A stretch of 64,000 nucleotides of DNA. Origin: Candidatus Moraniibacteriota bacterium. GTDB lineage: Bacteria; Patescibacteriota; Minisyncoccia; Moranbacterales; UBA2206. Every line of letters starts with the position of its first letter. The stretch's first letter is position 1. Below the pieces are notes generated by a model, which saw only the letters and a program-made list of their open reading frames with translations, searched no databases and was not told the DNA's origin. The position numbers and the translations under genes are program-made. This document shows positions 1-64,000 of the stretch, one piece after another. The stretch spans positions 13,665 through 77,664 of the forward strand of contig JBAQNM010000007.1 of NCBI GenBank assembly GCA_049303795.1. Direction: 5' to 3'.

Positions 1-617
1 AGCGCCATGGAGTATATATTTTAATTTCTTCCGTAATAATAATTATCACAATCTATTTGACCTATTCTTATGCTGCTTGGCTTTCTTTATTATTAGCATT
101 TGGTATAGTTTTGGACTTAGAAAAAAAACTATTTAAAAAAATTAGCCTAATACTTCTGCTTATGATAGGCTTATTTTTTCTTCAACAAGGAAAAAGTAAA
201 TTTTTAGATTTGGTGAGCTTAGATTCTAGGTCATCTTTTTCTTCAAGAATAATGATCTGGCAATCAGCAGAAAAAATATTAGCCGATAATTGGTTTTGGG
301 GTATTGGCGCGGGTAATTTTCAGACAAAATATCTTGAATATCAAAAATATTTTTCACCATATCTAGAGTGGGCAGTGCCACATCCGCATAATTTATTTCT
401 GACCTGGTGGCTTTATTCTGGAATTATTGGGTTGATTGGATTTATTTTGCTAATTTTTGTTTGGTTTAGGGATATCCTAGTAGGCCAAAAAAAATCCAGC
501 CTAGGACTTATGGGGCTGGGAATAATGTTTTATTTTCTATTGCATGGTCTTTTCGACACAACCTATTTTAAAAACGATTTAGCGATTATTTTTTGGTTGT
601 TATTCAGCTTAATCTAG
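1..617 (+). CDS. O-antigen ligase family (Wzy_C/WaaL-like) membrane protein, C-terminal part. The frame is open to the window edge, so the gene is 5'-truncated by the window.
   Basis: Multi-TM ORF with a GIGAGNF motif and an HPHN motif typical of the Wzy_C domain. No in-frame stop between position 1 and the first Met at 57. Paralogous to the C-terminus of ORF 43778..45565. Confidence 0.55.
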   Translation, partial: RHGVYILISSVIIIITIYLTYSYAAWLSLLLAFGIVLDLEKKLFKKISLILLLMIGLFFLQQGKSKFLDLVSLDSRSSFSSRIMIWQSAEKILADNWFWGIGAGNFQTKYLEYQKYFSPYLEWAVPHPHNLFLTWWLYSGIIGLIGFILLIFVWFRDILVGQKKSSLGLMGLGIMFYFLLHGLFDTTYFKNDLAIIFWLLFSLI

Positions 618-1753
618 AGATTGGCGCGATAAAGCTTTCCGTCTGTGCGATTGATGAAAAATAAAAGACTTTCATCTGTATTAAGAAACAATTTTGTAGC
701 ATCATAACTGCCATTTATCTTGTCTATTTCGAGACTGCGAGATTTTTCTCCTGTTGCTGTGTTGATTTTCCAAAAAGTATCAATCGTATTGATTTTACCT
801 TGATCATAGTCATTAGGTATGACAGCATTATCCGGAATTCCTCCTGGCAGAGCGCAGATGATATTTTTGTTGTCACTGAGCCAAACGCATTTAGAAACGA
901 GTGTTGGAACGTTCAGGCGTTTCAATTCTCCTCCAATGGAGTTTATAATAGAAAGTTGTATTTTTGATCCACCACTAGTTTCCACGCTACTAACTAAAGC
1001 TTTTGTTCCATTATTATTCCAAAGATAATCGGCGCCAAAAACTCCTTTAAACAATTCTCTTTCACCTCCACCAACGATCGAAACTGATTTAAGGCTGGTC
1101 TCTGAAAAAGAATCGGCTTTATTCCAAAAAGAAACTAAGCTACTTTGAGGGATTTGAGTAATAGAAATATCACGAACATTAATATCGGCTAGTTTTATCC
1201 ATTCAGTGCCATCCGGGTTAGAAATAGAGAGAGTCCTTTGTTTTGTTGTAGTATCATAGTATTTATAGAAAATACGATTGCTGGTATTCTGCCAGGCAAC
1301 TTCATCAACATTTTGTTTAAGAGGCGTTTCCTGTTGATTGGGATCATAATAATAGAAGTTTGTACTTTCTCCACTAACAGTTTTTGTGATCACCTTGGTT
1401 TTGTCCGGTGACCAGGTAGCAGAAACAATACCCGCGGCTGTTTTATTAGGAAGGGACTTTTTTCCGTTGCCATTAAAATCAATTTGATAGGCACGTCCGG
1501 TAGTTTTGGAATAATAATCAATCATGCTAGGATCTTTACTGATTGTTGCTGCAACAACAGCTTCATCTGTGATGGCAATAATTGATTCTGGGTTTGTTTT
1601 TTTTGTATCTTTCGGCGTGTTATTTTCTACGACTATATGTGATTTATCTCCAGAGCTTGGAGTTTCAAATGCAAATTTATAGATGCCAAAAAAAAGCAAA
1701 GAAATGCAAAACAAAGTCAAGGATATGTAAAAAAATATTTTATTTTTAGGCAT
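614..1753 (-). CDS. Membrane-anchored hypothetical protein with a beta-propeller-like (TolB/PD40-like) repeat region
   Basis: 379-aa ORF with an N-terminal TM helix and repeated W/Y-rich strands (WSPDKTKV, LWNNNGTKALV). Its end overlaps the upstream ORF by 4 nt. Confidence 0.45.
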   Translation of the reverse strand: MPKNKIFFYISLTLFCISLLFFGIYKFAFETPSSGDKSHIVVENNTPKDTKKTNPESIIAITDEAVVAATISKDPSMIDYYSKTTGRAYQIDFNGNGKKSLPNKTAAGIVSATWSPDKTKVITKTVSGESTNFYYYDPNQQETPLKQNVDEVAWQNTSNRIFYKYYDTTTKQRTLSISNPDGTEWIKLADINVRDISITQIPQSSLVSFWNKADSFSETSLKSVSIVGGGERELFKGVFGADYLWNNNGTKALVSSVETSGGSKIQLSIINSIGGELKRLNVPTLVSKCVWLSDNKNIICALPGGIPDNAVIPNDYDQGKINTIDTFWKINTATGEKSRSLEIDKINGSYDATKLFLNTDESLLFFINRTDGKLYRANL

Positions 1754-1774
1754 AATTTTTTTAAACAGTTTTCT

Positions 1775-2698
1775 TTATAAGCCACTATCACACATACAAC
1801 CAGAAGGAGCGATGCTAATATGAACATGAGTTCCTTCAACAAGACTTTTCGCACCACAAGTAGTGGCAATTGCAGTTATTTCAGAGGATGTTCCTTCGTC
1901 ACCAATATAGTCTGATTTTGCAATATCCGCTGCATAAGATTTTCCATGACATTTTCCTCCATAGTGACAAGAGCCTGGTCTATGAAAACAACAGTTAGTT
2001 TGAGCTTGAGCTGTACATTGTTTCCAAGCTGGATGATCAGCATAGCAATTAACGCCACCATTGCCATCGGAAATAGAAGTTATTGTAATAAATGCTCTAT
2101 CTTCTCCTTGTGGAATATGATTGTACATGCAAGATAGTAGGGTTTGTAGTTCTGATGAGGCGTCTGCATATTGAGCAGCTATTCCAGCTTGGAACACCAT
2201 ATCACTAGGTGCGACAGGATTTGCTGGTAAGCCGCCTTGTCCAGCTTCTGTTATGGATGTTGAAGAGCTAACGGTGGAGCATTCAAAGGTATTCCAGGCG
2301 CTTTTTCCGATGCCCATATCTGCTTTAACAGATAGCATCGTTAATGCAGTATAAACAAGAAGCCATGCCCCAAGCATTAAAGCAAAGCCAATAACAACAT
2401 TTGTGGTAAGAGCTTTTGCTTTAGTCATCATCGTTGATGTTCCAGCTGAAACGACATACATAACTCCAGCAATAACAATTCCAAGAATCGAAACAACAAT
2501 AAGAATACCCATGCCAAAATCAATGATGTTTTTAATAAGCACAAATAAATGACAAAGAGTGCAGGGATCTGATGCTCCAAGTCCACAAGGAACAAGTCCA
2601 GCGGCGAGTAATTTTTTAGTTGGAAAAAATAAAGAAAAAATTAAAAGAATTGTGAATAATAATTTATTAAAACTAATAATTTTTGCAATTTTTTTCAT
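1775..2698 (-). CDS. T4SS pilin-like (TrbC/VirB2-like, Cys-motif) membrane protein with a C-terminal Cys-rich putative LAS-type (peptidase M15-like) zinc hydrolase domain
   Basis: Signal/TM segment followed by LVPCG...DPCTLCHLF and then two hydrophobic helices carrying a SAG..KAK motif, the pattern of Patescibacteria/Gram-positive T4SS pilins. The C-terminal half contains H-x6-D (HGKSYAAD) and EGTHVH (ExxH / HxH), compatible with a LAS zinc peptidase. The domain call is inference. Confidence 0.5.
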   Translation of the reverse strand: MKKIAKIISFNKLLFTILLIFSLFFPTKKLLAAGLVPCGLGASDPCTLCHLFVLIKNIIDFGMGILIVVSILGIVIAGVMYVVSAGTSTMMTKAKALTTNVVIGFALMLGAWLLVYTALTMLSVKADMGIGKSAWNTFECSTVSSSTSITEAGQGGLPANPVAPSDMVFQAGIAAQYADASSELQTLLSCMYNHIPQGEDRAFITITSISDGNGGVNCYADHPAWKQCTAQAQTNCCFHRPGSCHYGGKCHGKSYAADIAKSDYIGDEGTSSEITAIATTCGAKSLVEGTHVHISIAPSGCMCDSGL

Positions 2699-2702
2699 AT
2701 AT

Positions 2703-3659
2703 TTATTCTAGGTTTGTGCCAGCACATTTATTATAAAAATTTAAAACGACTGATGTTCTGGCGGGAACAACACAATATCCCCCACAATCCTTTGGGCAGT
2801 CCCATTTTTCATATGGATGTCCGTAACTATTAGTCATTCCAGTGCAGCTACTACTGACTGTTAGGGCGCCTTTTCCACCATTATAGCCAGCATAGCGATC
2901 TCTAATTACCTGAGCGGGAGGGTTCGATCTTCCTGCATTTACAACGTAGTTATTTGCAAGATAATATGCTCCACATTCTATGGCTTTTTGTGGATTTTGT
3001 TCTAATTCGTCACAAGTTGGACTTCCTGGGCAACCACTTGCTCTTGTTTGCATTGCGCCACAATCTTGACCACCATTAGTGCGTGAAGGTTGTTGCTTGC
3101 AACTTGATTCAATAGCTGCAGCGGCTTCTATCAAGCATTTATCAAGGCCAGATGTTCCAGCCACAGTGGTGAAGATTGTTTGCCACTCCGCACTTGAACA
3201 ATCGCTGGGTAATGGCGAATCTATTTTTGGATAGGTTCCATCATAACTTCTAGCAGCATCGGAGATCAGTTTGTCAACGCTCTTAATATCAAGCAGGGCT
3301 GGATTTATGGTGTAGATTAAGATATAGGAAATCATAGCAAGAATCACTCCAGCAATGGCATCCGTAATAATTCCCTTGGCTTTTCCGGCCGTGCTGGTGT
3401 TGCCGGCACTTCCAATATACATAAAAGCACCAATAGAAATCATTAAGACAGCTGATATTCCAATTGTCCAAATGCCGAAGTTATAAATAGCTGCCACGTA
3501 TTGCTGATAATTTTCAGGCCTGCCAAATCCAGGAATTTCTTCCATGGGAGTGTATACCAATTTACTTAGATCTGCGGCAAAAGAAAGCGAGGGTAGAAAA
3601 ATCGAAAAAAACAAAAAGAAAAAAAGTGTTTTTTTGAGGTTTAATTTAAAATTCATCAT
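2703..3659 (-). CDS. Pilin-like membrane protein fused to a family-1 lytic transglycosylase (SLT/VirB1-like) domain
   Basis: Signal peptide and two hydrophobic helices with a SAGN..AGKAKG..INP motif resembling the neighbouring pilin-like ORF. The C-terminal region carries all four SLT motifs in order: AIESS (ES), GAMQ (GLMQ), AIECGAYYLANNY (xxGxxYL) and RYAGYNGG (AYNAG). Confidence 0.6.
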   Translation of the reverse strand: MMNFKLNLKKTLFFFLFFSIFLPSLSFAADLSKLVYTPMEEIPGFGRPENYQQYVAAIYNFGIWTIGISAVLMISIGAFMYIGSAGNTSTAGKAKGIITDAIAGVILAMISYILIYTINPALLDIKSVDKLISDAARSYDGTYPKIDSPLPSDCSSAEWQTIFTTVAGTSGLDKCLIEAAAAIESSCKQQPSRTNGGQDCGAMQTRASGCPGSPTCDELEQNPQKAIECGAYYLANNYVVNAGRSNPPAQVIRDRYAGYNGGKGALTVSSSCTGMTNSYGHPYEKWDCPKDCGGYCVVPARTSVVLNFYNKCAGTNLE

Positions 3660-6606
3660 AATGATAAGTTTTTGTTTTAGGTATTAAAAATGTAAGTATT
3701 TTTAATAGAAATAAAATTACAAAACCGGAAAGGACAATGCGAAAAAGAAAGACTATATAACTAGGAATCCCTGCTGAAATAGTGGCCAATATTTTTTGTG
3801 AGTTAGTTTTAGCCTTAACAAGAGCGCTATCTGCCATAGTGATTTTGATAGCATGAGTGAGTCTTTTTTCATAAAAATCATCATAGCCGACCTTCCAATA
3901 TTTATTAAGCACTTTGTTTACTTTTATATCTTGAGAATAAAGAGCTGAGAAATCGATTTGATAGGCTTCACCATAATCTTTTGCTGGTAGGGTTAATGCT
4001 CCGTCTGTAATCCCATAGCCATATTCTACAACATTTTCTTCTGTGATCACGTCGCCATTTATTACCCATTTGTATTCTTTTCGATTATCTGGATTAGTTA
4101 AGTCAATTCCTGATCCCTTAGGGGTTAGGACTATTTCAAAGCCTGTTAGTGCGTTGAAGTCTATTTTACTTCGAACTTCAACAGGATTTCCGGTGAGAGG
4201 GTCTGTGCTACTTTCTGTTAATTTTGCACGACAAGTATATTGAGCAGGATCAGCCGGATTATTAAATTCTTTCGGGATAATTTCAACAGAAGGGGTGACG
4301 ATCTTAAATGTTCTCGTTAAGTTTATTTTTTCCCCAGTATCTTTTTTTACAGCAATAAGGTTTACTGTGAATTCATCACCAATTGATTTTAAAACTGGAA
4401 AATAATTAATATTTGTCTGGGTTTGGTCGGCATTTATGCAATCTTTAAAATCAGTAGCATTGGGACAGAATAAATTCGCCCCATCAAGAGACCATTTGAA
4501 ATTATCATAATCGCTAGGACCGTCAATTTTTACTCCTAAGAGTGTATTTTTTGATACATTACAAACAGCATCTGGAGTGATTATCCCCCCAATATTTTGA
4601 ACACACAACTCTTTTGTCGAAGAACTGTCGTCGATATCTACTGAAAGGGGCGTGTCGGTTATTACTGTTGGATAAACCATAATTCTTTTTTCTGTAGAAT
4701 AGATTGGTATAATGACATCTGTGCGACCCTCTCTTTCATCTCCTCCAGTGAGGCTGTCTTTAACAACCAGTTTTACTTTTAAATATTTTGGGATGCTAGG
4801 CATTGAAGCGGAGGTTTCAAAGTTCAGTTTAAAACTAAAATTATCAACACCCAATCCAACTGTCTGAGTTGCTTCAGGAAGCTCATCTTTTGTTAGGAGT
4901 GTCCAAGTGTCTGAATCTGAAGTGGAAGCATAGGAAACCTGCCATTCATAATTTAGATATTCCAAATTTTGTGCATTATTTATGAATGAACTAAGAGAAA
5001 GCTCACTGCCATTTTTTAGACCACTGGAGTCATTAGTTGGATTTTTAGGGCTGTATGCAATAGTAACCTCCATTTTTTCTTTTGATCCGCCGCCTTCTGC
5101 TGGCGTTAGCAGGTTTTCATAAAGACACTTATTTAGATCTTTAACTTTAAGATTGGTTCGAGAAATATCTTGATTTGTGAGGTCAAAGGCGTTACAAGTG
5201 TAGGTTGTGTCAGCGGTAGTATCGCTTGAGTCATTTTCATATTCATAATCAAGAATAGTAACATTTTCATCATCAGGACAGGATGATTCTCGAAGTATTG
5301 TATACGCTTGAAGTGGTGACCTAGGTGTTGCTGGTAATCCAGTCGAATCATCCGTGCAAGTAACAGTCGTTTCAGTTATTACATGCGTTCTGACATCTCC
5401 TGAGTCGTTGATTTGTGTTCCAGCTATAATAAAAGGGTAAGTTGTTTTTTTCACAACTATTGTGCAGGTTAGATCTGGTATTGGAGGAATAGCAAGCGGG
5501 TCGCCTATTTGAGATTGCGTCGTGGTTGTTGTCGTGACTGTCGGAGAATAGCCTCCATCATTTTCTCCAAAACCATCTGCATCTAGTAATTCATCGCAGG
5601 TATTTTTTGAAAAAGCCCACATAGTTTTATAGCTAGAGTCTTTTTCCTGTGTTGGCTCAATGGAAACACCCTCAATTGCAACACCGATCTTATCACCGGC
5701 ACTATAGTTGAATTTAAAGGTAGCTCTTCCAAGCCCAGCAACAGTGGCTTCATCAAACTGACCAGCTTGAGAGGTATCCCGGGAATTAGGATTGGTACGC
5801 CAAAAACCTTCTTCCCTTTTGCCAAAATTAAAATCCTTTGCAGCTGTTAATTCGCTAATGCCTTTTGAGCCATTTATTATTATGTCGTTATCAACTGCAT
5901 TTGGAAAAAGATGTCCGCACTCACAGTTTTCACTGTCATTGCAATCCGCTAGCTCATATTCATCTCCAGATTCTACATCGTGGATAAAGCAGTGAGCGTT
6001 TTTTCCTTTTTGATCTTCACCTCCACTAGATGCATCATAACTATCTTGATCGTCAATGTAGCTAGGAGGATCATAGACGTTAGTATCTGCCCTACCGTTT
6101 CCATCGGGATCCCAATTAAAGTCATCACTAGCAATAATGCGCATAGCTTTAATTTTGTAATCTTCAATATCAACCTCTTCATCATGATTAAGGTCGCATT
6201 TTTCGAAATCGCCAGGCAAAAACTTATCCTTATAATCTTCTCCATCAATCATTTCATCATAACAACGAGCATTTTTTAGATACCAAGTGAAATATAGATT
6301 GTTGGTAGTGTTGAGGAAAAAATTCGGCATTGCTGTTACGTTTAACTCATCCCCTGGTGCGGGATTTGTTGGAGTAAAAACAAGCATAACTTGTGGTTGA
6401 TTTTTCTTTTGCCTGGATACGTTGGCTGTTTTAATGGTGTTTTTTAATTCAGCCTTATCAACTCCAAGATCTTTCATAACCTTGTTTGTCATGCTGACTG
6501 GATTGATGCTAAGACCACCAAAGGCATAAAGAAAATTTACATTTAACGAAAAAGCTATTAGGACAATAAAAACAGAAAGAAATATTTTTTTTAATTTAGT
6601 TTTCAT
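3646..6606 (-). CDS. Giant (986 aa) secreted surface protein with a C-terminal membrane anchor. Candidate adhesin of the T4SS-like module.
   Basis: N-terminal signal peptide and a long Thr/Asp/Asn-rich extracellular region with TTTTTTQ and DxDxDG-like stretches. A hydrophobic anchor lies near the C-terminus (IVFLFRIVLSGFVILFLLKILTF). Overlaps the downstream ORF start by 14 nt. Confidence 0.55.
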   Translation of the reverse strand: MKTKLKKIFLSVFIVLIAFSLNVNFLYAFGGLSINPVSMTNKVMKDLGVDKAELKNTIKTANVSRQKKNQPQVMLVFTPTNPAPGDELNVTAMPNFFLNTTNNLYFTWYLKNARCYDEMIDGEDYKDKFLPGDFEKCDLNHDEEVDIEDYKIKAMRIIASDDFNWDPDGNGRADTNVYDPPSYIDDQDSYDASSGGEDQKGKNAHCFIHDVESGDEYELADCNDSENCECGHLFPNAVDNDIIINGSKGISELTAAKDFNFGKREEGFWRTNPNSRDTSQAGQFDEATVAGLGRATFKFNYSAGDKIGVAIEGVSIEPTQEKDSSYKTMWAFSKNTCDELLDADGFGENDGGYSPTVTTTTTTQSQIGDPLAIPPIPDLTCTIVVKKTTYPFIIAGTQINDSGDVRTHVITETTVTCTDDSTGLPATPRSPLQAYTILRESSCPDDENVTILDYEYENDSSDTTADTTYTCNAFDLTNQDISRTNLKVKDLNKCLYENLLTPAEGGGSKEKMEVTIAYSPKNPTNDSSGLKNGSELSLSSFINNAQNLEYLNYEWQVSYASTSDSDTWTLLTKDELPEATQTVGLGVDNFSFKLNFETSASMPSIPKYLKVKLVVKDSLTGGDEREGRTDVIIPIYSTEKRIMVYPTVITDTPLSVDIDDSSSTKELCVQNIGGIITPDAVCNVSKNTLLGVKIDGPSDYDNFKWSLDGANLFCPNATDFKDCINADQTQTNINYFPVLKSIGDEFTVNLIAVKKDTGEKINLTRTFKIVTPSVEIIPKEFNNPADPAQYTCRAKLTESSTDPLTGNPVEVRSKIDFNALTGFEIVLTPKGSGIDLTNPDNRKEYKWVINGDVITEENVVEYGYGITDGALTLPAKDYGEAYQIDFSALYSQDIKVNKVLNKYWKVGYDDFYEKRLTHAIKITMADSALVKAKTNSQKILATISAGIPSYIVFLFRIVLSGFVILFLLKILTFLIPKTKTYHYDEF

Positions 6607-7274
6607 TTTGATAAATAAATAATATATGCATCTAGAATTATTATAGCAAAAATATTCATAAAATACGAATATAAAAAAGATTTTGTTTTATAAGCCAAAA
6701 TTCCGCCCGTAATTGAAAATAAAATCATCGGTAATATTTCCCAAGAAAAGGATTTAGTCACAAGTATTATAAAAAAATAGCTTCCAGCTTGAATAATAAT
6801 AGACCAATAGTGAAATTTTTTTTGAAAAAAAGAAATTATAACACCACGAAAGAAAAAATCATGAATGAAAAATATAAAATTAACAATAATTAGTTCATAG
6901 ATTAGATAGCTCCAAAAACTGGAAAGGACATTAGGAGGGAGTTTGTAGCCTGATTGAAATCCCGAATAATTTAGGAGTAAATAAAAAAGGAGTAATGAAA
7001 ATAAAAGAAGTCCACTTCCCCAACGAAGAGCAATTCCTCGATTTTTGAGATTAAATCCAAAATCAGCCATCTTTTCTCCAAGTATTATTTTGATGTAAAT
7101 AAGGGGGAAAATAACCAGAAAAAAAATATTTTTAGTAAGTAGTTGGGCAGAGTTTTCTGCTGGAAAAGTAGTATTAAGAAAAAGACAAATGAAAAGTACA
7201 AGAGCATTTAATAGTAATGCCTGGTTATTAATAAATGAGTTTAAGTTGTATCGATTTTTTTTAAATAAGCGCAT
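6603..7274 (-). CDS. Polytopic membrane protein, possibly a degenerate CPBP (CAAX protease/Abi)-like family member
   Basis: 223-aa ORF with at least six predicted TM helices. FIHDFFFRG resembles the EExxFRG motif and ITGGILAYKTKS the C-terminal CPBP motif. The catalytic residues are not all recognisable. Confidence 0.35.
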   Translation of the reverse strand: MRLFKKNRYNLNSFINNQALLLNALVLFICLFLNTTFPAENSAQLLTKNIFFLVIFPLIYIKIILGEKMADFGFNLKNRGIALRWGSGLLLFSLLLFYLLLNYSGFQSGYKLPPNVLSSFWSYLIYELIIVNFIFFIHDFFFRGVIISFFQKKFHYWSIIIQAGSYFFIILVTKSFSWEILPMILFSITGGILAYKTKSFLYSYFMNIFAIIILDAYIIYLSK

Positions 7275-7313
7275 GGAATGTTGATGGGTTAAATTTATTT
7301 AGGAGTGAGTTTT

Positions 7314-7961
7314 TTATTTTTGGGCTTTTTTTGCTTCAGCTTCATCTTTTCTCTCCATGAGAATAAGTGTGAATGCTGTGCAAGCAGTAGCTGTTTCGAT
7401 TGGAGCGAAATTTACTCCAAAAAAGAACATTTCGACACCTGTTCCTGTGATGAGTGAAAACCATTTCATGATTTTTAACTTCATTTTTTTCTTGGATCCA
7501 AATGAGGAATGAGAGCCGCAAAAAAGCATGGCAAAAAAAATTGTAATTGAAGTCATAAGCGTGATGAGTGTTCCGATGAGGGGTAGTGAGCCGACTCCAA
7601 TAAAATCCAGATAATCTTTAGCCATTGCTACCAGTATGGCAAGAAAAAAAAAGACATCAGAAAATTTAATCAAACGAATAAGTGACAATGTGCTGGTTGG
7701 TTTTATATCTTCGGTGGGATTTGAATTTTGCGCGCCAGAACGCCTCTTGAGTCCTTCTGTTCTATTAATAGAATCTTGAAAATCACGACGCCATTTTTCC
7801 GATTGAGCTTTATTTCCATCGCTTCCTGAAGACATCCCAGGAGGCATATTTGGTCGATTGTCGATAGCCTTACCACCTTCCTTTATTCTTTGTGTATTAT
7901 TTATGGAATCTTGAAAAGCGCTATTTTGTTGGTCGTTGTATTTATTAAATGATTCTCCCAT
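7314..7961 (-). CDS. Hypothetical membrane protein with a disordered N-terminal region and two or three C-terminal TM helices
   Basis: 215-aa ORF located directly downstream of VirB4 in the same operon orientation. No recognisable catalytic motif. Confidence 0.4.
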   Translation of the reverse strand: MGESFNKYNDQQNSAFQDSINNTQRIKEGGKAIDNRPNMPPGMSSGSDGNKAQSEKWRRDFQDSINRTEGLKRRSGAQNSNPTEDIKPTSTLSLIRLIKFSDVFFFLAILVAMAKDYLDFIGVGSLPLIGTLITLMTSITIFFAMLFCGSHSSFGSKKKMKLKIMKWFSLITGTGVEMFFFGVNFAPIETATACTAFTLILMERKDEAEAKKAQK

Positions 7962-7973
7962 AGGTAGCTATTA

Positions 7974-9818
7974 TTAAAAATTCGCTTCTTCCTCTTCAAG
8001 ATCTTTTTTGGCTTGTTCTATTTCTAGAAGTTGTGATGGATCTGTTGTGATGATTTGATCTTCGGAATAGGAAGCAACAACCTTAATGGCAACATGTTTG
8101 GCTCCGGCAAAGAAAATACCTTCCCCGATGTTGCTTTCTAGAAGCAGAAATTTTTCCTGATCAGTGAGATAAAATGTGTCGCAAATGATATCAATTGCGG
8201 CTGGTGATTGCTTGAGAAGAAGTTGGAGAGAAGAGTTTGTCACAATCGCTTTGCCATAGCGGGAAGATAAAAAGTCATTAACATCCTGAGTAATTGTGGT
8301 AAGTCCGGTGAAATATTTTCTGCAACGCTTAGCAATTCCAAATAAAAATGAAGCAGCGTCCTCTGATCTCATCATAACCCAAGCTTCATCAACTAAAACT
8401 AGGCGTTTCTTGATGTCAGTACGCATTTCATTCCAAATGAATTGTAGAATTGTATACATAGCAATCGGTCGTAACTCTTCTTCCATATCACGAATATTAA
8501 AAACAACCAATTGATTATCAATATTGATAGTTGTCGTGTTATTTAAAAAGCCACCAAAAATACCATCAGTATATTTTTCTAGTCGAATAGCGAGCATTTC
8601 TCCTCCGTCCATACTGCGGAGAACTTGATGCAGATCGGCCATAGTAGGAAAAGATTTTTTTGAGAGCATATTGAAGTCTGTTTCGATGGTAATATCTCTG
8701 ATGCTGTAAGTTTCATGAATAGCACGATCCAAAATAGAGTCTTCCTCAGGAGTGATTGAGCCAAGCATGATATGTAAAAGTCCGAGAAGATTAGCAATAT
8801 TATTACGTAAAACATCTTCTGGATCATCATCTTTACCAACTTTTGGTAGGTCGAAGGGGTTGAGATGATTAGTTGAATTGAGGGAGATTTTAATAAAAGA
8901 ACCATCAACAGTGTCACAAAGATGGCGATATTCGTTTTCTGGATCAATAATAATGACATTTGTACCAATCATCATAGAACGCAAAACTTCCAATTTAATC
9001 GTGTAACTTTTTCCAGCTCCAGATTTAGCGAAAACAACCATATTGGCATTTTCCATTTGAAAACGATCAAAAATAATCAAACTGTTGTTGTGGCGATTAA
9101 TACCATAAAGAATTCCGGCATTTGATGAAAGTGTGGATGAGACAAAAGGAAAAGTTGTAGAGAGAGGCGAACTATTCATATTAGTTCCTATGTCTAATTC
9201 GTCATTTGCCAGTGGTAATGAAGAGTTGAATCCCTGCTCTGCTTTAAAAATAGCTGGCTTAACATAAACTAACTGAGCTTCCATGATGGACTCGATGCTT
9301 TTGATGATCTCTGTTACGGATTTTTCGCTATCACCATAGGCAGTTATATAGAGAGCAAAACGAAAGAATTTTTCTGTGCCTTGTTGGAGTTTGTCACGTA
9401 ATTCGTCGATATCTCTTTGGGCGGTTTCCAATGCAGGATCACGGATAATGCCTTTTTCCTGTTCGATCATGAGTTGTGATTCTACTCGTGTGGCACTAGT
9501 GCGCAAGTTTTTTAGAATATCGCTGGTATCAACAGGATGAATGAACATTGAAATATCGATTGGCATATCAATATTTATAATGGGAGAAAACCAATTACTG
9601 TGAAGAAATCTTGGATAAGCAATGACAGAAATTGTTTGAGCAATTGTTTCTCCAATGCGAATAGATTTTGGCATGATTTGAATTGCAGCCGGAGCAATCA
9701 AGTCATTGAGCTTGGCTAATCCCTCTTGGTAGTATTTTTCTGACTCCAAAACCTCGTCTGTTGGCTGGACATTTTTTTGAGCATTAGCTGTGTCTTTTTT
9801 TGAAAAAAAGTTTAACAT
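7974..9818 (-). CDS. virB4: VirB4/TrbE/PrgJ-family conjugative ATPase, C-terminal ATPase portion
   Basis: Walker A VFAKSGAGKSYT and Walker B LVLVDEAW are present. The size and motif order are typical of VirB4-family ATPases. Confidence 0.85.
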   Translation of the reverse strand: MLNFFSKKDTANAQKNVQPTDEVLESEKYYQEGLAKLNDLIAPAAIQIMPKSIRIGETIAQTISVIAYPRFLHSNWFSPIINIDMPIDISMFIHPVDTSDILKNLRTSATRVESQLMIEQEKGIIRDPALETAQRDIDELRDKLQQGTEKFFRFALYITAYGDSEKSVTEIIKSIESIMEAQLVYVKPAIFKAEQGFNSSLPLANDELDIGTNMNSSPLSTTFPFVSSTLSSNAGILYGINRHNNSLIIFDRFQMENANMVVFAKSGAGKSYTIKLEVLRSMMIGTNVIIIDPENEYRHLCDTVDGSFIKISLNSTNHLNPFDLPKVGKDDDPEDVLRNNIANLLGLLHIMLGSITPEEDSILDRAIHETYSIRDITIETDFNMLSKKSFPTMADLHQVLRSMDGGEMLAIRLEKYTDGIFGGFLNNTTTINIDNQLVVFNIRDMEEELRPIAMYTILQFIWNEMRTDIKKRLVLVDEAWVMMRSEDAASFLFGIAKRCRKYFTGLTTITQDVNDFLSSRYGKAIVTNSSLQLLLKQSPAAIDIICDTFYLTDQEKFLLLESNIGEGIFFAGAKHVAIKVVASYSEDQIITTDPSQLLEIEQAKKDLEEEEANF

Positions 9819-10504
9819 TATTTTAGTTCCATTTTGGTCGTATCAACATAACCCATCGTATCGAAAATGGTCGGGTTGTACGAGTTAAATAGTAATTCAA
9901 TTAATTCGTTAGTCTTAAGAGGTGCAATTTTTAATCCGATACCTGAAAGTCCGGCGATAATATGATCAACTCTTTGATAAAGTGGAGCTTTGTATGTTTC
10001 AAATGTTTCTCTTTTTTCCAGAATATTTTCTTTAGGATTAATCATGTTCTTGATGTTGCTAAAAAACCCTTTTTCAGTGCTTTCAACGGGAGAAAACGGC
10101 ACAACCATATAGAAAGTTTTTTCCATGATATCAGAGAGTGAAACAAGTTGCTTAATAAAATCTTTGTATTCTGAAATTTGCAGTCGCATTAGCTCTGTTT
10201 TTTGAGTTTTCTCTTTTTCGGTTATATATTCCATGTAGGTATCAATATTCAATCGGCGTGAATTTATGAGAATTTGCAGTGGAAAGTCAACAGAGTTGAG
10301 AAAATTTTGATATTGCATGATAATTGCTTCTTGTTCATCAGAGGCCTTGAGATCGAAGTTGATAGAAGACACCTCTAAAACAGCTCGCAGTGAGCCATTT
10401 TTAAGAACAATAACATCTTCTTTAACTTCTTCTACCACGAGATATTTTTGAGTAGGAGAGGCGACTGGTTGCTTGGCTAATTTTGAAGAAAATAGAGTTT
10501 CCAT
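9818..10504 (-). CDS. VirB4 N-terminal domain encoded as a separate ORF (split virB4)
   Basis: 228-aa ORF whose TAA stop overlaps the ATG of the ATPase ORF (TAATG on the coding strand). NGSLRAVLEVSSINFDLKASDEQEAI...FLNSVDFPLQI resembles the N-terminal domain of Gram-positive VirB4 homologs. Confidence 0.5.
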   Translation of the reverse strand: METLFSSKLAKQPVASPTQKYLVVEEVKEDVIVLKNGSLRAVLEVSSINFDLKASDEQEAIIMQYQNFLNSVDFPLQILINSRRLNIDTYMEYITEKEKTQKTELMRLQISEYKDFIKQLVSLSDIMEKTFYMVVPFSPVESTEKGFFSNIKNMINPKENILEKRETFETYKAPLYQRVDHIIAGLSGIGLKIAPLKTNELIELLFNSYNPTIFDTMGYVDTTKMELK

Positions 10505-10531
10505 TGTGATTTTATATTGATATTTTAAATT

Positions 10532-10936
10532 TTATCTTTTTTGTGTATCTAATATGCGTGATAGATCTTTTGCTCTTTCAGAATCAAATACTTTTTTTGC
10601 AGGACTTTTAGTCTGTATTTTTTGAGTAGCAACTGTTGGGTGGTATTCTTTTCTTTCAGCTACTCTGTGCCATACATATAATTTTGGTCGTTTAATGAAA
10701 AGAATCGATGAGCTGACAAGTTTTATTAGGGGTTGGTTGTAGGGTCGATAGAAAGCTAGGGCTCCAAAAATAACAGCGATTATAGCGGCAGAAAGAAAAA
10801 AAGTGGCCTTATCAAGTGTGCTATAAGCAATGAGAAGTATGACGCCACCAATTGCCAGCCAGCCAAGCTGTTTAGCGGTTAGTGGGCCAACGAGCTTATC
10901 TTCAATATCAATAAATTGAGGAATGTTAAAAATCAT
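10532..10936 (-). CDS. PrgI/VirB3-like small membrane protein
   Basis: 134 aa. IPQFIDIEDKLVGPLTAKQLGWLAIGGVILLIAY is followed by two TM helices. It sits immediately upstream of VirB4, as PrgI/VirB3 does in Gram-positive T4SS. Confidence 0.55.
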   Translation of the reverse strand: MIFNIPQFIDIEDKLVGPLTAKQLGWLAIGGVILLIAYSTLDKATFFLSAAIIAVIFGALAFYRPYNQPLIKLVSSSILFIKRPKLYVWHRVAERKEYHPTVATQKIQTKSPAKKVFDSERAKDLSRILDTQKR

Positions 10937-10949
10937 TTCTTTGTTTTTT

Positions 10950-12047
10950 TTATTTCTCTTTCAAGTTTATCACATTCTTTAAAATTTGTCTTGGTGTTGT
11001 GATGTTTGTGTTAGTTTGTTTCTGTGTGGTGGGAAGATTTTGATTAATATTTCGCGCCGAGGAAAGGATATTTTTTTCAGTTGAGAATGTTTGCGGTGAA
11101 GAAAAATGAATTCTACTTAGAGTAGGCTCTGTTGGTGTGCTTTCCAGTTTTTCTTTTTGTGGTAGGTCCTTGCGCCAAGCGCTGAGGCGATCGCTGTCAG
11201 ATTGAAAAGTGGCTGAATCATTTTTTGACACTTGAGCAGCTTCCAAATTAGTGTTGTATATGGTATTTGGGGTGGCTAGCGGTCTAGTTGCTCGTGGACG
11301 TTCCATTTGTTTTTCTAATACTGGTGGAAAGATGATCTGATAAATTTTATTGTTTATTGTGAGTAGGGTTTTTTCTTCGAAGGATTTTAGGATAAGAGCT
11401 AGTTTTTCCCGATCTTGGCTAGAAAGTTGTCGAGCATTCGCATTTTTGAATAAATAATTTCCCCGAACAATTGAATCGCGATTAGAAACACCAATATTAA
11501 AAGTGTAATCAGAGAGCCAATTTTTAATGGATGGTCGGACTAAATTAGGTGTGGTTGCAAGTTTAATTTGGTCAGAAGTGATTAATTGTTCAGCAATCTC
11601 AGGATATTTTTCCAGGGCATCTTCCAGTGACAATTTTTCTGTTTGAGCTTGGTAGGCTTTTTCTTGCGAGTCATCCCTGATTATTCTATTGAGAATTATT
11701 TGTGAAATTTCTTGGGCAATATCGGTGCTAATATTTATTTCTTTAGAGAAAATCAAAGGAAATTGTTCAAATTTAACTTCTCCAAAATAATAACCGCGAA
11801 TAGCTCTAGCGATAGTGGCTAGTTGGATGTAAGTTAGTCCGTATTTTTTTCCAATTTCTTGAATTTTTTCAGAAGACAGAAGTTTATCTTTAATTGGTTC
11901 TGGCAATAATAAAAACTTTCCTTGCCTTTCTTTTATATTTTCAACAGTTTCATCATCAGGATTTAGGGTTGTAAAAACAGCATAAGGGGTTACGCAGATA
12001 TATTTTTGCGCATCCGGTTTTAGTTTGGAAAATGGTATTTCTAACAT
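10950..12047 (-). CDS. Hypothetical protein, paralog A of a tandem pair
   Basis: 365-aa soluble ORF. It shares an N-terminal region (DPDDET..IKE+Q.KFL.LPE) and an internal block (NWLSDYTFNIG.SN..S..RG.YLFKN) with the adjacent ORF 12080..13435. Confidence 0.5.
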   Translation of the reverse strand: MLEIPFSKLKPDAQKYICVTPYAVFTTLNPDDETVENIKERQGKFLLLPEPIKDKLLSSEKIQEIGKKYGLTYIQLATIARAIRGYYFGEVKFEQFPLIFSKEINISTDIAQEISQIILNRIIRDDSQEKAYQAQTEKLSLEDALEKYPEIAEQLITSDQIKLATTPNLVRPSIKNWLSDYTFNIGVSNRDSIVRGNYLFKNANARQLSSQDREKLALILKSFEEKTLLTINNKIYQIIFPPVLEKQMERPRATRPLATPNTIYNTNLEAAQVSKNDSATFQSDSDRLSAWRKDLPQKEKLESTPTEPTLSRIHFSSPQTFSTEKNILSSARNINQNLPTTQKQTNTNITTPRQILKNVINLKEK

Positions 12048-12079
12048 AGTATAAATAATATTAGTTAATTTCGAGTGCT

Positions 12080-13435
12080 TTATAGGATCGCAGCAGCTCT
12101 CAGAGCCACAATGTTATCTCCATTAAGATTTTTTTTAATTTCAGTTCTTTCTTCAGGGGCAAAACTATAAAACCGTTTTTCGATAGCGTCACGAATTATT
12201 TTCTGTTTTTCATTTACTGGCGCTTCTTCTCTGCAATAAGAAGAGAGCGTATCGTGCCAATCTTGCTTGGTCCAATGAGCTGTGTCAAGATGGGTATAGG
12301 CATTTTCAACAATATATCTTTCTGTATCACTTAGTGTTGATAAGTTTTGCTCTTCTTTGATTTTTGCAATTTCTTCTGGAGTATTGAATTTGTGATAGAT
12401 AAGGATATCTGTTCGATTTTTTTGAATAATATTATTAATTGCCTTTTGTGAATTGATGTCTTTATTATGCATTAAAAAGGCAGTGTATATTTCCAGGGTT
12501 ATCTCATTTTTTTCAGCTAGAATATAGGCAGCAGCAGCATCTCCCTTTTCTGCTTTATCAATAAGTTCACTAGTTGGAAGATTTCTTTCTTTATATTCAT
12601 TAGCGATCTTTTTCAATGCATTGGCATCTTTCAAAAAATTATGCAGAATAATTTCAGAAACAGTTGATTGGGAAAGTTTTTTTTGCGAAATATCAAGTGG
12701 ATTTGCGAAGATGATTTGTTTTTTTTCTGTGTCTATTGTGAGCAAGGTTTTTTCTTCAAAGGATTTTAGGATAGAAGAAAGCCTTTCGCGATCTTGATTG
12801 GAAAGTTGATGACAGTTTTTATTTTTAAAAAGATAATCTCCCCGAATGGCAGAATTATGATTGGAAATGCCAATATTGAAAGTATAATCAGAGAGCCAAT
12901 TTTTGATAGTTGGTTTGGCGAGACTGGAATTCAGAGAGAGTGTTATAGGGGAGGCTGTTATTTGTTGTTTTTCAATTTCAGGATATTTTTCTAGTGCTTC
13001 AATAATATTTAATTCTTCTTTTTGTTTTAGAATTGCTTTTTCTTGAGAGTTGTCATTAATTATTTTGGTAATAATTATTTGTGAAATTTCTTCGGCTAAT
13101 TCCAGATCAATATTCATCTCCTCAGAAAGAATTGAGGATATTTCCTCTAGTTTGATTTTGTCAAAATAATAAAAAAGGATAGCGCGGGATATGTCAGCTA
13201 GTTGCAAAAGTTCCAGGTGGTATTTTTTTCCAATTTCTTGAATTATTTCAGCTGTTTGCGGAGAAACAAGTTTGTTTTTTGCTGATTCTGGTAATTTCAG
13301 GAATTTTTCTTGTTTTTCTTTTATTTGGTCAAAAGTTTCATCATCAGGATCTTTTGTCATTGAAACATCAAAAGGAGAAGTGCATCTCGCCATTAATAAA
13401 TCTCTATTTAACTGAGAAGATAATATTTTCAACAT
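12080..13435 (-). CDS. Hypothetical protein, paralog B of a tandem pair, with a C-terminal GDAAAAY-motif extension
   Basis: 451-aa ORF paralogous to 10950..12047. Its C-terminal extension contains KGDAAAAYILAEKNEITLEIYTAF, which recurs in the cytoplasmic tail of the VirB6-like ORF. Confidence 0.5.
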   Translation of the reverse strand: MLKILSSQLNRDLLMARCTSPFDVSMTKDPDDETFDQIKEKQEKFLKLPESAKNKLVSPQTAEIIQEIGKKYHLELLQLADISRAILFYYFDKIKLEEISSILSEEMNIDLELAEEISQIIITKIINDNSQEKAILKQKEELNIIEALEKYPEIEKQQITASPITLSLNSSLAKPTIKNWLSDYTFNIGISNHNSAIRGDYLFKNKNCHQLSNQDRERLSSILKSFEEKTLLTIDTEKKQIIFANPLDISQKKLSQSTVSEIILHNFLKDANALKKIANEYKERNLPTSELIDKAEKGDAAAAYILAEKNEITLEIYTAFLMHNKDINSQKAINNIIQKNRTDILIYHKFNTPEEIAKIKEEQNLSTLSDTERYIVENAYTHLDTAHWTKQDWHDTLSSYCREEAPVNEKQKIIRDAIEKRFYSFAPEERTEIKKNLNGDNIVALRAAAIL

Positions 13436-13450
13436 GACTTTTTTGACTTG

Positions 13451-15304
13451 TTACACAACTACACCCCCAGTGTTAGATCTTAAAGCGGCGGCATTGTTAG
13501 GGGTTAGTCTCTTTCGAACTTCATCTTTAGCTTGTCTTGGCATGCCATTCCAAGCGGTAATTGTGGCATTTATAATTCTAGCCCTTTCTGTGGTTTTCTT
13601 GTTGAATTCAGCTGTTTGTGCAGGTGTTGCACCTACTGGTAGTCCTGGTATGGGTTGTGTTATTGATGTCCAATCTTGATCATTCCATTTTTCAGCTGCA
13701 ATACTACCCATTTGTTGATTTGCAATGTATTGAGCTGTATCAATTGGTGCGTTGCCTGCAGCAACGGCTGCAGCACTAGCAGCGCTTGCGTTGGCTTGTG
13801 TTTGACGATTTCCAAGCTCATCTGGATCATTTGATTTATCAATTGCAACTAAATCATTTCTGCTTTGCTTAACCTTACTATTAATAGCTTTTCTAAGTTT
13901 TCCATCTTTATCTTCACCTTTAGCTTTAATTTTAGCTGTGAATGCAGAATAAGTAGCTTGATCCATGCTTTTATCTTCAGACAATCGATAAGCAGCAGCA
14001 GCATCTCCATTTGCAGCTCTTGATTTGAGTTCAACCTCTTCAAGTCCTTGCTTTTTATATTCCTCAGATTGTTTTTTCATGGCAGCCTCTTCAGCTCCCT
14101 TAACACCAAATTGTGCAGCCCTCCTCGCCGCTCTTGCATCAACATTTCTCTTTGAAATAGGACTATTATCACGCATTTGTTGCAACCTAGCTTGCACTCC
14201 ACCTGTAATTCCAGTTTGCTTTGAAACAAAACCAGCAGCGCCACCTAGTGGATTCTTTGCTAACCATTTTCCAGCTTTTATTCCACCATTCACAACCGCA
14301 TTGGCTCCAGCCAGACCAGATTTTTGCGCTTCAATAATTCCCAACCAAAGGACGATGACTGGCATTGAGAAAAAAGCTGCCTTCACAAGAAGATCTTGAA
14401 GAGGATTAGCAATTGTTGTTCCAGTTACTTGTGTTCCAGCTACGGTTTTTAATGTTCCAGATTGAAGGCTTATAACAGCAATCATTAATGAGTTAGCGAC
14501 AAAAAGCATAAATACCATAATTGGTCCGGAAAAACAATGCTTCATGAAGGTTGTCCACCATTCACTGCCGGAGCTGGCCAATTTTGTGCCAGGCAGAATT
14601 GAGCCAACAAAAGCAATCGGGGAAAACATAATATAGATTGCCAAAGTGACAGTTCTAATAACAAGCAGAACGGCTATAATAAGCAGTGTCATGCCAAAAA
14701 TGAAAGTAAAAATGATGGCAAAAAATAAAAAAACAAGTGATGGATCTTGGGTTGTTGAAAAGCTTGTTACCCCACTTCTATCAATAATAGAAACAAAGGA
14801 CGTGTTGCCTCCTAAGCCTTGCAAAAGACTGTACATGATAACATTAGAAACATCAACAATAAATCGCGCAATTGGGTAGCTGAAATTGACCAAGAGTGCC
14901 ATTATGATCAGATTTTGTAAAACTGCTTTATAGTTATATTTACTTACCTGGAAAACAGTGGCAAAAGCGGAAAAAAGCAAAACCATTATAAAAGCAATAT
15001 TAAAAACATCCCGAACTGCACGCCATGTTTCATAGACTGCGGCATTATTAATAATAGCTGTCATAACTTGAGGATCAACAATCCATTGAAAAATTACTTC
15101 AGCCATAGAAAGAAGGATTAAGACAGCATCTAGTATGAGCTGAAGAATTCCTTGTACAAGACCTTGTCCCCAAAAAGCGTTTGCTCCGTTAGAATAAAAA
15201 AAGACAAAAAATAAAACCAAAAAACCGACTGCCAGTAAGCTTTTTTTAGGATTATTTTTTTTGGTTAAGGCGACTTTTTGTTTTAATTTTGATAAAATTG
15301 ACAT
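13451..15304 (-). CDS. VirB6/TrbL-like polytopic membrane protein with a hydrophilic C-terminal tail
   Basis: 617 aa. It has an N-terminal signal/TM segment, multiple TM helices over about 350 aa, and then a charged C-terminal tail. Its position upstream of the PrgI-like and VirB4 ORFs matches Gram-positive T4SS organisation. Confidence 0.5.
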   Translation of the reverse strand: MSILSKLKQKVALTKKNNPKKSLLAVGFLVLFFVFFYSNGANAFWGQGLVQGILQLILDAVLILLSMAEVIFQWIVDPQVMTAIINNAAVYETWRAVRDVFNIAFIMVLLFSAFATVFQVSKYNYKAVLQNLIIMALLVNFSYPIARFIVDVSNVIMYSLLQGLGGNTSFVSIIDRSGVTSFSTTQDPSLVFLFFAIIFTFIFGMTLLIIAVLLVIRTVTLAIYIMFSPIAFVGSILPGTKLASSGSEWWTTFMKHCFSGPIMVFMLFVANSLMIAVISLQSGTLKTVAGTQVTGTTIANPLQDLLVKAAFFSMPVIVLWLGIIEAQKSGLAGANAVVNGGIKAGKWLAKNPLGGAAGFVSKQTGITGGVQARLQQMRDNSPISKRNVDARAARRAAQFGVKGAEEAAMKKQSEEYKKQGLEEVELKSRAANGDAAAAYRLSEDKSMDQATYSAFTAKIKAKGEDKDGKLRKAINSKVKQSRNDLVAIDKSNDPDELGNRQTQANASAASAAAVAAGNAPIDTAQYIANQQMGSIAAEKWNDQDWTSITQPIPGLPVGATPAQTAEFNKKTTERARIINATITAWNGMPRQAKDEVRKRLTPNNAAALRSNTGGVVV

Positions 15305-15410
15305 AATACTTTTTTAGGACCTAGATAAAATATAACTTGATAGAGTTGCCTCGTGTGATTATGCGTAGTAATTTTTAATTTGAAAATTTTTCCAGTAATG
15401 AATCTGATTT

Positions 15411-16226
15411 TTAATTAGTGATTTTTGTTAATACTTTTTCACTAGCTTTTCTGAGGGCTCTTGTTACAGCCATATTGACAACGGCAGCAGTCAACTCAAC
15501 TACGTTTGCAGCATTGATGATTGAATCGGTGTTGATATTTTCAAGACGAGACTGGCTTTCTTTATATAGGATTCCAGGTCTTCCATCTTTGCTATCATAT
15601 CCTTGATTAGCAATGGCCATTGCGGTTGAAGAATCCTTTTTGTTTTGGTAGTATTGTTCGCGTGCTTCACTGGCGCGCATTTTTACAGCTGCAGCATTAT
15701 TACCATCCAATACGAAACGATTCAATTCAGAAAGATTCCCCGCTGCTAGGATTTCATCAGGATTACCAGAATAGGTTGATTTCCATTGTGGAATACCGCT
15801 ATTATCAACATCCTTATCATCAATAGCAACTTCGTTACTGATAATTTCTTGCATCGCCTTTGCATAGTCGGTGTTTATTCCTCTGTAGGCGGTTTTAATG
15901 TAGGAATTGATAAATTTATCAGCTCTTTTTTCGGGGCCTTTGATGATGTAATCTTGCCAATCAGTGATTATTCTTGCTGAATTTTCAACCATACCCAACT
16001 GAGTTAATAATAAGATGGGAAGTTGTTTTTGCAGGCCCTGAACAATTCCTTTGACTGTATAGGAAAGCTCTTCCATGGCTTGTTTTTCTATTTCAGCAGC
16101 TAGTGCGTCCCATGCCTTGGCGGAGTTTGTTTTTATTGGTGAAAATGAAATTAGGCAAACAGCAAAAAAAACAAAAAATAATTTTTGAAGAGAAAAAAAG
16201 TTAGTTGATTTTTTTTTATTATTCAT
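15411..16226 (-). CDS. Secreted hypothetical protein
   Basis: 271-aa ORF with an N-terminal signal-like hydrophobic segment and no recognisable motif. Confidence 0.4.
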   Translation of the reverse strand: MNNKKKSTNFFSLQKLFFVFFAVCLISFSPIKTNSAKAWDALAAEIEKQAMEELSYTVKGIVQGLQKQLPILLLTQLGMVENSARIITDWQDYIIKGPEKRADKFINSYIKTAYRGINTDYAKAMQEIISNEVAIDDKDVDNSGIPQWKSTYSGNPDEILAAGNLSELNRFVLDGNNAAAVKMRASEAREQYYQNKKDSSTAMAIANQGYDSKDGRPGILYKESQSRLENINTDSIINAANVVELTAAVVNMAVTRALRKASEKVLTKITN

Positions 16227-17307
16227 TTGTTTGATCTTCTGTTGTTAGTAGTGGCTCCAAAGGTAACTCATCAAGACTGTCTGGCGCTTCAATCCCGTAA
16301 CTTTCTATACCTTTTTCAAGATTTTCATCATAAATTAGACCATATTCAGAAATTTTTATTTGGGCTTCTGCAGCAAAACTATCAGCAGCTGAAATTATAT
16401 TTTGTATTTTTGATAAATTAACGAGATTTCCCATCGGATCATCTTCTTTTTGTTGGAAGGAGTTTAGTACTTGCTGAGAATATAGATTAAGAGAAAGTCC
16501 TTTACTGTGAACGTCAACCAAATCTTCTGGTACCTCAAGCTCATTGATTTGTTCAGTAATCTTTTTTTGACTGGCTTGCAAGCCTGCTAATTTTGATGTA
16601 TCACCAGTAGAGATTGCTGAGGTGACGGTGCCTAATGTGCTGGAAATTACACCGGTGCCTTCAGTCATGGATGTGACTGGTGTTGGAGAATTGCTGGAAC
16701 AGATATAGGCAAGGGATAATAGATATTTAGTAAAATCCTCTTTTTTCTTTTCTTTAGCCTCTTTTTCACTTAATTTTGAATAGTCTTGTTTTTTAATTTT
16801 AAGATCTTCTTTTTTTACAACCGGCATGAGATCTTCTTCGGCTGTATCGCTATCCATCGTTTGATTTATTAATTCTTGCATATCAGTAATGGAAACAGTT
16901 TTTTCAGCATCTCCAGAATTTGTTAGTTCCGAAATTTTTTCAGCTATGGATTTGGTGAGATTTTCTTCTCCTGATGACACTCCAAGCACACTAACAGCTT
17001 TCAGGCCGGATGCGCTTAGTGCTTCAGCTGTATCAGTTATAATTTTATCACCCGGAGCGGGTTTTTTAGGATCATAACCACTACGCACTTCAGTGCCATC
17101 AGAATAGCTATCTCCATCCGTATCTTGATTTTTTGGATCAGTTCCATACATTTTTTCTTCTTCATCAGTGAGGCCATCCTGATCAATATCGAGAAAGACA
17201 TTACTTGTGTTTCCGGTTTTATTTTCAGCGCCAACATAAAAACTAAAACTTAGAAAAATTAAGCAAAATAAAATCAGAAAAGAATGATTGATATTTTTTA
17301 TTTTCAT
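16219..17307 (-). CDS. Secreted protein with thrombospondin type-3-like calcium-binding Asp repeats
   Basis: Signal peptide followed by DIDQDGLTDEEE...DPKNQDTDGDSYSDGTE (DxDxDG repeats). There is a second Asp-rich block at the C-terminus. Confidence 0.5.
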   Translation of the reverse strand: MKIKNINHSFLILFCLIFLSFSFYVGAENKTGNTSNVFLDIDQDGLTDEEEKMYGTDPKNQDTDGDSYSDGTEVRSGYDPKKPAPGDKIITDTAEALSASGLKAVSVLGVSSGEENLTKSIAEKISELTNSGDAEKTVSITDMQELINQTMDSDTAEEDLMPVVKKEDLKIKKQDYSKLSEKEAKEKKKEDFTKYLLSLAYICSSNSPTPVTSMTEGTGVISSTLGTVTSAISTGDTSKLAGLQASQKKITEQINELEVPEDLVDVHSKGLSLNLYSQQVLNSFQQKEDDPMGNLVNLSKIQNIISAADSFAAEAQIKISEYGLIYDENLEKGIESYGIEAPDSLDELPLEPLLTTEDQTNE

Positions 17308-17394
17308 ATAGTCAGATTATAGCACAAATGTTGTTAGGTTGTGAAGGGGAAAAATGAAATTGCCTAAAAATAAAAATAATGCTAATTTGAGTTC

Positions 17395-19047
17395 ATGATT
17401 ATAGAAAAAATAATAGGAAAAATTGAAGATAAAATAACGATACTTCTAGAGGGTAAAATTAGCATCATAGAAGGACTTTTGGCCTTTTCTCTGATTATTT
17501 CTTTGCGCGTATTTATTGAATTTTTTTTAGCCTCAAAAGCTTTGTCAGCCGAGTTGATTATTATCGAGTATTTACACAATTTTCTTTTTTTTGCATTAGC
17601 GACAATTTTACTTTGGTTTAATCTTAGTTTTTTTCTTAAAATTAATCCAAAAAAAATTGCTCGATTTTTTTTATGGATTTCATGGGGAATTCTTTTTTCT
17701 CCACTTCTGGATATGATTAAAACCGGTGGTGAAGTATATTGGAGTTTTTATGTTATTGGTGGTCCAAAGTTTCTTTTTTCTCAATACATATCATTTTTCG
17801 CCGGTCTTCCATCCGGGATTGTTTATTTTGGAACTAAAATAGTTTTTCTTTCCAGTATTATCCTTTCCGGATTGGTAGTGCTAATAAAAACAAAAAATAT
17901 AGTTAAGTCAATTTTTAGCGCATTACTAGCTTATACAGTTTTATTTATAATTGGTTCTGCGCCATCGGTGGCTGCAATATTATATTATTTTTTTGTAAAA
18001 GGAAAGGATTTTTTGATTGATATGCAATCAGTGCATGTTATTCAGGTTTTAGCTGTGCCCGTGCCGATTTTTGGAGTTAAGTTGGGAAATTTAGCTTATG
18101 CATTACCCTATAATCTGGAATTTATTTTATATCCATTATTTCTAGGTCTGTTGTTTGTATTATTTTTAATTATTGATAAGAAAAAAGTCTTATTTCTATT
18201 GAAAAATTCTCGGCTTCCTCAGCTAATTTATCATAGTGGGTTGTTTTTTATTGGCCTAGGTCTTGGCGCTTGGTTTTATCGAGAAAATTTTAGTATGAAC
18301 GTCTTTGCTATATTTGCTGCTTTGGATTTATTGATATGCATTTGGTTGGCATGGCTGGCCTCAGTTGTGGTTAATGATATTTATGATTTTTCACTTGACT
18401 TAGTTTCTAATCCAGAAAGACCTTTACAATGTCAAGAAATCAGCAAAAAGGAATATTGCGAAATTGGCTGGCTCTTGTTTTATTTTTCATTATTTGGTGG
18501 TTTATTAGTGAGTTTTAAATTTTTTGGATTGTTATTGGTTTATCAATTAATAGCTTGGGCATATTCTGCTTCTCCATATAGATTAAAGCGTTTTCCAATA
18601 GTAGCTTCTTTTGTAAGTGCCATGGCTTCACTCGTAGTGTTTTTCATGGGTTTTGTTCTAATTTCTGGTGATCAAAATATTCAAGGTTTGCCTTGGAGAG
18701 TTATTTTGCTTTTAATTATTTCCTATACGCTTTCTTTGCCGATAAAAGATTTTAAGGATATCGCTGGAGATGAAAAAGATGGAATTAGAACGATTCCTGT
18801 AATTTTTGGAGAAGAAAAGGGAAGAATAGTTGTTGGTTCTGGCATTTTTATTTCTTTTGTGTTGAGCGTGTTTCTCCTTAACGAAAGAACTCTTTTTTTC
18901 TGGGCGCTTCTTTTTGGTGGACTTTCCTATTTTGTTGTTTCCAATAAAAAAATCCACCCAAGAAAAATCTTTTGGTGGCTTTTACCGATTATTATCGCTT
19001 ACGGGTTGATTTTAGTTAAAACTATATTTGGTAGGGTTATTTTTTAA
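17395..19047 (+). CDS. UbiA-family prenyltransferase with an additional N-terminal membrane domain
   Basis: 550 aa. The C-terminal half carries the two Asp-rich UbiA motifs VNDIYDFSLD and KDFKDIAGDEKDG. There are about 8 extra TM helices N-terminally. Confidence 0.65.
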   Translation: MIIEKIIGKIEDKITILLEGKISIIEGLLAFSLIISLRVFIEFFLASKALSAELIIIEYLHNFLFFALATILLWFNLSFFLKINPKKIARFFLWISWGILFSPLLDMIKTGGEVYWSFYVIGGPKFLFSQYISFFAGLPSGIVYFGTKIVFLSSIILSGLVVLIKTKNIVKSIFSALLAYTVLFIIGSAPSVAAILYYFFVKGKDFLIDMQSVHVIQVLAVPVPIFGVKLGNLAYALPYNLEFILYPLFLGLLFVLFLIIDKKKVLFLLKNSRLPQLIYHSGLFFIGLGLGAWFYRENFSMNVFAIFAALDLLICIWLAWLASVVVNDIYDFSLDLVSNPERPLQCQEISKKEYCEIGWLLFYFSLFGGLLVSFKFFGLLLVYQLIAWAYSASPYRLKRFPIVASFVSAMASLVVFFMGFVLISGDQNIQGLPWRVILLLIISYTLSLPIKDFKDIAGDEKDGIRTIPVIFGEEKGRIVVGSGIFISFVLSVFLLNERTLFFWALLFGGLSYFVVSNKKIHPRKIFWWLLPIIIAYGLILVKTIFGRVIF

Positions 19048-19841
19048 AAAAGTTCAGCTATTTTTTTCCATTCAGCCAGACTTAATTCTTGCGCTCTTAT
19101 ATTAGCGCTTAATCCTAGGCTTGTGATTTTTGTGGTTGCTTCCATTTTTGTGATTTTCAGGCTGGCACTTAGGTTATTGGAAAGTGTTTTGCGTTTAGCG
19201 GAAAAACCTGCCTTGACTACACGAAAAAATCTTTTACTATTTTCCGATTTTAATCCAGTGTTTTTATTAAGGCTTATTTTTATTATGGCGCTATCCACTT
19301 CTGGAATGGGAAAGAAGGCTTTTCTGGGGACAATAAAAAGCAATTCTGGAGTGGCGTAGTATTGGACAGAAAGGGCGAGAATGCTTAGTTGCCCCGGCTT
19401 TGCGATTATTCTTTCAGCGACCTCTTTTTGCACCATTAAAAGCATCTCAGTTGGAGGATAGGCTGTTTCTAGAAATAAACGAATAATTTTTGAGGTGATG
19501 TAATAAGGAATGTTAGCGATTAGTTTATATTTCTGGCTAGGAATGTTTTTCTGTATTATTTCTGGTAAGTTTATTGTTAAGATATCAGCTTGAATAATCT
19601 CAATCTTTTCTTTTGCGGAAAATCTTTTTTTCAAATTGCCAATCAATGCTCGATCAATTTCAATGGCTAAAACTTGTTTAGCTGATTTTGCCATTTCTGC
19701 GGTTAGAACTCCTTCTCCGGGGCCTATTTCCAAAATAAAGTCATCAGCATTGATATTTGCAACCGAAATAATTTTTTTGAGAATTTCTTCATCACGCAGG
19801 AAATTTTGCCCGAGAGATTTTTTTGGTTTAATTTTGTCCAT
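19044..19841 (-). CDS. rsmA: 16S rRNA (adenine1518/1519-N6)-dimethyltransferase RsmA/KsgA
   Basis: LGQNFLRDEEILKKI and the SAM-binding ILEIGPGEGVLT motif. The length of 265 aa is typical. Confidence 0.9.
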   Translation of the reverse strand: MDKIKPKKSLGQNFLRDEEILKKIISVANINADDFILEIGPGEGVLTAEMAKSAKQVLAIEIDRALIGNLKKRFSAKEKIEIIQADILTINLPEIIQKNIPSQKYKLIANIPYYITSKIIRLFLETAYPPTEMLLMVQKEVAERIIAKPGQLSILALSVQYYATPELLFIVPRKAFFPIPEVDSAIIKISLNKNTGLKSENSKRFFRVVKAGFSAKRKTLSNNLSASLKITKMEATTKITSLGLSANIRAQELSLAEWKKIAELF

Positions 19842-19849
19842 AAAATTTG

Positions 19850-20797
19850 TTAGTTTAAAACTTCTTCTACTCTCACTCCAATTACTCCAGCGCCTAGGGA
19901 AGCGATTTTCTGGAAAGCCACCTTGTCAAGATCAATTATGCGTCCCTTTCCTTGTGGTCCATAATCATTGATTTGTACTATGATTGATTTTCCATTGGCA
20001 GTATTTGTCACTTTGGCATAGTTACCCTTAGGAATTGTTGTGCTAGCGGCAAATAATCCACCTTTATAAGCATACCACGTTCCTTGACCCTTAGCGGCTG
20101 ATCCTAGTTTCATGTAAGTTCCTTGCGTAATAATTTCTGTAGTAGGTTCTTTTGTAATATTTTTTTCCAAAATAACACGCGAGGTCTCTTTGCCGTCTTT
20201 GTATGTTATTTTGTATTTTACTTCAATTATCCCATTTTCACCAGCTTGTTCGGTTTTCTTTTCTCGCCAGCCTAATTTTGAAGCTGTTTTCGTGGTTGTT
20301 TTGAAGGGGATTTTTTCAGGAATAATTTTTTCTTCAATATTTATTCTTGTGACAATAATTTCCATGTCATTTTCTAGGAGTCCATATTTATCTGGTATGG
20401 TTTTATCTAGCCGGCCAAGAGTTATATTGTTTTCTTGAAGTACTAGGTCGAGATTATTTGTCAGGGTATGATTTTTAATATTTTTTCCATCAACGGCTAT
20501 ATTGATTTTTATAGCCCTTTTTATTTCAACGGTGGAATTGGTTAAGAGTGAGGAATTTCTGTTAGGAGTTATCTGATCATGCTCTGCTAAGGTTATTTTT
20601 TGTTCAGTTAAAAAGTTATCCACAGTTTTTCCTGTCGTTTTTAGCTTGAATTCAAGCCCATTATCACGCAGAAGGAGCGTTTTTGGTTGATTTTCAAAAT
20701 TAAGAATTGGAGAGGGAGAATAAAAAGACAAGCCCAGTTTTACGAGGAAGAATAGGAGTAATACAAAAATTGTAAACTTAAATAATTTCTTGAACAT
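19850..20797 (-). CDS. YabE-like protein (DUF348/G5-like region plus a C-terminal RlpA-like/3D double-psi beta-barrel domain)
   Basis: N-terminal TM segment. The C-terminal TIPKGNYAKVTNTANGKSIIVQINDYGPQGKGRIIDLDKVAFQKI matches the RlpA/3D DPBB signature. It is adjacent to ksgA, as yabE is in Firmicutes. Confidence 0.7.
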   Translation of the reverse strand: MFKKLFKFTIFVLLLFFLVKLGLSFYSPSPILNFENQPKTLLLRDNGLEFKLKTTGKTVDNFLTEQKITLAEHDQITPNRNSSLLTNSTVEIKRAIKINIAVDGKNIKNHTLTNNLDLVLQENNITLGRLDKTIPDKYGLLENDMEIIVTRINIEEKIIPEKIPFKTTTKTASKLGWREKKTEQAGENGIIEVKYKITYKDGKETSRVILEKNITKEPTTEIITQGTYMKLGSAAKGQGTWYAYKGGLFAASTTIPKGNYAKVTNTANGKSIIVQINDYGPQGKGRIIDLDKVAFQKIASLGAGVIGVRVEEVLN

Positions 20798-20810
20798 AAA
20801 ATATTAAGAG

Positions 20811-22337
20811 CTATTCTGTCTTAAAACGATATTGAATTGCTTCAGCAATATGAATTGGTTTAATTTCCAATGATTCTTCCAAGTCAGCAATGGTTCTGGC
20901 AACTTTAATAATACGAAAATAAGAACGAGCACTAAGGTAGAATTTAGCTAGCGCGGTTTTCATGAGTTCTGATCCGGCTAGATCAAGTTGGCAGTATTTT
21001 TTAATTTGCTCATTTTCCATTTCACTGTTTGTGATTATTTTTGAATTTAGAAATCGACTAGCTTGAATTTGGCGGGCTTTTTCGACACGTTTTTGAATAG
21101 ATTTAGAATTTTCAGGCTGAACTTCTTCAGCCAATTTTTCGAATTGTAGCCGAGGCACTTCGATGTGTAAATCAATGCGATCTAATATTGGCCCAGAAAT
21201 TTTTGATTGATAGCGGATAATATTGGCAGGACTACAGGAGCAATTTTTTTCCGGATCTGTTGCGTTTCCGCAAGGGCATGGATTCATAGCGGCAACAAGT
21301 GTGAAGCGAGCAGGAAATTCGAGTGTGCCACGAGAACGTGAAACTGTAATTGACCCATTTTCCAAGGGTTGTCTAAGATTTTCCAAGACAGCACGGGAAA
21401 ATTCAGAGAATTCATCTAAAAATAAAATTCCGCGATGTGCCAAACTTATTTCTCCTGGCTTTGGAATGGTTCCTCCGCCAACAAGAGAGGCGGCGCTAGC
21501 ACTATGATGTGGGGCGCGAAATTGTCTTTTTGTAATCAGACTGGTTTCTTTTGGTAGATATCCGGCAACAGAAAATATTTTGGTTATTTCGAGGGCTTCA
21601 GAAACGCTGAGGCGTGGAAGAATCGATGGTAATGTTTTAGCGAGCAGGGTTTTTCCTGATCCGGGCGGTCCATTCAAAAGAATATTATGTCCCCCAGCAG
21701 AAGCAATTTCCAGTGCTCTTTTGGCATGTTCTTGACCTTTAATGAATTTCATATCAAAAATATGCTCTTCTTTTTCAAATAAACTTTCTAAATCAGTGTT
21801 GGGAAAGTAATCCAAAAGCACCCTTTTTTCTAGGTGATCAATTAATTCTCGCAGTGTTGAGACTGCAATAATTTTAATTCCAGAAATAATTGATGCTTCC
21901 CTAGCGTTTTCCTTAGGAATAAAAATAGTTTCAATACCCATTTCCTTAGCAAGCAATGCCACAAGTAGGACTCCTTTGACTGGGCGAATTCTTCCATCTA
22001 ATGAAAGTTCACCGAGAAAGAGTTTATCCTCATGATCGAAGCGGAGTTGATTTGTAGCAAGAAGAAAACCTAAGGCGATTGGAAGGTCGTAGATTGGCCC
22101 AACCTTAGGCAAATCAGCCGGAGCAAGATTAACCGTTATGCGTCCGCAGCGATATGGAGGAATGAACCCACTATTTTTAACGGCGGAACTAACTCGATCC
22201 TGAGATTCTTTAATGGCTGTATCAGGCAGACCAACAATATTAAAATGGTGCATTCCAGCCGAAACTGTGTCCACTTCAACTTCTACTAATTCGCTTTTAA
22301 GGCCGATAATGGCCACTGAAATTACTTTTGATGACAT
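20811..22337 (-). CDS. YifB/ComM-family Mg-chelatase-like AAA+ ATPase
   Basis: N-terminal Lon-like domain. Walker A is LLNGPPGSGKTLLAK, and a ChlI-like C-terminal domain has a zinc-ribbon-like CPCGN...CSC. Confidence 0.88.
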   Translation of the reverse strand: MSSKVISVAIIGLKSELVEVEVDTVSAGMHHFNIVGLPDTAIKESQDRVSSAVKNSGFIPPYRCGRITVNLAPADLPKVGPIYDLPIALGFLLATNQLRFDHEDKLFLGELSLDGRIRPVKGVLLVALLAKEMGIETIFIPKENAREASIISGIKIIAVSTLRELIDHLEKRVLLDYFPNTDLESLFEKEEHIFDMKFIKGQEHAKRALEIASAGGHNILLNGPPGSGKTLLAKTLPSILPRLSVSEALEITKIFSVAGYLPKETSLITKRQFRAPHHSASAASLVGGGTIPKPGEISLAHRGILFLDEFSEFSRAVLENLRQPLENGSITVSRSRGTLEFPARFTLVAAMNPCPCGNATDPEKNCSCSPANIIRYQSKISGPILDRIDLHIEVPRLQFEKLAEEVQPENSKSIQKRVEKARQIQASRFLNSKIITNSEMENEQIKKYCQLDLAGSELMKTALAKFYLSARSYFRIIKVARTIADLEESLEIKPIHIAEAIQYRFKTE

Positions 22338-22373
22338 ATGATACTGTTTTATTATTTTTTTAGAACGTTTATT

Positions 22374-22769
22374 TTATTTGCGGTTAGTTTGGATTATTAG
22401 TAATAACACCCCTAAGCAAATAAAAATATCTGCAAAATTAAATATGGGCCAAATTTGTATATTAATAAAATCAACTACACATCCAAAATATATTCTATCT
22501 AATAAATTTGAAATTGATCCGGATAGTATAAATAGTATAGCATAGGAATAGCGGGGATATTTTTTAAAAAGAAAGTAGATTAAAGTGGAAAAAATAGCTA
22601 GCCAGGCCGGTAAAAGAAAAAAAATTGATGGTTTAAGACCGAAAGAGATTCCTGAGTTGCAAATATAAAACCCGCCTTGAGAGCGGATAATATATTTACT
22701 AAGCTGGTCTATTAGAATAGTAACTAATAAAACGCAACATGATAAAAAAATATTTTGATACTTTTTCAT
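22374..22769 (-). CDS. lspA: Lipoprotein signal peptidase II (LspA). The start is chosen at the internal MKKYQN Met, because the longer ORF (to 22892) would overlap the upstream gene by 110 nt.
   Basis: NSGISFGL and FNFADIFICLGVLLLI motifs and four TM helices. Confidence 0.7.
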   Translation of the reverse strand: MKKYQNIFLSCCVLLVTILIDQLSKYIIRSQGGFYICNSGISFGLKPSIFFLLPAWLAIFSTLIYFLFKKYPRYSYAILFILSGSISNLLDRIYFGCVVDFINIQIWPIFNFADIFICLGVLLLIIQTNRK

Positions 22770-22782
22770 TTTGAAAATAGCT

Positions 22783-23130
22783 CTAACACTTAATACATGT
22801 TTTAGCGCTGGGATTAGCTCTGAGTCGCTCAATGTCAATTTCCTTTTGACAATTATCGCAAAAACCATAAGTACCTTTTTCCATTCGATCAAGTGCGGAG
22901 ATTATTTCTTGTAAGTTTTTTTCCAAGGTAATTTCAACTGGAAGATTTTCGGTATACTCTTCAACCTCTGTCGCGTTATCTTCACGATCAGAGCCAATGT
23001 TTTCAAAATTAGTTTCATAGTCGCCTCTTTCCTTATCGATCGGTCTGGCAATTCTACCTAGGCTTTTTTCAAGCTCAGCTTTTTCTTTAGTTAGGAGTTC
23101 TTTGAGTTCATCTAAAATATTTTTTTCCAT
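22783..23130 (-). CDS. TraR/DksA-family C4 zinc-finger protein
   Basis: 115 aa with a coiled-coil N-terminus and a C-terminal CDNCQKEI...17 residues...CIKC zinc finger. Confidence 0.6.
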   Translation of the reverse strand: MEKNILDELKELLTKEKAELEKSLGRIARPIDKERGDYETNFENIGSDREDNATEVEEYTENLPVEITLEKNLQEIISALDRMEKGTYGFCDNCQKEIDIERLRANPSAKTCIKC

Positions 23131-23203
23131 ATAATATTGATTTAACTATTATTTTTCTTAACTAATTCAGTTTAGCAAAAAAACAAAAAGTTGTCTATTA
23201 ACT

Positions 23204-23590
23204 TTAGATTGACTTTATATGCTTTACCTTGGCGTTTCTTTTGAAATGATCAATCCAGATTGCAATTATATCAAAACGATATGCTTGGTTAAACAGCTTA
23301 TTTTTTTGTAAATAAAAATTAGCAATTTTTTCTAATTTGCGCCTTTTTTGATAGTTGACATTTTCTTCGGGTAGACTGTCTTTGTATTTATGAAATTCTC
23401 GTGCTTTCACTTCGACAAAAACTAATTCATTCCTGGTCTTATCTTTAGCAATAATGTCAATTTCTCCTAATTTTATACCCAACTTGTTCGTATAGTTTAA
23501 TTCAATAATTTGATATCCCTTAGTTTTTAGGTAATTTGCAGCAATTTTCTCTCCCAAATTGCCCAGTGCTTTTTTACTTGTAATTGGCAT
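23204..23590 (-). CDS. yraN: YraN-family (UPF0102) endonuclease-fold protein
   Basis: GEKIAANYLKTKGYQIIELNY...GEIDIIAKDKT..LVFVEVKAR is the typical YraN signature. Confidence 0.8.
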   Translation of the reverse strand: MPITSKKALGNLGEKIAANYLKTKGYQIIELNYTNKLGIKLGEIDIIAKDKTRNELVFVEVKAREFHKYKDSLPEENVNYQKRRKLEKIANFYLQKNKLFNQAYRFDIIAIWIDHFKRNAKVKHIKSI

Positions 23591-24322
23591 GTGAATATTT
23601 TAAAAATTTAGAAAATAAAAAACACCCTTTCTTTGGTGCTTCCTTTGTATATATAAATCACTAACTCTTTTCCGGTTTTAAAAGTAGGTTGGAAAACCGG
23701 TGCGCTCAGCACCCAATAAAAAATAAATTTGGCGAGAACGCACCAGCTGTTTGTCATATACTAACATGTTATGCGGAAACATTTTCGCCGGGTGAGTGGC
23801 AAATTTGTTATAACAAACATGTGTTTTATGTATATAACGAAGATTATCTCTATTCTGACTGTAGAAATTTTGTTTTACCATTCTCTGGCATGATAGCCTT
23901 TGAATTTTTGAAAGAACTAGTTTTTATTATTTATTTTTATATTTTTGATAAATAATTTTTGTTTTTATTTTGGGTCTCCGATGTCAGAAATCGAAGCGAC
24001 TTTGACGCGTTGGTCAAAGTACTTGAACAGTAAAACAATTTTCAATCACAAATAGGGGGAAATTGTGATTGAAAGTTGTGTTACCGTTCCGTTACTGCGA
24101 ATTTTTAATGTTCAATATACTTATTATATCAAAAAAAACAGCATACGTCAACGAATAAATATTTTCTGGCTGTATTAGCGGAATAATAATAAAAAAATAA
24201 AATGTTTATTTTGGTATTTTTATTTTAACACTTGAGTTTTTTAAAAAGTAGTTTACTTTTTAATGGCTAATATAAGCACAAAAATTAAACACGATCCAGT
24301 TATCCACAGGTTTTTCTTGTCG

Positions 24323-25591
24323 TTATTGTGGGAATCCCATGTCTGTTACAGCAAATTCATTTAGATGATCAATAATTGCTCTAATGGTTAGTTTGGTTGT
24401 TCCAATAACTAGTTTGTTTTTAAATACCGTGTAGTCAACAGAAAGATTTTCCGGAGATATGATATTTTGGTAGCGTATTTTTGCACCGCCATACTCGCTA
24501 CTGTTAAATAGTTTGTCTTTTTTGTAGTCAGTTGTGAAAAAAAGTGAATTAATCCCATCTGCCAAATTTTTTTCTTCTTGAAGCATCGCTGCGCTTAGCG
24601 CAGTGTCGTTTTTAGAATCAATAACCAGTCCAATCCTTGACACTAGGTCATCATTATAAATAAAAAGGCTAAAATTATCTGCCAAATTATCCAGAATCTG
24701 ATTAGAAAATGTCAACCCGATTCTATTTGAAAAGCTTTTGAATGTGAGCGGTGTATTTTTTTCGTCTGTGATGATGAATTCGACGGGATTTTCATATCCC
24801 TCTTGAGCTACTTTTTGAATGCGTTGTTTTAGAGCACTTTTTATCTTTTCAGCGTCAGTTATTTCTGGACCTAGAATGAAGTAATTAGGATTTTCTTGAG
24901 AATAAGAAAGGCTTGGAGTTGCTTCTGGTGTTTGAGTTGCAACTGGCGTTGGAGTTGAAATTGGAGTCGCTGTTGCAATTGGTGTTGGCGTTTCCTCTAT
25001 TATGGCAGGGGTGTTTTTTTTGTTTTTTAAATAAGAATAGCCAGTCCAAATTAAAGCAACAAGAAGAATTATGGAAGATATGATTGACAACAATAACTTC
25101 CAATTAAATTCGTTTGGTGATTCGGTTGCTATTTCTATGGGGTTAGCAGGATTATTTTCTGAGATTGGATTTTTTTCTACTATTGGCTGTCTTGGTGTTA
25201 TTTTTTCGTCAATATTAGTTGAAAAAGCATCTTTATTTGGTGTTTGCGGGGTTGTTTGAATTGTGGATTTTGGTAATTCCTTGTTTGGCAAAATGGGGTC
25301 TTGTATTTTTTCATTTAAAATAGAGCGATCATTCCAGGTATTTGTTTCATTAAGAAAAGGACTGGACTGTTGTTTTTGGCTTAGTTTGTTTCGATTAATC
25401 GGACTGACTTTTTTTTCTGATTCTAGTTGATTTTTAAAGGCGTTAGGATTTTTTATGCGCTCAAGATCTTCTGCCATTGTATGTATTGGAAGATTTTCGA
25501 TATCAATATTGTTGTTTTGATTATTATTCGGGTTGGCGAAAGAAGATGGATTATTTTTTGTAGGAGAAGTGTTAGTATTTTGACCAAACAT
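24323..25591 (-). CDS. Hypothetical single-pass membrane protein with a low-complexity N-terminal region
   Basis: 422 aa. Asn/Pro-rich N-terminal region, one TM helix (LLLSIISSIILLVALIWTGY), a TPTP-repeat linker, and a C-terminal globular region. Confidence 0.45.
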   Translation of the reverse strand: MFGQNTNTSPTKNNPSSFANPNNNQNNNIDIENLPIHTMAEDLERIKNPNAFKNQLESEKKVSPINRNKLSQKQQSSPFLNETNTWNDRSILNEKIQDPILPNKELPKSTIQTTPQTPNKDAFSTNIDEKITPRQPIVEKNPISENNPANPIEIATESPNEFNWKLLLSIISSIILLVALIWTGYSYLKNKKNTPAIIEETPTPIATATPISTPTPVATQTPEATPSLSYSQENPNYFILGPEITDAEKIKSALKQRIQKVAQEGYENPVEFIITDEKNTPLTFKSFSNRIGLTFSNQILDNLADNFSLFIYNDDLVSRIGLVIDSKNDTALSAAMLQEEKNLADGINSLFFTTDYKKDKLFNSSEYGGAKIRYQNIISPENLSVDYTVFKNKLVIGTTKLTIRAIIDHLNEFAVTDMGFPQ

Positions 25592-25682
25592 TTTTTTATT
25601 TTTTAGTTTTTATTAAAAATAATAGAAGTAGACAATTGTCTACTTCTATTATACAACAGAGTTTAAATTTTGGCTAATTTTT

Positions 25683-27800
25683 TTATTCCGTTTTTTGGGC
25701 AGCAGCTTTAGCGGAAAGATTAATTCTTCCTTGGGAATCAATCTCCTTAACTTTAACAGGAAGAATATCTCCAACTTTTAAAACATCTTCCACTTTTTCA
25801 ATTCTGCGGTCGGCAATTTCTGAAATATGAATCAAGCCTTCTTGTCCTGGAAGAATTTCAGCAAAAGCACCGAAAGCCATGATTTTTATAATCTTAGCTT
25901 GGAAAATTTCACCGGCTTTGACTTCACGAGTGAGATTATTAATCCATTCTTGAGCTTTTTCAGCTGATTGTTTATCAGCGGAAGTTATGAAAACTGATCC
26001 ATCATCTTCAATGTCGATTTCTACCCCAGTTTCATCGATAATTTCATTAATAACTTTTCCACCTGTACCAATAACATTCCTGATTTTGTCAGGATTGATA
26101 TGCATAACGATAATGCGTGGAGCATATTGTGACATTTCTGGATTCGGAACGGAGATAGTGGCTGTAATTTTTTCCAAGATTTCCATGCGATTCTTTTGAG
26201 ATTGGATGAGAACTGCCCCAAGCATTGGAATGGTTACTCCGTCAAGTTTCACATCCATTTGTAAGGCTGTGATTCCTTCTGAAGTTCCAGCAGCTTTAAA
26301 GTCCATATCTCCATAGTGATCTTCAAGTCCTTGAATGTCAGTGAGAACTTTGAATTTTTGGCTATCAGATTTTTGATCAACGATTATTCCCATAGCAATT
26401 CCACTAACTGGGCGTTTAATTGGCACACCGGCGTTCATAAGAGAAAGAGTAGAGCCACAAGTGGAAGCCATTGAAGAAGATCCATTAGATGAAAGTGTTT
26501 CACTCATAAGAAGGATTGTGTAGGGAAATTCTTCCTTGGAAGGTAAAACTGGCACTAGAGCTTTTTCTGCGAGAGCGCCATGGCCAATTTCTCGTCGTCC
26601 CGGTCCTCGCATTGGACGCACTTCTCCAACTGAATATGGTGGGAAGTTATAATAGTGAATGTATCTTTTTTTAGTGTCTACTTCCATGGTATCAATTATT
26701 TGTTCTGCTCCCGGGGCGCCAAGAGTTGTCACTGTGAGCGCTTGAGTTTCTCCACGAGTGAAAAGCCCGGTGCCATGAGTTCTTGGTAAAATTCCCACCT
26801 TGCATTCAATATGGCGAATTTCATCTAATTTTCTGCCGTCCGGTCGCATTTCTTTTTCTAGAATATTTTGATGCACAATTTCATCAGACACTTCTTCAGA
26901 TACAATTTCCGCTATTTCTTTGAGCTTATCAGCCTCGTTGGGATAGGTTTCTTTGATGAAAGTAGAAATCTTTTCATTGATAGCTTTGGTTTTTTCTTCG
27001 ATAACTTTTTTATCCTTGTCATAAAGCGCTTCTGCTAGGCCTTCTGAAAGAAGCATCTCTTTAATCTTGCTTTCAAATTCTTCTGTTCCCCTGACAAGTG
27101 CCGGCTCGGATTTTTCTTTCCCAATCTCTTTTTGAATTTCACCAACAAATTCTGCTATTTTTCCAATAGCTTCATGGGCAAATTTAATAGCCTCGAGCAT
27201 CTCCATTTCGGGCACTTCTTTGGAGGCGCATTCAATCATATTTATTTTGTCTTGTGTTCCGCTGACTAGTAGATCAAGTGATCCATCAGTCAACTCTCCG
27301 TTAATTGGATTTAAAATTAATTCTCCATTTAATTTTCCAACACGAACAGCGCTGACTGGTCCGTTCCAGGGAATATTTGAAATGGAAAGAGCGGCCGAGG
27401 CAGCAATAATAGCAATCACATCTGGATCATTTTCTCCGTCATAGGAAAGAACGGTGCAAACTACTTGCACATCATTTCGCATTCGAGAATTGAAAAGCGG
27501 TCGAACAGTTCTGTCGACTGCGCGCCCAGACAAAATTGCATCGTCTGATGGGCGACCTTCGCGTTTGATGAAACGTGAGCCTTTTATTTTTCCAGCCGCA
27601 TAGTAGCGCTCTTCAAAGTCAACCATCAATGGAAAATAGCCAGAAATGCGTGAAGCACTTTTGCTCATAACAGCTGTTGCGAGCACAACAGTGTCGCCAT
27701 AACGAACTGTTACTGCGCCATTAGCCTGTCCGGCTAGAAGGCCAGTTTCAACTTCTAAAATTCGTCCTCCAATTTGGAGAGACCATTTTTTTTGTTGCAT
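25683..27800 (-). CDS. pnp: Polyribonucleotide nucleotidyltransferase (PNPase)
   Basis: Two RNase PH domains, a KH domain and a C-terminal S1 domain. Many conserved blocks are present (GGRILEVETG, FTRGETQAL, DHYGDMDFKAAGT). Confidence 0.95.
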   Translation of the reverse strand: MQQKKWSLQIGGRILEVETGLLAGQANGAVTVRYGDTVVLATAVMSKSASRISGYFPLMVDFEERYYAAGKIKGSRFIKREGRPSDDAILSGRAVDRTVRPLFNSRMRNDVQVVCTVLSYDGENDPDVIAIIAASAALSISNIPWNGPVSAVRVGKLNGELILNPINGELTDGSLDLLVSGTQDKINMIECASKEVPEMEMLEAIKFAHEAIGKIAEFVGEIQKEIGKEKSEPALVRGTEEFESKIKEMLLSEGLAEALYDKDKKVIEEKTKAINEKISTFIKETYPNEADKLKEIAEIVSEEVSDEIVHQNILEKEMRPDGRKLDEIRHIECKVGILPRTHGTGLFTRGETQALTVTTLGAPGAEQIIDTMEVDTKKRYIHYYNFPPYSVGEVRPMRGPGRREIGHGALAEKALVPVLPSKEEFPYTILLMSETLSSNGSSSMASTCGSTLSLMNAGVPIKRPVSGIAMGIIVDQKSDSQKFKVLTDIQGLEDHYGDMDFKAAGTSEGITALQMDVKLDGVTIPMLGAVLIQSQKNRMEILEKITATISVPNPEMSQYAPRIIVMHINPDKIRNVIGTGGKVINEIIDETGVEIDIEDDGSVFITSADKQSAEKAQEWINNLTREVKAGEIFQAKIIKIMAFGAFAEILPGQEGLIHISEIADRRIEKVEDVLKVGDILPVKVKEIDSQGRINLSAKAAAQKTE

Positions 27801-28013
27801 ATCATTTTATGAAGTCTTGACTGGGATAATGATTGCTTTAGGTTAAGACAAGGCGTTGATTTACGAATTAGGACCTACAATTGGTTATAAACCTTAATTC
27901 ATAAATCGCTTGCTTACTAGCACGCACTTATTCCAATAATCAAAAGACTTTTTATAATTAATTAACAATCGAAGTGTAGCTTGTTTTAGCTATTTTGTCA
28001 AAGTTTGTTAGTG

Positions 28014-28493
28014 CTAAATTGATGCAATTACAGTAGGGCCTTGGCTACTTGTTTTGTTTTGGGAAAAAGCTAGATAGCCAGGAATGATTAAATTAATTGG
28101 CGTGATAATTATTAAAACTCCTAACCATTCCGGCCTGCCTAGCGCTCGGAAAATGCCCATCCAAACTAGAATACTAATAATAATGTTTATTATTGGTATG
28201 AAAAAGAGAAAAACCCACCATTCCGGTTTTCTTGAAACGTGTAGCGCTAGAAGAAAATTAAAAATTGGAATCCATGCAAACCAAGCATTTGGTGTGTTTG
28301 TTTTTCTGGCAATCTTTGAGAGGCAAATAGCTATGTATATATAGTAAATAATTACTAAAAACAGGCAAAAAAATAAAATACGAATTAAAAAATATTCACT
28401 TGAAGTCTCAAAAAAATTAGAAAAAGAAATATCTGAAAATGCACGCCTCGTAAGATCAAGAAAATTTTGAATTAAATTGTTGCCTTGATTCAT
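28014..28493 (-). CDS. Hypothetical polytopic membrane protein
   Basis: 159 aa with about four TM helices and no motif recognised. Confidence 0.4.
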   Translation of the reverse strand: MNQGNNLIQNFLDLTRRAFSDISFSNFFETSSEYFLIRILFFCLFLVIIYYIYIAICLSKIARKTNTPNAWFAWIPIFNFLLALHVSRKPEWWVFLFFIPIINIIISILVWMGIFRALGRPEWLGVLIIITPINLIIPGYLAFSQNKTSSQGPTVIASI

Positions 28494-28653
28494 AATTTTA
28501 TTTTTTTTAATTAGGCTTAAACAAAAAATAGTCTAACATTGTGATTGAAAAGTAGTTTAGAGTAAAAAGATGAACTGGTCGTAAAAAAATTCAGGTTTGT
28601 TTTTCTGAATCTAAATCACAAAAAGGTTAGAAATTTTTGTGTAAGCGTTATTT

Positions 28654-29151
28654 TTAGATTAAATACTTTTTTTTATTTTCACTCAAATTAATGAAGTTAT
28701 CAAGTTCCTCAACTAATTTGTTGCTGGTTGATTCAGAGAAGGCCGCTCCTTCTACGCGACAACCAGTTGTTGATTGAATATATTTGACGAGTGGGATATA
28801 ATCCCCGTCACCGGAAACGATCACAATCGCATCAAGATTTTTGGACATTTTGATAGCGTCAACTGCAATTCCAACATCCCAATCGCCTTTTTTGGCTCCA
28901 CCAGGAAAGATTTGCAAGTCTTTGGTTTTAACCTCATAGCCAACTTTTCCCAAAGCTTCAAAGAATTTCTCCTCTTGTCCTTCAAGAGTCTTTATTCCAT
29001 AAGCAATAGCCCGAATCAATTTTCGATCGCCTACCACGGATTTTAGGACCTGATCAAAATTAACTTTTTTTTGATGAAGCACTTTGGCGCTATAATAGAG
29101 ATTTTGGATATCAACTAAAACTCCAATGCGTTGTTCTTTAAATATGCTCAT
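28654..29151 (-). CDS. NYN/LabA-like domain protein (putative RNase)
   Basis: GVLVDIQNLYY...IVIVSGDGDYIPLV is the typical NYN/LabA pattern. Confidence 0.65.
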   Translation of the reverse strand: MSIFKEQRIGVLVDIQNLYYSAKVLHQKKVNFDQVLKSVVGDRKLIRAIAYGIKTLEGQEEKFFEALGKVGYEVKTKDLQIFPGGAKKGDWDVGIAVDAIKMSKNLDAIVIVSGDGDYIPLVKYIQSTTGCRVEGAAFSESTSNKLVEELDNFINLSENKKKYLI

Positions 29152-29216
29152 AATTTTTTCTTAGGATTTATGCGCTTACTTCTCAAATCTCTTAAGCGCG
29201 CAATCGCGTTTTGTTT

Positions 29217-29253
29217 AAAATAAACTAAAATGCAAGACTGGTTGGTCTTGCAT
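29217..29253 (-). terminator. Rho-independent terminator downstream of rpsO
   Basis: Perfect 9-bp stem (atgcaagac / gtcttgcat) with a 6-nt loop, followed on the coding strand by a U-run (the plus strand shows aaaataaactaaaa before the hairpin). Confidence 0.55.
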
Positions 29254-29262
29254 GGATAGTAA

Positions 29263-29532
29263 CTAGCTTTTAAGGCCTAATTTTTTAATTAAAGCTTTGT
29301 ATTCTTTTTCGTTAGTTTTTTTCAAATAGTCCAGAAGTCTTCTTCTTTTGGAAACCATCTTTAGTAGTCCTCGGCGAGAATGAAAATCTTTCGGATTTTT
29401 CTTAAGATGAGCAGTTAATTTTTTGATTGTTTCTGTGAAAAGAGCGACTTGATATTCTGGAGAACCAGTATCTTTGTCATGTCTTTTAATCTCCTTGGTG
29501 ACTTTCTCTTTTTGCTTTCCTGTGAGAGCCAT
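29263..29532 (-). CDS. rpsO: 30S ribosomal protein S15. The start is chosen at MALTGKQ; the ORF track extends 14 codons further upstream.
   Basis: [50 protein letters not shown] matches the S15 consensus. It lies near pnp. Confidence 0.85.
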
Positions 29533-29642
29533 ATGCTTTTTGAGGCGAAACAGAAGTTGCGACGAACGCGTCAACTGATGTTTGCTAATGAATAATTATG
29601 AATTAACTGTATAACAGAATTGCTATTTTGGCAAGGAGACTT

Positions 29643-30494
29643 TTATGAAGGAAATATTTCTTCTTTGTTATGCACCTCCCCAACCTCGCTCAGGAATTCT
29701 TTGATTATTTTTGGATCATTTTGAATTGGAGTGGAAATGTTCCAAAGTATATTAAATTGGTTTTTTAGTAGTTGACGAAGCTCTTTGCTTTCAACGATAA
29801 AACCAAAATTCTCGGCCTTGGAAGACATAAACATCACTTTATTGCCATAAGCCCAATATCCCATAGAAAATTCAACCCCAGCAGGGGCGATTCGCACTTC
29901 GCGTTTCACTTCCTTGCCCGGTGCCAAAAATATGTTTTTTTCTATATTTTCTGATTTATCCAGTGGCCAGACTACTTTTATATAGATATTGCTACGAATT
30001 CTTTTCTTATTTAGTTCATGTAAAAATTCTTCTCCAACCACTTTCATCACGTCTTTTACCGGCCAGCACAGTTCTGTTTCTAGATCATTATATAAAAGCA
30101 CATCTTTTAGCATTGTCTTTAATTCTTCTATTCCTTCAAAATAATGAAATTTTGGGCTAATAAAGTCTGTCTTTTGGGATGACTTTAGGCTTTCTAGGAC
30201 TGATTCAAAATCAGTTCGTGTGCTTTCCAGAGTGTTAATTTTTTCATTTATGATGGTCTTTATCGTTTCTGGGGCAACTGCTTGCCACATTTTCACTTTG
30301 TTTTTCTCGCTTTGTGATACTAGGCCGTGTTGGGCAAGGTTTTCGAGTAGTCCATAAAGGGTTGATCTGGGCATATTTAGACGTTTGGCGAGATTTCCCG
30401 TTGGTGAAATTCCGCTATCTAGCAGGGCTAGATATATATCAGAATGTTCTTTTTTTAAGCCAAATTTATCAAATATTCTGTATAACATAAGCAA
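29643..30494 (-). CDS. TrmB-like HTH transcriptional regulator, paralog 1 of 4
   Basis: N-terminal wHTH (EHSDIYLALLDSGISPTGNLAKRLNMPRSTLYGLLENLAQHGLV) plus a C-terminal domain of about 190 aa. It shares this architecture with ORFs 47261, 57953 and 61465. Confidence 0.6.
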   Translation of the reverse strand: MLMLYRIFDKFGLKKEHSDIYLALLDSGISPTGNLAKRLNMPRSTLYGLLENLAQHGLVSQSEKNKVKMWQAVAPETIKTIINEKINTLESTRTDFESVLESLKSSQKTDFISPKFHYFEGIEELKTMLKDVLLYNDLETELCWPVKDVMKVVGEEFLHELNKKRIRSNIYIKVVWPLDKSENIEKNIFLAPGKEVKREVRIAPAGVEFSMGYWAYGNKVMFMSSKAENFGFIVESKELRQLLKNQFNILWNISTPIQNDPKIIKEFLSEVGEVHNKEEIFPS

Positions 30495-30625
30495 ATATTA
30501 ATATTTATTTGTCGCACTCCGCCGACACTATTTACTATACTATGTTTTTGGTGTATAGTCAAGCGTTAGGATAGAAATGAGAGATGTTTGAAAACTTAAT
30601 AGTTTATTGAAAAAGGAGAAAAATC

Positions 30626-31180
30626 ATGTTAAACAATCCGTTGATTTGGTGGAATTTCGTTCTTATTCTCGGAGCTTTGGATAGGCTCATCGTGGACAGT
30701 CAATTTTCTGAAGATTTTGATTTTAATGATAAATCGATTCACGCCAAGATTGTTAGAATTAATTGGCGTTGTAGTCACCTTGTTGTGTTCTTCGCGGTAG
30801 CTTTTGCGTTAATAGTTAGTGTCTTATGGATTTTTAACGATCCAATTTTTCCAGAAACTTCATTTAATATCTATGGTTATTCAATTATTTTAGCAGGTTA
30901 TCTGTCCGCAATTCATATGGGAAGGGGGTATGCTGTTGCGAGTGTGGCGAAAGGATTAGGAAAATATCTAGATGAAAAAGTTTTGCGTGACATAGAAGAA
31001 GTCATGAGAAAGGAAAGACTTGATGCATGGCGCTCGATTCAAAGCAATAACAGTGCCGGATTTCCCGGTGATAATGGTAAACATTATGAAAAAATCAAGG
31101 GTATTGAAAAAATAACAAGACTCATAATAGAAATAAAAAAAAGAAAAGAAGAGGAGGAAAATTATGCATTTCTTTTATGA
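30626..31180 (+). CDS. Hypothetical membrane protein
   Basis: 184 aa with 3 TM helices. Divergent from the TrmB-like gene. Confidence 0.4.
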   Translation: MLNNPLIWWNFVLILGALDRLIVDSQFSEDFDFNDKSIHAKIVRINWRCSHLVVFFAVAFALIVSVLWIFNDPIFPETSFNIYGYSIILAGYLSAIHMGRGYAVASVAKGLGKYLDEKVLRDIEEVMRKERLDAWRSIQSNNSAGFPGDNGKHYEKIKGIEKITRLIIEIKKRKEEEENYAFLL

Positions 31181-31712
31181 TTACATTTATCCATTAAGTA
31201 TTTTTATTGCCGTTGTTTCGATTCTGGGAGCTCCATTTGCTAGTTTATCTATGTTTTCTGCTTTTGTATGGATTCCGGATGGAATAGATGAAATAAAATA
31301 CTACTATAAAAAATGGAGATATGATAAAGAAATAAATTATTTCGGTAAATTACTGGTAGAAATATCAAAAACATTGGTTGGATCAATACCAGTAATTGCC
31401 ACTGTAATCACAATATTTTTCGCATTTGGAGCAAATAGTTATAAGATTGACCATACACCTAGAATTCAAGGCGCTTATGCAGTAATAGTAGATGTGAAAA
31501 AATCCATCAATACTGATGAGCAAAATAAAAAAATTATTTATGAAGTTATAATCGATATCAAGAATGCTGGGAGAAAAGAAGCAACATTAATAAGAGAGTC
31601 TTGGGAAAATCCATCTATTGGTGACGAAATTCTTGTTGGGACAAAAGACGGAAATTACTACTATGAATATTTTGAAGATTGTATCATTGCCGATCCCAAT
31701 CGAAAAGAATAA
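31164..31712 (+). CDS. Hypothetical membrane-anchored protein
   Basis: 182 aa with two N-terminal TM helices. Overlaps the preceding ORF by 17 nt. Confidence 0.4.
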   Translation: MHFFYDYIYPLSIFIAVVSILGAPFASLSMFSAFVWIPDGIDEIKYYYKKWRYDKEINYFGKLLVEISKTLVGSIPVIATVITIFFAFGANSYKIDHTPRIQGAYAVIVDVKKSINTDEQNKKIIYEVIIDIKNAGRKEATLIRESWENPSIGDEILVGTKDGNYYYEYFEDCIIADPNRKE

Positions 31713-31738
31713 TTAAAAATTGTAAATGTTCGAGTTTA

Positions 31739-31779
31739 AGCCCTATGGAAATTAAATATTTCCGCGGGGCTTTTTTTAT
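31739..31779 (+). terminator. Rho-independent terminator
   Basis: Hairpin gccctatggaaat...atttccgcggggc followed by ttttttt. Confidence 0.55.
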
Positions 31780-31827
31780 AATTATTTTTAGTTTCGCGCA
31801 TTAAGGTAGGTATGCTAGAATAAACTT

Positions 31828-33993
31828 ATGTCCAATCTTTTAGAAAATTTAAATCCAGCCCAAAGAGAAGCCGTGGAAACAACAGAGGGCGCGGTGCTTG
31901 TGATTGCCGGTGCCGGTTCGGGTAAAACGCGAGCGTTGACTTTTCGCACGGCGTATTTGATTTGCGAAAAAAATGTTCGTCCAGGACAGATTTTAGCGGT
32001 GACTTTCACTAATAAGGCGGCGAAAGAAATGAAAGAGCGAATTTCTCAATTACTTTTTGAAAATAATTTCAAAGGCAGTCTCCCGCTGGTCGGCACTTTT
32101 CACTCTATTTGCGCTAAGATTTTACGCGTGGAAATTGGAAAAATTGGCTATAAGAGTAATTTTAATATTTTCGACACGCAAGATCAGCAGGCGTTAATCA
32201 AGAAAACTATGAAAGAATTGAGTATTGATACAACTCAATTCCGTCCTCAAGCTATTTTGGGGGCAATTTCAAAAGCTAAAAATGAATTAATCACAGCAGA
32301 ATTGTTTAAAAAATCAGCTGGAGGTTATTGGGAAGATGTCGTTTCAAAGATATACACAAGTTATGAACAAAGGTTAAAGGCTAATAATGCACTTGATTTT
32401 GATGATATTCTGATGCTTTTGGTGGGGATTTTTCGTACCTATCCGGAAGTGCTGGAAAAATATCAAAATATGTTTCGCTATATTATGGTTGATGAATATC
32501 AAGATACTAATCATGCCCAATACGTGTTAATCAAAATGCTTTCAGACAAATATAAAAATATCTGCGTTGTGGGTGATGATTGGCAAGGTATTTATTCTTG
32601 GCGAGGGGCTAATATTCAGAATATTTTGGATTTTGAAAAAGACTATCCTAATGCCAAGGTGATTAAGTTGGAACAAAATTATCGTTCAACTCAGCAAATT
32701 CTCGATGCGGCTTATGGCGTTATCTCTAAAAATGTTAATCGCAAAGATAAAAATATTTGGACGGAAAATAAAGTTGGTCATCTTTTGGCTTCATATGAAG
32801 CGGAAGATGAAAGTGATGAAGCGCAATTTATTGCTTCAGAGGTGATTTCTTTGAAAATCAAGGGAATAAAGTTAAATGATATTGTGGTGCTTTATCGGAC
32901 TAACGCTCAGTCGCGAATTATTGAAGAGGCGATGCTTTCAAACTCAATTCCCTATCGGATTATCGGTGGGCTGAAATTTTATCAAAGAAAGGAAATAAAA
33001 GATATTATTGCTTATTTGCGGTTGATTGAAAATTATAACGATGAAATTTCCCTTGAGCGAATTATTAATGAGCCGAAACGTGGCATTGGTGATAAGACGC
33101 TGGAAAAGTGGATGCGAGTTTCCAAGGAAAACGGCATGGATCCAATTAGTTGCGGAATGGAAATCTTTGGCGGGGAAAATGAATTGAGTTGTAAGATAGT
33201 GGATAGTAAGAAAAATAGTATTCTTAGGTTTTGTGAGTTTGTAGAAAAAATAAATAAAATCAAAAATGAATTGACGCTAGCGAAGTTTATCCAGAAGGTC
33301 TTTATTGAGAGCGGTTATGAAAAATATTTGCTTGATGGAACGGATGAGGGTCAGACGCGAGCGGAAAATGTGCGAGAATTACTCACGGTGGCAAAAAAAT
33401 ATGATGATTTTTCCGATGGTGAAGGCTTGCGCTTATTTTTAGAAGAGGTCGCTTTAGTGGCCGATACAGATGACATTGATCAATCAAAAGAAGCGTTGCA
33501 TTTGATGACACTTCACAGTGCTAAGGGATTGGAGTTTCAATACGTTTTTATTGTTGGCTTGGAAGAAGGGATTTTGCCACATTCGCGAAGTATGCTTTCT
33601 GAAATTGAAATGGAAGAAGAAAGACGCTTAATGTATGTTGGAATTACTCGTGCCAAGCAAAAAGTTTATTTGCTTTTTACCAAAATGCGCACAATTTTTG
33701 GTTCAACGCAAATTAATGCGCCATCAAGATTTTTAGAAGATATTCCCGAGGAGCTTATAGAGAATGCTTTATTATCACAATCTTCTATAAAAGCTGATGA
33801 ATTTATGTCTTCACGAAATAAGCCAATCTTAACTAAACAAAAAGAAAGCTTTAAGGGCGGTGAGAGAGTGATACATGAAAAATTTGGAGAGGGAATTGTG
33901 ATTTCTTCTCAAGGTGATATAGTTACAGTGGCTTTCAAGAAAGCAGGTCTAAAGAAGCTTTCATCTTCAATTGCACCGCTCGTAAGGATTTAG
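31828..33993 (+). CDS. pcrA: UvrD/PcrA-family ATP-dependent DNA helicase
   Basis: Walker A GAGSGKT and helicase motifs TFTNKAA, VDEYQDTN, YRS and VGITRAK, plus the C-terminal UvrD tail. 721 aa. Confidence 0.92.
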   Translation: MSNLLENLNPAQREAVETTEGAVLVIAGAGSGKTRALTFRTAYLICEKNVRPGQILAVTFTNKAAKEMKERISQLLFENNFKGSLPLVGTFHSICAKILRVEIGKIGYKSNFNIFDTQDQQALIKKTMKELSIDTTQFRPQAILGAISKAKNELITAELFKKSAGGYWEDVVSKIYTSYEQRLKANNALDFDDILMLLVGIFRTYPEVLEKYQNMFRYIMVDEYQDTNHAQYVLIKMLSDKYKNICVVGDDWQGIYSWRGANIQNILDFEKDYPNAKVIKLEQNYRSTQQILDAAYGVISKNVNRKDKNIWTENKVGHLLASYEAEDESDEAQFIASEVISLKIKGIKLNDIVVLYRTNAQSRIIEEAMLSNSIPYRIIGGLKFYQRKEIKDIIAYLRLIENYNDEISLERIINEPKRGIGDKTLEKWMRVSKENGMDPISCGMEIFGGENELSCKIVDSKKNSILRFCEFVEKINKIKNELTLAKFIQKVFIESGYEKYLLDGTDEGQTRAENVRELLTVAKKYDDFSDGEGLRLFLEEVALVADTDDIDQSKEALHLMTLHSAKGLEFQYVFIVGLEEGILPHSRSMLSEIEMEEERRLMYVGITRAKQKVYLLFTKMRTIFGSTQINAPSRFLEDIPEELIENALLSQSSIKADEFMSSRNKPILTKQKESFKGGERVIHEKFGEGIVISSQGDIVTVAFKKAGLKKLSSSIAPLVRI

Positions 33994-34018
33994 GCTGAAG
34001 ACTCAGCAGTCAAAAATA

Positions 34019-34058
34019 AAAACCGCTAGATTATCAATAATCGAGCGGTTTTTATTTT
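34019..34058. terminator. Bidirectional rho-independent terminator between convergent pcrA and the LysM-CHAP gene
   Basis: Stem aaccgct(aga) / (tcg)agcggtt flanked by an A-run upstream and a T-run downstream. Confidence 0.5.
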
Positions 34059-34073
34059 TATGAGAGCGAGGAT

Positions 34074-35168
34074 TTATTTGTAGTAAATAAAACCTTTAAT
34101 CACTCTAGATTTAGAGCTTAGTTTACGTGTGCTTTTTTTAGCAAAACCTTTGTAATTCATTTCAGAAACAGTAACGGTATCTCCAGAAACTGCTTCGACA
34201 ATAGCCACATGACCCCACCATGATTCCGATGTCACCATGATAGCACCAACCTTTGGCGTTCTTCCAGTGGCATATCCGGCTGATTTTGCATTATATAACC
34301 AAGCTCCAGCATTGCCACTCCAAGGAATATATCTTCTTTGAGCAACATACCAAGTACAATAGCCATAAGGGAAGCTGTGTCCTGATCCCGCCTTTCCTTC
34401 CAATACTTTTCCGGTTGAAAATGGCTCATAGGGTCTCTGGGCAATTCCAATTGAGTTTGTGCTTGGTGTTGGTGTTGGGCGAGGAATTTCTTTTTGACCG
34501 CCAGGAATGATAATTATTTGCCCTTCTTTAATCTCTCCATCTGCATGAAGGCTGTTAAAAGCGATAATCTCGCCTTTTTCAGCTTTAAAGTCTTTAGCAA
34601 TGCTATCAATGTCGTCTCCTTTTTTGACAGTGTAGGATAAACCAGAAAGAGGTAGGATAAATATTTTATCCCCAGGCATAATTGAATTAACATCATCTAG
34701 TTCATTAGCCCAAAGAATTGTATTGACGGTAATATGATTGGCTTCAGCAATACTTCCAATTGTATCGCCTTCTTTGACTTCATAGATGGTTAGTCCGCCA
34801 TCTTCTTCTGGGTCTTTAAGTACAGGACTATTTTCAGACACCAAAGAGTTGCCTTCCATAAGAAGAGGATCTGAAGATGAGTTATCATTATTGATAAGAG
34901 TTGGATCTGGTACAGTACTTGCTTCAGCTAATGGCGCCAGTGCAAGGGATGTTTTACAATCAGCATTTAGAAATATCTTATTCTCTAAGGGATTTGAATA
35001 GTTGTCAGTGCTTTCGAAATAGCCAAATAAAAAACCACTAGACTCTCTTCCAGAGGCGAGATTAGTAGCTGATACGAGAAGTGCACAAGAAACAACAACA
35101 ATAAAGGAAGCATAATTCCTAAAAAGATGAAGAATTTTGATCGTACGATGTTCCTTTACAAGGCGCAC
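34074..35168 (-). CDS. Peptidoglycan hydrolase with two LysM domains and a C-terminal CHAP domain
   Basis: Two LysM repeats (YEVKEGDTIGSIA.., YTVKKGDDIDSIA..). The C-terminal part carries the CHAP Cys...His pattern (GYCTWYV...WGHVAIV). It has an N-terminal TM/signal segment. Confidence 0.8.
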   Translation of the reverse strand: MRLVKEHRTIKILHLFRNYASFIVVVSCALLVSATNLASGRESSGFLFGYFESTDNYSNPLENKIFLNADCKTSLALAPLAEASTVPDPTLINNDNSSSDPLLMEGNSLVSENSPVLKDPEEDGGLTIYEVKEGDTIGSIAEANHITVNTILWANELDDVNSIMPGDKIFILPLSGLSYTVKKGDDIDSIAKDFKAEKGEIIAFNSLHADGEIKEGQIIIIPGGQKEIPRPTPTPSTNSIGIAQRPYEPFSTGKVLEGKAGSGHSFPYGYCTWYVAQRRYIPWSGNAGAWLYNAKSAGYATGRTPKVGAIMVTSESWWGHVAIVEAVSGDTVTVSEMNYKGFAKKSTRKLSSKSRVIKGFIYYK

Positions 35169-35420
35169 TAAGTTTGCTTGTGCCCTATGAATTGCGGTGA
35201 TTATATTTTTTAGATTTTTCTGACAAAAAAAAGTTTTTGGTATTGGTTGAATTAGATTACTAATACAATTAACCTTTCAGGTGGTTTTAGTAAGAATTAA
35301 GCCTTCCTTTTAATGGATGATTAGCCAAACCTTAAATCTAAAACCTTAATTTTTATCTACAAAATAGTATAGGCTATTTAGGGATTTTTGTCAATTGCGT
35401 TTTTAGTATAGAATAGAGAT

Positions 35421-36362
35421 ATGCAAATCAAGGAATTGAAGACACAATTTTTGGAATATATGGAGATTGAGAAGGGGCGTTCTCAAAAGACCATTGAAAA
35501 TTATGATCACTATTTGAATCGTTTTTTGGACTGGTCAAAAATAACAAAACCTTCAGAAATTACAGTCGAACTGGTTCGGAATTTTCGTGTCTATTTAAAT
35601 CGGTTTGAAAATGAAAAAGGTGAAAGATTGAAAAAGGTAACGCAAGGGTTTTATGTTATCGCTTTGCGTAGTTTTTTGAAATTTCTAGCAAAACGGGATA
35701 TTTCAGCTCTACAAGCGGAAAAAATTGAAATTGGCAAATCAAGTTCTCGTGAGGTGGAATTCCTAGAGGTTGATGAAGTGGAGAGAATCTTAAATGAAGC
35801 AAATGGAAAGGATATAAAAGCATTGCGTGACAGGGCTATTTTGGAGTTACTTTTCTCTGCTGGCCTGCGTGTTTCAGAACTTACTAATATTAATCGAGAG
35901 AAAATTGACTTGAAAACTCAAGAATTGAGTGTGCGAGGCAAGGGTGATAAGGTTCGCGTAGTGTTTATTTCTAATGAAGCATCTTTGGCGATTAAAGAAT
36001 ATCTAGATAAAAGAATGGATGTTGATCCGGCCCTTTTTGTGCGGGATGTTGCTGGTTTGGCTAAATTCGAAAAAAAAGGCTCCAATAAAGCTGTGGATAA
36101 CCTGAGGTTAACACCAAGATCAGTACAAAGAATCGTCAAATATTATGCAACTAAAGCGGGAATTGTGAAAGATGTCCATCCACATACTTTGCGTCATTCT
36201 TTTGCTACAGATTTGCTTATTAATGGAGCGGATATTCGCTCAGTACAAGCCATGCTTGGGCATTCTTCAATCACAACAACACAGGTTTATACACACGTAA
36301 CAAATAAACAACTCAGAGAGGTGCATCAAGCTTTTCATTCAAGGAGAAAAAAGACTAAATAA
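35421..36362 (+). CDS. Tyrosine site-specific recombinase, XerC/XerD family
   Basis: N-terminal SAM-like domain. The C-terminal catalytic motifs are LRHSFATDLLINGADIRSVQAMLGHSSITTTQVYTHV (R..H..R..Y). Confidence 0.88.
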   Translation: MQIKELKTQFLEYMEIEKGRSQKTIENYDHYLNRFLDWSKITKPSEITVELVRNFRVYLNRFENEKGERLKKVTQGFYVIALRSFLKFLAKRDISALQAEKIEIGKSSSREVEFLEVDEVERILNEANGKDIKALRDRAILELLFSAGLRVSELTNINREKIDLKTQELSVRGKGDKVRVVFISNEASLAIKEYLDKRMDVDPALFVRDVAGLAKFEKKGSNKAVDNLRLTPRSVQRIVKYYATKAGIVKDVHPHTLRHSFATDLLINGADIRSVQAMLGHSSITTTQVYTHVTNKQLREVHQAFHSRRKKTK

Positions 36363-36407
36363 ATTTAGTCAGTTTTAAGCGAAATTTTTTATAATTGCTG
36401 TTTAGGG

Positions 36408-37064
36408 CTATTTTTCATCAACAATTTTCAAAAAGCTCTCTATTTTCTTTTTATATCTTTTCAAAAAATATTTCAAATCATAAGTGAAAAGTTCCGGCGA
36501 AACTTTCATTTCTTTTTGAAGTGCATTCCATTTGTAATATAGAACACCGCTGGCTTCTTTATCTGCAGGTTTAATCGGTCCATTATAAAAACCAAAATAA
36601 AAATCAAACTTATTGGCTATTTTAACTACTTTCTTTTGCATAATTTTCTCAAAAACATCCACATCGGTTTCAATAAATTGGATAAGAGCTGAACGATCTA
36701 AGTAGTTTTTTAACAAATGAAAAGTCTTCTTGAAATCTTCTTTGGAATCCAATACGAATGATGGTACATGTAATTCCTGAAGGGTTTCTGACATGGTTGT
36801 GTAGGTAGGAGTAAATCCAAAGACTACATGCCCGCCAATTGTTTTGTCGATCAATCCTGGATTATGATTTTTTTCCAAAGATCTTTTTTGTAAAATAAGC
36901 TCTTTATCAGGAGTGAAAAGTAAAATTTGAACAATTTCACAAGCCTTGGTTGGTTTACCAGTTTTATTGAAAATTCTTTTTTGTTCACGATAAAACTCCT
37001 CTCGCTTCATAGGAGTTGGCTTGGTTGAGAACGGTAGTTTATATGTTGTGATTGTTTCGGACAT
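36408..37064 (-). CDS. Hypothetical protein
   Basis: 218-aa ORF with no confident motif. There is a weak Nudix-like GGHVVFGF stretch, but the Nudix box is not complete. Confidence 0.4.
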   Translation of the reverse strand: MSETITTYKLPFSTKPTPMKREEFYREQKRIFNKTGKPTKACEIVQILLFTPDKELILQKRSLEKNHNPGLIDKTIGGHVVFGFTPTYTTMSETLQELHVPSFVLDSKEDFKKTFHLLKNYLDRSALIQFIETDVDVFEKIMQKKVVKIANKFDFYFGFYNGPIKPADKEASGVLYYKWNALQKEMKVSPELFTYDLKYFLKRYKKKIESFLKIVDEK

Positions 37065-37080
37065 AAAATGGGTAAAATGT

Positions 37081-37152
37081 TGTGGGACCAGCTGGATTCG
37101 AACCAGCGACCAAGAGATTATGAGTCCCCTGCTCTACCACTGAGCTATGGTC
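37081..37152 (-). tRNA. tRNA-Met (anticodon CAT). It cannot be distinguished by eye from initiator or tRNA-Ile2; tilS is present nearby.
   Basis: The reverse complement folds as a cloverleaf: GGGACCA acceptor, D-arm GCTCAGTGGTAGAGC, anticodon loop CTCATAA, T-arm GGTTCGAATCC. Confidence 0.8.
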
Positions 37153-37162
37153 CCTATTTTTT

Positions 37163-37238
37163 TGTGGGTATATCCCGACTCGAACGGGAGACCTCTACAA
37201 TGTCAATGTAGCGCTCTAACCAACTGAGCTATACACCC
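37163..37238 (-). tRNA. tRNA-Val (anticodon GAC)
   Basis: The reverse complement has GGGTGTA acceptor, D-arm GCTCAGTTGGTTAGAGC, anticodon stem-loop CTACA-TTGACAT-TGTAG, and T-arm TCCCGTTCGAGTCGGGA. Confidence 0.8.
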
Positions 37239-37282
37239 CCGTAATAGTCTTATCTTACTTGTGATTTTCCTTCTCGTCAAAA

Positions 37283-38293
37283 TTATTTTTTTGTATCAAT
37301 AGTTTTTATTACATCTGTTGCATTTGAATTTTCTATTATTTCTTCCGATGCCAGTTTTTTGATTGTTTCCACAACAACTTTTTTTATCTTTGGGGTAGCA
37401 ATTCGATAGAAAAAAAGGATCCAAGCAACTTGTGAGAAAACAATAAAAACTGAAAATAACAATATTATGGCTATAATAGACATGACAAAGATTATTATTG
37501 CTATAAATAGAGCACTTTCCTTAAAAACAAATAAAATAATTAATCCAATTATTACAGAAATAAACATAAGTAGTAATAATAGTGCCATGGCAACTAGTAA
37601 ATAAAGCAGGCTGATGGGGATAAAAATTAAAGACATGATTAGGCTGGATAATATGTTTTTTTTAAAAAGGGCGTAGGCATTTTCAATAGCTAGCCAGGGT
37701 TTTAAATCAGCCAGTGTTGCATAAAAACAGGCATATGTTTGAATGAATTTATATAACATAATTAGTGAAGCACAAATCAGAAAAGCAAGGATAGCGAGTG
37801 GAATAGCTGATGAATAAGCTTTTACAGAAAATAAGGTCATAACAGGCGCAATTAATACGAACATACAGAAAAACAGCGCTAAAGAGGAAAATAGAATTAT
37901 ATAAGCATTATTCTTGAAATATTTTCTCCCATCTTTCCAAGCAGATAAAAATGAGGCCGGTTCTTTTTTTAGTATTCTCTGAGTAGATTTAATAATTGCA
38001 CCCTTACTTAAAAATAGTAGTAGTGTGGAGAGAAGAAAGGTTATAATTAGAGTTATTCCTAAAAAAATAAGGAGTTTACTGTGGTTTTCTATAAATTCTT
38101 GAAGATGGATTTGTTCTGAAAAATCGCGCCATTCTTTTGTTGGTTCGCTATTAATTTGAGGAGAATAGCCCGGACTAGTTATGATAAACAATAAAATAAA
38201 GAAGCCAAACCACCATAAAAAACGATTCTTCCAGACAATTTTCCAGGCATCACGAAGTATTTGTATGTATTTAATGTTAGACATAAAATTCAA
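37283..38293 (-). CDS. Hypothetical polytopic membrane protein
   Basis: 336 aa with about 7 TM helices. No motif recognised. Confidence 0.45.
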   Translation of the reverse strand: MNFMSNIKYIQILRDAWKIVWKNRFLWWFGFFILLFIITSPGYSPQINSEPTKEWRDFSEQIHLQEFIENHSKLLIFLGITLIITFLLSTLLLFLSKGAIIKSTQRILKKEPASFLSAWKDGRKYFKNNAYIILFSSLALFFCMFVLIAPVMTLFSVKAYSSAIPLAILAFLICASLIMLYKFIQTYACFYATLADLKPWLAIENAYALFKKNILSSLIMSLIFIPISLLYLLVAMALLLLLMFISVIIGLIILFVFKESALFIAIIIFVMSIIAIILLFSVFIVFSQVAWILFFYRIATPKIKKVVVETIKKLASEEIIENSNATDVIKTIDTKK

Positions 38294-38322
38294 AAATCTT
38301 ACAAACTAAGCTATTTTATTAG

Positions 38323-40206
38323 CTACTTTTTTTCTTCAAAATTTTCCGTGTTTAATTCTTCGTCTGATTGATCTTCTTTTTTATTTGGTAATTCAATTCC
38401 CATTATCTGGTTAAATTCGGATTGTTCAATAGTTTCTTTTTCCAGAAGCACTTCTGAAATTTTATCAAGCAGAATTTTTTTATCAAGCAGAATTTTTTCT
38501 GTAACTTGGTAGGCGTTATTAATAAATTTAGTTACTTGATTGTCAATTTCACGAGATGTTTCTTCAGAATAATTCTTTTCCTCATGCATTTCTTTGCCCA
38601 GGAAAACTAATTCTTCCTTATGACCGAAAGTTCTTGGTCCAAGCTCACTCATTCCATAGCGAGTAACGAGATTTCTAGCAATGGCTGTTGCTCTTTCGAG
38701 ATCATTAGATGCTCCAGTTGTTATGTCGCCAAACGTAATCTTTTCACTAATATATCCACCTAGAAATACTGACAGTTCATCAATAAAATAATTTCTTGAA
38801 TGTAGCATTTTATCTTTTGTCGGAGCATTTAATGTATATCCTCCAGCGTTACCTCGGGAAATAATGGAAACTTTTTGAACTGGATCCGCGTGTTTTAATG
38901 TTGCGGCAACAAGAGCATGTCCAGCTTCATGATAAGCAATAATTTTCTTCTCCTCTTCATCAATACGACGACTTTTTCTTTCTGGTCCAAGAATAACTTT
39001 TTCAATCGAATTAGTTAGTTCTGGCATACCAATAGTTTTTTTACCTTTTCTTGCTGCAAGAATAGCTGCTTCATTTAGTAGATTGGAAAGATCAGCACCG
39101 GAAAATCCAGGTGTGCGTTGCGCGATTACCCGCAAATCAACTTCTTTGATGAGCGGTTTATTTTTCGAATGAATTTCCAGGATAGCTTTTCTTTCTTCGA
39201 TATCTGGAAGATCCATAACGACACGACGATCAAAACGACCGGGACGAAGTAGCGCTGGGTCGAGAACATCTGGACGATTTGTAGCAGCAATTACAATTAC
39301 ATTAACATTTGTATCAAATCCATCCATTTCAACTAGTATTTGATTTAGTGTTTGCTCTCTTTCGTCATGTCCACCACCAAGCCCTGCACCACGATGACGA
39401 CCGACAGCATCAATTTCATCAATAAAAACAATAGCAGGTGCATTTTTTTTGGCTTGCTTGAATAGATCTCTCACGCGGCTTGCACCAACACCAACAAACA
39501 TTTCCACAAATTCTGAACCTGAAATATTAAAAAAAGGAACATTGGCTTCTCCAGCTACTGCTTTTGCAATTAGTGTTTTTCCAGTTCCCGGTGAACCTAG
39601 GAGAAGAACGCCTTTAGGAATTTTTGCTCCAAGACTAAGAAATTTTTTCGGGTTTTTTAGAAATTCAACGATCTCATACAATTCTTCTTTTGCTTCTCTT
39701 GCTCCAGCTACATTAGAAAATAAAACTCGATTCTTTTTATCTTTTGGGTCGATAACTCGTGCCTTTGACATGCCAAAAGAAAGTGCTTGATTGTTACCTC
39801 TTTGTGCTTGACGTAACATAAACCAAATAAAACCTCCGATTAGGAGAAAGGGTAATAGGATTGGTAGTATCGAGCTCATCCACATACTAGTAGCCGTTTC
39901 CCCTTTTACTGTGATGTTCACAGCTTTTAATTTTTCTTGATCAACACCATAATTTTTAAGAGTTTCTGTTATACCTGATTCTCTTTCTTTAATGGTTTTT
40001 TCAGTCTTTCCATCAAGCATTTTTATCGTTAACTCATCGTTATTAACAGAGATTTCTTTAATTTTTTGATCATTAATCTGAGAAACTAATGTGGAAAGAG
40101 AGATATCGTCTGGTTTTTTCTCTGGTGATGCAAAAAGAGTGAAAATTGATGCTACGAAGAGAAAAAACAATAGAACAAAGCCAATATTTTTGAGTAGATT
40201 CTTCAT
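38323..40206 (-). CDS. ftsH: ATP-dependent zinc metalloprotease FtsH
   Basis: N-terminal TM, periplasmic region and second TM. AAA module with GPPGTGKT and DEIDA, SRH, and the zinc motif HEAGHA. Confidence 0.95.
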
Positions 40207-40232
40207 GTAAGTTATTTTTAGTAATTAACGAG

Positions 40233-41186
40233 TTATTTTTTAAAGTCTATATTCATCTTATCACCTCTTCGTGTCATTTTCAAATCTTTTGAAATTATAA
40301 CCTGGTTTTTGCCTTTAGTGCTACGTAAAGCCTTTAATATTTCAGTTATTTGCGAAAAATTAATTGGTCTATTGTTTTGATTTTTTTCACGAATGATTTT
40401 TTCTAAAACTCTTTTTTGAATTGCGACAGGAAGCTTTAGAATATTTTTAACCTCCAATCGACTGTTTTTATTCGAAGCTTGAAGCGTAGCTTGCTCAATT
40501 ACAATATAATCTTCCGCTAAAGACGTTGCAGCATTAGCAAGCACTTGTTTTATTTGCGGATTATACTCTCTTTCAATCAAAGGGATTAGTTTATTTCTGA
40601 TTTTATTTCTTAAAAATACAGATCGGGCATTGGTTTTGTCGATGCGATATTTTAGCTTCTCAGTTTTTAGATAGAGAAGAATCTCTTTTCGAGTAATATT
40701 TAATAGTGGACGGATGATATTATTATTCTTAAATTGCATTGCGGAGAGTCCGTTCATACCTGATCCGCGAATCAGACGCATTAAAAAGGTTTCCGCTTGA
40801 TCATCGAGATTATGTCCCACTGCGATTAGATCGAATTTATTTTCACTGCGTACTTTTTCAAAAAAGGCATAGCGGATATCACGCAATTTTTCTTCTAAAT
40901 TGTTTTTTTCTTTAATTTCTAAATCAAGGACTTTTAATGGTAAATTGTATTTTTTAGCTAAGTTTTCCACAAATTCTTTATCTTTCTTGCTATCGATTAC
41001 GCGAAGATTATAGTTGACATGTGCAATAATCAATCCTAGATTATATTTTGGTTTTAATTTTGAAAAAATATCAAGTAGTGCTGAGCTATCCGGTCCGCCG
41101 GAAATTCCCAAAACAATTTTAGCTTTTCTTTCAAAGAGAGAATTTTCAAAAATAGAGTTTTGGATTTTTTTGATTAAATTTTTCAT
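40233..41186 (-). CDS. tilS: tRNA(Ile)-lysidine synthetase TilS
   Basis: PP-loop ISGGPDSSAL and the TilS substrate-binding region. Confidence 0.85.
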   Translation of the reverse strand: MKNLIKKIQNSIFENSLFERKAKIVLGISGGPDSSALLDIFSKLKPKYNLGLIIAHVNYNLRVIDSKKDKEFVENLAKKYNLPLKVLDLEIKEKNNLEEKLRDIRYAFFEKVRSENKFDLIAVGHNLDDQAETFLMRLIRGSGMNGLSAMQFKNNNIIRPLLNITRKEILLYLKTEKLKYRIDKTNARSVFLRNKIRNKLIPLIEREYNPQIKQVLANAATSLAEDYIVIEQATLQASNKNSRLEVKNILKLPVAIQKRVLEKIIREKNQNNRPINFSQITEILKALRSTKGKNQVIISKDLKMTRRGDKMNIDFKK

Positions 41187-41211
41187 TACTTAAAACTTAA
41201 AGGCGTTCAGT

Positions 41212-41769
41212 CTACTTAATTTTTGCTTCAAGATGATTCCATACCTCGTTAAAGGCTTCTTCTTGGTTTAGATTGGTTGTATCAACCATTAAATCAAAAT
41301 TACTCTTATCCGAACAATTTTTCCCGTAATATTTTTGATAGCGCAGTGCATCGCTCGCTTCTCTTTCTGTGTGGCTTTTTAAGACATCTTCTACGCTTAA
41401 CAACGCATGATCTTCGTTGCGGTTATTATCTGATTGAAGTTCTTTAAATACCCTCTTGGCTCCTTCAAGAGGATTAACTGAAATATAAATTTTCAATGAA
41501 TGAGGGATTAGAAACCAACTAGTTCGGCCTTCGATTACAAAATTATTTTCTTTTTCACCAAGATTTTTTTGATAATCATCTACTTCGATGTCTGTTTCGG
41601 GATGAGTTTCTCCGTATTTATTATATTCTGCCAGGGTCATACCCTTTTTCTTTGCGGCATCTCTGCGAATCTGACCAATATAATAGTGTTTGTAATTCAA
41701 TTTCTGAGCTAATTTTTTGCCTATAGTACTCTTTCCACTACCGGGTTCTCCAGTGATAGTAATAATCAT
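41212..41769 (-). CDS. cmk: (d)CMP kinase (cytidylate kinase, family-2 type)
   Basis: P-loop ITGEPGSGKST with an NMP kinase fold. It lies immediately upstream of rpsA, the conserved cmk-rpsA arrangement. Confidence 0.6.
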   Translation of the reverse strand: MIITITGEPGSGKSTIGKKLAQKLNYKHYYIGQIRRDAAKKKGMTLAEYNKYGETHPETDIEVDDYQKNLGEKENNFVIEGRTSWFLIPHSLKIYISVNPLEGAKRVFKELQSDNNRNEDHALLSVEDVLKSHTEREASDALRYQKYYGKNCSDKSNFDLMVDTTNLNQEEAFNEVWNHLEAKIK

Positions 41770-41858
41770 ACGTTTTTTTTATTTTAATTTAAAAATTTAA
41801 AACAAAAAACCACAAGCATCTTAAATCCTGCGGTTTTTGTTTTTCGCAAAATCTAAGT

Positions 41859-43223
41859 TTATTCCTTAGTTGATTTCTTTTCTTTTTTTACAGCTTCTTT
41901 CTTTATTGTTTTCTTCTTGGTTTCTTTCTTTTCTTTTTTCTCAGTTTTTTCAGTCTTTTCTTCTTCGATTGAAGCTTCTTTTTTATCAGCAGTCTTCTTT
42001 TCTTTTTTTTCTGTTACCTTTTCTTCAGTTAAAACTAGCCCCATGCGATGATCTCTTGGTTCAACTGAAAGAATTTTCCAACTATAGTCTTCACCAATTT
42101 TAATAAGGTCATTAATATTTTTTCCAGGATGGCTTTCAAGCATTTCGCTAATATGAGCAAGTCCATGAATATCTTGATCTAGATAAACAAAAGCTCCAAA
42201 ATGATTAATCTTATGAACTTTTCCAGTAACCACATCGTTGACTTTATATTTTTCTGCAACTTCGCTCCAAGGATCACTTTGCAAAGCGCGAATAGAAAGA
42301 GAAATCTTGTCATTATCAATGCCAATAATTTTTGCATCTACTTTATCTCCAACCTTAACAATTACACGTGGATTTTCGATTAATTGCCAAGCTAATTCAG
42401 AAATATGAACTAATCCTTCTATCTTTTCTTCACCTTCTCCATCTTTACTTTTTTGTGAAAATTTAACAAAAGCACCGAAATCAACAACACCACTAATTTC
42501 TCCTGATATGACGTCACCAACTTTAAAGTTTGAGATTGCTTCTTTTTCTTTTTCACTTTGAGCAGCTTTTTCACTAGCAATTAATTTCTCAGCTTCTCTG
42601 TTAATATCTAAAATGCAAACTTCCAATTCTTTTCCAACCAACTTTTTGAGTAAATTGAGAATTTTATTCTTATCACCATCTTCTACTCGTGGGTAGTTTT
42701 GACTAGAAAGTTGAGAAACAGGAAGGAATCCAGCGATTCCATTAATTTCAATAAGAAGACCTCCTTTATTTGCGCTGATAACTTTGGTTTTAACCTTGTC
42801 TCCCGCATTTTTTTTGTTCTCAATATCTTCCCAGGCTTTTTCATATGAAGCTTCACGAATAGAAAGTTCAATATAACCATCTTCATTTTCTAATTCTGTT
42901 ACAGTAGCTGAAACCTTATCACCAATTTTCATTTTCTGAGTTCCCATACCATCCTTAATTTCTTTTCCCATAACAAGGCCAGTTCCAAATGGTCCTAAAT
43001 CAAGATATAATTCTCCAGAAGAAACCTCAATTACTTTTCCAATTAGCGTATCCCCTATTGTTGGAAATCCAATTGAATTTTCTGCTATTAATTTCTCCAT
43101 GGCAGACATAGGTTCTTCTTCTTTTGTTTCAGGTTGTGTGGTTTTTTTGGATTGTGTTGGACGGGTTTGTTTGTCAGTTAATTTGTCCACTTCAGTAGCT
43201 AATTTTGTCAATATATCACTCAT
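41859..43223 (-). CDS. rpsA: 30S ribosomal protein S1 (four S1 domains plus a Lys/Glu-rich C-terminal tail)
   Basis: Repeated S1-domain blocks (G.V.G.V..I..FGAFV..). cmk is upstream. Confidence 0.75.
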   Translation of the reverse strand: MSDILTKLATEVDKLTDKQTRPTQSKKTTQPETKEEEPMSAMEKLIAENSIGFPTIGDTLIGKVIEVSSGELYLDLGPFGTGLVMGKEIKDGMGTQKMKIGDKVSATVTELENEDGYIELSIREASYEKAWEDIENKKNAGDKVKTKVISANKGGLLIEINGIAGFLPVSQLSSQNYPRVEDGDKNKILNLLKKLVGKELEVCILDINREAEKLIASEKAAQSEKEKEAISNFKVGDVISGEISGVVDFGAFVKFSQKSKDGEGEEKIEGLVHISELAWQLIENPRVIVKVGDKVDAKIIGIDNDKISLSIRALQSDPWSEVAEKYKVNDVVTGKVHKINHFGAFVYLDQDIHGLAHISEMLESHPGKNINDLIKIGEDYSWKILSVEPRDHRMGLVLTEEKVTEKKEKKTADKKEASIEEEKTEKTEKKEKKETKKKTIKKEAVKKEKKSTKE

Positions 43224-43572
43224 TTAATTAATTTTTGCAGTGGGCATATCACTACTTAATAATTATTATGCCAAGTCTATTATAAAAATAAAAAACTTCT
43301 TAAAAAGAAGTAAATATTAAGCTATGCCATTACGGCAAATTAAAAGGAAATTAAAGCATTTCCCTATTCAATTTTCTTAATAATTAATTCTTATATCAAT
43401 CTAGCAGATTAATTTGATTTTGGCAAGTTCTCTGGCTTAATAAATATCTTTATGCCAGTAGCCGAGCTCATATCCCATTTCCTAGTGATAAGCCGACTTT
43501 GTTTATTTATCCAAGGGATTTTAGCTGGTTAGTCCTTTATAATGGCTTATGCATTGGTTTATAATCAGAATT

Positions 43573-43648
43573 TGGTGGACCTGAGGAGACTCGAACTCCT
43601 TACCTCTTCCATGCCATGGAAGCGCTCTACCAGATGAGCTACAGGCCC
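43573..43648 (-). tRNA. tRNA-Ala (anticodon GGC) with encoded CCA
   Basis: The reverse complement is GGGCCTGTAGCTCATCTGGTAGAGCGCTTCCATGGCATGGAAGAGGTAAGGAGTTCGAGTCTCCTCAGGTCCACCA, with a G3:U70 pair. Confidence 0.85.
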
Positions 43649-43777
43649 GAATAAGCTAAATAAAAATTAAGCAACGAATTAATAATAACAGTTAGAAAAA
43701 TATAGTCAATTTGTGATTTGCGAGTAAAAGCAAAAAATATTACACTATAAGTAGTTGATTAGTCGAATTATATTCTT

Positions 43778-45565
43778 ATGATTAAATCGATATTAAGGAA
43801 TATCTGGAATTCAATTCAAAAACAGCCATTAGATATCTGGTTTTTTTGTTTATTTTTATTGACTTTTACGCTTAGTGTGAGAAAAGTAGTGTTATACTTT
43901 CCCATAAAAGGAACTCTGAATGAATATGCCGGCATATATGTTTATATGTCCGATGTATTTCTTTTTTTGGCGATCTTCGCTTGGTCGCTGATTATATTAT
44001 GCAATAAAAGAAGACAGCTGTCAATAGACAGTACTAGTATCTATAGACTTATCCACAGGATGTTCAAGAAAAATAGCATGGAAGAATTAGATAATCAGGG
44101 GTTATCCACAGAAGAAAAAGGCTATTTTAAAGTATTAATTTGTAATTTTAATAAAATGTTCCACGTGGAACATTTTCGAAGAAGGTTTAATTTAAAATGT
44201 TCCACGTGGAACAATAGACAGGACATTGTAATATTTGCTATTCCCCTTTTCTTTCTTTTTTGGTCTTTTTTCTCTATGTATTGGTCTGAAAATAAAGTCA
44301 TTAGTCTTTATCGCTCGTTTAAATTTTTAGAGGCATATCTTTTATTTTTGTATGTAGCATTTAGAATTGTTCCACGTGGAACATTTTTAGATGATAACGA
44401 TGGTAATAAGGATATAGTTAAAAAAGTAATTCCTTATTTTAAAGCTATTTTATTTGGTCTTATATTTATCACGTTGTTTGATCATTATTTGTGGGATATT
44501 TGGCAAGGTCAGGTTTTATTTTGGATTGCTTGTGGTTTATTGGTCGGTTTTGAGTTTTGTACCAGGAATGGTAGTAATTTTTTAGTTTGTAAGGGATATA
44601 AGCAATCAAATGAAGATCAGGTTAGTGTGAAAACTAATAATGTTCCACGTGGAACATCTACTATTATGAAGTCTTTTTTTGTTATAATCATAGGGGTTGG
44701 TTTTATTCAAGCACTAATTGGTATTTTGCAATTTATTTTAACACATTCTATTGGACTTTTCTGGCTAAAAGAGAGTCAAATTAGTCCGCATATTGCTGGT
44801 GTTGCTAAGATAATTTTTAATGATGATGTTTTTATTCGTGCCTATGGCTTATTTCCACATCCAAACATATTAGGTGGATTTCTTGTTTTCTCAATAATAA
44901 TTACTACTTTATATTTAAAAATGTTCCACGTGGAACATTTGAACAATAAATTACTTAAAAAATGTTCCACGTGGAACATTTTAAACAAAAAAGAATTTAA
45001 TAATGTTCCACGTGGAACATTTAGTATTTTTATTGATCTGATAAAATTTAATTATTTAAATGTTATTTTAGTAGCTCAATTCGTTGCTATTTTATTGAGT
45101 TTTTCTAAGTCAGCCATACTAGCTTTGATTATTGCATTTTTATATATCTATGTTCCACGTGGAACATCTTCCGTGGGTATGTTAAGAAAAATGTTCCACG
45201 TGGAACATTTTAAATTAAAAATTTCAATCCTAGCCGTGTTTATTTCTGGTGTTGTTTTCTTGAGTCTTAATTATGAAGCATATTTAATTAAATCAACAAA
45301 GGAAAGGATGGATTACATCGCTATTTCTTGGCAAATAATATCAAGCAATCCAATTATAGGTGTTGGCACTGGACAATATATAATAAACGCTGAAATAATA
45401 AATCCAAATTTAGCTTATTGGCAATATCAGCCTGTGCATAATGTTTTTCTTTTTATTTGGAGTGAATTGGGGATTGTTGGATTGGTTTTGTTTATTTTAT
45501 TTTTGTGGAAACTATTTCATCTCAATGAGGTTGAGAATGTTCCACGTGGAACATTTAAGGAATAG
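43778..45565 (+). CDS. O-antigen ligase family (Wzy_C-like) polytopic membrane protein carrying ten in-frame palindromic-repeat insertions
   Basis: 595-aa continuous ORF. The C-terminal region (NPIIGVGTGQYIINAEI..QPVHNVFLFIWSELGIVGLVLFILF) is paralogous to the Wzy_C ORF at 1..617. The interspersed peptides MFHVEH, NVPRGT and CSTWN are the same DNA palindrome read in three frames. Confidence 0.55.
   Translation: MIKSILRNIWNSIQKQPLDIWFFCLFLLTFTLSVRKVVLYFPIKGTLNEYAGIYVYMSDVFLFLAIFAWSLIILCNKRRQLSIDSTSIYRLIHRMFKKNSMEELDNQGLSTEEKGYFKVLICNFNKMFHVEHFRRRFNLKCSTWNNRQDIVIFAIPLFFLFWSFFSMYWSENKVISLYRSFKFLEAYLLFLYVAFRIVPRGTFLDDNDGNKDIVKKVIPYFKAILFGLIFITLFDHYLWDIWQGQVLFWIACGLLVGFEFCTRNGSNFLVCKGYKQSNEDQVSVKTNNVPRGTSTIMKSFFVIIIGVGFIQALIGILQFILTHSIGLFWLKESQISPHIAGVAKIIFNDDVFIRAYGLFPHPNILGGFLVFSIIITTLYLKMFHVEHLNNKLLKKCSTWNILNKKEFNNVPRGTFSIFIDLIKFNYLNVILVAQFVAILLSFSKSAILALIIAFLYIYVPRGTSSVGMLRKMFHVEHFKLKISILAVFISGVVFLSLNYEAYLIKSTKERMDYIAISWQIISSNPIIGVGTGQYIINAEIINPNLAYWQYQPVHNVFLFIWSELGIVGLVLFILFLWKLFHLNEVENVPRGTFKE
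44166..45554. repeat. Cluster of 10 copies of the perfect palindrome (A)TGTTCCACGTGGAACA(T). Copies are at 44166, 44207, 44368, 44640, 44921, 44962, 45003, 45150, 45191 and 45537. Sub-arrays have an exact 41-bp period and unique 23-bp spacers.
   Basis: Read directly from the sequence. The core is a 16-bp perfect palindrome, extended to 22-24 bp (AAAATGTTCCACGTGGAACATTTT) in several copies. It contains no stop codon in any of six frames. It was not seen elsewhere in the window. Confidence 0.9.
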
Positions 45566-45695
45566 TAGCATTATATTAAACAATAATTATGTATTTTTGT
45601 CAAATAGAACGCATTGAATTCTATTCTGAAGTGCAATTTTTTGTTGAAAAGATTAAAAACTGCTATTATTGAAATAATAAATAAATTATAATATC

Positions 45696-46100
45696 GTGGA
45701 AAAAGAACTATTTACAAAATCAATAATTAAAGAAAGAGAGCCTAATGAAAAAAGAATCTCAGTAATGTCAAGGCACACAAAAGAAGATGGCGTAACTCCC
45801 GATGAAAGAATAATAGAAAGAGTTACTTTTGATGAATGGCAAAAAGATTTCGCCCCTCCTGAAAAATTAGTCGGGGCTTATTATAGAAAGGAAATATTAT
45901 GGGAAGAATTTGAAAGAAAATATTTTGAATTTTTACGAAGTGACAAAATAAAACCAAAAGTTGAAGATTTTGCCAAGAGGTGTATTGAAGAAGTTATCAC
46001 ACTGATGTGTATTGAAGACACTGCTGATAAATGCCATCGTCGTCTGTTGGCCGAAGAATTACAAAGATACCAACCGCATTTAAAGATTATTCATAAATAA
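45696..46100 (+). CDS. DUF488 (YeaO-like) family protein
   Basis: 134 aa with the C-terminal DKCHRRLLAEEL motif characteristic of DUF488. Confidence 0.55.
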   Translation: MEKELFTKSIIKEREPNEKRISVMSRHTKEDGVTPDERIIERVTFDEWQKDFAPPEKLVGAYYRKEILWEEFERKYFEFLRSDKIKPKVEDFAKRCIEEVITLMCIEDTADKCHRRLLAEELQRYQPHLKIIHK

Positions 46101-46111
46101 ACACTAATACT

Positions 46112-46423
46112 ATGGAATTTAGAGAATTGCAAGAAAAAGTGGTTGCCAACGCTATGAGCTATGGCAAAAAATGTAACATTGAAATTGATGAGGATTTTGC
46201 ATTACTAAAATTATATGAAGAAGTGGGGGAGTTTGCTCAGGCAGTTTTAATTCATAGGAAAAAAAGTCGACCGGAAAAGCATATCTCAGAGGAACTTTCC
46301 AGAATAGAGCTAGGAAAAGAATTAGCAGATGTTGTTGGTATGGCAATTGTTAATGCGCATCTTTTTGGAATTGATTTGGAGGAGGCGATTGACAGGAAAT
46401 GGATTAATAGGTTGAAAAAATAA
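46112..46423 (+). CDS. MazG-like nucleoside triphosphate pyrophosphohydrolase (small all-alpha NTP-PPase)
   Basis: LYEEVGEFAQAVL plus ELADVVGMAIVNAHLFGIDLEEAIDRKW is the typical EExxE...D metal-binding pattern of the MazG/HisE fold. Confidence 0.65.
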   Translation: MEFRELQEKVVANAMSYGKKCNIEIDEDFALLKLYEEVGEFAQAVLIHRKKSRPEKHISEELSRIELGKELADVVGMAIVNAHLFGIDLEEAIDRKWINRLKK

Positions 46424-46507
46424 TTTTAAAATTATTAAAAAAATAGCCCGCAAGGTTTTTATTCCTAGGCGGGCATGGGGTTATTTTACTGTTTTTTTGA
46501 AATTTTC

Positions 46508-46792
46508 TTATGGAACTATATTCTCGAAAGAGGGGAAACCCTTTTCGCGCCACCATTCTTGAGATAATATTTCAATTCCATTTTCGGGCGGATTATTCTT
46601 AGTTGCCGCCCTTGCCCTTTCTTTAAGTTTTTCCAGTTTTTGATTTACCCGGAAAAACAAAGCGCTATTCCCTGGTGTTCCACAAAGATCCATTAATTCT
46701 CTTGAAAAAAAGAGATGATCCAGGAAGTCTGCATAAATCTTTGCCAATTCTACACTAATTTTTTTTTCCATAACCCCCCCTGAAAAGAACAA
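46508..46792 (-). CDS. Hypothetical protein
   Basis: 94-aa ORF with no motif. It is not AT-skewed like spurious ORFs. Weak call. Confidence 0.3.
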   Translation of the reverse strand: MFFSGGVMEKKISVELAKIYADFLDHLFFSRELMDLCGTPGNSALFFRVNQKLEKLKERARAATKNNPPENGIEILSQEWWREKGFPSFENIVP

Positions 46793-46898
46793 TTTAAGGT
46801 TAATAAGTCCCTGATGTATTAAATGTGAATATTGGTTAGTTTAAAACAGGCTAGCAAATAATTATGGTTTTGTCTAGTTTTTGTTTAGAAAAATTTTC

Positions 46899-47005
46899 TT
46901 ATAAAACGGTAGTAGAAGCCACCTTATCTCCGGCTTGTGGTTTCATCACGCGAACACCTTGATTTGCGCGACTGAGAGAGGTCTTTTTAGTGGAATGCAA
47001 ATGAT
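46899..47005 (-). repeat. Decayed duplicate of the gyrA 3' end (last ~35 codons plus the stop). It is the direct repeat partner of 51568..51675.
   Basis: About 80% nucleotide identity to the 3' end of gyrA, beginning exactly at the TAA stop. It would translate to ..[26 protein letters not shown], versus ..[26 protein letters not shown] for genuine GyrA. Confidence 0.8.
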
Positions 47006-47260
47006 TTAGAGGTGAAAAATAAATTGATCTCAGTATTATTAATAATATTAGTATTAACTATTTTTTTGGCTTTTAGGGGGTTAATAATTTTTAAAAATAA
47101 TTATACTATTTGACTAAGATATTAAAATAATCTAAAATGACGGCATAAGTCGTCGTTTTTTATTTGGCATAATTTTGCTTAATATAAAGTATTTTTAAGT
47201 TAGTCAATATAATAAATGACGAACTGTATTGATAAATTTAATTATTAAGAGTATAGTGCT

Positions 47261-48046
47261 ATGTTAAACGAAAACCAAAGAGCTAAAATAAAATCTGCTC
47301 TTTTACAATTAAATATGACAGAAAAAGAGATTGCTGTTTATATTTCAGTCCTGCAATTAGGGGAGTCTAGTATTCCAACTCTGTCCAAGGAAACCGGTTT
47401 TAGCCGGGGGACTGTCTACGATTTGGTAGAAAAGCTAAAAAACGGAGGATTTTTAGCGGAGATTAAAAAAGGCAAAAAAAGACGTTTCGTGCCGGAAAGT
47501 CCAACTAATAAATTATATAAAATTTTGGACGGAAAGCATGATCAACTTAAGAAAATGCAACACGAAGTCGATGAAGTTTTGCCAATTTTGCGTTCGATTA
47601 ATGCCAAAGAGGATTTCAAACCGCAAATACGAACCTATTTTGGAGAAAAAGGCTTTCGCCAAGTTTGGGATGAAATTTTTTCCTATGAAGGTAAAAATTT
47701 TTTGAGCATCGCGCGGATAGAAACATTCATTGCTTTTGCCGGAGAAGAATTTTTAGATGAAATTCTTTCTAGAAAAAAGAAGCTTGGATTTGTTAGTCGC
47801 GCAATCAACGAAGATTCACTTTTGGCTCAGAATATGCAAAACAAAGATACACAAGAAAACCGAGAGACACGACTCGTGCCAAAAGATTTTACATTCCCCT
47901 CAACAGAGATAATTTTCGGCGATAAAATTGCAATGTTCTCAACTGACAAAGAAAATATAATTCTTCTTGTTGAAAGCAAGGATTTCGCCGAAACTCATAG
48001 GGCATATTTTGAAATGATGTGGAAGTTTTTGGAAAAGTCCGTTTAA
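47261..48046 (+). CDS. TrmB-like HTH transcriptional regulator, paralog 2 of 4
   Basis: wHTH MTEKEIAVYISVLQLGESSIPTLSKETGFSRGTVYDLVEKLKNGGF plus a C-terminal domain of about 170 aa. Confidence 0.6.
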   Translation: MLNENQRAKIKSALLQLNMTEKEIAVYISVLQLGESSIPTLSKETGFSRGTVYDLVEKLKNGGFLAEIKKGKKRRFVPESPTNKLYKILDGKHDQLKKMQHEVDEVLPILRSINAKEDFKPQIRTYFGEKGFRQVWDEIFSYEGKNFLSIARIETFIAFAGEEFLDEILSRKKKLGFVSRAINEDSLLAQNMQNKDTQENRETRLVPKDFTFPSTEIIFGDKIAMFSTDKENIILLVESKDFAETHRAYFEMMWKFLEKSV

Positions 48047-48110
48047 TAGATTGTAGAGTTGCAAATCTGGGGAGCTATAAAAAAATTAAAAACACAAATA
48101 GGAGACTAAA

Positions 48111-48431
48111 ATGAGAAGATATAAAATAGCAGAAAGACCAGATAGGCTTTTGTTATCAAGTGCTCTCTTGCTAGATACTTTTGAAAAAAGAATTACTGCT
48201 ATCGTGAGAGTGGAATATGGTTGGTTTGATATCACAGTGTCTTTAATCAGGAGAAGTAATAAAAAATTAATTATTGAAGGATATCTGGTAGGTGGGTATG
48301 TCTATGGTAGTTATGATATAGACAGGGAAAAAGAATCCACCTACATCATAACAATTGAACCTTATCCCTGGGATGAATCTTCCGGCGAGCTTAAAGAGAA
48401 AAACAAATCTTATATCGAAATCGAAGACTAA
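48111..48431 (+). CDS. Hypothetical small protein
   Basis: 106-aa ORF inside the island. No motif. Confidence 0.35.
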   Translation: MRRYKIAERPDRLLLSSALLLDTFEKRITAIVRVEYGWFDITVSLIRRSNKKLIIEGYLVGGYVYGSYDIDREKESTYIITIEPYPWDESSGELKEKNKSYIEIED

Positions 48432-48452
48432 ATTAATAAAAAGGAGATAGAA

Positions 48453-48875
48453 ATGAAAAAACTAATTAAAGTCTTGATTATTGATGAAGATCAGCGTCAA
48501 CTCGATAATTTATCTTTATTTCCTGGTTTGGAAATAAAAATAAATAGTTCTATGGAATATGGAATTAAAGAAAATTTTTCGAAATTTGATTTCATATTGA
48601 TAGGGCTGTCAAATAATTCTCTTAGTGGGTTAACGCTACTAAGAAGATTAAAAAAATTTAATTGGAGGTTTGCGCAAAAAAGACGAACTAAAAAGATAGT
48701 AATTATGAGTGAATTCGAAAAAATTGATTTCAACCTTGAGGAGTTTTATTGTCTGGTGGAAAGTTCGCTTTTTTGTTGGATGGAAAACTTTAAGTTTAAA
48801 GAAAACTACTATTTTTCTAAAGGCGACTTGAGAAAACCCTATAATGGAGTCTTGAGCTCCTTGCTTAAGTTATAA
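48453..48875 (+). CDS. Hypothetical protein, weakly receiver-domain-like
   Basis: 140 aa. KVLIIDEDQ...FDFILIGL resembles the start of a CheY-like receiver, but the motifs are incomplete. Confidence 0.3.
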   Translation: MKKLIKVLIIDEDQRQLDNLSLFPGLEIKINSSMEYGIKENFSKFDFILIGLSNNSLSGLTLLRRLKKFNWRFAQKRRTKKIVIMSEFEKIDFNLEEFYCLVESSLFCWMENFKFKENYYFSKGDLRKPYNGVLSSLLKL

Positions 48876-48885
48876 AGGAGAAAAA

Positions 48886-49101
48886 ATGAGCCAGAAAAAG
48901 ACAGAAGATTATCTTGAACTTTTAGAATTTCTTCTTCTGAAAATGGCTCATATTTCTATTGAGCCCGAAGAAGGAAGCCTCAGTCAAATTGTTGAAAGAT
49001 GTAAGAAATGTTCAGAGAAACTTAATCAAATCATTAATGCTCTTGAAGCATTAAATGGTTTTTCTTTTTTGCTTAACAAAAATATGGAGGTAGAAAAATG
49101 A
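48886..49101 (+). CDS. Small ORF (71 aa) translationally coupled (ATGA overlap) to the radical SAM gene. It is a candidate precursor or partner peptide.
   Basis: AT-rich ORF ending in ..NKNMEVEK. Its stop overlaps the ATG of ORF 49098. Confidence 0.3.
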   Translation: MSQKKTEDYLELLEFLLLKMAHISIEPEEGSLSQIVERCKKCSEKLNQIINALEALNGFSFLLNKNMEVEK

Positions 49102-50486
49102 AGGTATTAATTCTTGATCCGAGCTGGCCAGGAAAAAACGCAGTGTCTAGCGAAAAGATTGTCACTGCCTCAACGGGCGGTGCTCCCCAGCAAAATGAGG
49201 GCGCGATGTGCGTGGCTCAGGCAGCCCGCATGGCTGGTCATGAGGTGGAATATTTTCAGGCGCCGTATCACGGGTCGCCTGAAGATGTGCTGGCTAAAAT
49301 CGAAAACATTGCTGTGCTGGCATTATCACTGATGCAGTGGAACACACCTGTGGGGTTGCGATTTGCCCAAAAGGCGAAAGAGATCAATCCTATGGTAAAA
49401 GTGGCGGTGGGCGGCGTTTCACCTACATGCGTGCCCGAGCATTACTACAAAAATCCTTCAATCGATGCGGTGTTTGTCAGAGAGGGAGAAGAAATTTTTG
49501 TCAAATGGTTGAATGCGGGCATGCCCAGTGGAATTTTCAAAGCTAGTCGCGTAATCGACTGGGCAAAATATCAAGCGCCAGTTGATCAAACCATCCTCAA
49601 AAATCTGTATTTCCGAGGCCTGGCACCGGCTGGCAATGCGTGGGGATTCTATTTTACTCGAGGTTGTGCCGGTCGGTGTAAATTCTGTTGCACCCCGCAT
49701 GTTTTTCCAGGCGGAGAAATTGCAGATGATGTTTTAGGTGCTATTCGTCGGTTAATTCATCTTCGCGAACAGGGAGTTATGGGTGTGGACATCGCCAATG
49801 CCACTTTCAATGATAACCCTACTCTTGTAAGATATTTCTGCGAAAGCCTCATTTCGTCTGGGCTGAAGATGCCATGGACAGCTATGTGTGGCACGCACGG
49901 TGTCGACTTTGATATTTATTCATTAATGGCCAAGGCTGGCTGTTTCAAAGTTGGCTTCGGCATTGAAAATGCGACCCAACAAGGTCGCAAAAAGCTCGGT
50001 AAAAGAGGTTTTGCATCAGATAAATGTCATGACAGTGTTTATGCAGCACATGACGCCGGGTTACTTATCAGAGGATTTTTAATGATAGGTTCACTGGAGG
50101 ATGACGAGCAAACAATTGATTCTGTCAAAGAGTTATTAACAATGTTACCCATTGATGATCCGCGATTGGCGTTTATCACACCATTCGCCGGAACTACGTT
50201 CCACAAGCAGATGGTATATAGTGGACAAATCATCGACGATGATTGGAGTCATTATACTACCAATCGACCCGTCATTGGCACCGAAGATCGAGTCATGGAA
50301 CTTATAACTATGCAGCGGGAGATTATTCACTGGTTTTGGGCAGAGGGGCCTGGGCGATCGCAGATGATCAAACGTCTTTATAATGACCCTACAGCTTGGG
50401 TTTCGCGTTATCATCGATTTCTCACCAGAGACATAATTCCAAATGGATTTTTACGACCGGAAGAAGTTCCAAGTGAAATTTTGTAA
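49098..50486 (+). CDS. B12-binding-domain radical SAM enzyme
   Basis: N-terminal Rossmann-like cobalamin-binding-type region (KVLILDPSWPG...VAVGGVSPT). It is followed by the rSAM cluster motif GCAGRCKFCC (Cx3Cx2C) and a TIM-barrel-like core. The GC content is visibly higher than the surrounding genes. Confidence 0.8.
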   Translation: MKVLILDPSWPGKNAVSSEKIVTASTGGAPQQNEGAMCVAQAARMAGHEVEYFQAPYHGSPEDVLAKIENIAVLALSLMQWNTPVGLRFAQKAKEINPMVKVAVGGVSPTCVPEHYYKNPSIDAVFVREGEEIFVKWLNAGMPSGIFKASRVIDWAKYQAPVDQTILKNLYFRGLAPAGNAWGFYFTRGCAGRCKFCCTPHVFPGGEIADDVLGAIRRLIHLREQGVMGVDIANATFNDNPTLVRYFCESLISSGLKMPWTAMCGTHGVDFDIYSLMAKAGCFKVGFGIENATQQGRKKLGKRGFASDKCHDSVYAAHDAGLLIRGFLMIGSLEDDEQTIDSVKELLTMLPIDDPRLAFITPFAGTTFHKQMVYSGQIIDDDWSHYTTNRPVIGTEDRVMELITMQREIIHWFWAEGPGRSQMIKRLYNDPTAWVSRYHRFLTRDIIPNGFLRPEEVPSEIL

Positions 50487-50538
50487 GATTATTTTGAGAA
50501 AAATATAGTAGGCTATATATTTTAAAAGGAGACACGTC

Positions 50539-51480
50539 ATGAATGAAATTATCAGGCTTCATATTTTTCCTAGAGTAAGTTGGACATGGGACGAGTTTGT
50601 TGCAAAAACTCCTAAAAATTCAATTGCTTTGGACGGCATGGTCAAAGGAGGACCACGTTTTGACGAAGAAACAAGGCATATAAATTTTGACCATCACGAT
50701 GGAGTTATTCGTGAAGCCACTATGAGTACTGCTATGCAAGTTTTCATGGCAATAAAAGGCGGCTTAATGCAATCCTTTCGAGAAAACGGGCATCCTTCTG
50801 CTAATGTTTATATCAATGATACCGATCAAGATACAACATTAGCTGTTTGGCTATTAGGCAAATATCATCTTTTTGAAGGAACGCAAAGCTATCCATTAAT
50901 AAGCCGTTTGCTTTTTTTGGAAGACAAATGGGATATTACTGGAGGCGCCTTTCCAATTAGCCTAAGCGATAACCTTGTTTGCCAGCATGCCTGGATTTTC
51001 TATCCATATACATGCTTAAGAAAATCTGGGAAGTTAGCCAGTGCGGATGAAAATGTTCTCCGAGATAATATCGAAGCAAGCATAAAAAGGCTTGATGATT
51101 ATTTTATTGGAAAGGCAGGAGAAGAAGAAATAGATATACGGCACGAAATACTTTATGATTCTGCTAATTTTAAAATCATAAAAGAAATCGGCGGCGATGC
51201 CAGGCAATTTCTTTTTGGAAAAGGGCTGAATGCTTTTATAAGTCTTGTAACTGTTAGAGAAGATGGCCGATTCGTATGGAGCATTGGCAGGCGTTCAAAA
51301 TTCATACCTTTTCCTGTTCCACAACTATATATTGATTTTAATGAAGCGGAAGGTCTAACTGCTTTAAATGGCTGGGGCGGATCAGATATAGTGGGTGGTT
51401 CATCTCGGGAATTCGGCAGTAAGCTGATGTGGGAAAAACTTGCAGAAATTACCGAGAAGAGATTGAAAATAATTATGTAA
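50539..51480 (+). CDS. Hypothetical protein of intermediate GC content
   Basis: 313-aa ORF with no recognised motif. Last gene of the gyrA-flanked island. Confidence 0.45.
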   Translation: MNEIIRLHIFPRVSWTWDEFVAKTPKNSIALDGMVKGGPRFDEETRHINFDHHDGVIREATMSTAMQVFMAIKGGLMQSFRENGHPSANVYINDTDQDTTLAVWLLGKYHLFEGTQSYPLISRLLFLEDKWDITGGAFPISLSDNLVCQHAWIFYPYTCLRKSGKLASADENVLRDNIEASIKRLDDYFIGKAGEEEIDIRHEILYDSANFKIIKEIGGDARQFLFGKGLNAFISLVTVREDGRFVWSIGRRSKFIPFPVPQLYIDFNEAEGLTALNGWGGSDIVGGSSREFGSKLMWEKLAEITEKRLKIIM

Positions 51481-51520
51481 CAACACAACAAAACAAATCC
51501 TGCACTTTGAAAAAATAAAA

Positions 51521-51552
51521 AACCCGACGTTTATTATAGCGCCGGGTTTTAT
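51521..51552. terminator. Bidirectional rho-independent terminator between the island and gyrA
   Basis: Stem aacccgacg / cgccgggtt with an A-run before and a T-run after. Confidence 0.5.
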
Positions 51553-51567
51553 ATTTATTTAAGATTT

Positions 51568-54012
51568 TTATAAAACCGCAGTAGCAGCCACTTTATCTCC
51601 GGCTTGTGGCTTCATTACACGAACACCTTGAGTAGCGCGACCGAGAGAAGATATACTTTTCAAAGGAATGCGAATAATTTGACCTTTTTCAGAAGTAAGA
51701 ATCAGGTCAGCTTCCAGATTATCGATATTGATAATATTAGCACCAACTAATTTACCGGTTTTTGTAGTGATGGAAGCGGTTTTTATTCCGGAACCACCTC
51801 GCTTTTGGATTTTGTAATATTTAATATCAGATCTTTTTCCATAACCATTCTCAGTAATAACTAATAGTTGATTGCCTTTTTGTCCCTTAAAAAGGACATC
51901 CATTCCAACAACCAGGTCGTCTTTTTTTAGTTTTATACCGCGAACACCAGTAGCAGCGCGTCCCATTGAGCGAACATCGCTTTCCTTGAAGTGGATTGCT
52001 TGACCTTGTGAGGTCGATACAACTACTTCGTCTGTTCCAGTTGTTGCGCTAACCCAGCGGAGAGCATCACCCTTATCAAGTTTAATTGCAATAAGTCCGG
52101 AGCGTCTGACATTTTCAAATTCTTCCAGAGTAGTTTTTTTGACAGTTCCCATTTCAGTTGCCATGAAAAGATATTTATAACTATCATCTTTATTGAAGGC
52201 AATAATAGCAGTGACTTTTTCTTCTTGTGAAAGTTGTAGGAAGTTTACAATTGATTGTCCTTTGGAAATACGGGATGATTCAGGCAATTCGAAAGCTTTA
52301 GTTTGGAAAACTTTTCCGTTGTTAGTAAAGAATAAGAGATTATCATGGGTCATAACGCCGAGTAGTTTTTCAATTTCATCACCTTCTTTAGTTGATGCTC
52401 CAATTACACCTTTTCCTCCACGCTTCTGAACTTTATAAACAGTTGGGTTCATTCTTTTAATATAACCTTCTTTGGAAATAGTGATGATGGCTTCTTCGTC
52501 AGGAATCAAATCTTCTTGACGAAATTCTGTTAGGCCTGATTTAATGATTTTTGTGCGACGTTCATCACCAAACTTTTCTTTAACACGATTTAATTCGTCC
52601 TTGACGATAGCTAGAATTTTCTTTACGCTTTTTAGGATAGCTTCAAGTTCAGCGATTAATTTTAATTTTTCCGCTAGTTCGTCTTCAATTTTCTTTTGTT
52701 CGAGTCCGGCAAGGGTTTGCAATTTCATTTCCAAAATAGCGGTTGTTTGACGATCCGAGAGTTTGAATTTTTTCATCAAATTAACATGCGCTTCTTCTTT
52801 TGTTTTGGATTTTTTGATGGTTTCAATTACGGCGTCAATATAATCCAGCGCTTTTTTTAGACCTTCTAGGATATGAGCGCGATCCTGAGCTTTTTCAAGA
52901 TCAAAACGTGTTTTACGAGTGATCACTTCTTTTCTGTGAGCGATATAATATTCAAAAATTGCTTTTAAATTAAGCACGGTTGGCTCAATTCCATCAACCA
53001 ATGCTAGCATATTAACACCAAAATTCTTTTGAAGATCAGTTAATTCATATAGTTTATTGAGGACTTTTTGTGGATAAGCGTCTTTTTTAAGATCGATTAC
53101 AAGGCGAACTCCATCTTTATCAGATTCATCACGAATATCACGAATACCAACAATTTTTCCTTCTTTCACAAGGTCAGCCATTCTTTCAATCATGGTAGAT
53201 TTGTTGGTGGCATAGGTCATTTCAGTGACAATAATTTGAAAAGCGCCAGCTTTATTTTCATGAATGTCGGCTTTGGCGCGAGTTAGGATTTTTCCACGAC
53301 CAGTTTTATAGGCTTCAACAATATCTTTTTTATTATAAATAATTCCTCCAGTAGGAAAGTCTGGACCTTTTACGAATTCACATAGATCGTCAACTGTAGC
53401 ATCAGGATTGTCAATAAGATGACTAATACCTTCAATTAATTCAAATAAATTGTGTGGAGGAATATTAGTCGCCATACCAACGGCGATTCCCATTGATCCG
53501 TTGAGAAGTAGCTGAGGAAGATTAGATGGGAGAACAGTTGGTTCTTTATGCTGTCCATCAAAGTTGGGTACAAAATCGACAGTATTTTTTTCAATATCAG
53601 TGAGCATTTCTTCAGCAATACTAGAAAGTTTTGCTTCAGTATAACGATAAGCAGCTGCGCTGTCTCCGTCCATCGATCCAAAGTTTCCTTGACCTTTAAC
53701 TAGGGGATAGCGTAAGGAAAAGTCTTGAGCCATACGTACCATAGAGTCATAAACAGCTACATCTCCGTGGGGGTGATATTTTCCCAAAACCTCTCCAACT
53801 ACTGTGGCAGATTTTCGAAATTTGGCATTAGCACGCAGTCCTGTGTTCCACATCGAATAAAGAATACGGCGATGAACTGGTTTCATGCCATCACGCACAT
53901 CAGGAAGAGCACGCGCAACAATCACGCTCATGGCATAATCCAAATAGGATTGTTGAATTTCTTCAGTTATTTCACGGGGCTGAATATTTTCCAGCTCAAT
54001 TTTCATTTCCAT
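51568..54012 (-). CDS. gyrA: DNA gyrase subunit A
   Basis: The QRDR-region block [26 protein letters not shown], the active-site Tyr region AAAYRYTE, and C-terminal beta-pinwheel repeats. 814 aa. Confidence 0.95.
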
Positions 54013-54114
54013 TTTGATATTGTTCTAGATTAAAAGAATTATTATAACTATACAAAAAAGCTTAATAAAAGCCTTATTTTTTATTATTAAATAAATAAGA
54101 TTTTTAAAATCAAT

Positions 54115-54504
54115 TTATTTAGGAGGTAATATTTCGTTTGGAGTCTGACTTTCTTGAGGTCTTATTTCTGATGAACTTTGATCATTTTGAGGGGATATTT
54201 CATTTGAAAAACTCTCTTCCAATTGGTTACTTTCTGGTGGAATAGTGTTGTTTAGGTTATCAATAGCATCTTTGGTATTTTTTGTTACATCTTCTAGTGA
54301 TTTTTTTTGAGCTTGAAAATCACGCATTATTTGTTCATTTTTTAATTTAGTAGCGGGATCTTCATAAATATTGGCGGAAAAAAAAGAAAAAAACCAAAGT
54401 AATAAAATGAAAAACATTGAAATTGCAATAAGTCCGTAAATATAACGAATACGTATATGTTCGGGTTTTTTTCTAATTTCTTCTATTTTTCTTTCAATAT
54501 TCAT
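54115..54504 (-). CDS. Hypothetical small membrane-anchored protein
   Basis: 129 aa with one TM helix and a Gln/Ser-rich C-terminal tail. Confidence 0.4.
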   Translation of the reverse strand: MNIERKIEEIRKKPEHIRIRYIYGLIAISMFFILLLWFFSFFSANIYEDPATKLKNEQIMRDFQAQKKSLEDVTKNTKDAIDNLNNTIPPESNQLEESFSNEISPQNDQSSSEIRPQESQTPNEILPPK

Positions 54505-54509
54505 TATTT

Positions 54510-55169
54510 TTATTCTATACCCATCACAATTACCTCCATATTTTTACTTTCAAAATCCTTACTTTTTAGATTTAATTTTGATGGTCTTTCTGTTGAACAA
54601 TTTCCCATTTCTAAACAAAAACTCTTTTCATCAGCGACATCGATAGTGGAATTTTTTATTTTAAAATGAATCGGAATTATTATATTTGGTTCAATTTTTT
54701 TAATATTTTCGATTGCCTTTTTATAATCCAGTGTATATTTCCCACCAATCGGTATCATTAAAACATTAACTCCACCAATTTTTTCTAGTTGCTTTTCATT
54801 TAAATCACAACCTAAATCACCAAGATGACAAATTTTTATATCCTCACTGTCAATTAGATAAATGGTATTATCGCCTTTTTCCTTGCCATTATTAGCATCA
54901 TGATAAGAGGGTATTCCAATAATATTGATTCCTCTAACTGAATATTCTCCTGGCAGGTCGATGATACGAGGCTCACCTTTGAGTGCTTCTACATTATTAT
55001 GATCAGAATGATTATGAGTTACTAAGACAACATCAGCTTGCCCTTGTGGTGGTCGAAGACCGATTGATTTGTCAAAGGGATCGATAAATAAATTTACTTC
55101 TTCCTGACCTCTGCCTGCTGGTTTGATAGATATTTTAAAGCAAGAATGGCCATAATATTGAATATTCAT
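54510..55169 (-). CDS. MBL-fold metallo-hydrolase
   Basis: VLVTHNHSDHNN (HxHxDH) and downstream His/Asp ligands. 219 aa. Confidence 0.78.
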   Translation of the reverse strand: MNIQYYGHSCFKISIKPAGRGQEEVNLFIDPFDKSIGLRPPQGQADVVLVTHNHSDHNNVEALKGEPRIIDLPGEYSVRGINIIGIPSYHDANNGKEKGDNTIYLIDSEDIKICHLGDLGCDLNEKQLEKIGGVNVLMIPIGGKYTLDYKKAIENIKKIEPNIIIPIHFKIKNSTIDVADEKSFCLEMGNCSTERPSKLNLKSKDFESKNMEVIVMGIE

Positions 55170-55326
55170 AGTGTTTGTTGTTTTTTAATTAAAAATCTAA
55201 ACAGATTTAGGGCTGTTACTAAGAGTATAATAACACATTAAAAAAGGGCTGTCGAGATTTTAGCAAAAAGCGTGTAGTCTTTTAAATTTTTTGGAAGTGT
55301 GTTAGATTTTAGTAGATCTTAATATT

Positions 55327-55398
55327 GTCCCTATAGTTCAACGGATAGAACAAGAGACTCCTAAGCTCTAGATCCAAGTTCAATTCTTGGTGGGGACA
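55327..55398 (+). tRNA. tRNA-Arg (anticodon CCT, read by eye). The 3' CCA is not encoded.
   Basis: Cloverleaf: acceptor GTCCCTA / TGGGGAC with discriminator A, D-arm GTTC-AACGGATA-GAAC, anticodon loop CTCCTAA, and T-arm CCAAG-TTCAATT-CTTGG. There is one non-Watson-Crick pair at 31:39. Confidence 0.65.
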
Positions 55399-55406
55399 CA
55401 AATAAA

Positions 55407-56909
55407 ATGCTTTCTAAAATCCCAAAATATATAATAGGCACAATTCAAAGTCTTAATGAGGCTGGCTTTGAAGCGTTTGTGGTGGGTGGTTGCGTGCGAG
55501 ATTTGATGATGAAAAATCCCGAGTACTCGGGACCAAAGGACTGGGACATTGCAACAAATGCGAAACCGGAAGATCTTTTGAAAATCTTTCCGGACGGGAA
55601 ATATGAAAATAATTTTGGAACAGTGATGTTGCCATTAAAATATACCAATGGCGTTTCTGAGGAAGATTGGAATGGGCCGAATGTGGAAATCACAACATAT
55701 CGCATTGAATCTAAATATTCTGATAAGCGTCATCCGGATGAGGTGAAATTTGCGAAAACTTTGAAAGAGGATTTGAGTCGAAGAGATTTTACGGTGAATG
55801 CGATGGCGATAAAAATCAATAAACAGGAGTCAGAAAATAAATTTGAAATAATTGATCTTTTTGGTGGACAAGAAGATTTAAAGAATAAAAAAATTAGAGC
55901 GGTGGGGGAAGCGGAGGAAAGATTTGATGAGGATGCACTTCGCATGATGCGAGCAATTCGTTTCTCAGTGCAACTTGGTTTTGAGATTGAAGAAAAAACT
56001 TTTCTGGCAATTAAGAAAAATTCCAAAAACTTAAAATTTATTTCGGGGGAAAGAATTCGCGATGAGTTTAATAAGATTATACTTTCAAATAATCCGAGCA
56101 AAGGAGCGGAGCTTTTAGTAGAAAGCAAATTAATGGATGAATTTATTCCCGAGATAATTGCGACTATCGGTGTGAAACAAAATCGTCATCATTATTTTGG
56201 GCCATATAATACCGTCTATGCTCATTTATTGGCAAGTCTGGAAAAATGTCCATCTGAAAAATTGGAAGTGCGTTTGGCATCATTTCTGCATGACCTGGGA
56301 AAACCAAAATCAAAAAGAGGAGAAGGGGAGATGTCAACTTTCTATAGTCATGAATATATCGGCGCAAAAATGGTGGAGAACATTTTGGAGCGAATGAAAT
56401 ACCCACGAAAAGTTATTGATAAAACTGTGATGCTCGTCAAGAATCACATGTTCTATTATAACGTCGATGAAGTGGGCGAATCAGGAGTGCGTCGCGTGGT
56501 GCAAAAAGTGGGAGTGGAAAATATTAACGATTTAATTGACGTGCGAGTTGCTGATCGACTTGGATCTGGCGTTGCCAAAGCGGTGCCATATAAACTTCGC
56601 CATTTCAAATTCATGGTGGAAAAAGTATCAAGCGATGCTATTTCAGTCAAACAGCTAAGAATTAATGGCAATGATTTAATAGCCGAACTCAAAATCCAAC
56701 CCGGACCAAAAATCGGGGCGATTTTGGATGTGCTTCTGGCAGAGGTGATTGACGACCAAACTCTAAACGAAAAAGAAAAACTTTTGAAACTAGCCAAAGA
56801 CTTAGACAAAAAAGATCTCGCCGAACTCCGTGCGTTTGCTAAGCAAAAAATTGAGAAAGAAAAAAAGGAAGAGGAGGAATTGATGAAGAAGAAATATTGG
56901 GTGGAATAG
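55407..56909 (+). CDS. cca: CCA-adding tRNA nucleotidyltransferase (class II, with HD domain)
   Basis: FVVGGCVRDLMM...DWDIAT NTase head, then RDFTVNAMA, followed by the HD phosphohydrolase region (HHYF...FLHDLGK). Confidence 0.88.
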   Translation: MLSKIPKYIIGTIQSLNEAGFEAFVVGGCVRDLMMKNPEYSGPKDWDIATNAKPEDLLKIFPDGKYENNFGTVMLPLKYTNGVSEEDWNGPNVEITTYRIESKYSDKRHPDEVKFAKTLKEDLSRRDFTVNAMAIKINKQESENKFEIIDLFGGQEDLKNKKIRAVGEAEERFDEDALRMMRAIRFSVQLGFEIEEKTFLAIKKNSKNLKFISGERIRDEFNKIILSNNPSKGAELLVESKLMDEFIPEIIATIGVKQNRHHYFGPYNTVYAHLLASLEKCPSEKLEVRLASFLHDLGKPKSKRGEGEMSTFYSHEYIGAKMVENILERMKYPRKVIDKTVMLVKNHMFYYNVDEVGESGVRRVVQKVGVENINDLIDVRVADRLGSGVAKAVPYKLRHFKFMVEKVSSDAISVKQLRINGNDLIAELKIQPGPKIGAILDVLLAEVIDDQTLNEKEKLLKLAKDLDKKDLAELRAFAKQKIEKEKKEEEELMKKKYWVE

Positions 56910-56930
56910 GAACCTAAAAAACAAAAAAAA

Positions 56931-56963
56931 GAGGCGACCCGTGGTTGTGCGGGTCGCCTTTTG
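56931..56963. terminator. Strong bidirectional rho-independent terminator after cca
   Basis: GC-rich stem gaggcgacccg / cgggtcgcc with an 8-nt loop, an A-run before and a T-run after. Confidence 0.65.
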
Positions 56964-56977
56964 TAGATTATTTTAGA

Positions 56978-57766
56978 TTATTTGCGTGCAATTAACACTG
57001 CGTAGGGAAAATAAAAAGTTATTCCCCTGTTGCTTTTTTCAATTTTCCATTTTTCTTTAACTTTTCCTGGAAGTCGTTGATAGAAATTATTAATTTCTGC
57101 GCTTCCCTCGGCATTAATTTCGGTTGTTGCGGAATAAGTAATCCAACCATCATAATCAAAAGGATTTTGAATATCCTTAAAGCCAGATTCTTCAAGTAAG
57201 TTCAAGTGGTCATTTTTAGTTGGAAAATGCCGTTTCATTTTTCCCGCATTTCCAGCAAGCCTATCTTTCAAATTTACAAGTTCATCGAAATATTTAGTCG
57301 TATCTTTTTCAGAGCAAGCAGCAATTAAAACGAACAAGCCATCATTTTTTAGCAATCGATAAACTTCTTTGATAGCGTCTGGCTGGGCTTTTTTTGGTAG
57401 ATCATGTAGCGCTCCACGCAAGAAAATTCTGTCAAAAGTATTTTCAGGCAGGCCAGTTTTTCTAATATCAGATAAAATTTTTGAGCCAGGCGTCTTGATT
57501 TGATTTAACATGGCTTGAGAAAAATCCGTGAATGATATTTTTGATATTTTCCCAAGTGTTTTTAACTCCTTATTAAGAGTTTCGCCGATTTTGCCTGTGC
57601 CACACATTGCATCTAATATCTCAGATTTTGGTGGCAATGATTTAAGGTTTGAGTATTTTAGAATTTTTGGTATTAAATCATCACGACGCAAACCAGCATA
57701 CTCCTTACAATTCCAACGATGAGAAATTTTATCATATCTCCTAAGTAGACCCTCGTTTGTTTTCAT
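56978..57766 (-). CDS. Class I SAM-dependent methyltransferase
   Basis: The SAM-binding motif I is ILDAMCGTGKIG, with acidic motif II and motif III following. Confidence 0.7.
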   Translation of the reverse strand: MKTNEGLLRRYDKISHRWNCKEYAGLRRDDLIPKILKYSNLKSLPPKSEILDAMCGTGKIGETLNKELKTLGKISKISFTDFSQAMLNQIKTPGSKILSDIRKTGLPENTFDRIFLRGALHDLPKKAQPDAIKEVYRLLKNDGLFVLIAACSEKDTTKYFDELVNLKDRLAGNAGKMKRHFPTKNDHLNLLEESGFKDIQNPFDYDGWITYSATTEINAEGSAEINNFYQRLPGKVKEKWKIEKSNRGITFYFPYAVLIARK

Positions 57767-57952
57767 AGCTAGTCATCCTTTTTTAAATTTTTAAGAAGCA
57801 CTCATTTTGATCATAACTAATAAGTATAAATGTTTTTTTAATAACGTCAATAAATAAGGATAATAATTTTATTTATTAATAAGGATTGACTTAATTTAAG
57901 CCATATAGTATGCTATTTTTGACGACCAAAATTATCGACATAATATAAAACA

Positions 57953-58696
57953 ATGGAAATATTAGAGGAAAAATTAAAGCTTTTAGGGTTAAATGAAAAA
58001 GAAGCCATAATATATCGGGCGATATTACAAGGGAAAAAAGCAACAATCATAGATCTTGCCAAAGCGACAGGGACAAAGAGAACGACAGTTTATCATTGTT
58101 TAGATGCTTTAGTGGAAAAAAGTTTGGTGAATAGGGTCATGAAAGATGGGCATAAATATTATTATGCTGAAGATCCAGAGGAGAGTTTAAAATTAATACT
58201 CAAGGAAAAAGAGGATGTGATTAAGAAATTAATTCCTGATTTGAAATCTATATTCGGCACAAATCTTTATCAGCCGGAAATTGAGATATATAGAAATATA
58301 AATGGAATCCGAAAAATCTTAGAAGACATACTTAGTGTTAAAGAGTCAGTAGTTAGATATTACTTATCTGAATATAATGTGGAAGACATGGCTGGAGCGG
58401 ATTTTGTAGATGAATTTGTAAAAAAAAGAATTGCCTCAGGAGTGAAAAGCTTGGCGCTTCGATCATTTAAGTATAAGCCTGAAAGGGAGAAGATTTCAAC
58501 GCATGCTAAGCAGCTTCGAGAGGTGCGCTTCGTTCCGGAAAATATAATTATCAAACCATATATTTGTATTTATGATGATAAGGTGACAATGATTTCCACA
58601 AAAGAAGAAAAGCTGGGCTTTATAATTAAGTCGCATGAATTTGCCGAAGCACAAAAAGCGATTTTTGATATGATTTGGAATGGGGTGGCTATATAA
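57953..58696 (+). CDS. TrmB-like HTH transcriptional regulator, paralog 3 of 4
   Basis: wHTH LNEKEAIIYRAILQGKKATIIDLAKATGTKRTTVYHCLDALVEKSLV plus a C-terminal domain. Confidence 0.6.
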   Translation: MEILEEKLKLLGLNEKEAIIYRAILQGKKATIIDLAKATGTKRTTVYHCLDALVEKSLVNRVMKDGHKYYYAEDPEESLKLILKEKEDVIKKLIPDLKSIFGTNLYQPEIEIYRNINGIRKILEDILSVKESVVRYYLSEYNVEDMAGADFVDEFVKKRIASGVKSLALRSFKYKPEREKISTHAKQLREVRFVPENIIIKPYICIYDDKVTMISTKEEKLGFIIKSHEFAEAQKAIFDMIWNGVAI

Positions 58697-58719
58697 TAAA
58701 ATTAAGTACATTTTTATTA

Positions 58720-58778
58720 TTGCTAAGCAAAAAATTGAGAAAGAGGAGTTGATGAAGAAAAAGTATTAGGTGGAGTAG
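58720..58778 (+). repeat. Decayed duplicate of the cca 3' end (copy 2 of 3)
   Basis: ttgctaagcaaaaaattgagaaagaggagttgatgaagaaaaagtattaggtggagtag aligns to the last ~60 nt of cca, with a premature in-frame stop. Confidence 0.7.
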
Positions 58779-58789
58779 CCTAGAAATAC

Positions 58790-58818
58790 TTGACAAATAT
58801 CAAAATTTGTTATAATAT
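58790..58818 (+). promoter_or_regulatory. Sigma70-like promoter candidate upstream of the DUF4143 ATPase gene
   Basis: TTGACA at 58790-58795, then TATAAT after a 15-nt spacer (or TAATAT after a 17-nt spacer), about 35 nt upstream of the start codon. Confidence 0.45.
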
Positions 58819-58851
58819 TGAGAATATAATACTATAATTTATACTAATTTT

Positions 58852-59985
58852 ATGAATTACATCCCAAGATTAATAGAAAAACAAATAAAAGAGCGCTTAT
58901 TTAAGGGTAAACTGGTTATTTTGTATGGAGCCAGGCAAGTTGGGAAAACCACATTAGCCAAAAAAATATTGGCAGATTATGGCGAAGATGGCACATATTT
59001 TAATTGCGAGCTGTTGTCTGTTCAAAAAGGTCTAGCTGAGCCGGAAGCGGAAAAACTGAAAAAATTTCTGGGAAATTATAAAATTATTCTGTTGGATGAG
59101 GCACAAAACATTCCTAATATTGGAAAAATTTTGAAAATTATTGTTGACACCTATCCTGAAATACAAATTATTGCCACGGGCTCGTCTAGCTTTGACTTGG
59201 CGCAAAAAATTTCCGAACCAATGACGGGTAGGACTTTTACTTTTATGCTTTATCCTATTTCACTTCAAGAAATTAATCAAAAAGAAGACTTACTTTCCAT
59301 AGAAGCTAAGTTGGAAAATTTTTTAAGATTTGGAAATTATCCGGAAATTCTTTTTTTGGGAGAAGCTGAATCCATTGAGAGGCTGCAGGAGATTTCTTCT
59401 AAATATTTATATAAAGACATTTTGAGTTTTGAGGGCTTGAAAAAATCAAGTCTCGTCAAAAATTTGTTAGAGCTGCTAGCTCTCCAACTAGGCAATGAAG
59501 TTTCTTATAATGAATTGGCGGTTAATTTAGGAGTTGATCGACTCACGGTGCAAAAATATATTGATATATTAGAGCAGGCTTTTGTGATTTTCAAACTGAA
59601 TGCTTTTTCGCGAAATTTGCGCAAAGAAATTTCTAAATCAATCAAAGTATATTTTTATGATCTGGGGATTAGAAATAGTCTGATTGAAAATTATAACCCG
59701 CTAGACATCCGAAATGATGTCGGGGCGCTTTGGGAAAACTTTTGTATTCTAGAAAGAAAAAAGAATAATGATGCGGAGTTTAATTTTGTCAACTCATATT
59801 TTTGGCGGACTTATGATCAAAAAGAAATTGATTATATTGAAGAAAGCGGAGGGAAAATTCGCGGATTTGAATTCAAATGGAATGAAAAAAAGAAATTTAA
59901 GGTTCCAAAAGAGTTTATTGAGAAATATGGTGCTACGGTGGAAAAAATTGATAGGAGCAACTATTGGAAGTTTTTGAATCTATAA
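58852..59985 (+). CDS. AAA-family ATPase with C-terminal DUF4143 domain (AAA_14/DUF4143 architecture)
   Basis: Walker A LYGARQVGKTTLAK and Walker B ILLDEAQ, then the long C-terminal domain typical of the DUF4143 family. Confidence 0.78.
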   Translation: MNYIPRLIEKQIKERLFKGKLVILYGARQVGKTTLAKKILADYGEDGTYFNCELLSVQKGLAEPEAEKLKKFLGNYKIILLDEAQNIPNIGKILKIIVDTYPEIQIIATGSSSFDLAQKISEPMTGRTFTFMLYPISLQEINQKEDLLSIEAKLENFLRFGNYPEILFLGEAESIERLQEISSKYLYKDILSFEGLKKSSLVKNLLELLALQLGNEVSYNELAVNLGVDRLTVQKYIDILEQAFVIFKLNAFSRNLRKEISKSIKVYFYDLGIRNSLIENYNPLDIRNDVGALWENFCILERKKNNDAEFNFVNSYFWRTYDQKEIDYIEESGGKIRGFEFKWNEKKKFKVPKEFIEKYGATVEKIDRSNYWKFLNL

Positions 59986-60079
59986 AAGATCTCGCCGAAC
60001 TTTGCGCTTTTTCTAAGCAAAAAATTGAGGAATAAAAGAGAAGGAAGAGTTGATGAAGAAAAAGTATTGGGTGGAATAA
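59984..60079 (+). repeat. Decayed duplicate of the cca 3' end (copy 3 of 3), followed by a terminator-like hairpin
   Basis: aaaagatctcgccgaactttgcgctttttctaagcaaaaaattgagg...gatgaagaaaaagtattgggtggaataa aligns to the last ~100 nt of cca. It is followed by the hairpin aaaaggcagtgatcagg/gatcgactgcctttt. Confidence 0.75.
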
Positions 60080-60156
60080 AATATTTTTTGGACAAATAAA
60101 AAAGGCAGTGATCAGGTTTGATCGACTGCCTTTTACGATTTAGAGGCATAATGGTT

Positions 60157-60561
60157 TTAAGGAGCAGGGAAATGTGGGCTGTATAATGGTCCCACGAAAG
60201 AACCGTTTGCTTTAAGAATATAATCGACAGCATCGTCTTCATTTATAAATCTTTCACAAAACCATACATGAGCAGTATTGGGTATTCTTGGGTCAGTGTT
60301 TTCGGCGCAGATTTGGCAGGCTGCTACGTTCACCCCATTCTCCTTAAAACCAACAACAAGAGGTGTTGTGCCAATAAGAAATTTTGATAAACTTTCCCCT
60401 CTAAATTTAATATAAATCTCTTCTCCCAAATTCTTTGGATCTAAAACCCAGTCAGGACAATAAAGCATAGAATTATCTTCTGTTTTATCCCTAATCTCTT
60501 GTTTGGGATTCTTAGTTTTAGAAAAACACAATTTTTCTAAAAGATTACGTACGTTTTCCAT
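60157..60561 (-). CDS. Hypothetical protein
   Basis: 134-aa Cys-containing ORF (CPDW..CQIC..WFCE). It shares a near-identical 5' leader with the next gene. Confidence 0.4.
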   Translation of the reverse strand: MENVRNLLEKLCFSKTKNPKQEIRDKTEDNSMLYCPDWVLDPKNLGEEIYIKFRGESLSKFLIGTTPLVVGFKENGVNVAACQICAENTDPRIPNTAHVWFCERFINEDDAVDYILKANGSFVGPLYSPHFPAP

Positions 60562-60630
60562 TTTTCTACTCCTTTACTTAATTTTCACTAGGCTCGTTAT
60601 TTATTCTCGCGAGCCTTTTGCGAGGCTTGA

Positions 60631-61137
60631 TTATTTATCGGCAAGATAAATGTAGTGGCCTAATCTTTTTAGGTCATCATCATGATTTACATCTACGAAG
60701 CCACTTTTCATTAAATCTGATTGTAGCTTGGCAAGAAGTTTGAATTCTTCTTTGGAGGGATGAGAAATGATTTCCTCAATTTCCTTGGGTTTCATTATGG
60801 TTCCTGCCCAAAAAAATCCTTGGTCATGTCTTGTCTTAAACTGACCGCCACAAATATTTTTCTCCCCAAAAATTTTCCCACTTTCAAGTAAAGCTAATAC
60901 CTGCCTTGCGCAACGAAGTTTGTAGATATTATATAAAGCCCCATCTTTTTCAATTCCAGCATTTCCGAGGGCTTCTCTTACCCTATACCAATCGCCTTCC
61001 TCCAGCCTCCATTCAGCAACGAATAAATATGCGGAAGAGTCCATACCCTCTTCATCGACCATTTTTAGCAGAGCAATAATTCCTTCCACTGTTTTTTTCC
61101 AATCCATGGTTTCTACCAGTTTTTTAATTTTTTCCAT
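60631..61137 (-). CDS. Hypothetical protein
   Basis: 168-aa ORF. It is preceded by a palindromic leader and is divergent from the TrmB-like paralog 4. Confidence 0.4.
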   Translation of the reverse strand: MEKIKKLVETMDWKKTVEGIIALLKMVDEEGMDSSAYLFVAEWRLEEGDWYRVREALGNAGIEKDGALYNIYKLRCARQVLALLESGKIFGEKNICGGQFKTRHDQGFFWAGTIMKPKEIEEIISHPSKEEFKLLAKLQSDLMKSGFVDVNHDDDLKRLGHYIYLADK

Positions 61138-61218
61138 TTTTCTCTCCTTTGCCTAATTTTCATTAGGCTAAAATTTTTTCGCCAGTGTAGCTCTCGATCA
61201 ATTCGCCTAATTGCGAAC
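61138..61218 (-). promoter_or_regulatory. Operator-like palindromes in the leader/divergent control region
   Basis: gcctaatTTTCattaggc (61151-61168) and ttcgcctaattgcgaa (61203-61218). The first, together with the RBS, is duplicated upstream of ORF 60157..60561 at 60562-60597. Confidence 0.4.
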
Positions 61219-61464
61219 CCGTGCCTTTGTGATTTATTTAGTTTTTAATGAACCTGCTAAGTTTCCAATTGGACTATCCAAATTTTCAGCTTAACAAAAT
61301 AGTATACATCAAAAATAGTAAAATGTCAAAACTTATGGTCAAAAAAATATATAGCATTTTTATCTAAAGATAATAATGCTTTAAAAATAGGCTATATTGA
61401 CAAATTAAGCTAGTTTGATATAATGTAAATGTTGACGATAATGGTGGTCATATAATAAAATATC

Positions 61465-62247
61465 ATGGAAATTAAGGAAGTTTTGGAAAAATTTGGGCTA
61501 AAGGGGAGAAAAGCGGATGTTTATCTGGCGACTTTGGAATTGGGAAGTGCCAGCGTGATTGAAATAGCTAAAAAAGCCCAGATTAAAAGAACTACTTGCT
61601 ATAATGTGCTGTTGGATCTTATCGACGAAGGCTTGATTTCGCAGATAACCAAAGGGAAAAGAAAATTATTTATTGGTGAAGACCCAAAAAAAATAATGGA
61701 GGAAATAAAGAATAAAGAGAGACTATTTTCTGAAATTTTGCCTCAACTCCAGTCCATTCACAATATCAAGACGGGTAAGCCAAAAATGCGCTATTTTGAA
61801 GGAAAAGAAGGGATAAGAGAAGTGCGCGAAGACACATTAATGCATGGTGGAAAAGAAATATTAGCCATATATTCATATGATATTATAGATATTCTCGGCA
61901 AAGAATTTACGGATAATTATATTAAAAAAAGAATCCAAAAAGGATTTCATGTTAGAACAATTGCTCCGGATGATGATGAGATGATAAAAAATTACACAAC
62001 CAAGGATCAAGAACAATTGAGGAGCACAAAACTTATCAGTGCCAAGGATTTTCCTTTTTCAATCGAAATCCTTATTTATGGCAATAATTATGTGGCGCTA
62101 ATTTCCGCCAAGGAAGAAATAGGACTGATTATAGAAGGCTCAGAAATTCACAAAACCATGAAACTTATTTTCGAGCTGATTTGGAAGTTGTTACCGGAAA
62201 TAAAAGTGAAAGAAAGATATTTGTCAGTGAGCAAGGAGGAAAAATAG
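61465..62247 (+). CDS. TrmB-like HTH transcriptional regulator, paralog 4 of 4
   Basis: wHTH KGRKADVYLATLELGSASVIEIAKKAQIKRTTCYNVLLDLIDEGLI plus a C-terminal domain. Confidence 0.6.
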   Translation: MEIKEVLEKFGLKGRKADVYLATLELGSASVIEIAKKAQIKRTTCYNVLLDLIDEGLISQITKGKRKLFIGEDPKKIMEEIKNKERLFSEILPQLQSIHNIKTGKPKMRYFEGKEGIREVREDTLMHGGKEILAIYSYDIIDILGKEFTDNYIKKRIQKGFHVRTIAPDDDEMIKNYTTKDQEQLRSTKLISAKDFPFSIEILIYGNNYVALISAKEEIGLIIEGSEIHKTMKLIFELIWKLLPEIKVKERYLSVSKEEK

Positions 62248-62334
62248 TTCAAAATATTTGATTGGTCAGATATTTTCAAAAAATGCTATAATTATAATAA
62301 GTAAACGGTTTAAAAAATTAAATAGCATAAATAT

Positions 62335-63960
62335 ATGGAAAAGTTTAATCCTGTAAATAAAGCAATAGAAGAGGCGTATAGAAAAATTCATACCAATCCT
62401 GATTTTTATGCAAAGAATGAAGGAAGCTTTGAGGAGAAGCCGGACCTCACTCCCTTGGATACTTTTGCTATACCGGCTGAAATACTTGAAAGTAAAGAAA
62501 CGTTCCTAGAGTGGTTTGAACCAAGATTTTTCAAATTTAGCGATGAAAAAGGTGGCATCGACAAGAATGCTTTGGCGGAATTTTCCAAAGATTTGCAGGA
62601 GGCGGTTGATTTTTTGAAAAGCAATCCCTATATTCTTTCTCCACGTGTCGATAAGGGATTTGCACTTTCAAAAAAGCCTGGAGATAAAGTTGAAGCTGGA
62701 TTTGATAATTTAGAGGAGGTAATGGCATTTTTCAAGAAAGTTGCCGTTGCAAATACTTCTGAAAATACTAAAGATTATTTCTCTCCAGATAGAAAGTCTC
62801 TTACCGGAGGGGAAAAAATAACGCATTGTCGGATTTTAAGTGTGGCCTATGTGATTGAGCGGATAAAGAAAAGCCATGCTTTTCGAGATTTTCTCGAACA
62901 TTCGCGATTTGTTTTAGGACGAGATAAGGAAAAAGGACCAGAATCGGGAATTCTTTCTAATCTTGTTATTCCGAAAGAACTGGATATTTTGTTAGATAGG
63001 GAATCAGAGGCACTGAAAATTTTCGAGTGGGTAGAAAGAAACCAAAAGGTTGCCGGGTGTAATTTTAATAATATTGGCGAAGAAGAAAGAAAGCATTCAT
63101 ATCATATTCCAGAAGTGCAAATTGGAATCAAAGAGGGTTTACGAACTTTTTTGAAATATTTAAGAAGTCCAAAAGAAGCTTTCAAAATTGCAGATGATTT
63201 TTTGCGTTTCCGTTTTATTTTTAACGATAATATGGAAACGGAAAAAATGCTTGAGCTGATGCATGATATTCAAGCGGAAGCGAAAAGGAAAAAAGATCCA
63301 AGAGTAGAGATTGAATTCCGGGAAAAGAATTATCTTTCCGAAGAGGATCTAGAAGCATATTTTCCGGAAAAAAGTAAAAAGGGGAATAAGCGAAAGGGAA
63401 TCTTAGATAATATTAAAATTGACAAGAATCCGGCTTCAGGGAAAGGATATAAGAATATGTCAGCCAAGGTGAAGCTGTATAATCCTGGCGGAAGGAGATA
63501 TTATTTTGCTTTTGAAATTGTGTTTGTTCGAAAAAGTGAACATAGAGAAAATGAAAGACTGGAAAGGCCAGCTAATCATTTTTTGATGGAGATGAGACAA
63601 TCAACTGAGTTGACTTCTCGTATGACAGGAAAAATGAAAAAAGAAGAGATGATTCTAGCTTTGAAAAATTATTTAGAAATAAACATAAAAACAGAGGAAA
63701 TTCCCAGTGTGCTTATTGGTGATGCCAAAGATTCTGAACGTTATGGATCCTCAGTTATGGAAGTTGATTTTGCAGGTTCGATTGACAAAAAGGCGCAGAT
63801 TCTTTTTGACTTTTTGTTGAATGAAGGAACGATAAAAAAAGTATCGGCTGATTTTCCTTCTCAAAAAAAACCTACTCAGAAAAAAAGAGATCAATCAGTT
63901 TGGTATATTTGGGGGGCTAATAGGGACAGAATCCTGGATGCTTCTGGTGCAGAAAAATAA
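62335..63960 (+). CDS. Hypothetical 541-aa soluble protein downstream of TrmB-like paralog 4
   Basis: Long ORF with charged, mixed composition and no motif recognised by eye. Confidence 0.45.
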   Translation: MEKFNPVNKAIEEAYRKIHTNPDFYAKNEGSFEEKPDLTPLDTFAIPAEILESKETFLEWFEPRFFKFSDEKGGIDKNALAEFSKDLQEAVDFLKSNPYILSPRVDKGFALSKKPGDKVEAGFDNLEEVMAFFKKVAVANTSENTKDYFSPDRKSLTGGEKITHCRILSVAYVIERIKKSHAFRDFLEHSRFVLGRDKEKGPESGILSNLVIPKELDILLDRESEALKIFEWVERNQKVAGCNFNNIGEEERKHSYHIPEVQIGIKEGLRTFLKYLRSPKEAFKIADDFLRFRFIFNDNMETEKMLELMHDIQAEAKRKKDPRVEIEFREKNYLSEEDLEAYFPEKSKKGNKRKGILDNIKIDKNPASGKGYKNMSAKVKLYNPGGRRYYFAFEIVFVRKSEHRENERLERPANHFLMEMRQSTELTSRMTGKMKKEEMILALKNYLEINIKTEEIPSVLIGDAKDSERYGSSVMEVDFAGSIDKKAQILFDFLLNEGTIKKVSADFPSQKKPTQKKRDQSVWYIWGANRDRILDASGAEK

Positions 63961-64000
63961 TTTTTTATAATAGTATGGAAAAATTGAGAAACGCTACGCT

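Follow-up and report, generated by a model that had tools for sequence, protein, structure and literature searches.

Apparent gain of accessory genes by serial 3'-end displacement at the cca locus of a Moranbacteria bacterium

Introduction

In rhs, cdiA and T6SS effector arrays, an incoming module with a new 3' end joins a conserved upstream coding anchor and shifts the old 3' fragment, together with its companion genes, so that ordered orphan ends result (Jackson 2009; Poole 2011; Kirchberger 2017, PMC5361080). Integrases are not involved. This displacement logic has been published for rhs and T6SS arrays, with homology-facilitated illegitimate recombination proposed as the mechanism (PMC5361080). 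As summarised there from work on bacteria capable of natural transformation (de Vries & Wackernagel 2002; Prudhomme 2002, both cited in PMC5361080), such recombination combines a one-sided homologous anchor with a microhomology joint. The experimental cases, as summarised, usually delete recipient DNA beside the anchor.

Tycheposons and cis-mobilisable elements are integrase-mediated islands that sit at the 3' ends of genes or tRNAs and restore the 3' end of their target. Partial target copies flank the units and newer units push older ones outward, a tandem displacement that is documented for tycheposons. Streptococcal cis-mobilisable elements form islands at gene 3' ends with tandem accretion. 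Integron cassettes are compact units of one or two ORFs stacked at one site, with the ORF nearly filling the unit. Finally, in core-gene-flanked hot spots and defence islands, accessory and defence-like genes lie between conserved genes that provide homology for recombination. CPR bacteria (Patescibacteria) have tiny genomes with few recognisable mobile elements. For this reason, their gain of accessory and defence genes is poorly understood.

Here, we describe the cca locus of a Candidatus Moraniibacteriota bacterium, contained in a stretch of 64,000 nt (hereafter the window). The locus appears to resemble the rhs and T6SS displacement arrays, in having a conserved coding anchor, ordered orphan ends and no integrase. 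The new aspect would be that the anchors are housekeeping genes (cca, gyrA, rpoC). Unlike in the rhs, cdiA and T6SS arrays, the new end is a near-synonymous replacement and not a variable toxin domain, and the cargo comprises regulators, a defence candidate, toxin-antitoxin pairs and methyltransferases instead of effector-immunity pairs. Whereas experimental homology-facilitated events usually delete recipient DNA, the joint lies here within the anchor homology and the gene end is duplicated. The locus shares target restoration, flanking partial copies and outward pushing with tycheposons and cis-mobilisable elements. Unlike them, it has no integrase or integrase fragment and no constant att core, its repeats vary in length and its modules also occur at unrelated targets. 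The units are as compact as integron cassettes but have no attC hairpin, intI or attI and carry their own promoters. Beyond what core-gene hot spots offer, fossil gene ends record the order of events. Each gene acquisition apparently displaced the previous cca end without any dedicated integrase.

Three copies of the cca 3' end

The host is an uncultivated Moranbacteria (CPR) bacterium, and cca is an essential gene. The features of the locus are as follows.

55407-56909, plus strand: cca, conserved anchor gene, CCA-adding tRNA nucleotidyltransferase of 500 aa (Pfam PolyA_pol, PolyA_pol_RNAbd, HD, tRNA_NucTran2_2)
56810-56909, plus strand: copy 1, the functional cca 3' end, reading KDLAELRAFAKQKIEKEKKEEEELMKKKYWVE and then a stop (repeat search, alignment, profile)
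56929-56962, no strand assigned: bidirectional terminator hairpin common to cca and the convergent methyltransferase gene (RNAfold, -25.9 kcal/mol; terminator scan)
56978-57766, minus strand: island 1, class I SAM-dependent methyltransferase, 262 aa (Pfam Methyltransf_25/11)
57953-58696, plus strand: island 1, winged-helix regulator of the TrmB family, 247 aa, in divergent orientation to the methyltransferase (Pfam TrmB)
58719-58778, plus strand: copy 2, remnant of a cca 3' end, 60 nt long, in which TGG has become TAG; 15-nt internal gap (alignment, profile)
58789-59985, plus strand: island 2, promoter-to-stop module (homology to L164, PADLOC, Pfam)
58790-58795 and 58811-58816, plus strand: TTGACA and TATAAT of the island 2 promoter
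58852-59985, plus strand: AAA_14+DUF4143 ATPase ORF (Pfam; PADLOC candidate defence gene PDC-S01, E=3.4e-150)
59984-60079, plus strand: copy 3, remnant of a cca 3' end, 96 nt long; premature stop (TAA) and deletion of 4 nt (profile)
60100-60134, no strand assigned: terminator hairpin AAAAAAGGCAGTGATCAGGTTTGATCGACTGCCTTTT (-19.6 kcal/mol)

Orthologues from Moranbacteria are 86% identical to the window cca. An earlier note, made from the sequence alone, had claimed that the cca 3' end recurs as decayed copies. All three copies are recovered by repeat families D5/D6 and by alignments A1/A2. An nhmmer profile made of ten genuine cca ends from relatives detects copy 3 with E=3.4e-20 (72 bits) and copy 2 with E=3e-6, so that the copies align beyond chance. 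Copy 3 matches copy 1 at 81/96 aligned positions, the 4-nt deletion being in copy 3, and matches cca ends of relatives at up to 85/96. Copy 1 is thus no closer to copy 3 than the ends of relatives are, and no recombination breakpoint is visible in the window cca. The homology of copy 3 runs through the non-repetitive AAAGATCTCGCCGAAC. Copy 2 agrees with copy 1 in its left 25 nt and with copy 3 in its right 22 nt, on either side of the internal gap. The longest run common to the three copies is 17 nt. Read in the cca frame, copy 3 gives KDLAELCAFSKQKIEE and a stop, and copy 2 gives IAKQKIEKEELMKKKY, a stop, VE and a second stop; the premature stops announced for both extra copies are therefore present. 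At the copy 3 joint, about 3 nt of microhomology at most can be inferred.

Pfam agrees with the cargo identities put forward in the earlier note, namely a pair formed by a SAM methyltransferase and a TrmB regulator, and a DUF4143-type AAA ATPase. Homologues of the methyltransferase (38-41% identity) are again divergently paired with a TrmB gene elsewhere, and L010 has a 65% identical copy of the TrmB gene at the right end of its post-cca insert. The near-consensus promoter of the ATPase gene (TTGACA/TGnTATAAT, 58790-58816) and the hairpins after copies 1 and 3 are found as described.

Empty and occupied cca loci in relatives

The cca arrangement is not ancestral: some relatives have an empty site after cca, and others have different cargo there. 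In the relatives, between 78 nt and 7.5 kb separate cca from its conserved neighbour. L004, L010, L045 and L123 each carry a different post-cca insert of 1-2.5 kb, followed by a host-type remnant of the cca end (KGKYYVK-type in L045, KKKYWVE-type in L010). In these four genomes, as in the window, the cca reading frame is intact after insertion. A module encoding HATPase+DUF4325 follows cca in both L010 and L045.

L005 provides a clean empty site for L004, the two being collinear apart from a 1570-nt insert. The last 51 nt of the L005 cca align to both the functional end and the remnant of L004. This remnant runs on into the CATGAAACA motif, a terminator and the FBPase gene, all common to L005, and remnant plus flank are 85.8% identical to the cca end plus flank of L005 over 2878 nt. 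Since it continues into the ancestral flank, the remnant is the displaced original end, and the polarity of insertion can be read directly. The window behaves in the same way: the hairpin after copy 3 is the cca terminator of L082 and is conserved at 90-98% in four genomes.

L033 is a second empty site. Against it, the 3.45-kb insert of L010 starts precisely after the stop codon of cca and stops precisely where the ancestral flank begins. The comparison also reveals mosaic recombination at the locus. The cca bodies of L010 and L033 are 85-90% identical, whereas the last 200 nt are 97-100% identical, with the step in identity about 200 nt before the cca stop. The claim of serial insertion at the cca terminus is thus borne out by two empty sites and by independent inserts with their own remnants.

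In L123 and L004, the remnant does not represent the same allele as the functional end. The 160-nt remnant of L123 has no indel or stop and differs from the functional end by 14 synonymous and 7 non-synonymous codons. As the differences are mostly synonymous, the two ends must have diverged as working genes in different lineages. The L004 remnant matches the real end of L001 at 48/58 positions versus 44/58 for its own functional end, from which it also differs in stop codon (TGA versus TAG). Its left 36 nt differ from L001 at 6 positions, and the 24 nt that follow are identical to L001.

In the present dataset, remnants of the cca end occur in five lineages; among 1364 ORF ends scanned, gyrA was the only other gene with a remnant. 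Their lengths are about 0-12, 30, 56, 60, 64, 96 and 160 nt. There is no fixed core, because the length ranges from about 0 to 160 nt; the left boundary moves while the very end of the gene is kept in every remnant. On the right-hand side, 5/7 joints lie within 0-6 nt of the cargo stop codon. The only population sample consists of three contigs that are 100% identical to the window, with an invariant arrangement. No donor with cca directly followed by the modules of the window was found.

Similar modules at gyrA and rpoC

The window contains a parallel case at gyrA.

46893-47007, minus strand: decayed gyrA 3'-end remnant (D7, 87% over 84 nt; alignment A5)
47008-51567, no strand assigned: gyrA island with a TrmB-family gene (47261-48046), a B12-binding radical SAM gene (49098-50486) and ORFs of 106, 140, 71 and 313 aa
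51568-54012, minus strand: gyrA, second conserved anchor gene

In relatives, gyrA converges directly on a MazG-like gene, which lies here at 46112-46423. The gyrA case suspected earlier is real.

The AAA module of island 2 is also found downstream of rpoC in L164, L170 and L173, with protein identities of 79-95%. Island 2 is 87% identical to the L164 module over 1198 nt, from the -35 hexamer to the stop codon, and the left edge of the module, at the -35 hexamer, is identical in three contexts. In L170, a second copy of the final 65 nt of rpoC (98.5% identity) comes after the module. The joint, the only one that can be resolved, falls in AAGAAAACG, a 9-nt microhomology common to rpoC and to the 3' flank of the module as seen in L164 and L173, and thus to a terminator and a coding sequence. 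It is a joint of the type summarised for homology-facilitated illegitimate recombination in PMC5361080. The recA gene is present in the lineage, as seen in L164.

Search for mobile-element hallmarks

Pfam searches of 65 cargo ORFs, which represent variable regions in 12 genomes, gave no match to integrases, resolvases or transposases, and there was none to Phage_integrase, Resolvase or transposase families in the window cargo. None of the about eight islands examined yielded a recombinase. The module ends showed AT-rich chance matches but no significant terminal inverted repeats, and no attC-like inverted repeat that would recall an integron. The direct repeats vary in length, with duplications of 30-160 nt in place of the short target duplications of fixed length that transposons and insertion sequences make, and have no constant att core. 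The lack of a recombinase among the 65 ORFs and of such a core speaks against an integrase-mediated island; the restored cca reading frame would agree with one.

The earlier note had proposed a family of small modules that integrate at the termini of housekeeping genes. The family stands, in that modules of these kinds are found again after gyrA in the window and after rpoC in L164, L170 and L173. Their description as terminus-targeting elements is not supported: neither recombinases among the 65 cargo ORFs nor terminal inverted repeats were found, the remnants measure anything between about 0 and 160 nt and the L170 joint lies at a 9-nt microhomology.

Mechanism and alternative explanations

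On balance, we think it probable, though with considerable reservation, that the locus grew by serial 3'-end displacement, in which homologous recombination uses the conserved gene as its anchor and the other joint, within the resident end, is illegitimate. The cca locus would then be a recombination hot spot that gains accessory genes in this way. DNA of a related Moranbacteria cell would arrive with the donor cca end and the donor downstream genes. On the left side, a homologous crossover would occur within conserved cca; on the right side, an illegitimate join, helped by a microhomology of a few bases, would form within the tail of the resident cca or immediately behind it. The donor end would take over as the functional end, and the resident end, severed from its gene, would move downstream with its old flank and decay. 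Two such events would give cca with copy 1, the methyltransferase and TrmB genes, copy 2, the AAA defence candidate, copy 3 and the old terminator. We infer the homologous crossover on the left, entry of the DNA by transformation and, for the window, which of the two events came first. Once bracketed by two gene-end copies, a module could be moved to naive loci or deleted by RecA recombination.

Several observations sit less well with displacement. In the window, these are the scant microhomology at the copy 3 joint, a cca gene with no visible breakpoint and the failure to find a donor in which the modules directly follow cca. The tidy joints and the constant left edge would be unlike random illegitimate ends unless they were later trimmed or inherited from a founder, and the occurrence of remnants mainly at cca hints at a site preference. 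Promoter-to-stop gene cassettes might instead circulate among CPR and be inserted within the last 0-160 nt of the most conserved housekeeping genes, cca, gyrA and rpoC, by a dedicated, integrase-independent mechanism that duplicates the host end, which we regard as rather unlikely. The circulating kinds would be defence candidates, toxin-antitoxin pairs and regulator-plus-enzyme pairs. We give similarly little weight to integrase-less cassettes served by a recombinase encoded elsewhere that recognises the cca, gyrA and rpoC ends, the repeats being attL, attR and hybrid att sites from tandem accretion. Such units would be comparable to cis-mobilisable elements, tycheposon remnants or integron cassettes. 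They would account for the tidy ends, with cargo stops abutting remnants and a left edge that coincides with the -35 hexamer wherever it was compared (three contexts), for the HATPase+DUF4325 module shared by L010 and L045, for the gene end kept in every remnant, for the five lineages with remnants mainly at cca and for the chimeric look of copy 2; tandem pushing, as in tycheposons, has a precedent. But no recombinase turned up in the about eight islands and 65 ORFs searched, the remnants have no common core position and are of host type (L045, L010) rather than element type, one module pool serves three unrelated targets, and the L170 joint is a microhomology between terminator and coding sequence.

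Integration by RecA only, of circles or linear fragments already bearing the gene end (Campbell-type, or double crossover with overlapping arms), would confine illegitimate joining to the founding event. Host-type direct repeats of 30-160 nt, the hybrid appearance of the L004 remnant and the mosaic recombination at the locus are consistent with this scheme, which also accounts for tidy, inherited module ends. We find it distinctly unlikely, however: the copies are just 77-87% identical with exact runs of at most 25 nt, marginal for RecA, the scheme cannot carry a module from cca to rpoC, and the L170 joint is a fresh illegitimate event. A long target-site duplication by the insertion mechanism (staggered breaks with fill-in, or target-primed synthesis), giving identical copies of which the downstream one decays, would suit the 98.5% identity in L170 and a variable length as with target-primed insertions. 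It is very improbable in view of the L123 copies, whose differences are mostly synonymous and include no indel, of the L004 remnant, with its other stop codon and better fit to the L001 end, and of islands that contain no reverse transcriptase or transposase. Hardly credible at all are chance low-complexity matches or a fixed ancestral arrangement. The tail is purine-rich, with many lysine and glutamate codons, and all three contigs of the species share one arrangement, yet the profile E-values, the homology across AAAGATCTCGCCGAAC and the relatives with empty sites and other occupants, in particular L005 against L004, refute this reading.

Under serial displacement, cca-type loci would form a readable record, with one acquisition per fossil gene end, in order, and the termini of conserved genes could serve as homology anchors across species. 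If the pattern is general, scans for displaced 3' ends would show where horizontal transfer took place in uncultivated lineages, and in which direction, with no need for integrase markers, and the displacement model would be widened from toxin loci to ordinary housekeeping genes.

Region beyond copy 3

The variable region continues downstream of copy 3 as follows.

60089-60098, plus strand: TGGACAAATA, on weak evidence a probable remnant of the kind of -35 region, TTGACAAATA, that follows copy 2 (sequence read directly; A1 alignment)
60157-60561, minus strand: variable cargo, 134-aa ORF with no family match
60598-60627, minus strand: displaced 3'-end remnant of another gene, with a 24-nt exact match, TTATTCTCGCGAGCCTTTTGCGAG, at 60598-60621
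60631-63960, no strand assigned: rest of the variable region in the window, with a 168-aa ORF (minus strand), a TrmB-family gene and a 541-aa ORF (plus strand)
61465-62247, plus strand: this TrmB-family gene, the second of the cca variable region

The window does not extend as far as the conserved HD-like neighbour of cca. The source gene of the remnant at 60598-60627 is intact in L082, where it encodes 128 aa (11736-12122, minus strand).

Three cca 3' ends in the window

The window is from the Moranbacteria (CPR/Patescibacteria). Moranbacteria metagenome-assembled genomes encode cca proteins 86% identical to its own, and a look-up of the exact protein returned no database record. As the earlier note had claimed, the 3' end of cca recurs twice downstream of the functional one.

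55407-56909, cca, preceded by tRNA-Arg(CCT); its last 100 nt (56810-56909) are copy 1
58719-58778, copy 2, repeat of the last 100 nt of cca (repeat families D5/D6, alignments)
59984-60079, copy 3, repeat of the last 100 nt of cca (repeat families D5/D6, alignments)

A profile built from ten genuine cca ends of relatives scores copy 3 with E=3.4e-20 and copy 2 with E=3e-6. Four nt are deleted in copy 3, and copy 2 shows a 15-nt gap. The premature stops reported for both copies are present in the cca frame, and the contents of the two intervals are as first described. Between copies 1 and 2 (island 1), a class I methyltransferase gene (- strand) diverges from a TrmB-family regulator gene (+ strand). 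Between copies 2 and 3 (the AAA module) lies a lone AAA_14+DUF4143 ATPase gene with a TTGACA / TGnTATAAT promoter upstream. GC content is 0.33-0.36 in the islands, 0.385 in cca and 0.35 in the window; these values are uninformative on foreign origin, and GC was therefore dropped as a mark of it.

The terminator hairpins proposed after copies 1 and 3 are also found and both are strong, -25.9 kcal/mol after copy 1 and -19.6 kcal/mol after copy 3 (60100-60134, AAAAAAGGCAGTGATCAGGTTTGATCGACTGCCTTTT). The latter also occurs in three of the related loci compared with the window (L082 11672-11711, L010 13643-13682, L045 12638-12684). It is 90-98% identical across the four genomes, while their cca proteins are only 71-83% identical, and its conservation is far above that of the adjoining non-coding DNA. 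In L082, cca itself is terminated by this hairpin (97.6% identity to that after copy 3), as would be expected if copy 3 is the oldest resident cca end.

Empty and occupied sites in related genomes

We compared 160 related cca loci. The conserved gene downstream of cca encodes a 219-aa HD-like protein and lies beyond the reach of the window; in some genomes an FBPase gene intervenes. An invariant, ancestral arrangement, raised earlier as the observation that would count against insertion, is not what the relatives show: the HD-like neighbour lies anywhere from 78 nt (L008) to 7.5 kb (L010) past the cca stop, and the occupants differ. Four further lineages carry differing inserts right behind the cca stop, each closed by a truncated cca end (remnant) of its own host type.

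L004: two unknown ORFs, then a remnant of about 56 nt
L010: MerR-HATPase-like and DUF4325 genes, a remnant of about 30 nt, then methyltransferase, 117-aa ORF and TrmB genes
L045: HATPase-like and DUF4325 pair homologous to that of L010, then a 64-nt remnant
L123: MNT and HEPN pair and a TrmB gene, then a 160-nt remnant

For L004, a clean empty site is found in L005: apart from 1570 nt, the loci are collinear. The last 51 nt of L005 cca align both to the functional end and to the remnant of L004, and the remnant runs on into the CATGAAACA motif, the terminator and the FBPase gene, all common to L005. Similarly, L033 is an empty site matching the 3.45-kb insert of L010. By these comparisons, the remnants are the original cca ends, displaced; the functional ends came along with the inserts or were made by them. 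The proposal of serial insertion at the cca terminus is thus backed by empty and occupied sites. A search of L005 for a repeat flanking the HATPase and DUF4325 module found none. The end of the L010 HEPN gene (16365-16408) gave a marginal candidate remnant, with a profile E=0.42 and an alignment score of 45, shuffles reaching 33 at most.

Divergence between remnants and functional ends

The 160-nt remnant of L123 has no indel and no stop, and differs from the functional end by 14 synonymous and 7 non-synonymous codon differences. This indel-free, mostly synonymous pattern is that of two lineages diverging under selection rather than of a fresh duplicate in decay. The L004 remnant ends with TGA followed by GGTCATGAA, as does the genuine end of the related locus L001, which it matches at 48/58 positions versus 44/58 for its own functional end. 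Copy 3 of the window matches copy 1 at 81/96 positions and the ends of relatives at up to 85/96, so that copy 1 is not nearer. No recombination breakpoint is visible in the window cca: from one end of the 3' half to the other, L001 stays the nearest relative and no clear switch is seen. Between L010 and L033, identity is mosaic, 85-90% in the cca body and 97-100% in the last 200 nt, which suggests that homologous exchange is frequent at the cca locus.

Modules of the same kinds after rpoC and gyrA

All close homologs of the window ATPase (79-95% protein identity) are located in a variable stretch directly 3' of rpoC.

L164 (ATPase 94%): rpoC, 62-aa ORF, Fic, 258-aa ORF, AAA, ftsK
L170: rpoC, AAA, PemK ... 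MNT, HEPN, ftsK
L173: rpoC, 188-aa ORF and DUF4325, 126-aa ORF (- strand), AAA ...

By the NCBI name of its protein P0003, L164 comes from the same MAG as L010, RIFOXYA12_FULL_35_19. At the DNA level, the window and L164 match only over 58789-59986 (87% over 1198 nt), a stretch that begins exactly with the -35 hexamer and closes with the ATPase stop codon. In L170, a copy of the rpoC 3'-terminal 65 nt (98.5% identity) comes after the AAA module. After the ATPase stop, the module's own 3' flank, as in L164 and L173, continues up to AAGAAAACG, beyond which the sequence switches to rpoC coding sequence; rpoC holds the same 9-mer, and the joint is one of microhomology. After the modules in L173, and partly in L164, a repeated rpoC terminator sequence stands in place of a coding remnant. 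L164 (5832-5909) and L173 (4832-4909) also hold a 78-nt 5' remnant of an AAA module (promoter and ATGAATTAT) directly upstream of the intact one, and a repeated hairpin, CCTAAAGCTTCGCTTTAGG, comes after this remnant. Modules thus leave 5' ends behind as well.

The parallel drawn earlier with gyrA holds in the window: a decayed gyrA 3' end lies at 46893-47007, beyond a 4.6-kb accessory block. No gyrA-end remnant was found in nine relatives. L002 has the TrmB gene of the window gyrA island (93% protein identity) and no gyrA remnant. In a comparison with L001, L005, L010 and others, the closest relatives have the block from the MBL-hydrolase gene to gyrA (51568-55400) inverted with respect to cca, with gyrA on the + strand upstream of it; the divergent arrangement of the window is common to more distant relatives.

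Cca-end remnants are known in five lineages, and a scan of 1364 ORF ends gave, apart from gyrA, no other convincing remnant. Candidates rejected as gene-end remnants were a palindromic repeat (L141), tandem paralogues (L019) and an exact 3.1-kb duplication (L051). Another candidate, L004 5008-5142, sits among IS and reverse-transcriptase genes.

Cargo genes and search for a recombinase

Among 65 cargo ORFs from the variable regions of 12 genomes, 13 match TrmB-family regulators; other matches include MNT/HEPN pairs, methyltransferases, DUF4325, Fic, NYN, NUDIX and PRTase-CE. None matches an integrase, resolvase or transposase. Neither terminal inverted repeats nor known RNA families were found at module ends. 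The window ATPase is a full-length match to the PADLOC candidate defence family PDC-S01 (E=3.4e-150). The divergent methyltransferase-TrmB pair is a conserved two-gene unit found elsewhere beside ksgA. The TrmB family is strongly expanded and tied to variable gene blocks, with four paralogues in the 64 kb of the window.

29643-30494, TrmB-family gene
47261-48046, TrmB-family gene
57953-58696, TrmB-family gene
61465-62247, TrmB-family gene

TrmB-family proteins were considered as hidden recombinases and rejected, since a 25-member alignment conserves winged-helix and structural positions only. Because it lacks a catalytic-looking His/Lys/Asp set, we treat them as probable regulators.

Proposed serial displacement and its alternatives

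Serial 3'-end displacement is the most economical reading of the cca locus. DNA of a relative would enter bearing the conserved gene end and the donor's downstream genes, pair homologously within the conserved gene, and be joined illegitimately inside or just past the resident gene end. That end would thereby move downstream together with its old flank, and the window would hold three generations of cca end. This matches the displacement mechanism proposed for rhs and T6SS orphan arrays (PMC5361080); in tycheposons, integrase-driven accretion yields similar arrays. Here the proposed displacement-type accretion acts at housekeeping genes of a CPR lineage, with a pool of small self-promoted modules common to several sites.

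The earlier idea of elements actively targeting gene termini found no recombinase, att core or population polymorphism in its support; the window and three contigs (including GCA_049296135.1) are 100% identical over their common region. Modules could instead be inserted by a site-specific system acting in trans, which we consider unlikely, or spread by RecA as cassettes bearing their own copy of the gene end, which seems less probable again. Both stay in play because the cargo stop lies 0-6 nt from the remnant in 5/7 cases, the left edge of the AAA module is the -35 hexamer in three contexts, and remnants are concentrated at cca, with gyrA as the sole addition. A dedicated, unrecognised cassette-insertion mechanism is improbable in our estimate.

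Additional repeats and insertions

A gene found whole in L082 (128 aa, 11736-12122) is represented in the window by its final 24 nt, TTATTCTCGCGAGCCTTTTGCGAG, at 60598-60627 (- strand). The fragment, which lies between the stop codon of a 168-aa ORF and a 134-aa ORF, looks like a further displaced gene end, here on the opposite strand. The L051 duplication (9618-12721 / 14689-17792) is exact over 3104 nt, includes the whole cca, has its copies 5 kb apart and is surrounded by palindromic repeats of 65-95 nt; either it arose recently or it is an artefact of the assembly. In L034, L040, L042, L061, L062 and L130, the tblastn match to the N-terminal part of cca is broken between residues ~80 and ~92 by some 600 nt of inserted sequence, possibly an intein, an intron or an additional domain. 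Near the cca island of L123, two stretches without clear ORF (2354-2662 and 5140-5331) share a repeated sequence. Both copies yield, on the - strand, one and the same spurious peptide, GLNRITDDKRGRKPHKK; a small repeat or an RNA gene could account for them.

Finally, ten exact copies of a 16-nt palindrome, TGTTCCACGTGGAACA, are found at 44157-45553, where none is expected by chance. All are inside a 595-aa O-antigen-ligase-like ORF (43778-45565) and are translated in three frames, as MFHVEH, CSTWN or VPRGT, in a manner that resembles in-frame palindromic repeat elements. L141 has this palindrome too, both where a Xer-like recombinase ORF ends and in intergenic DNA nearby.
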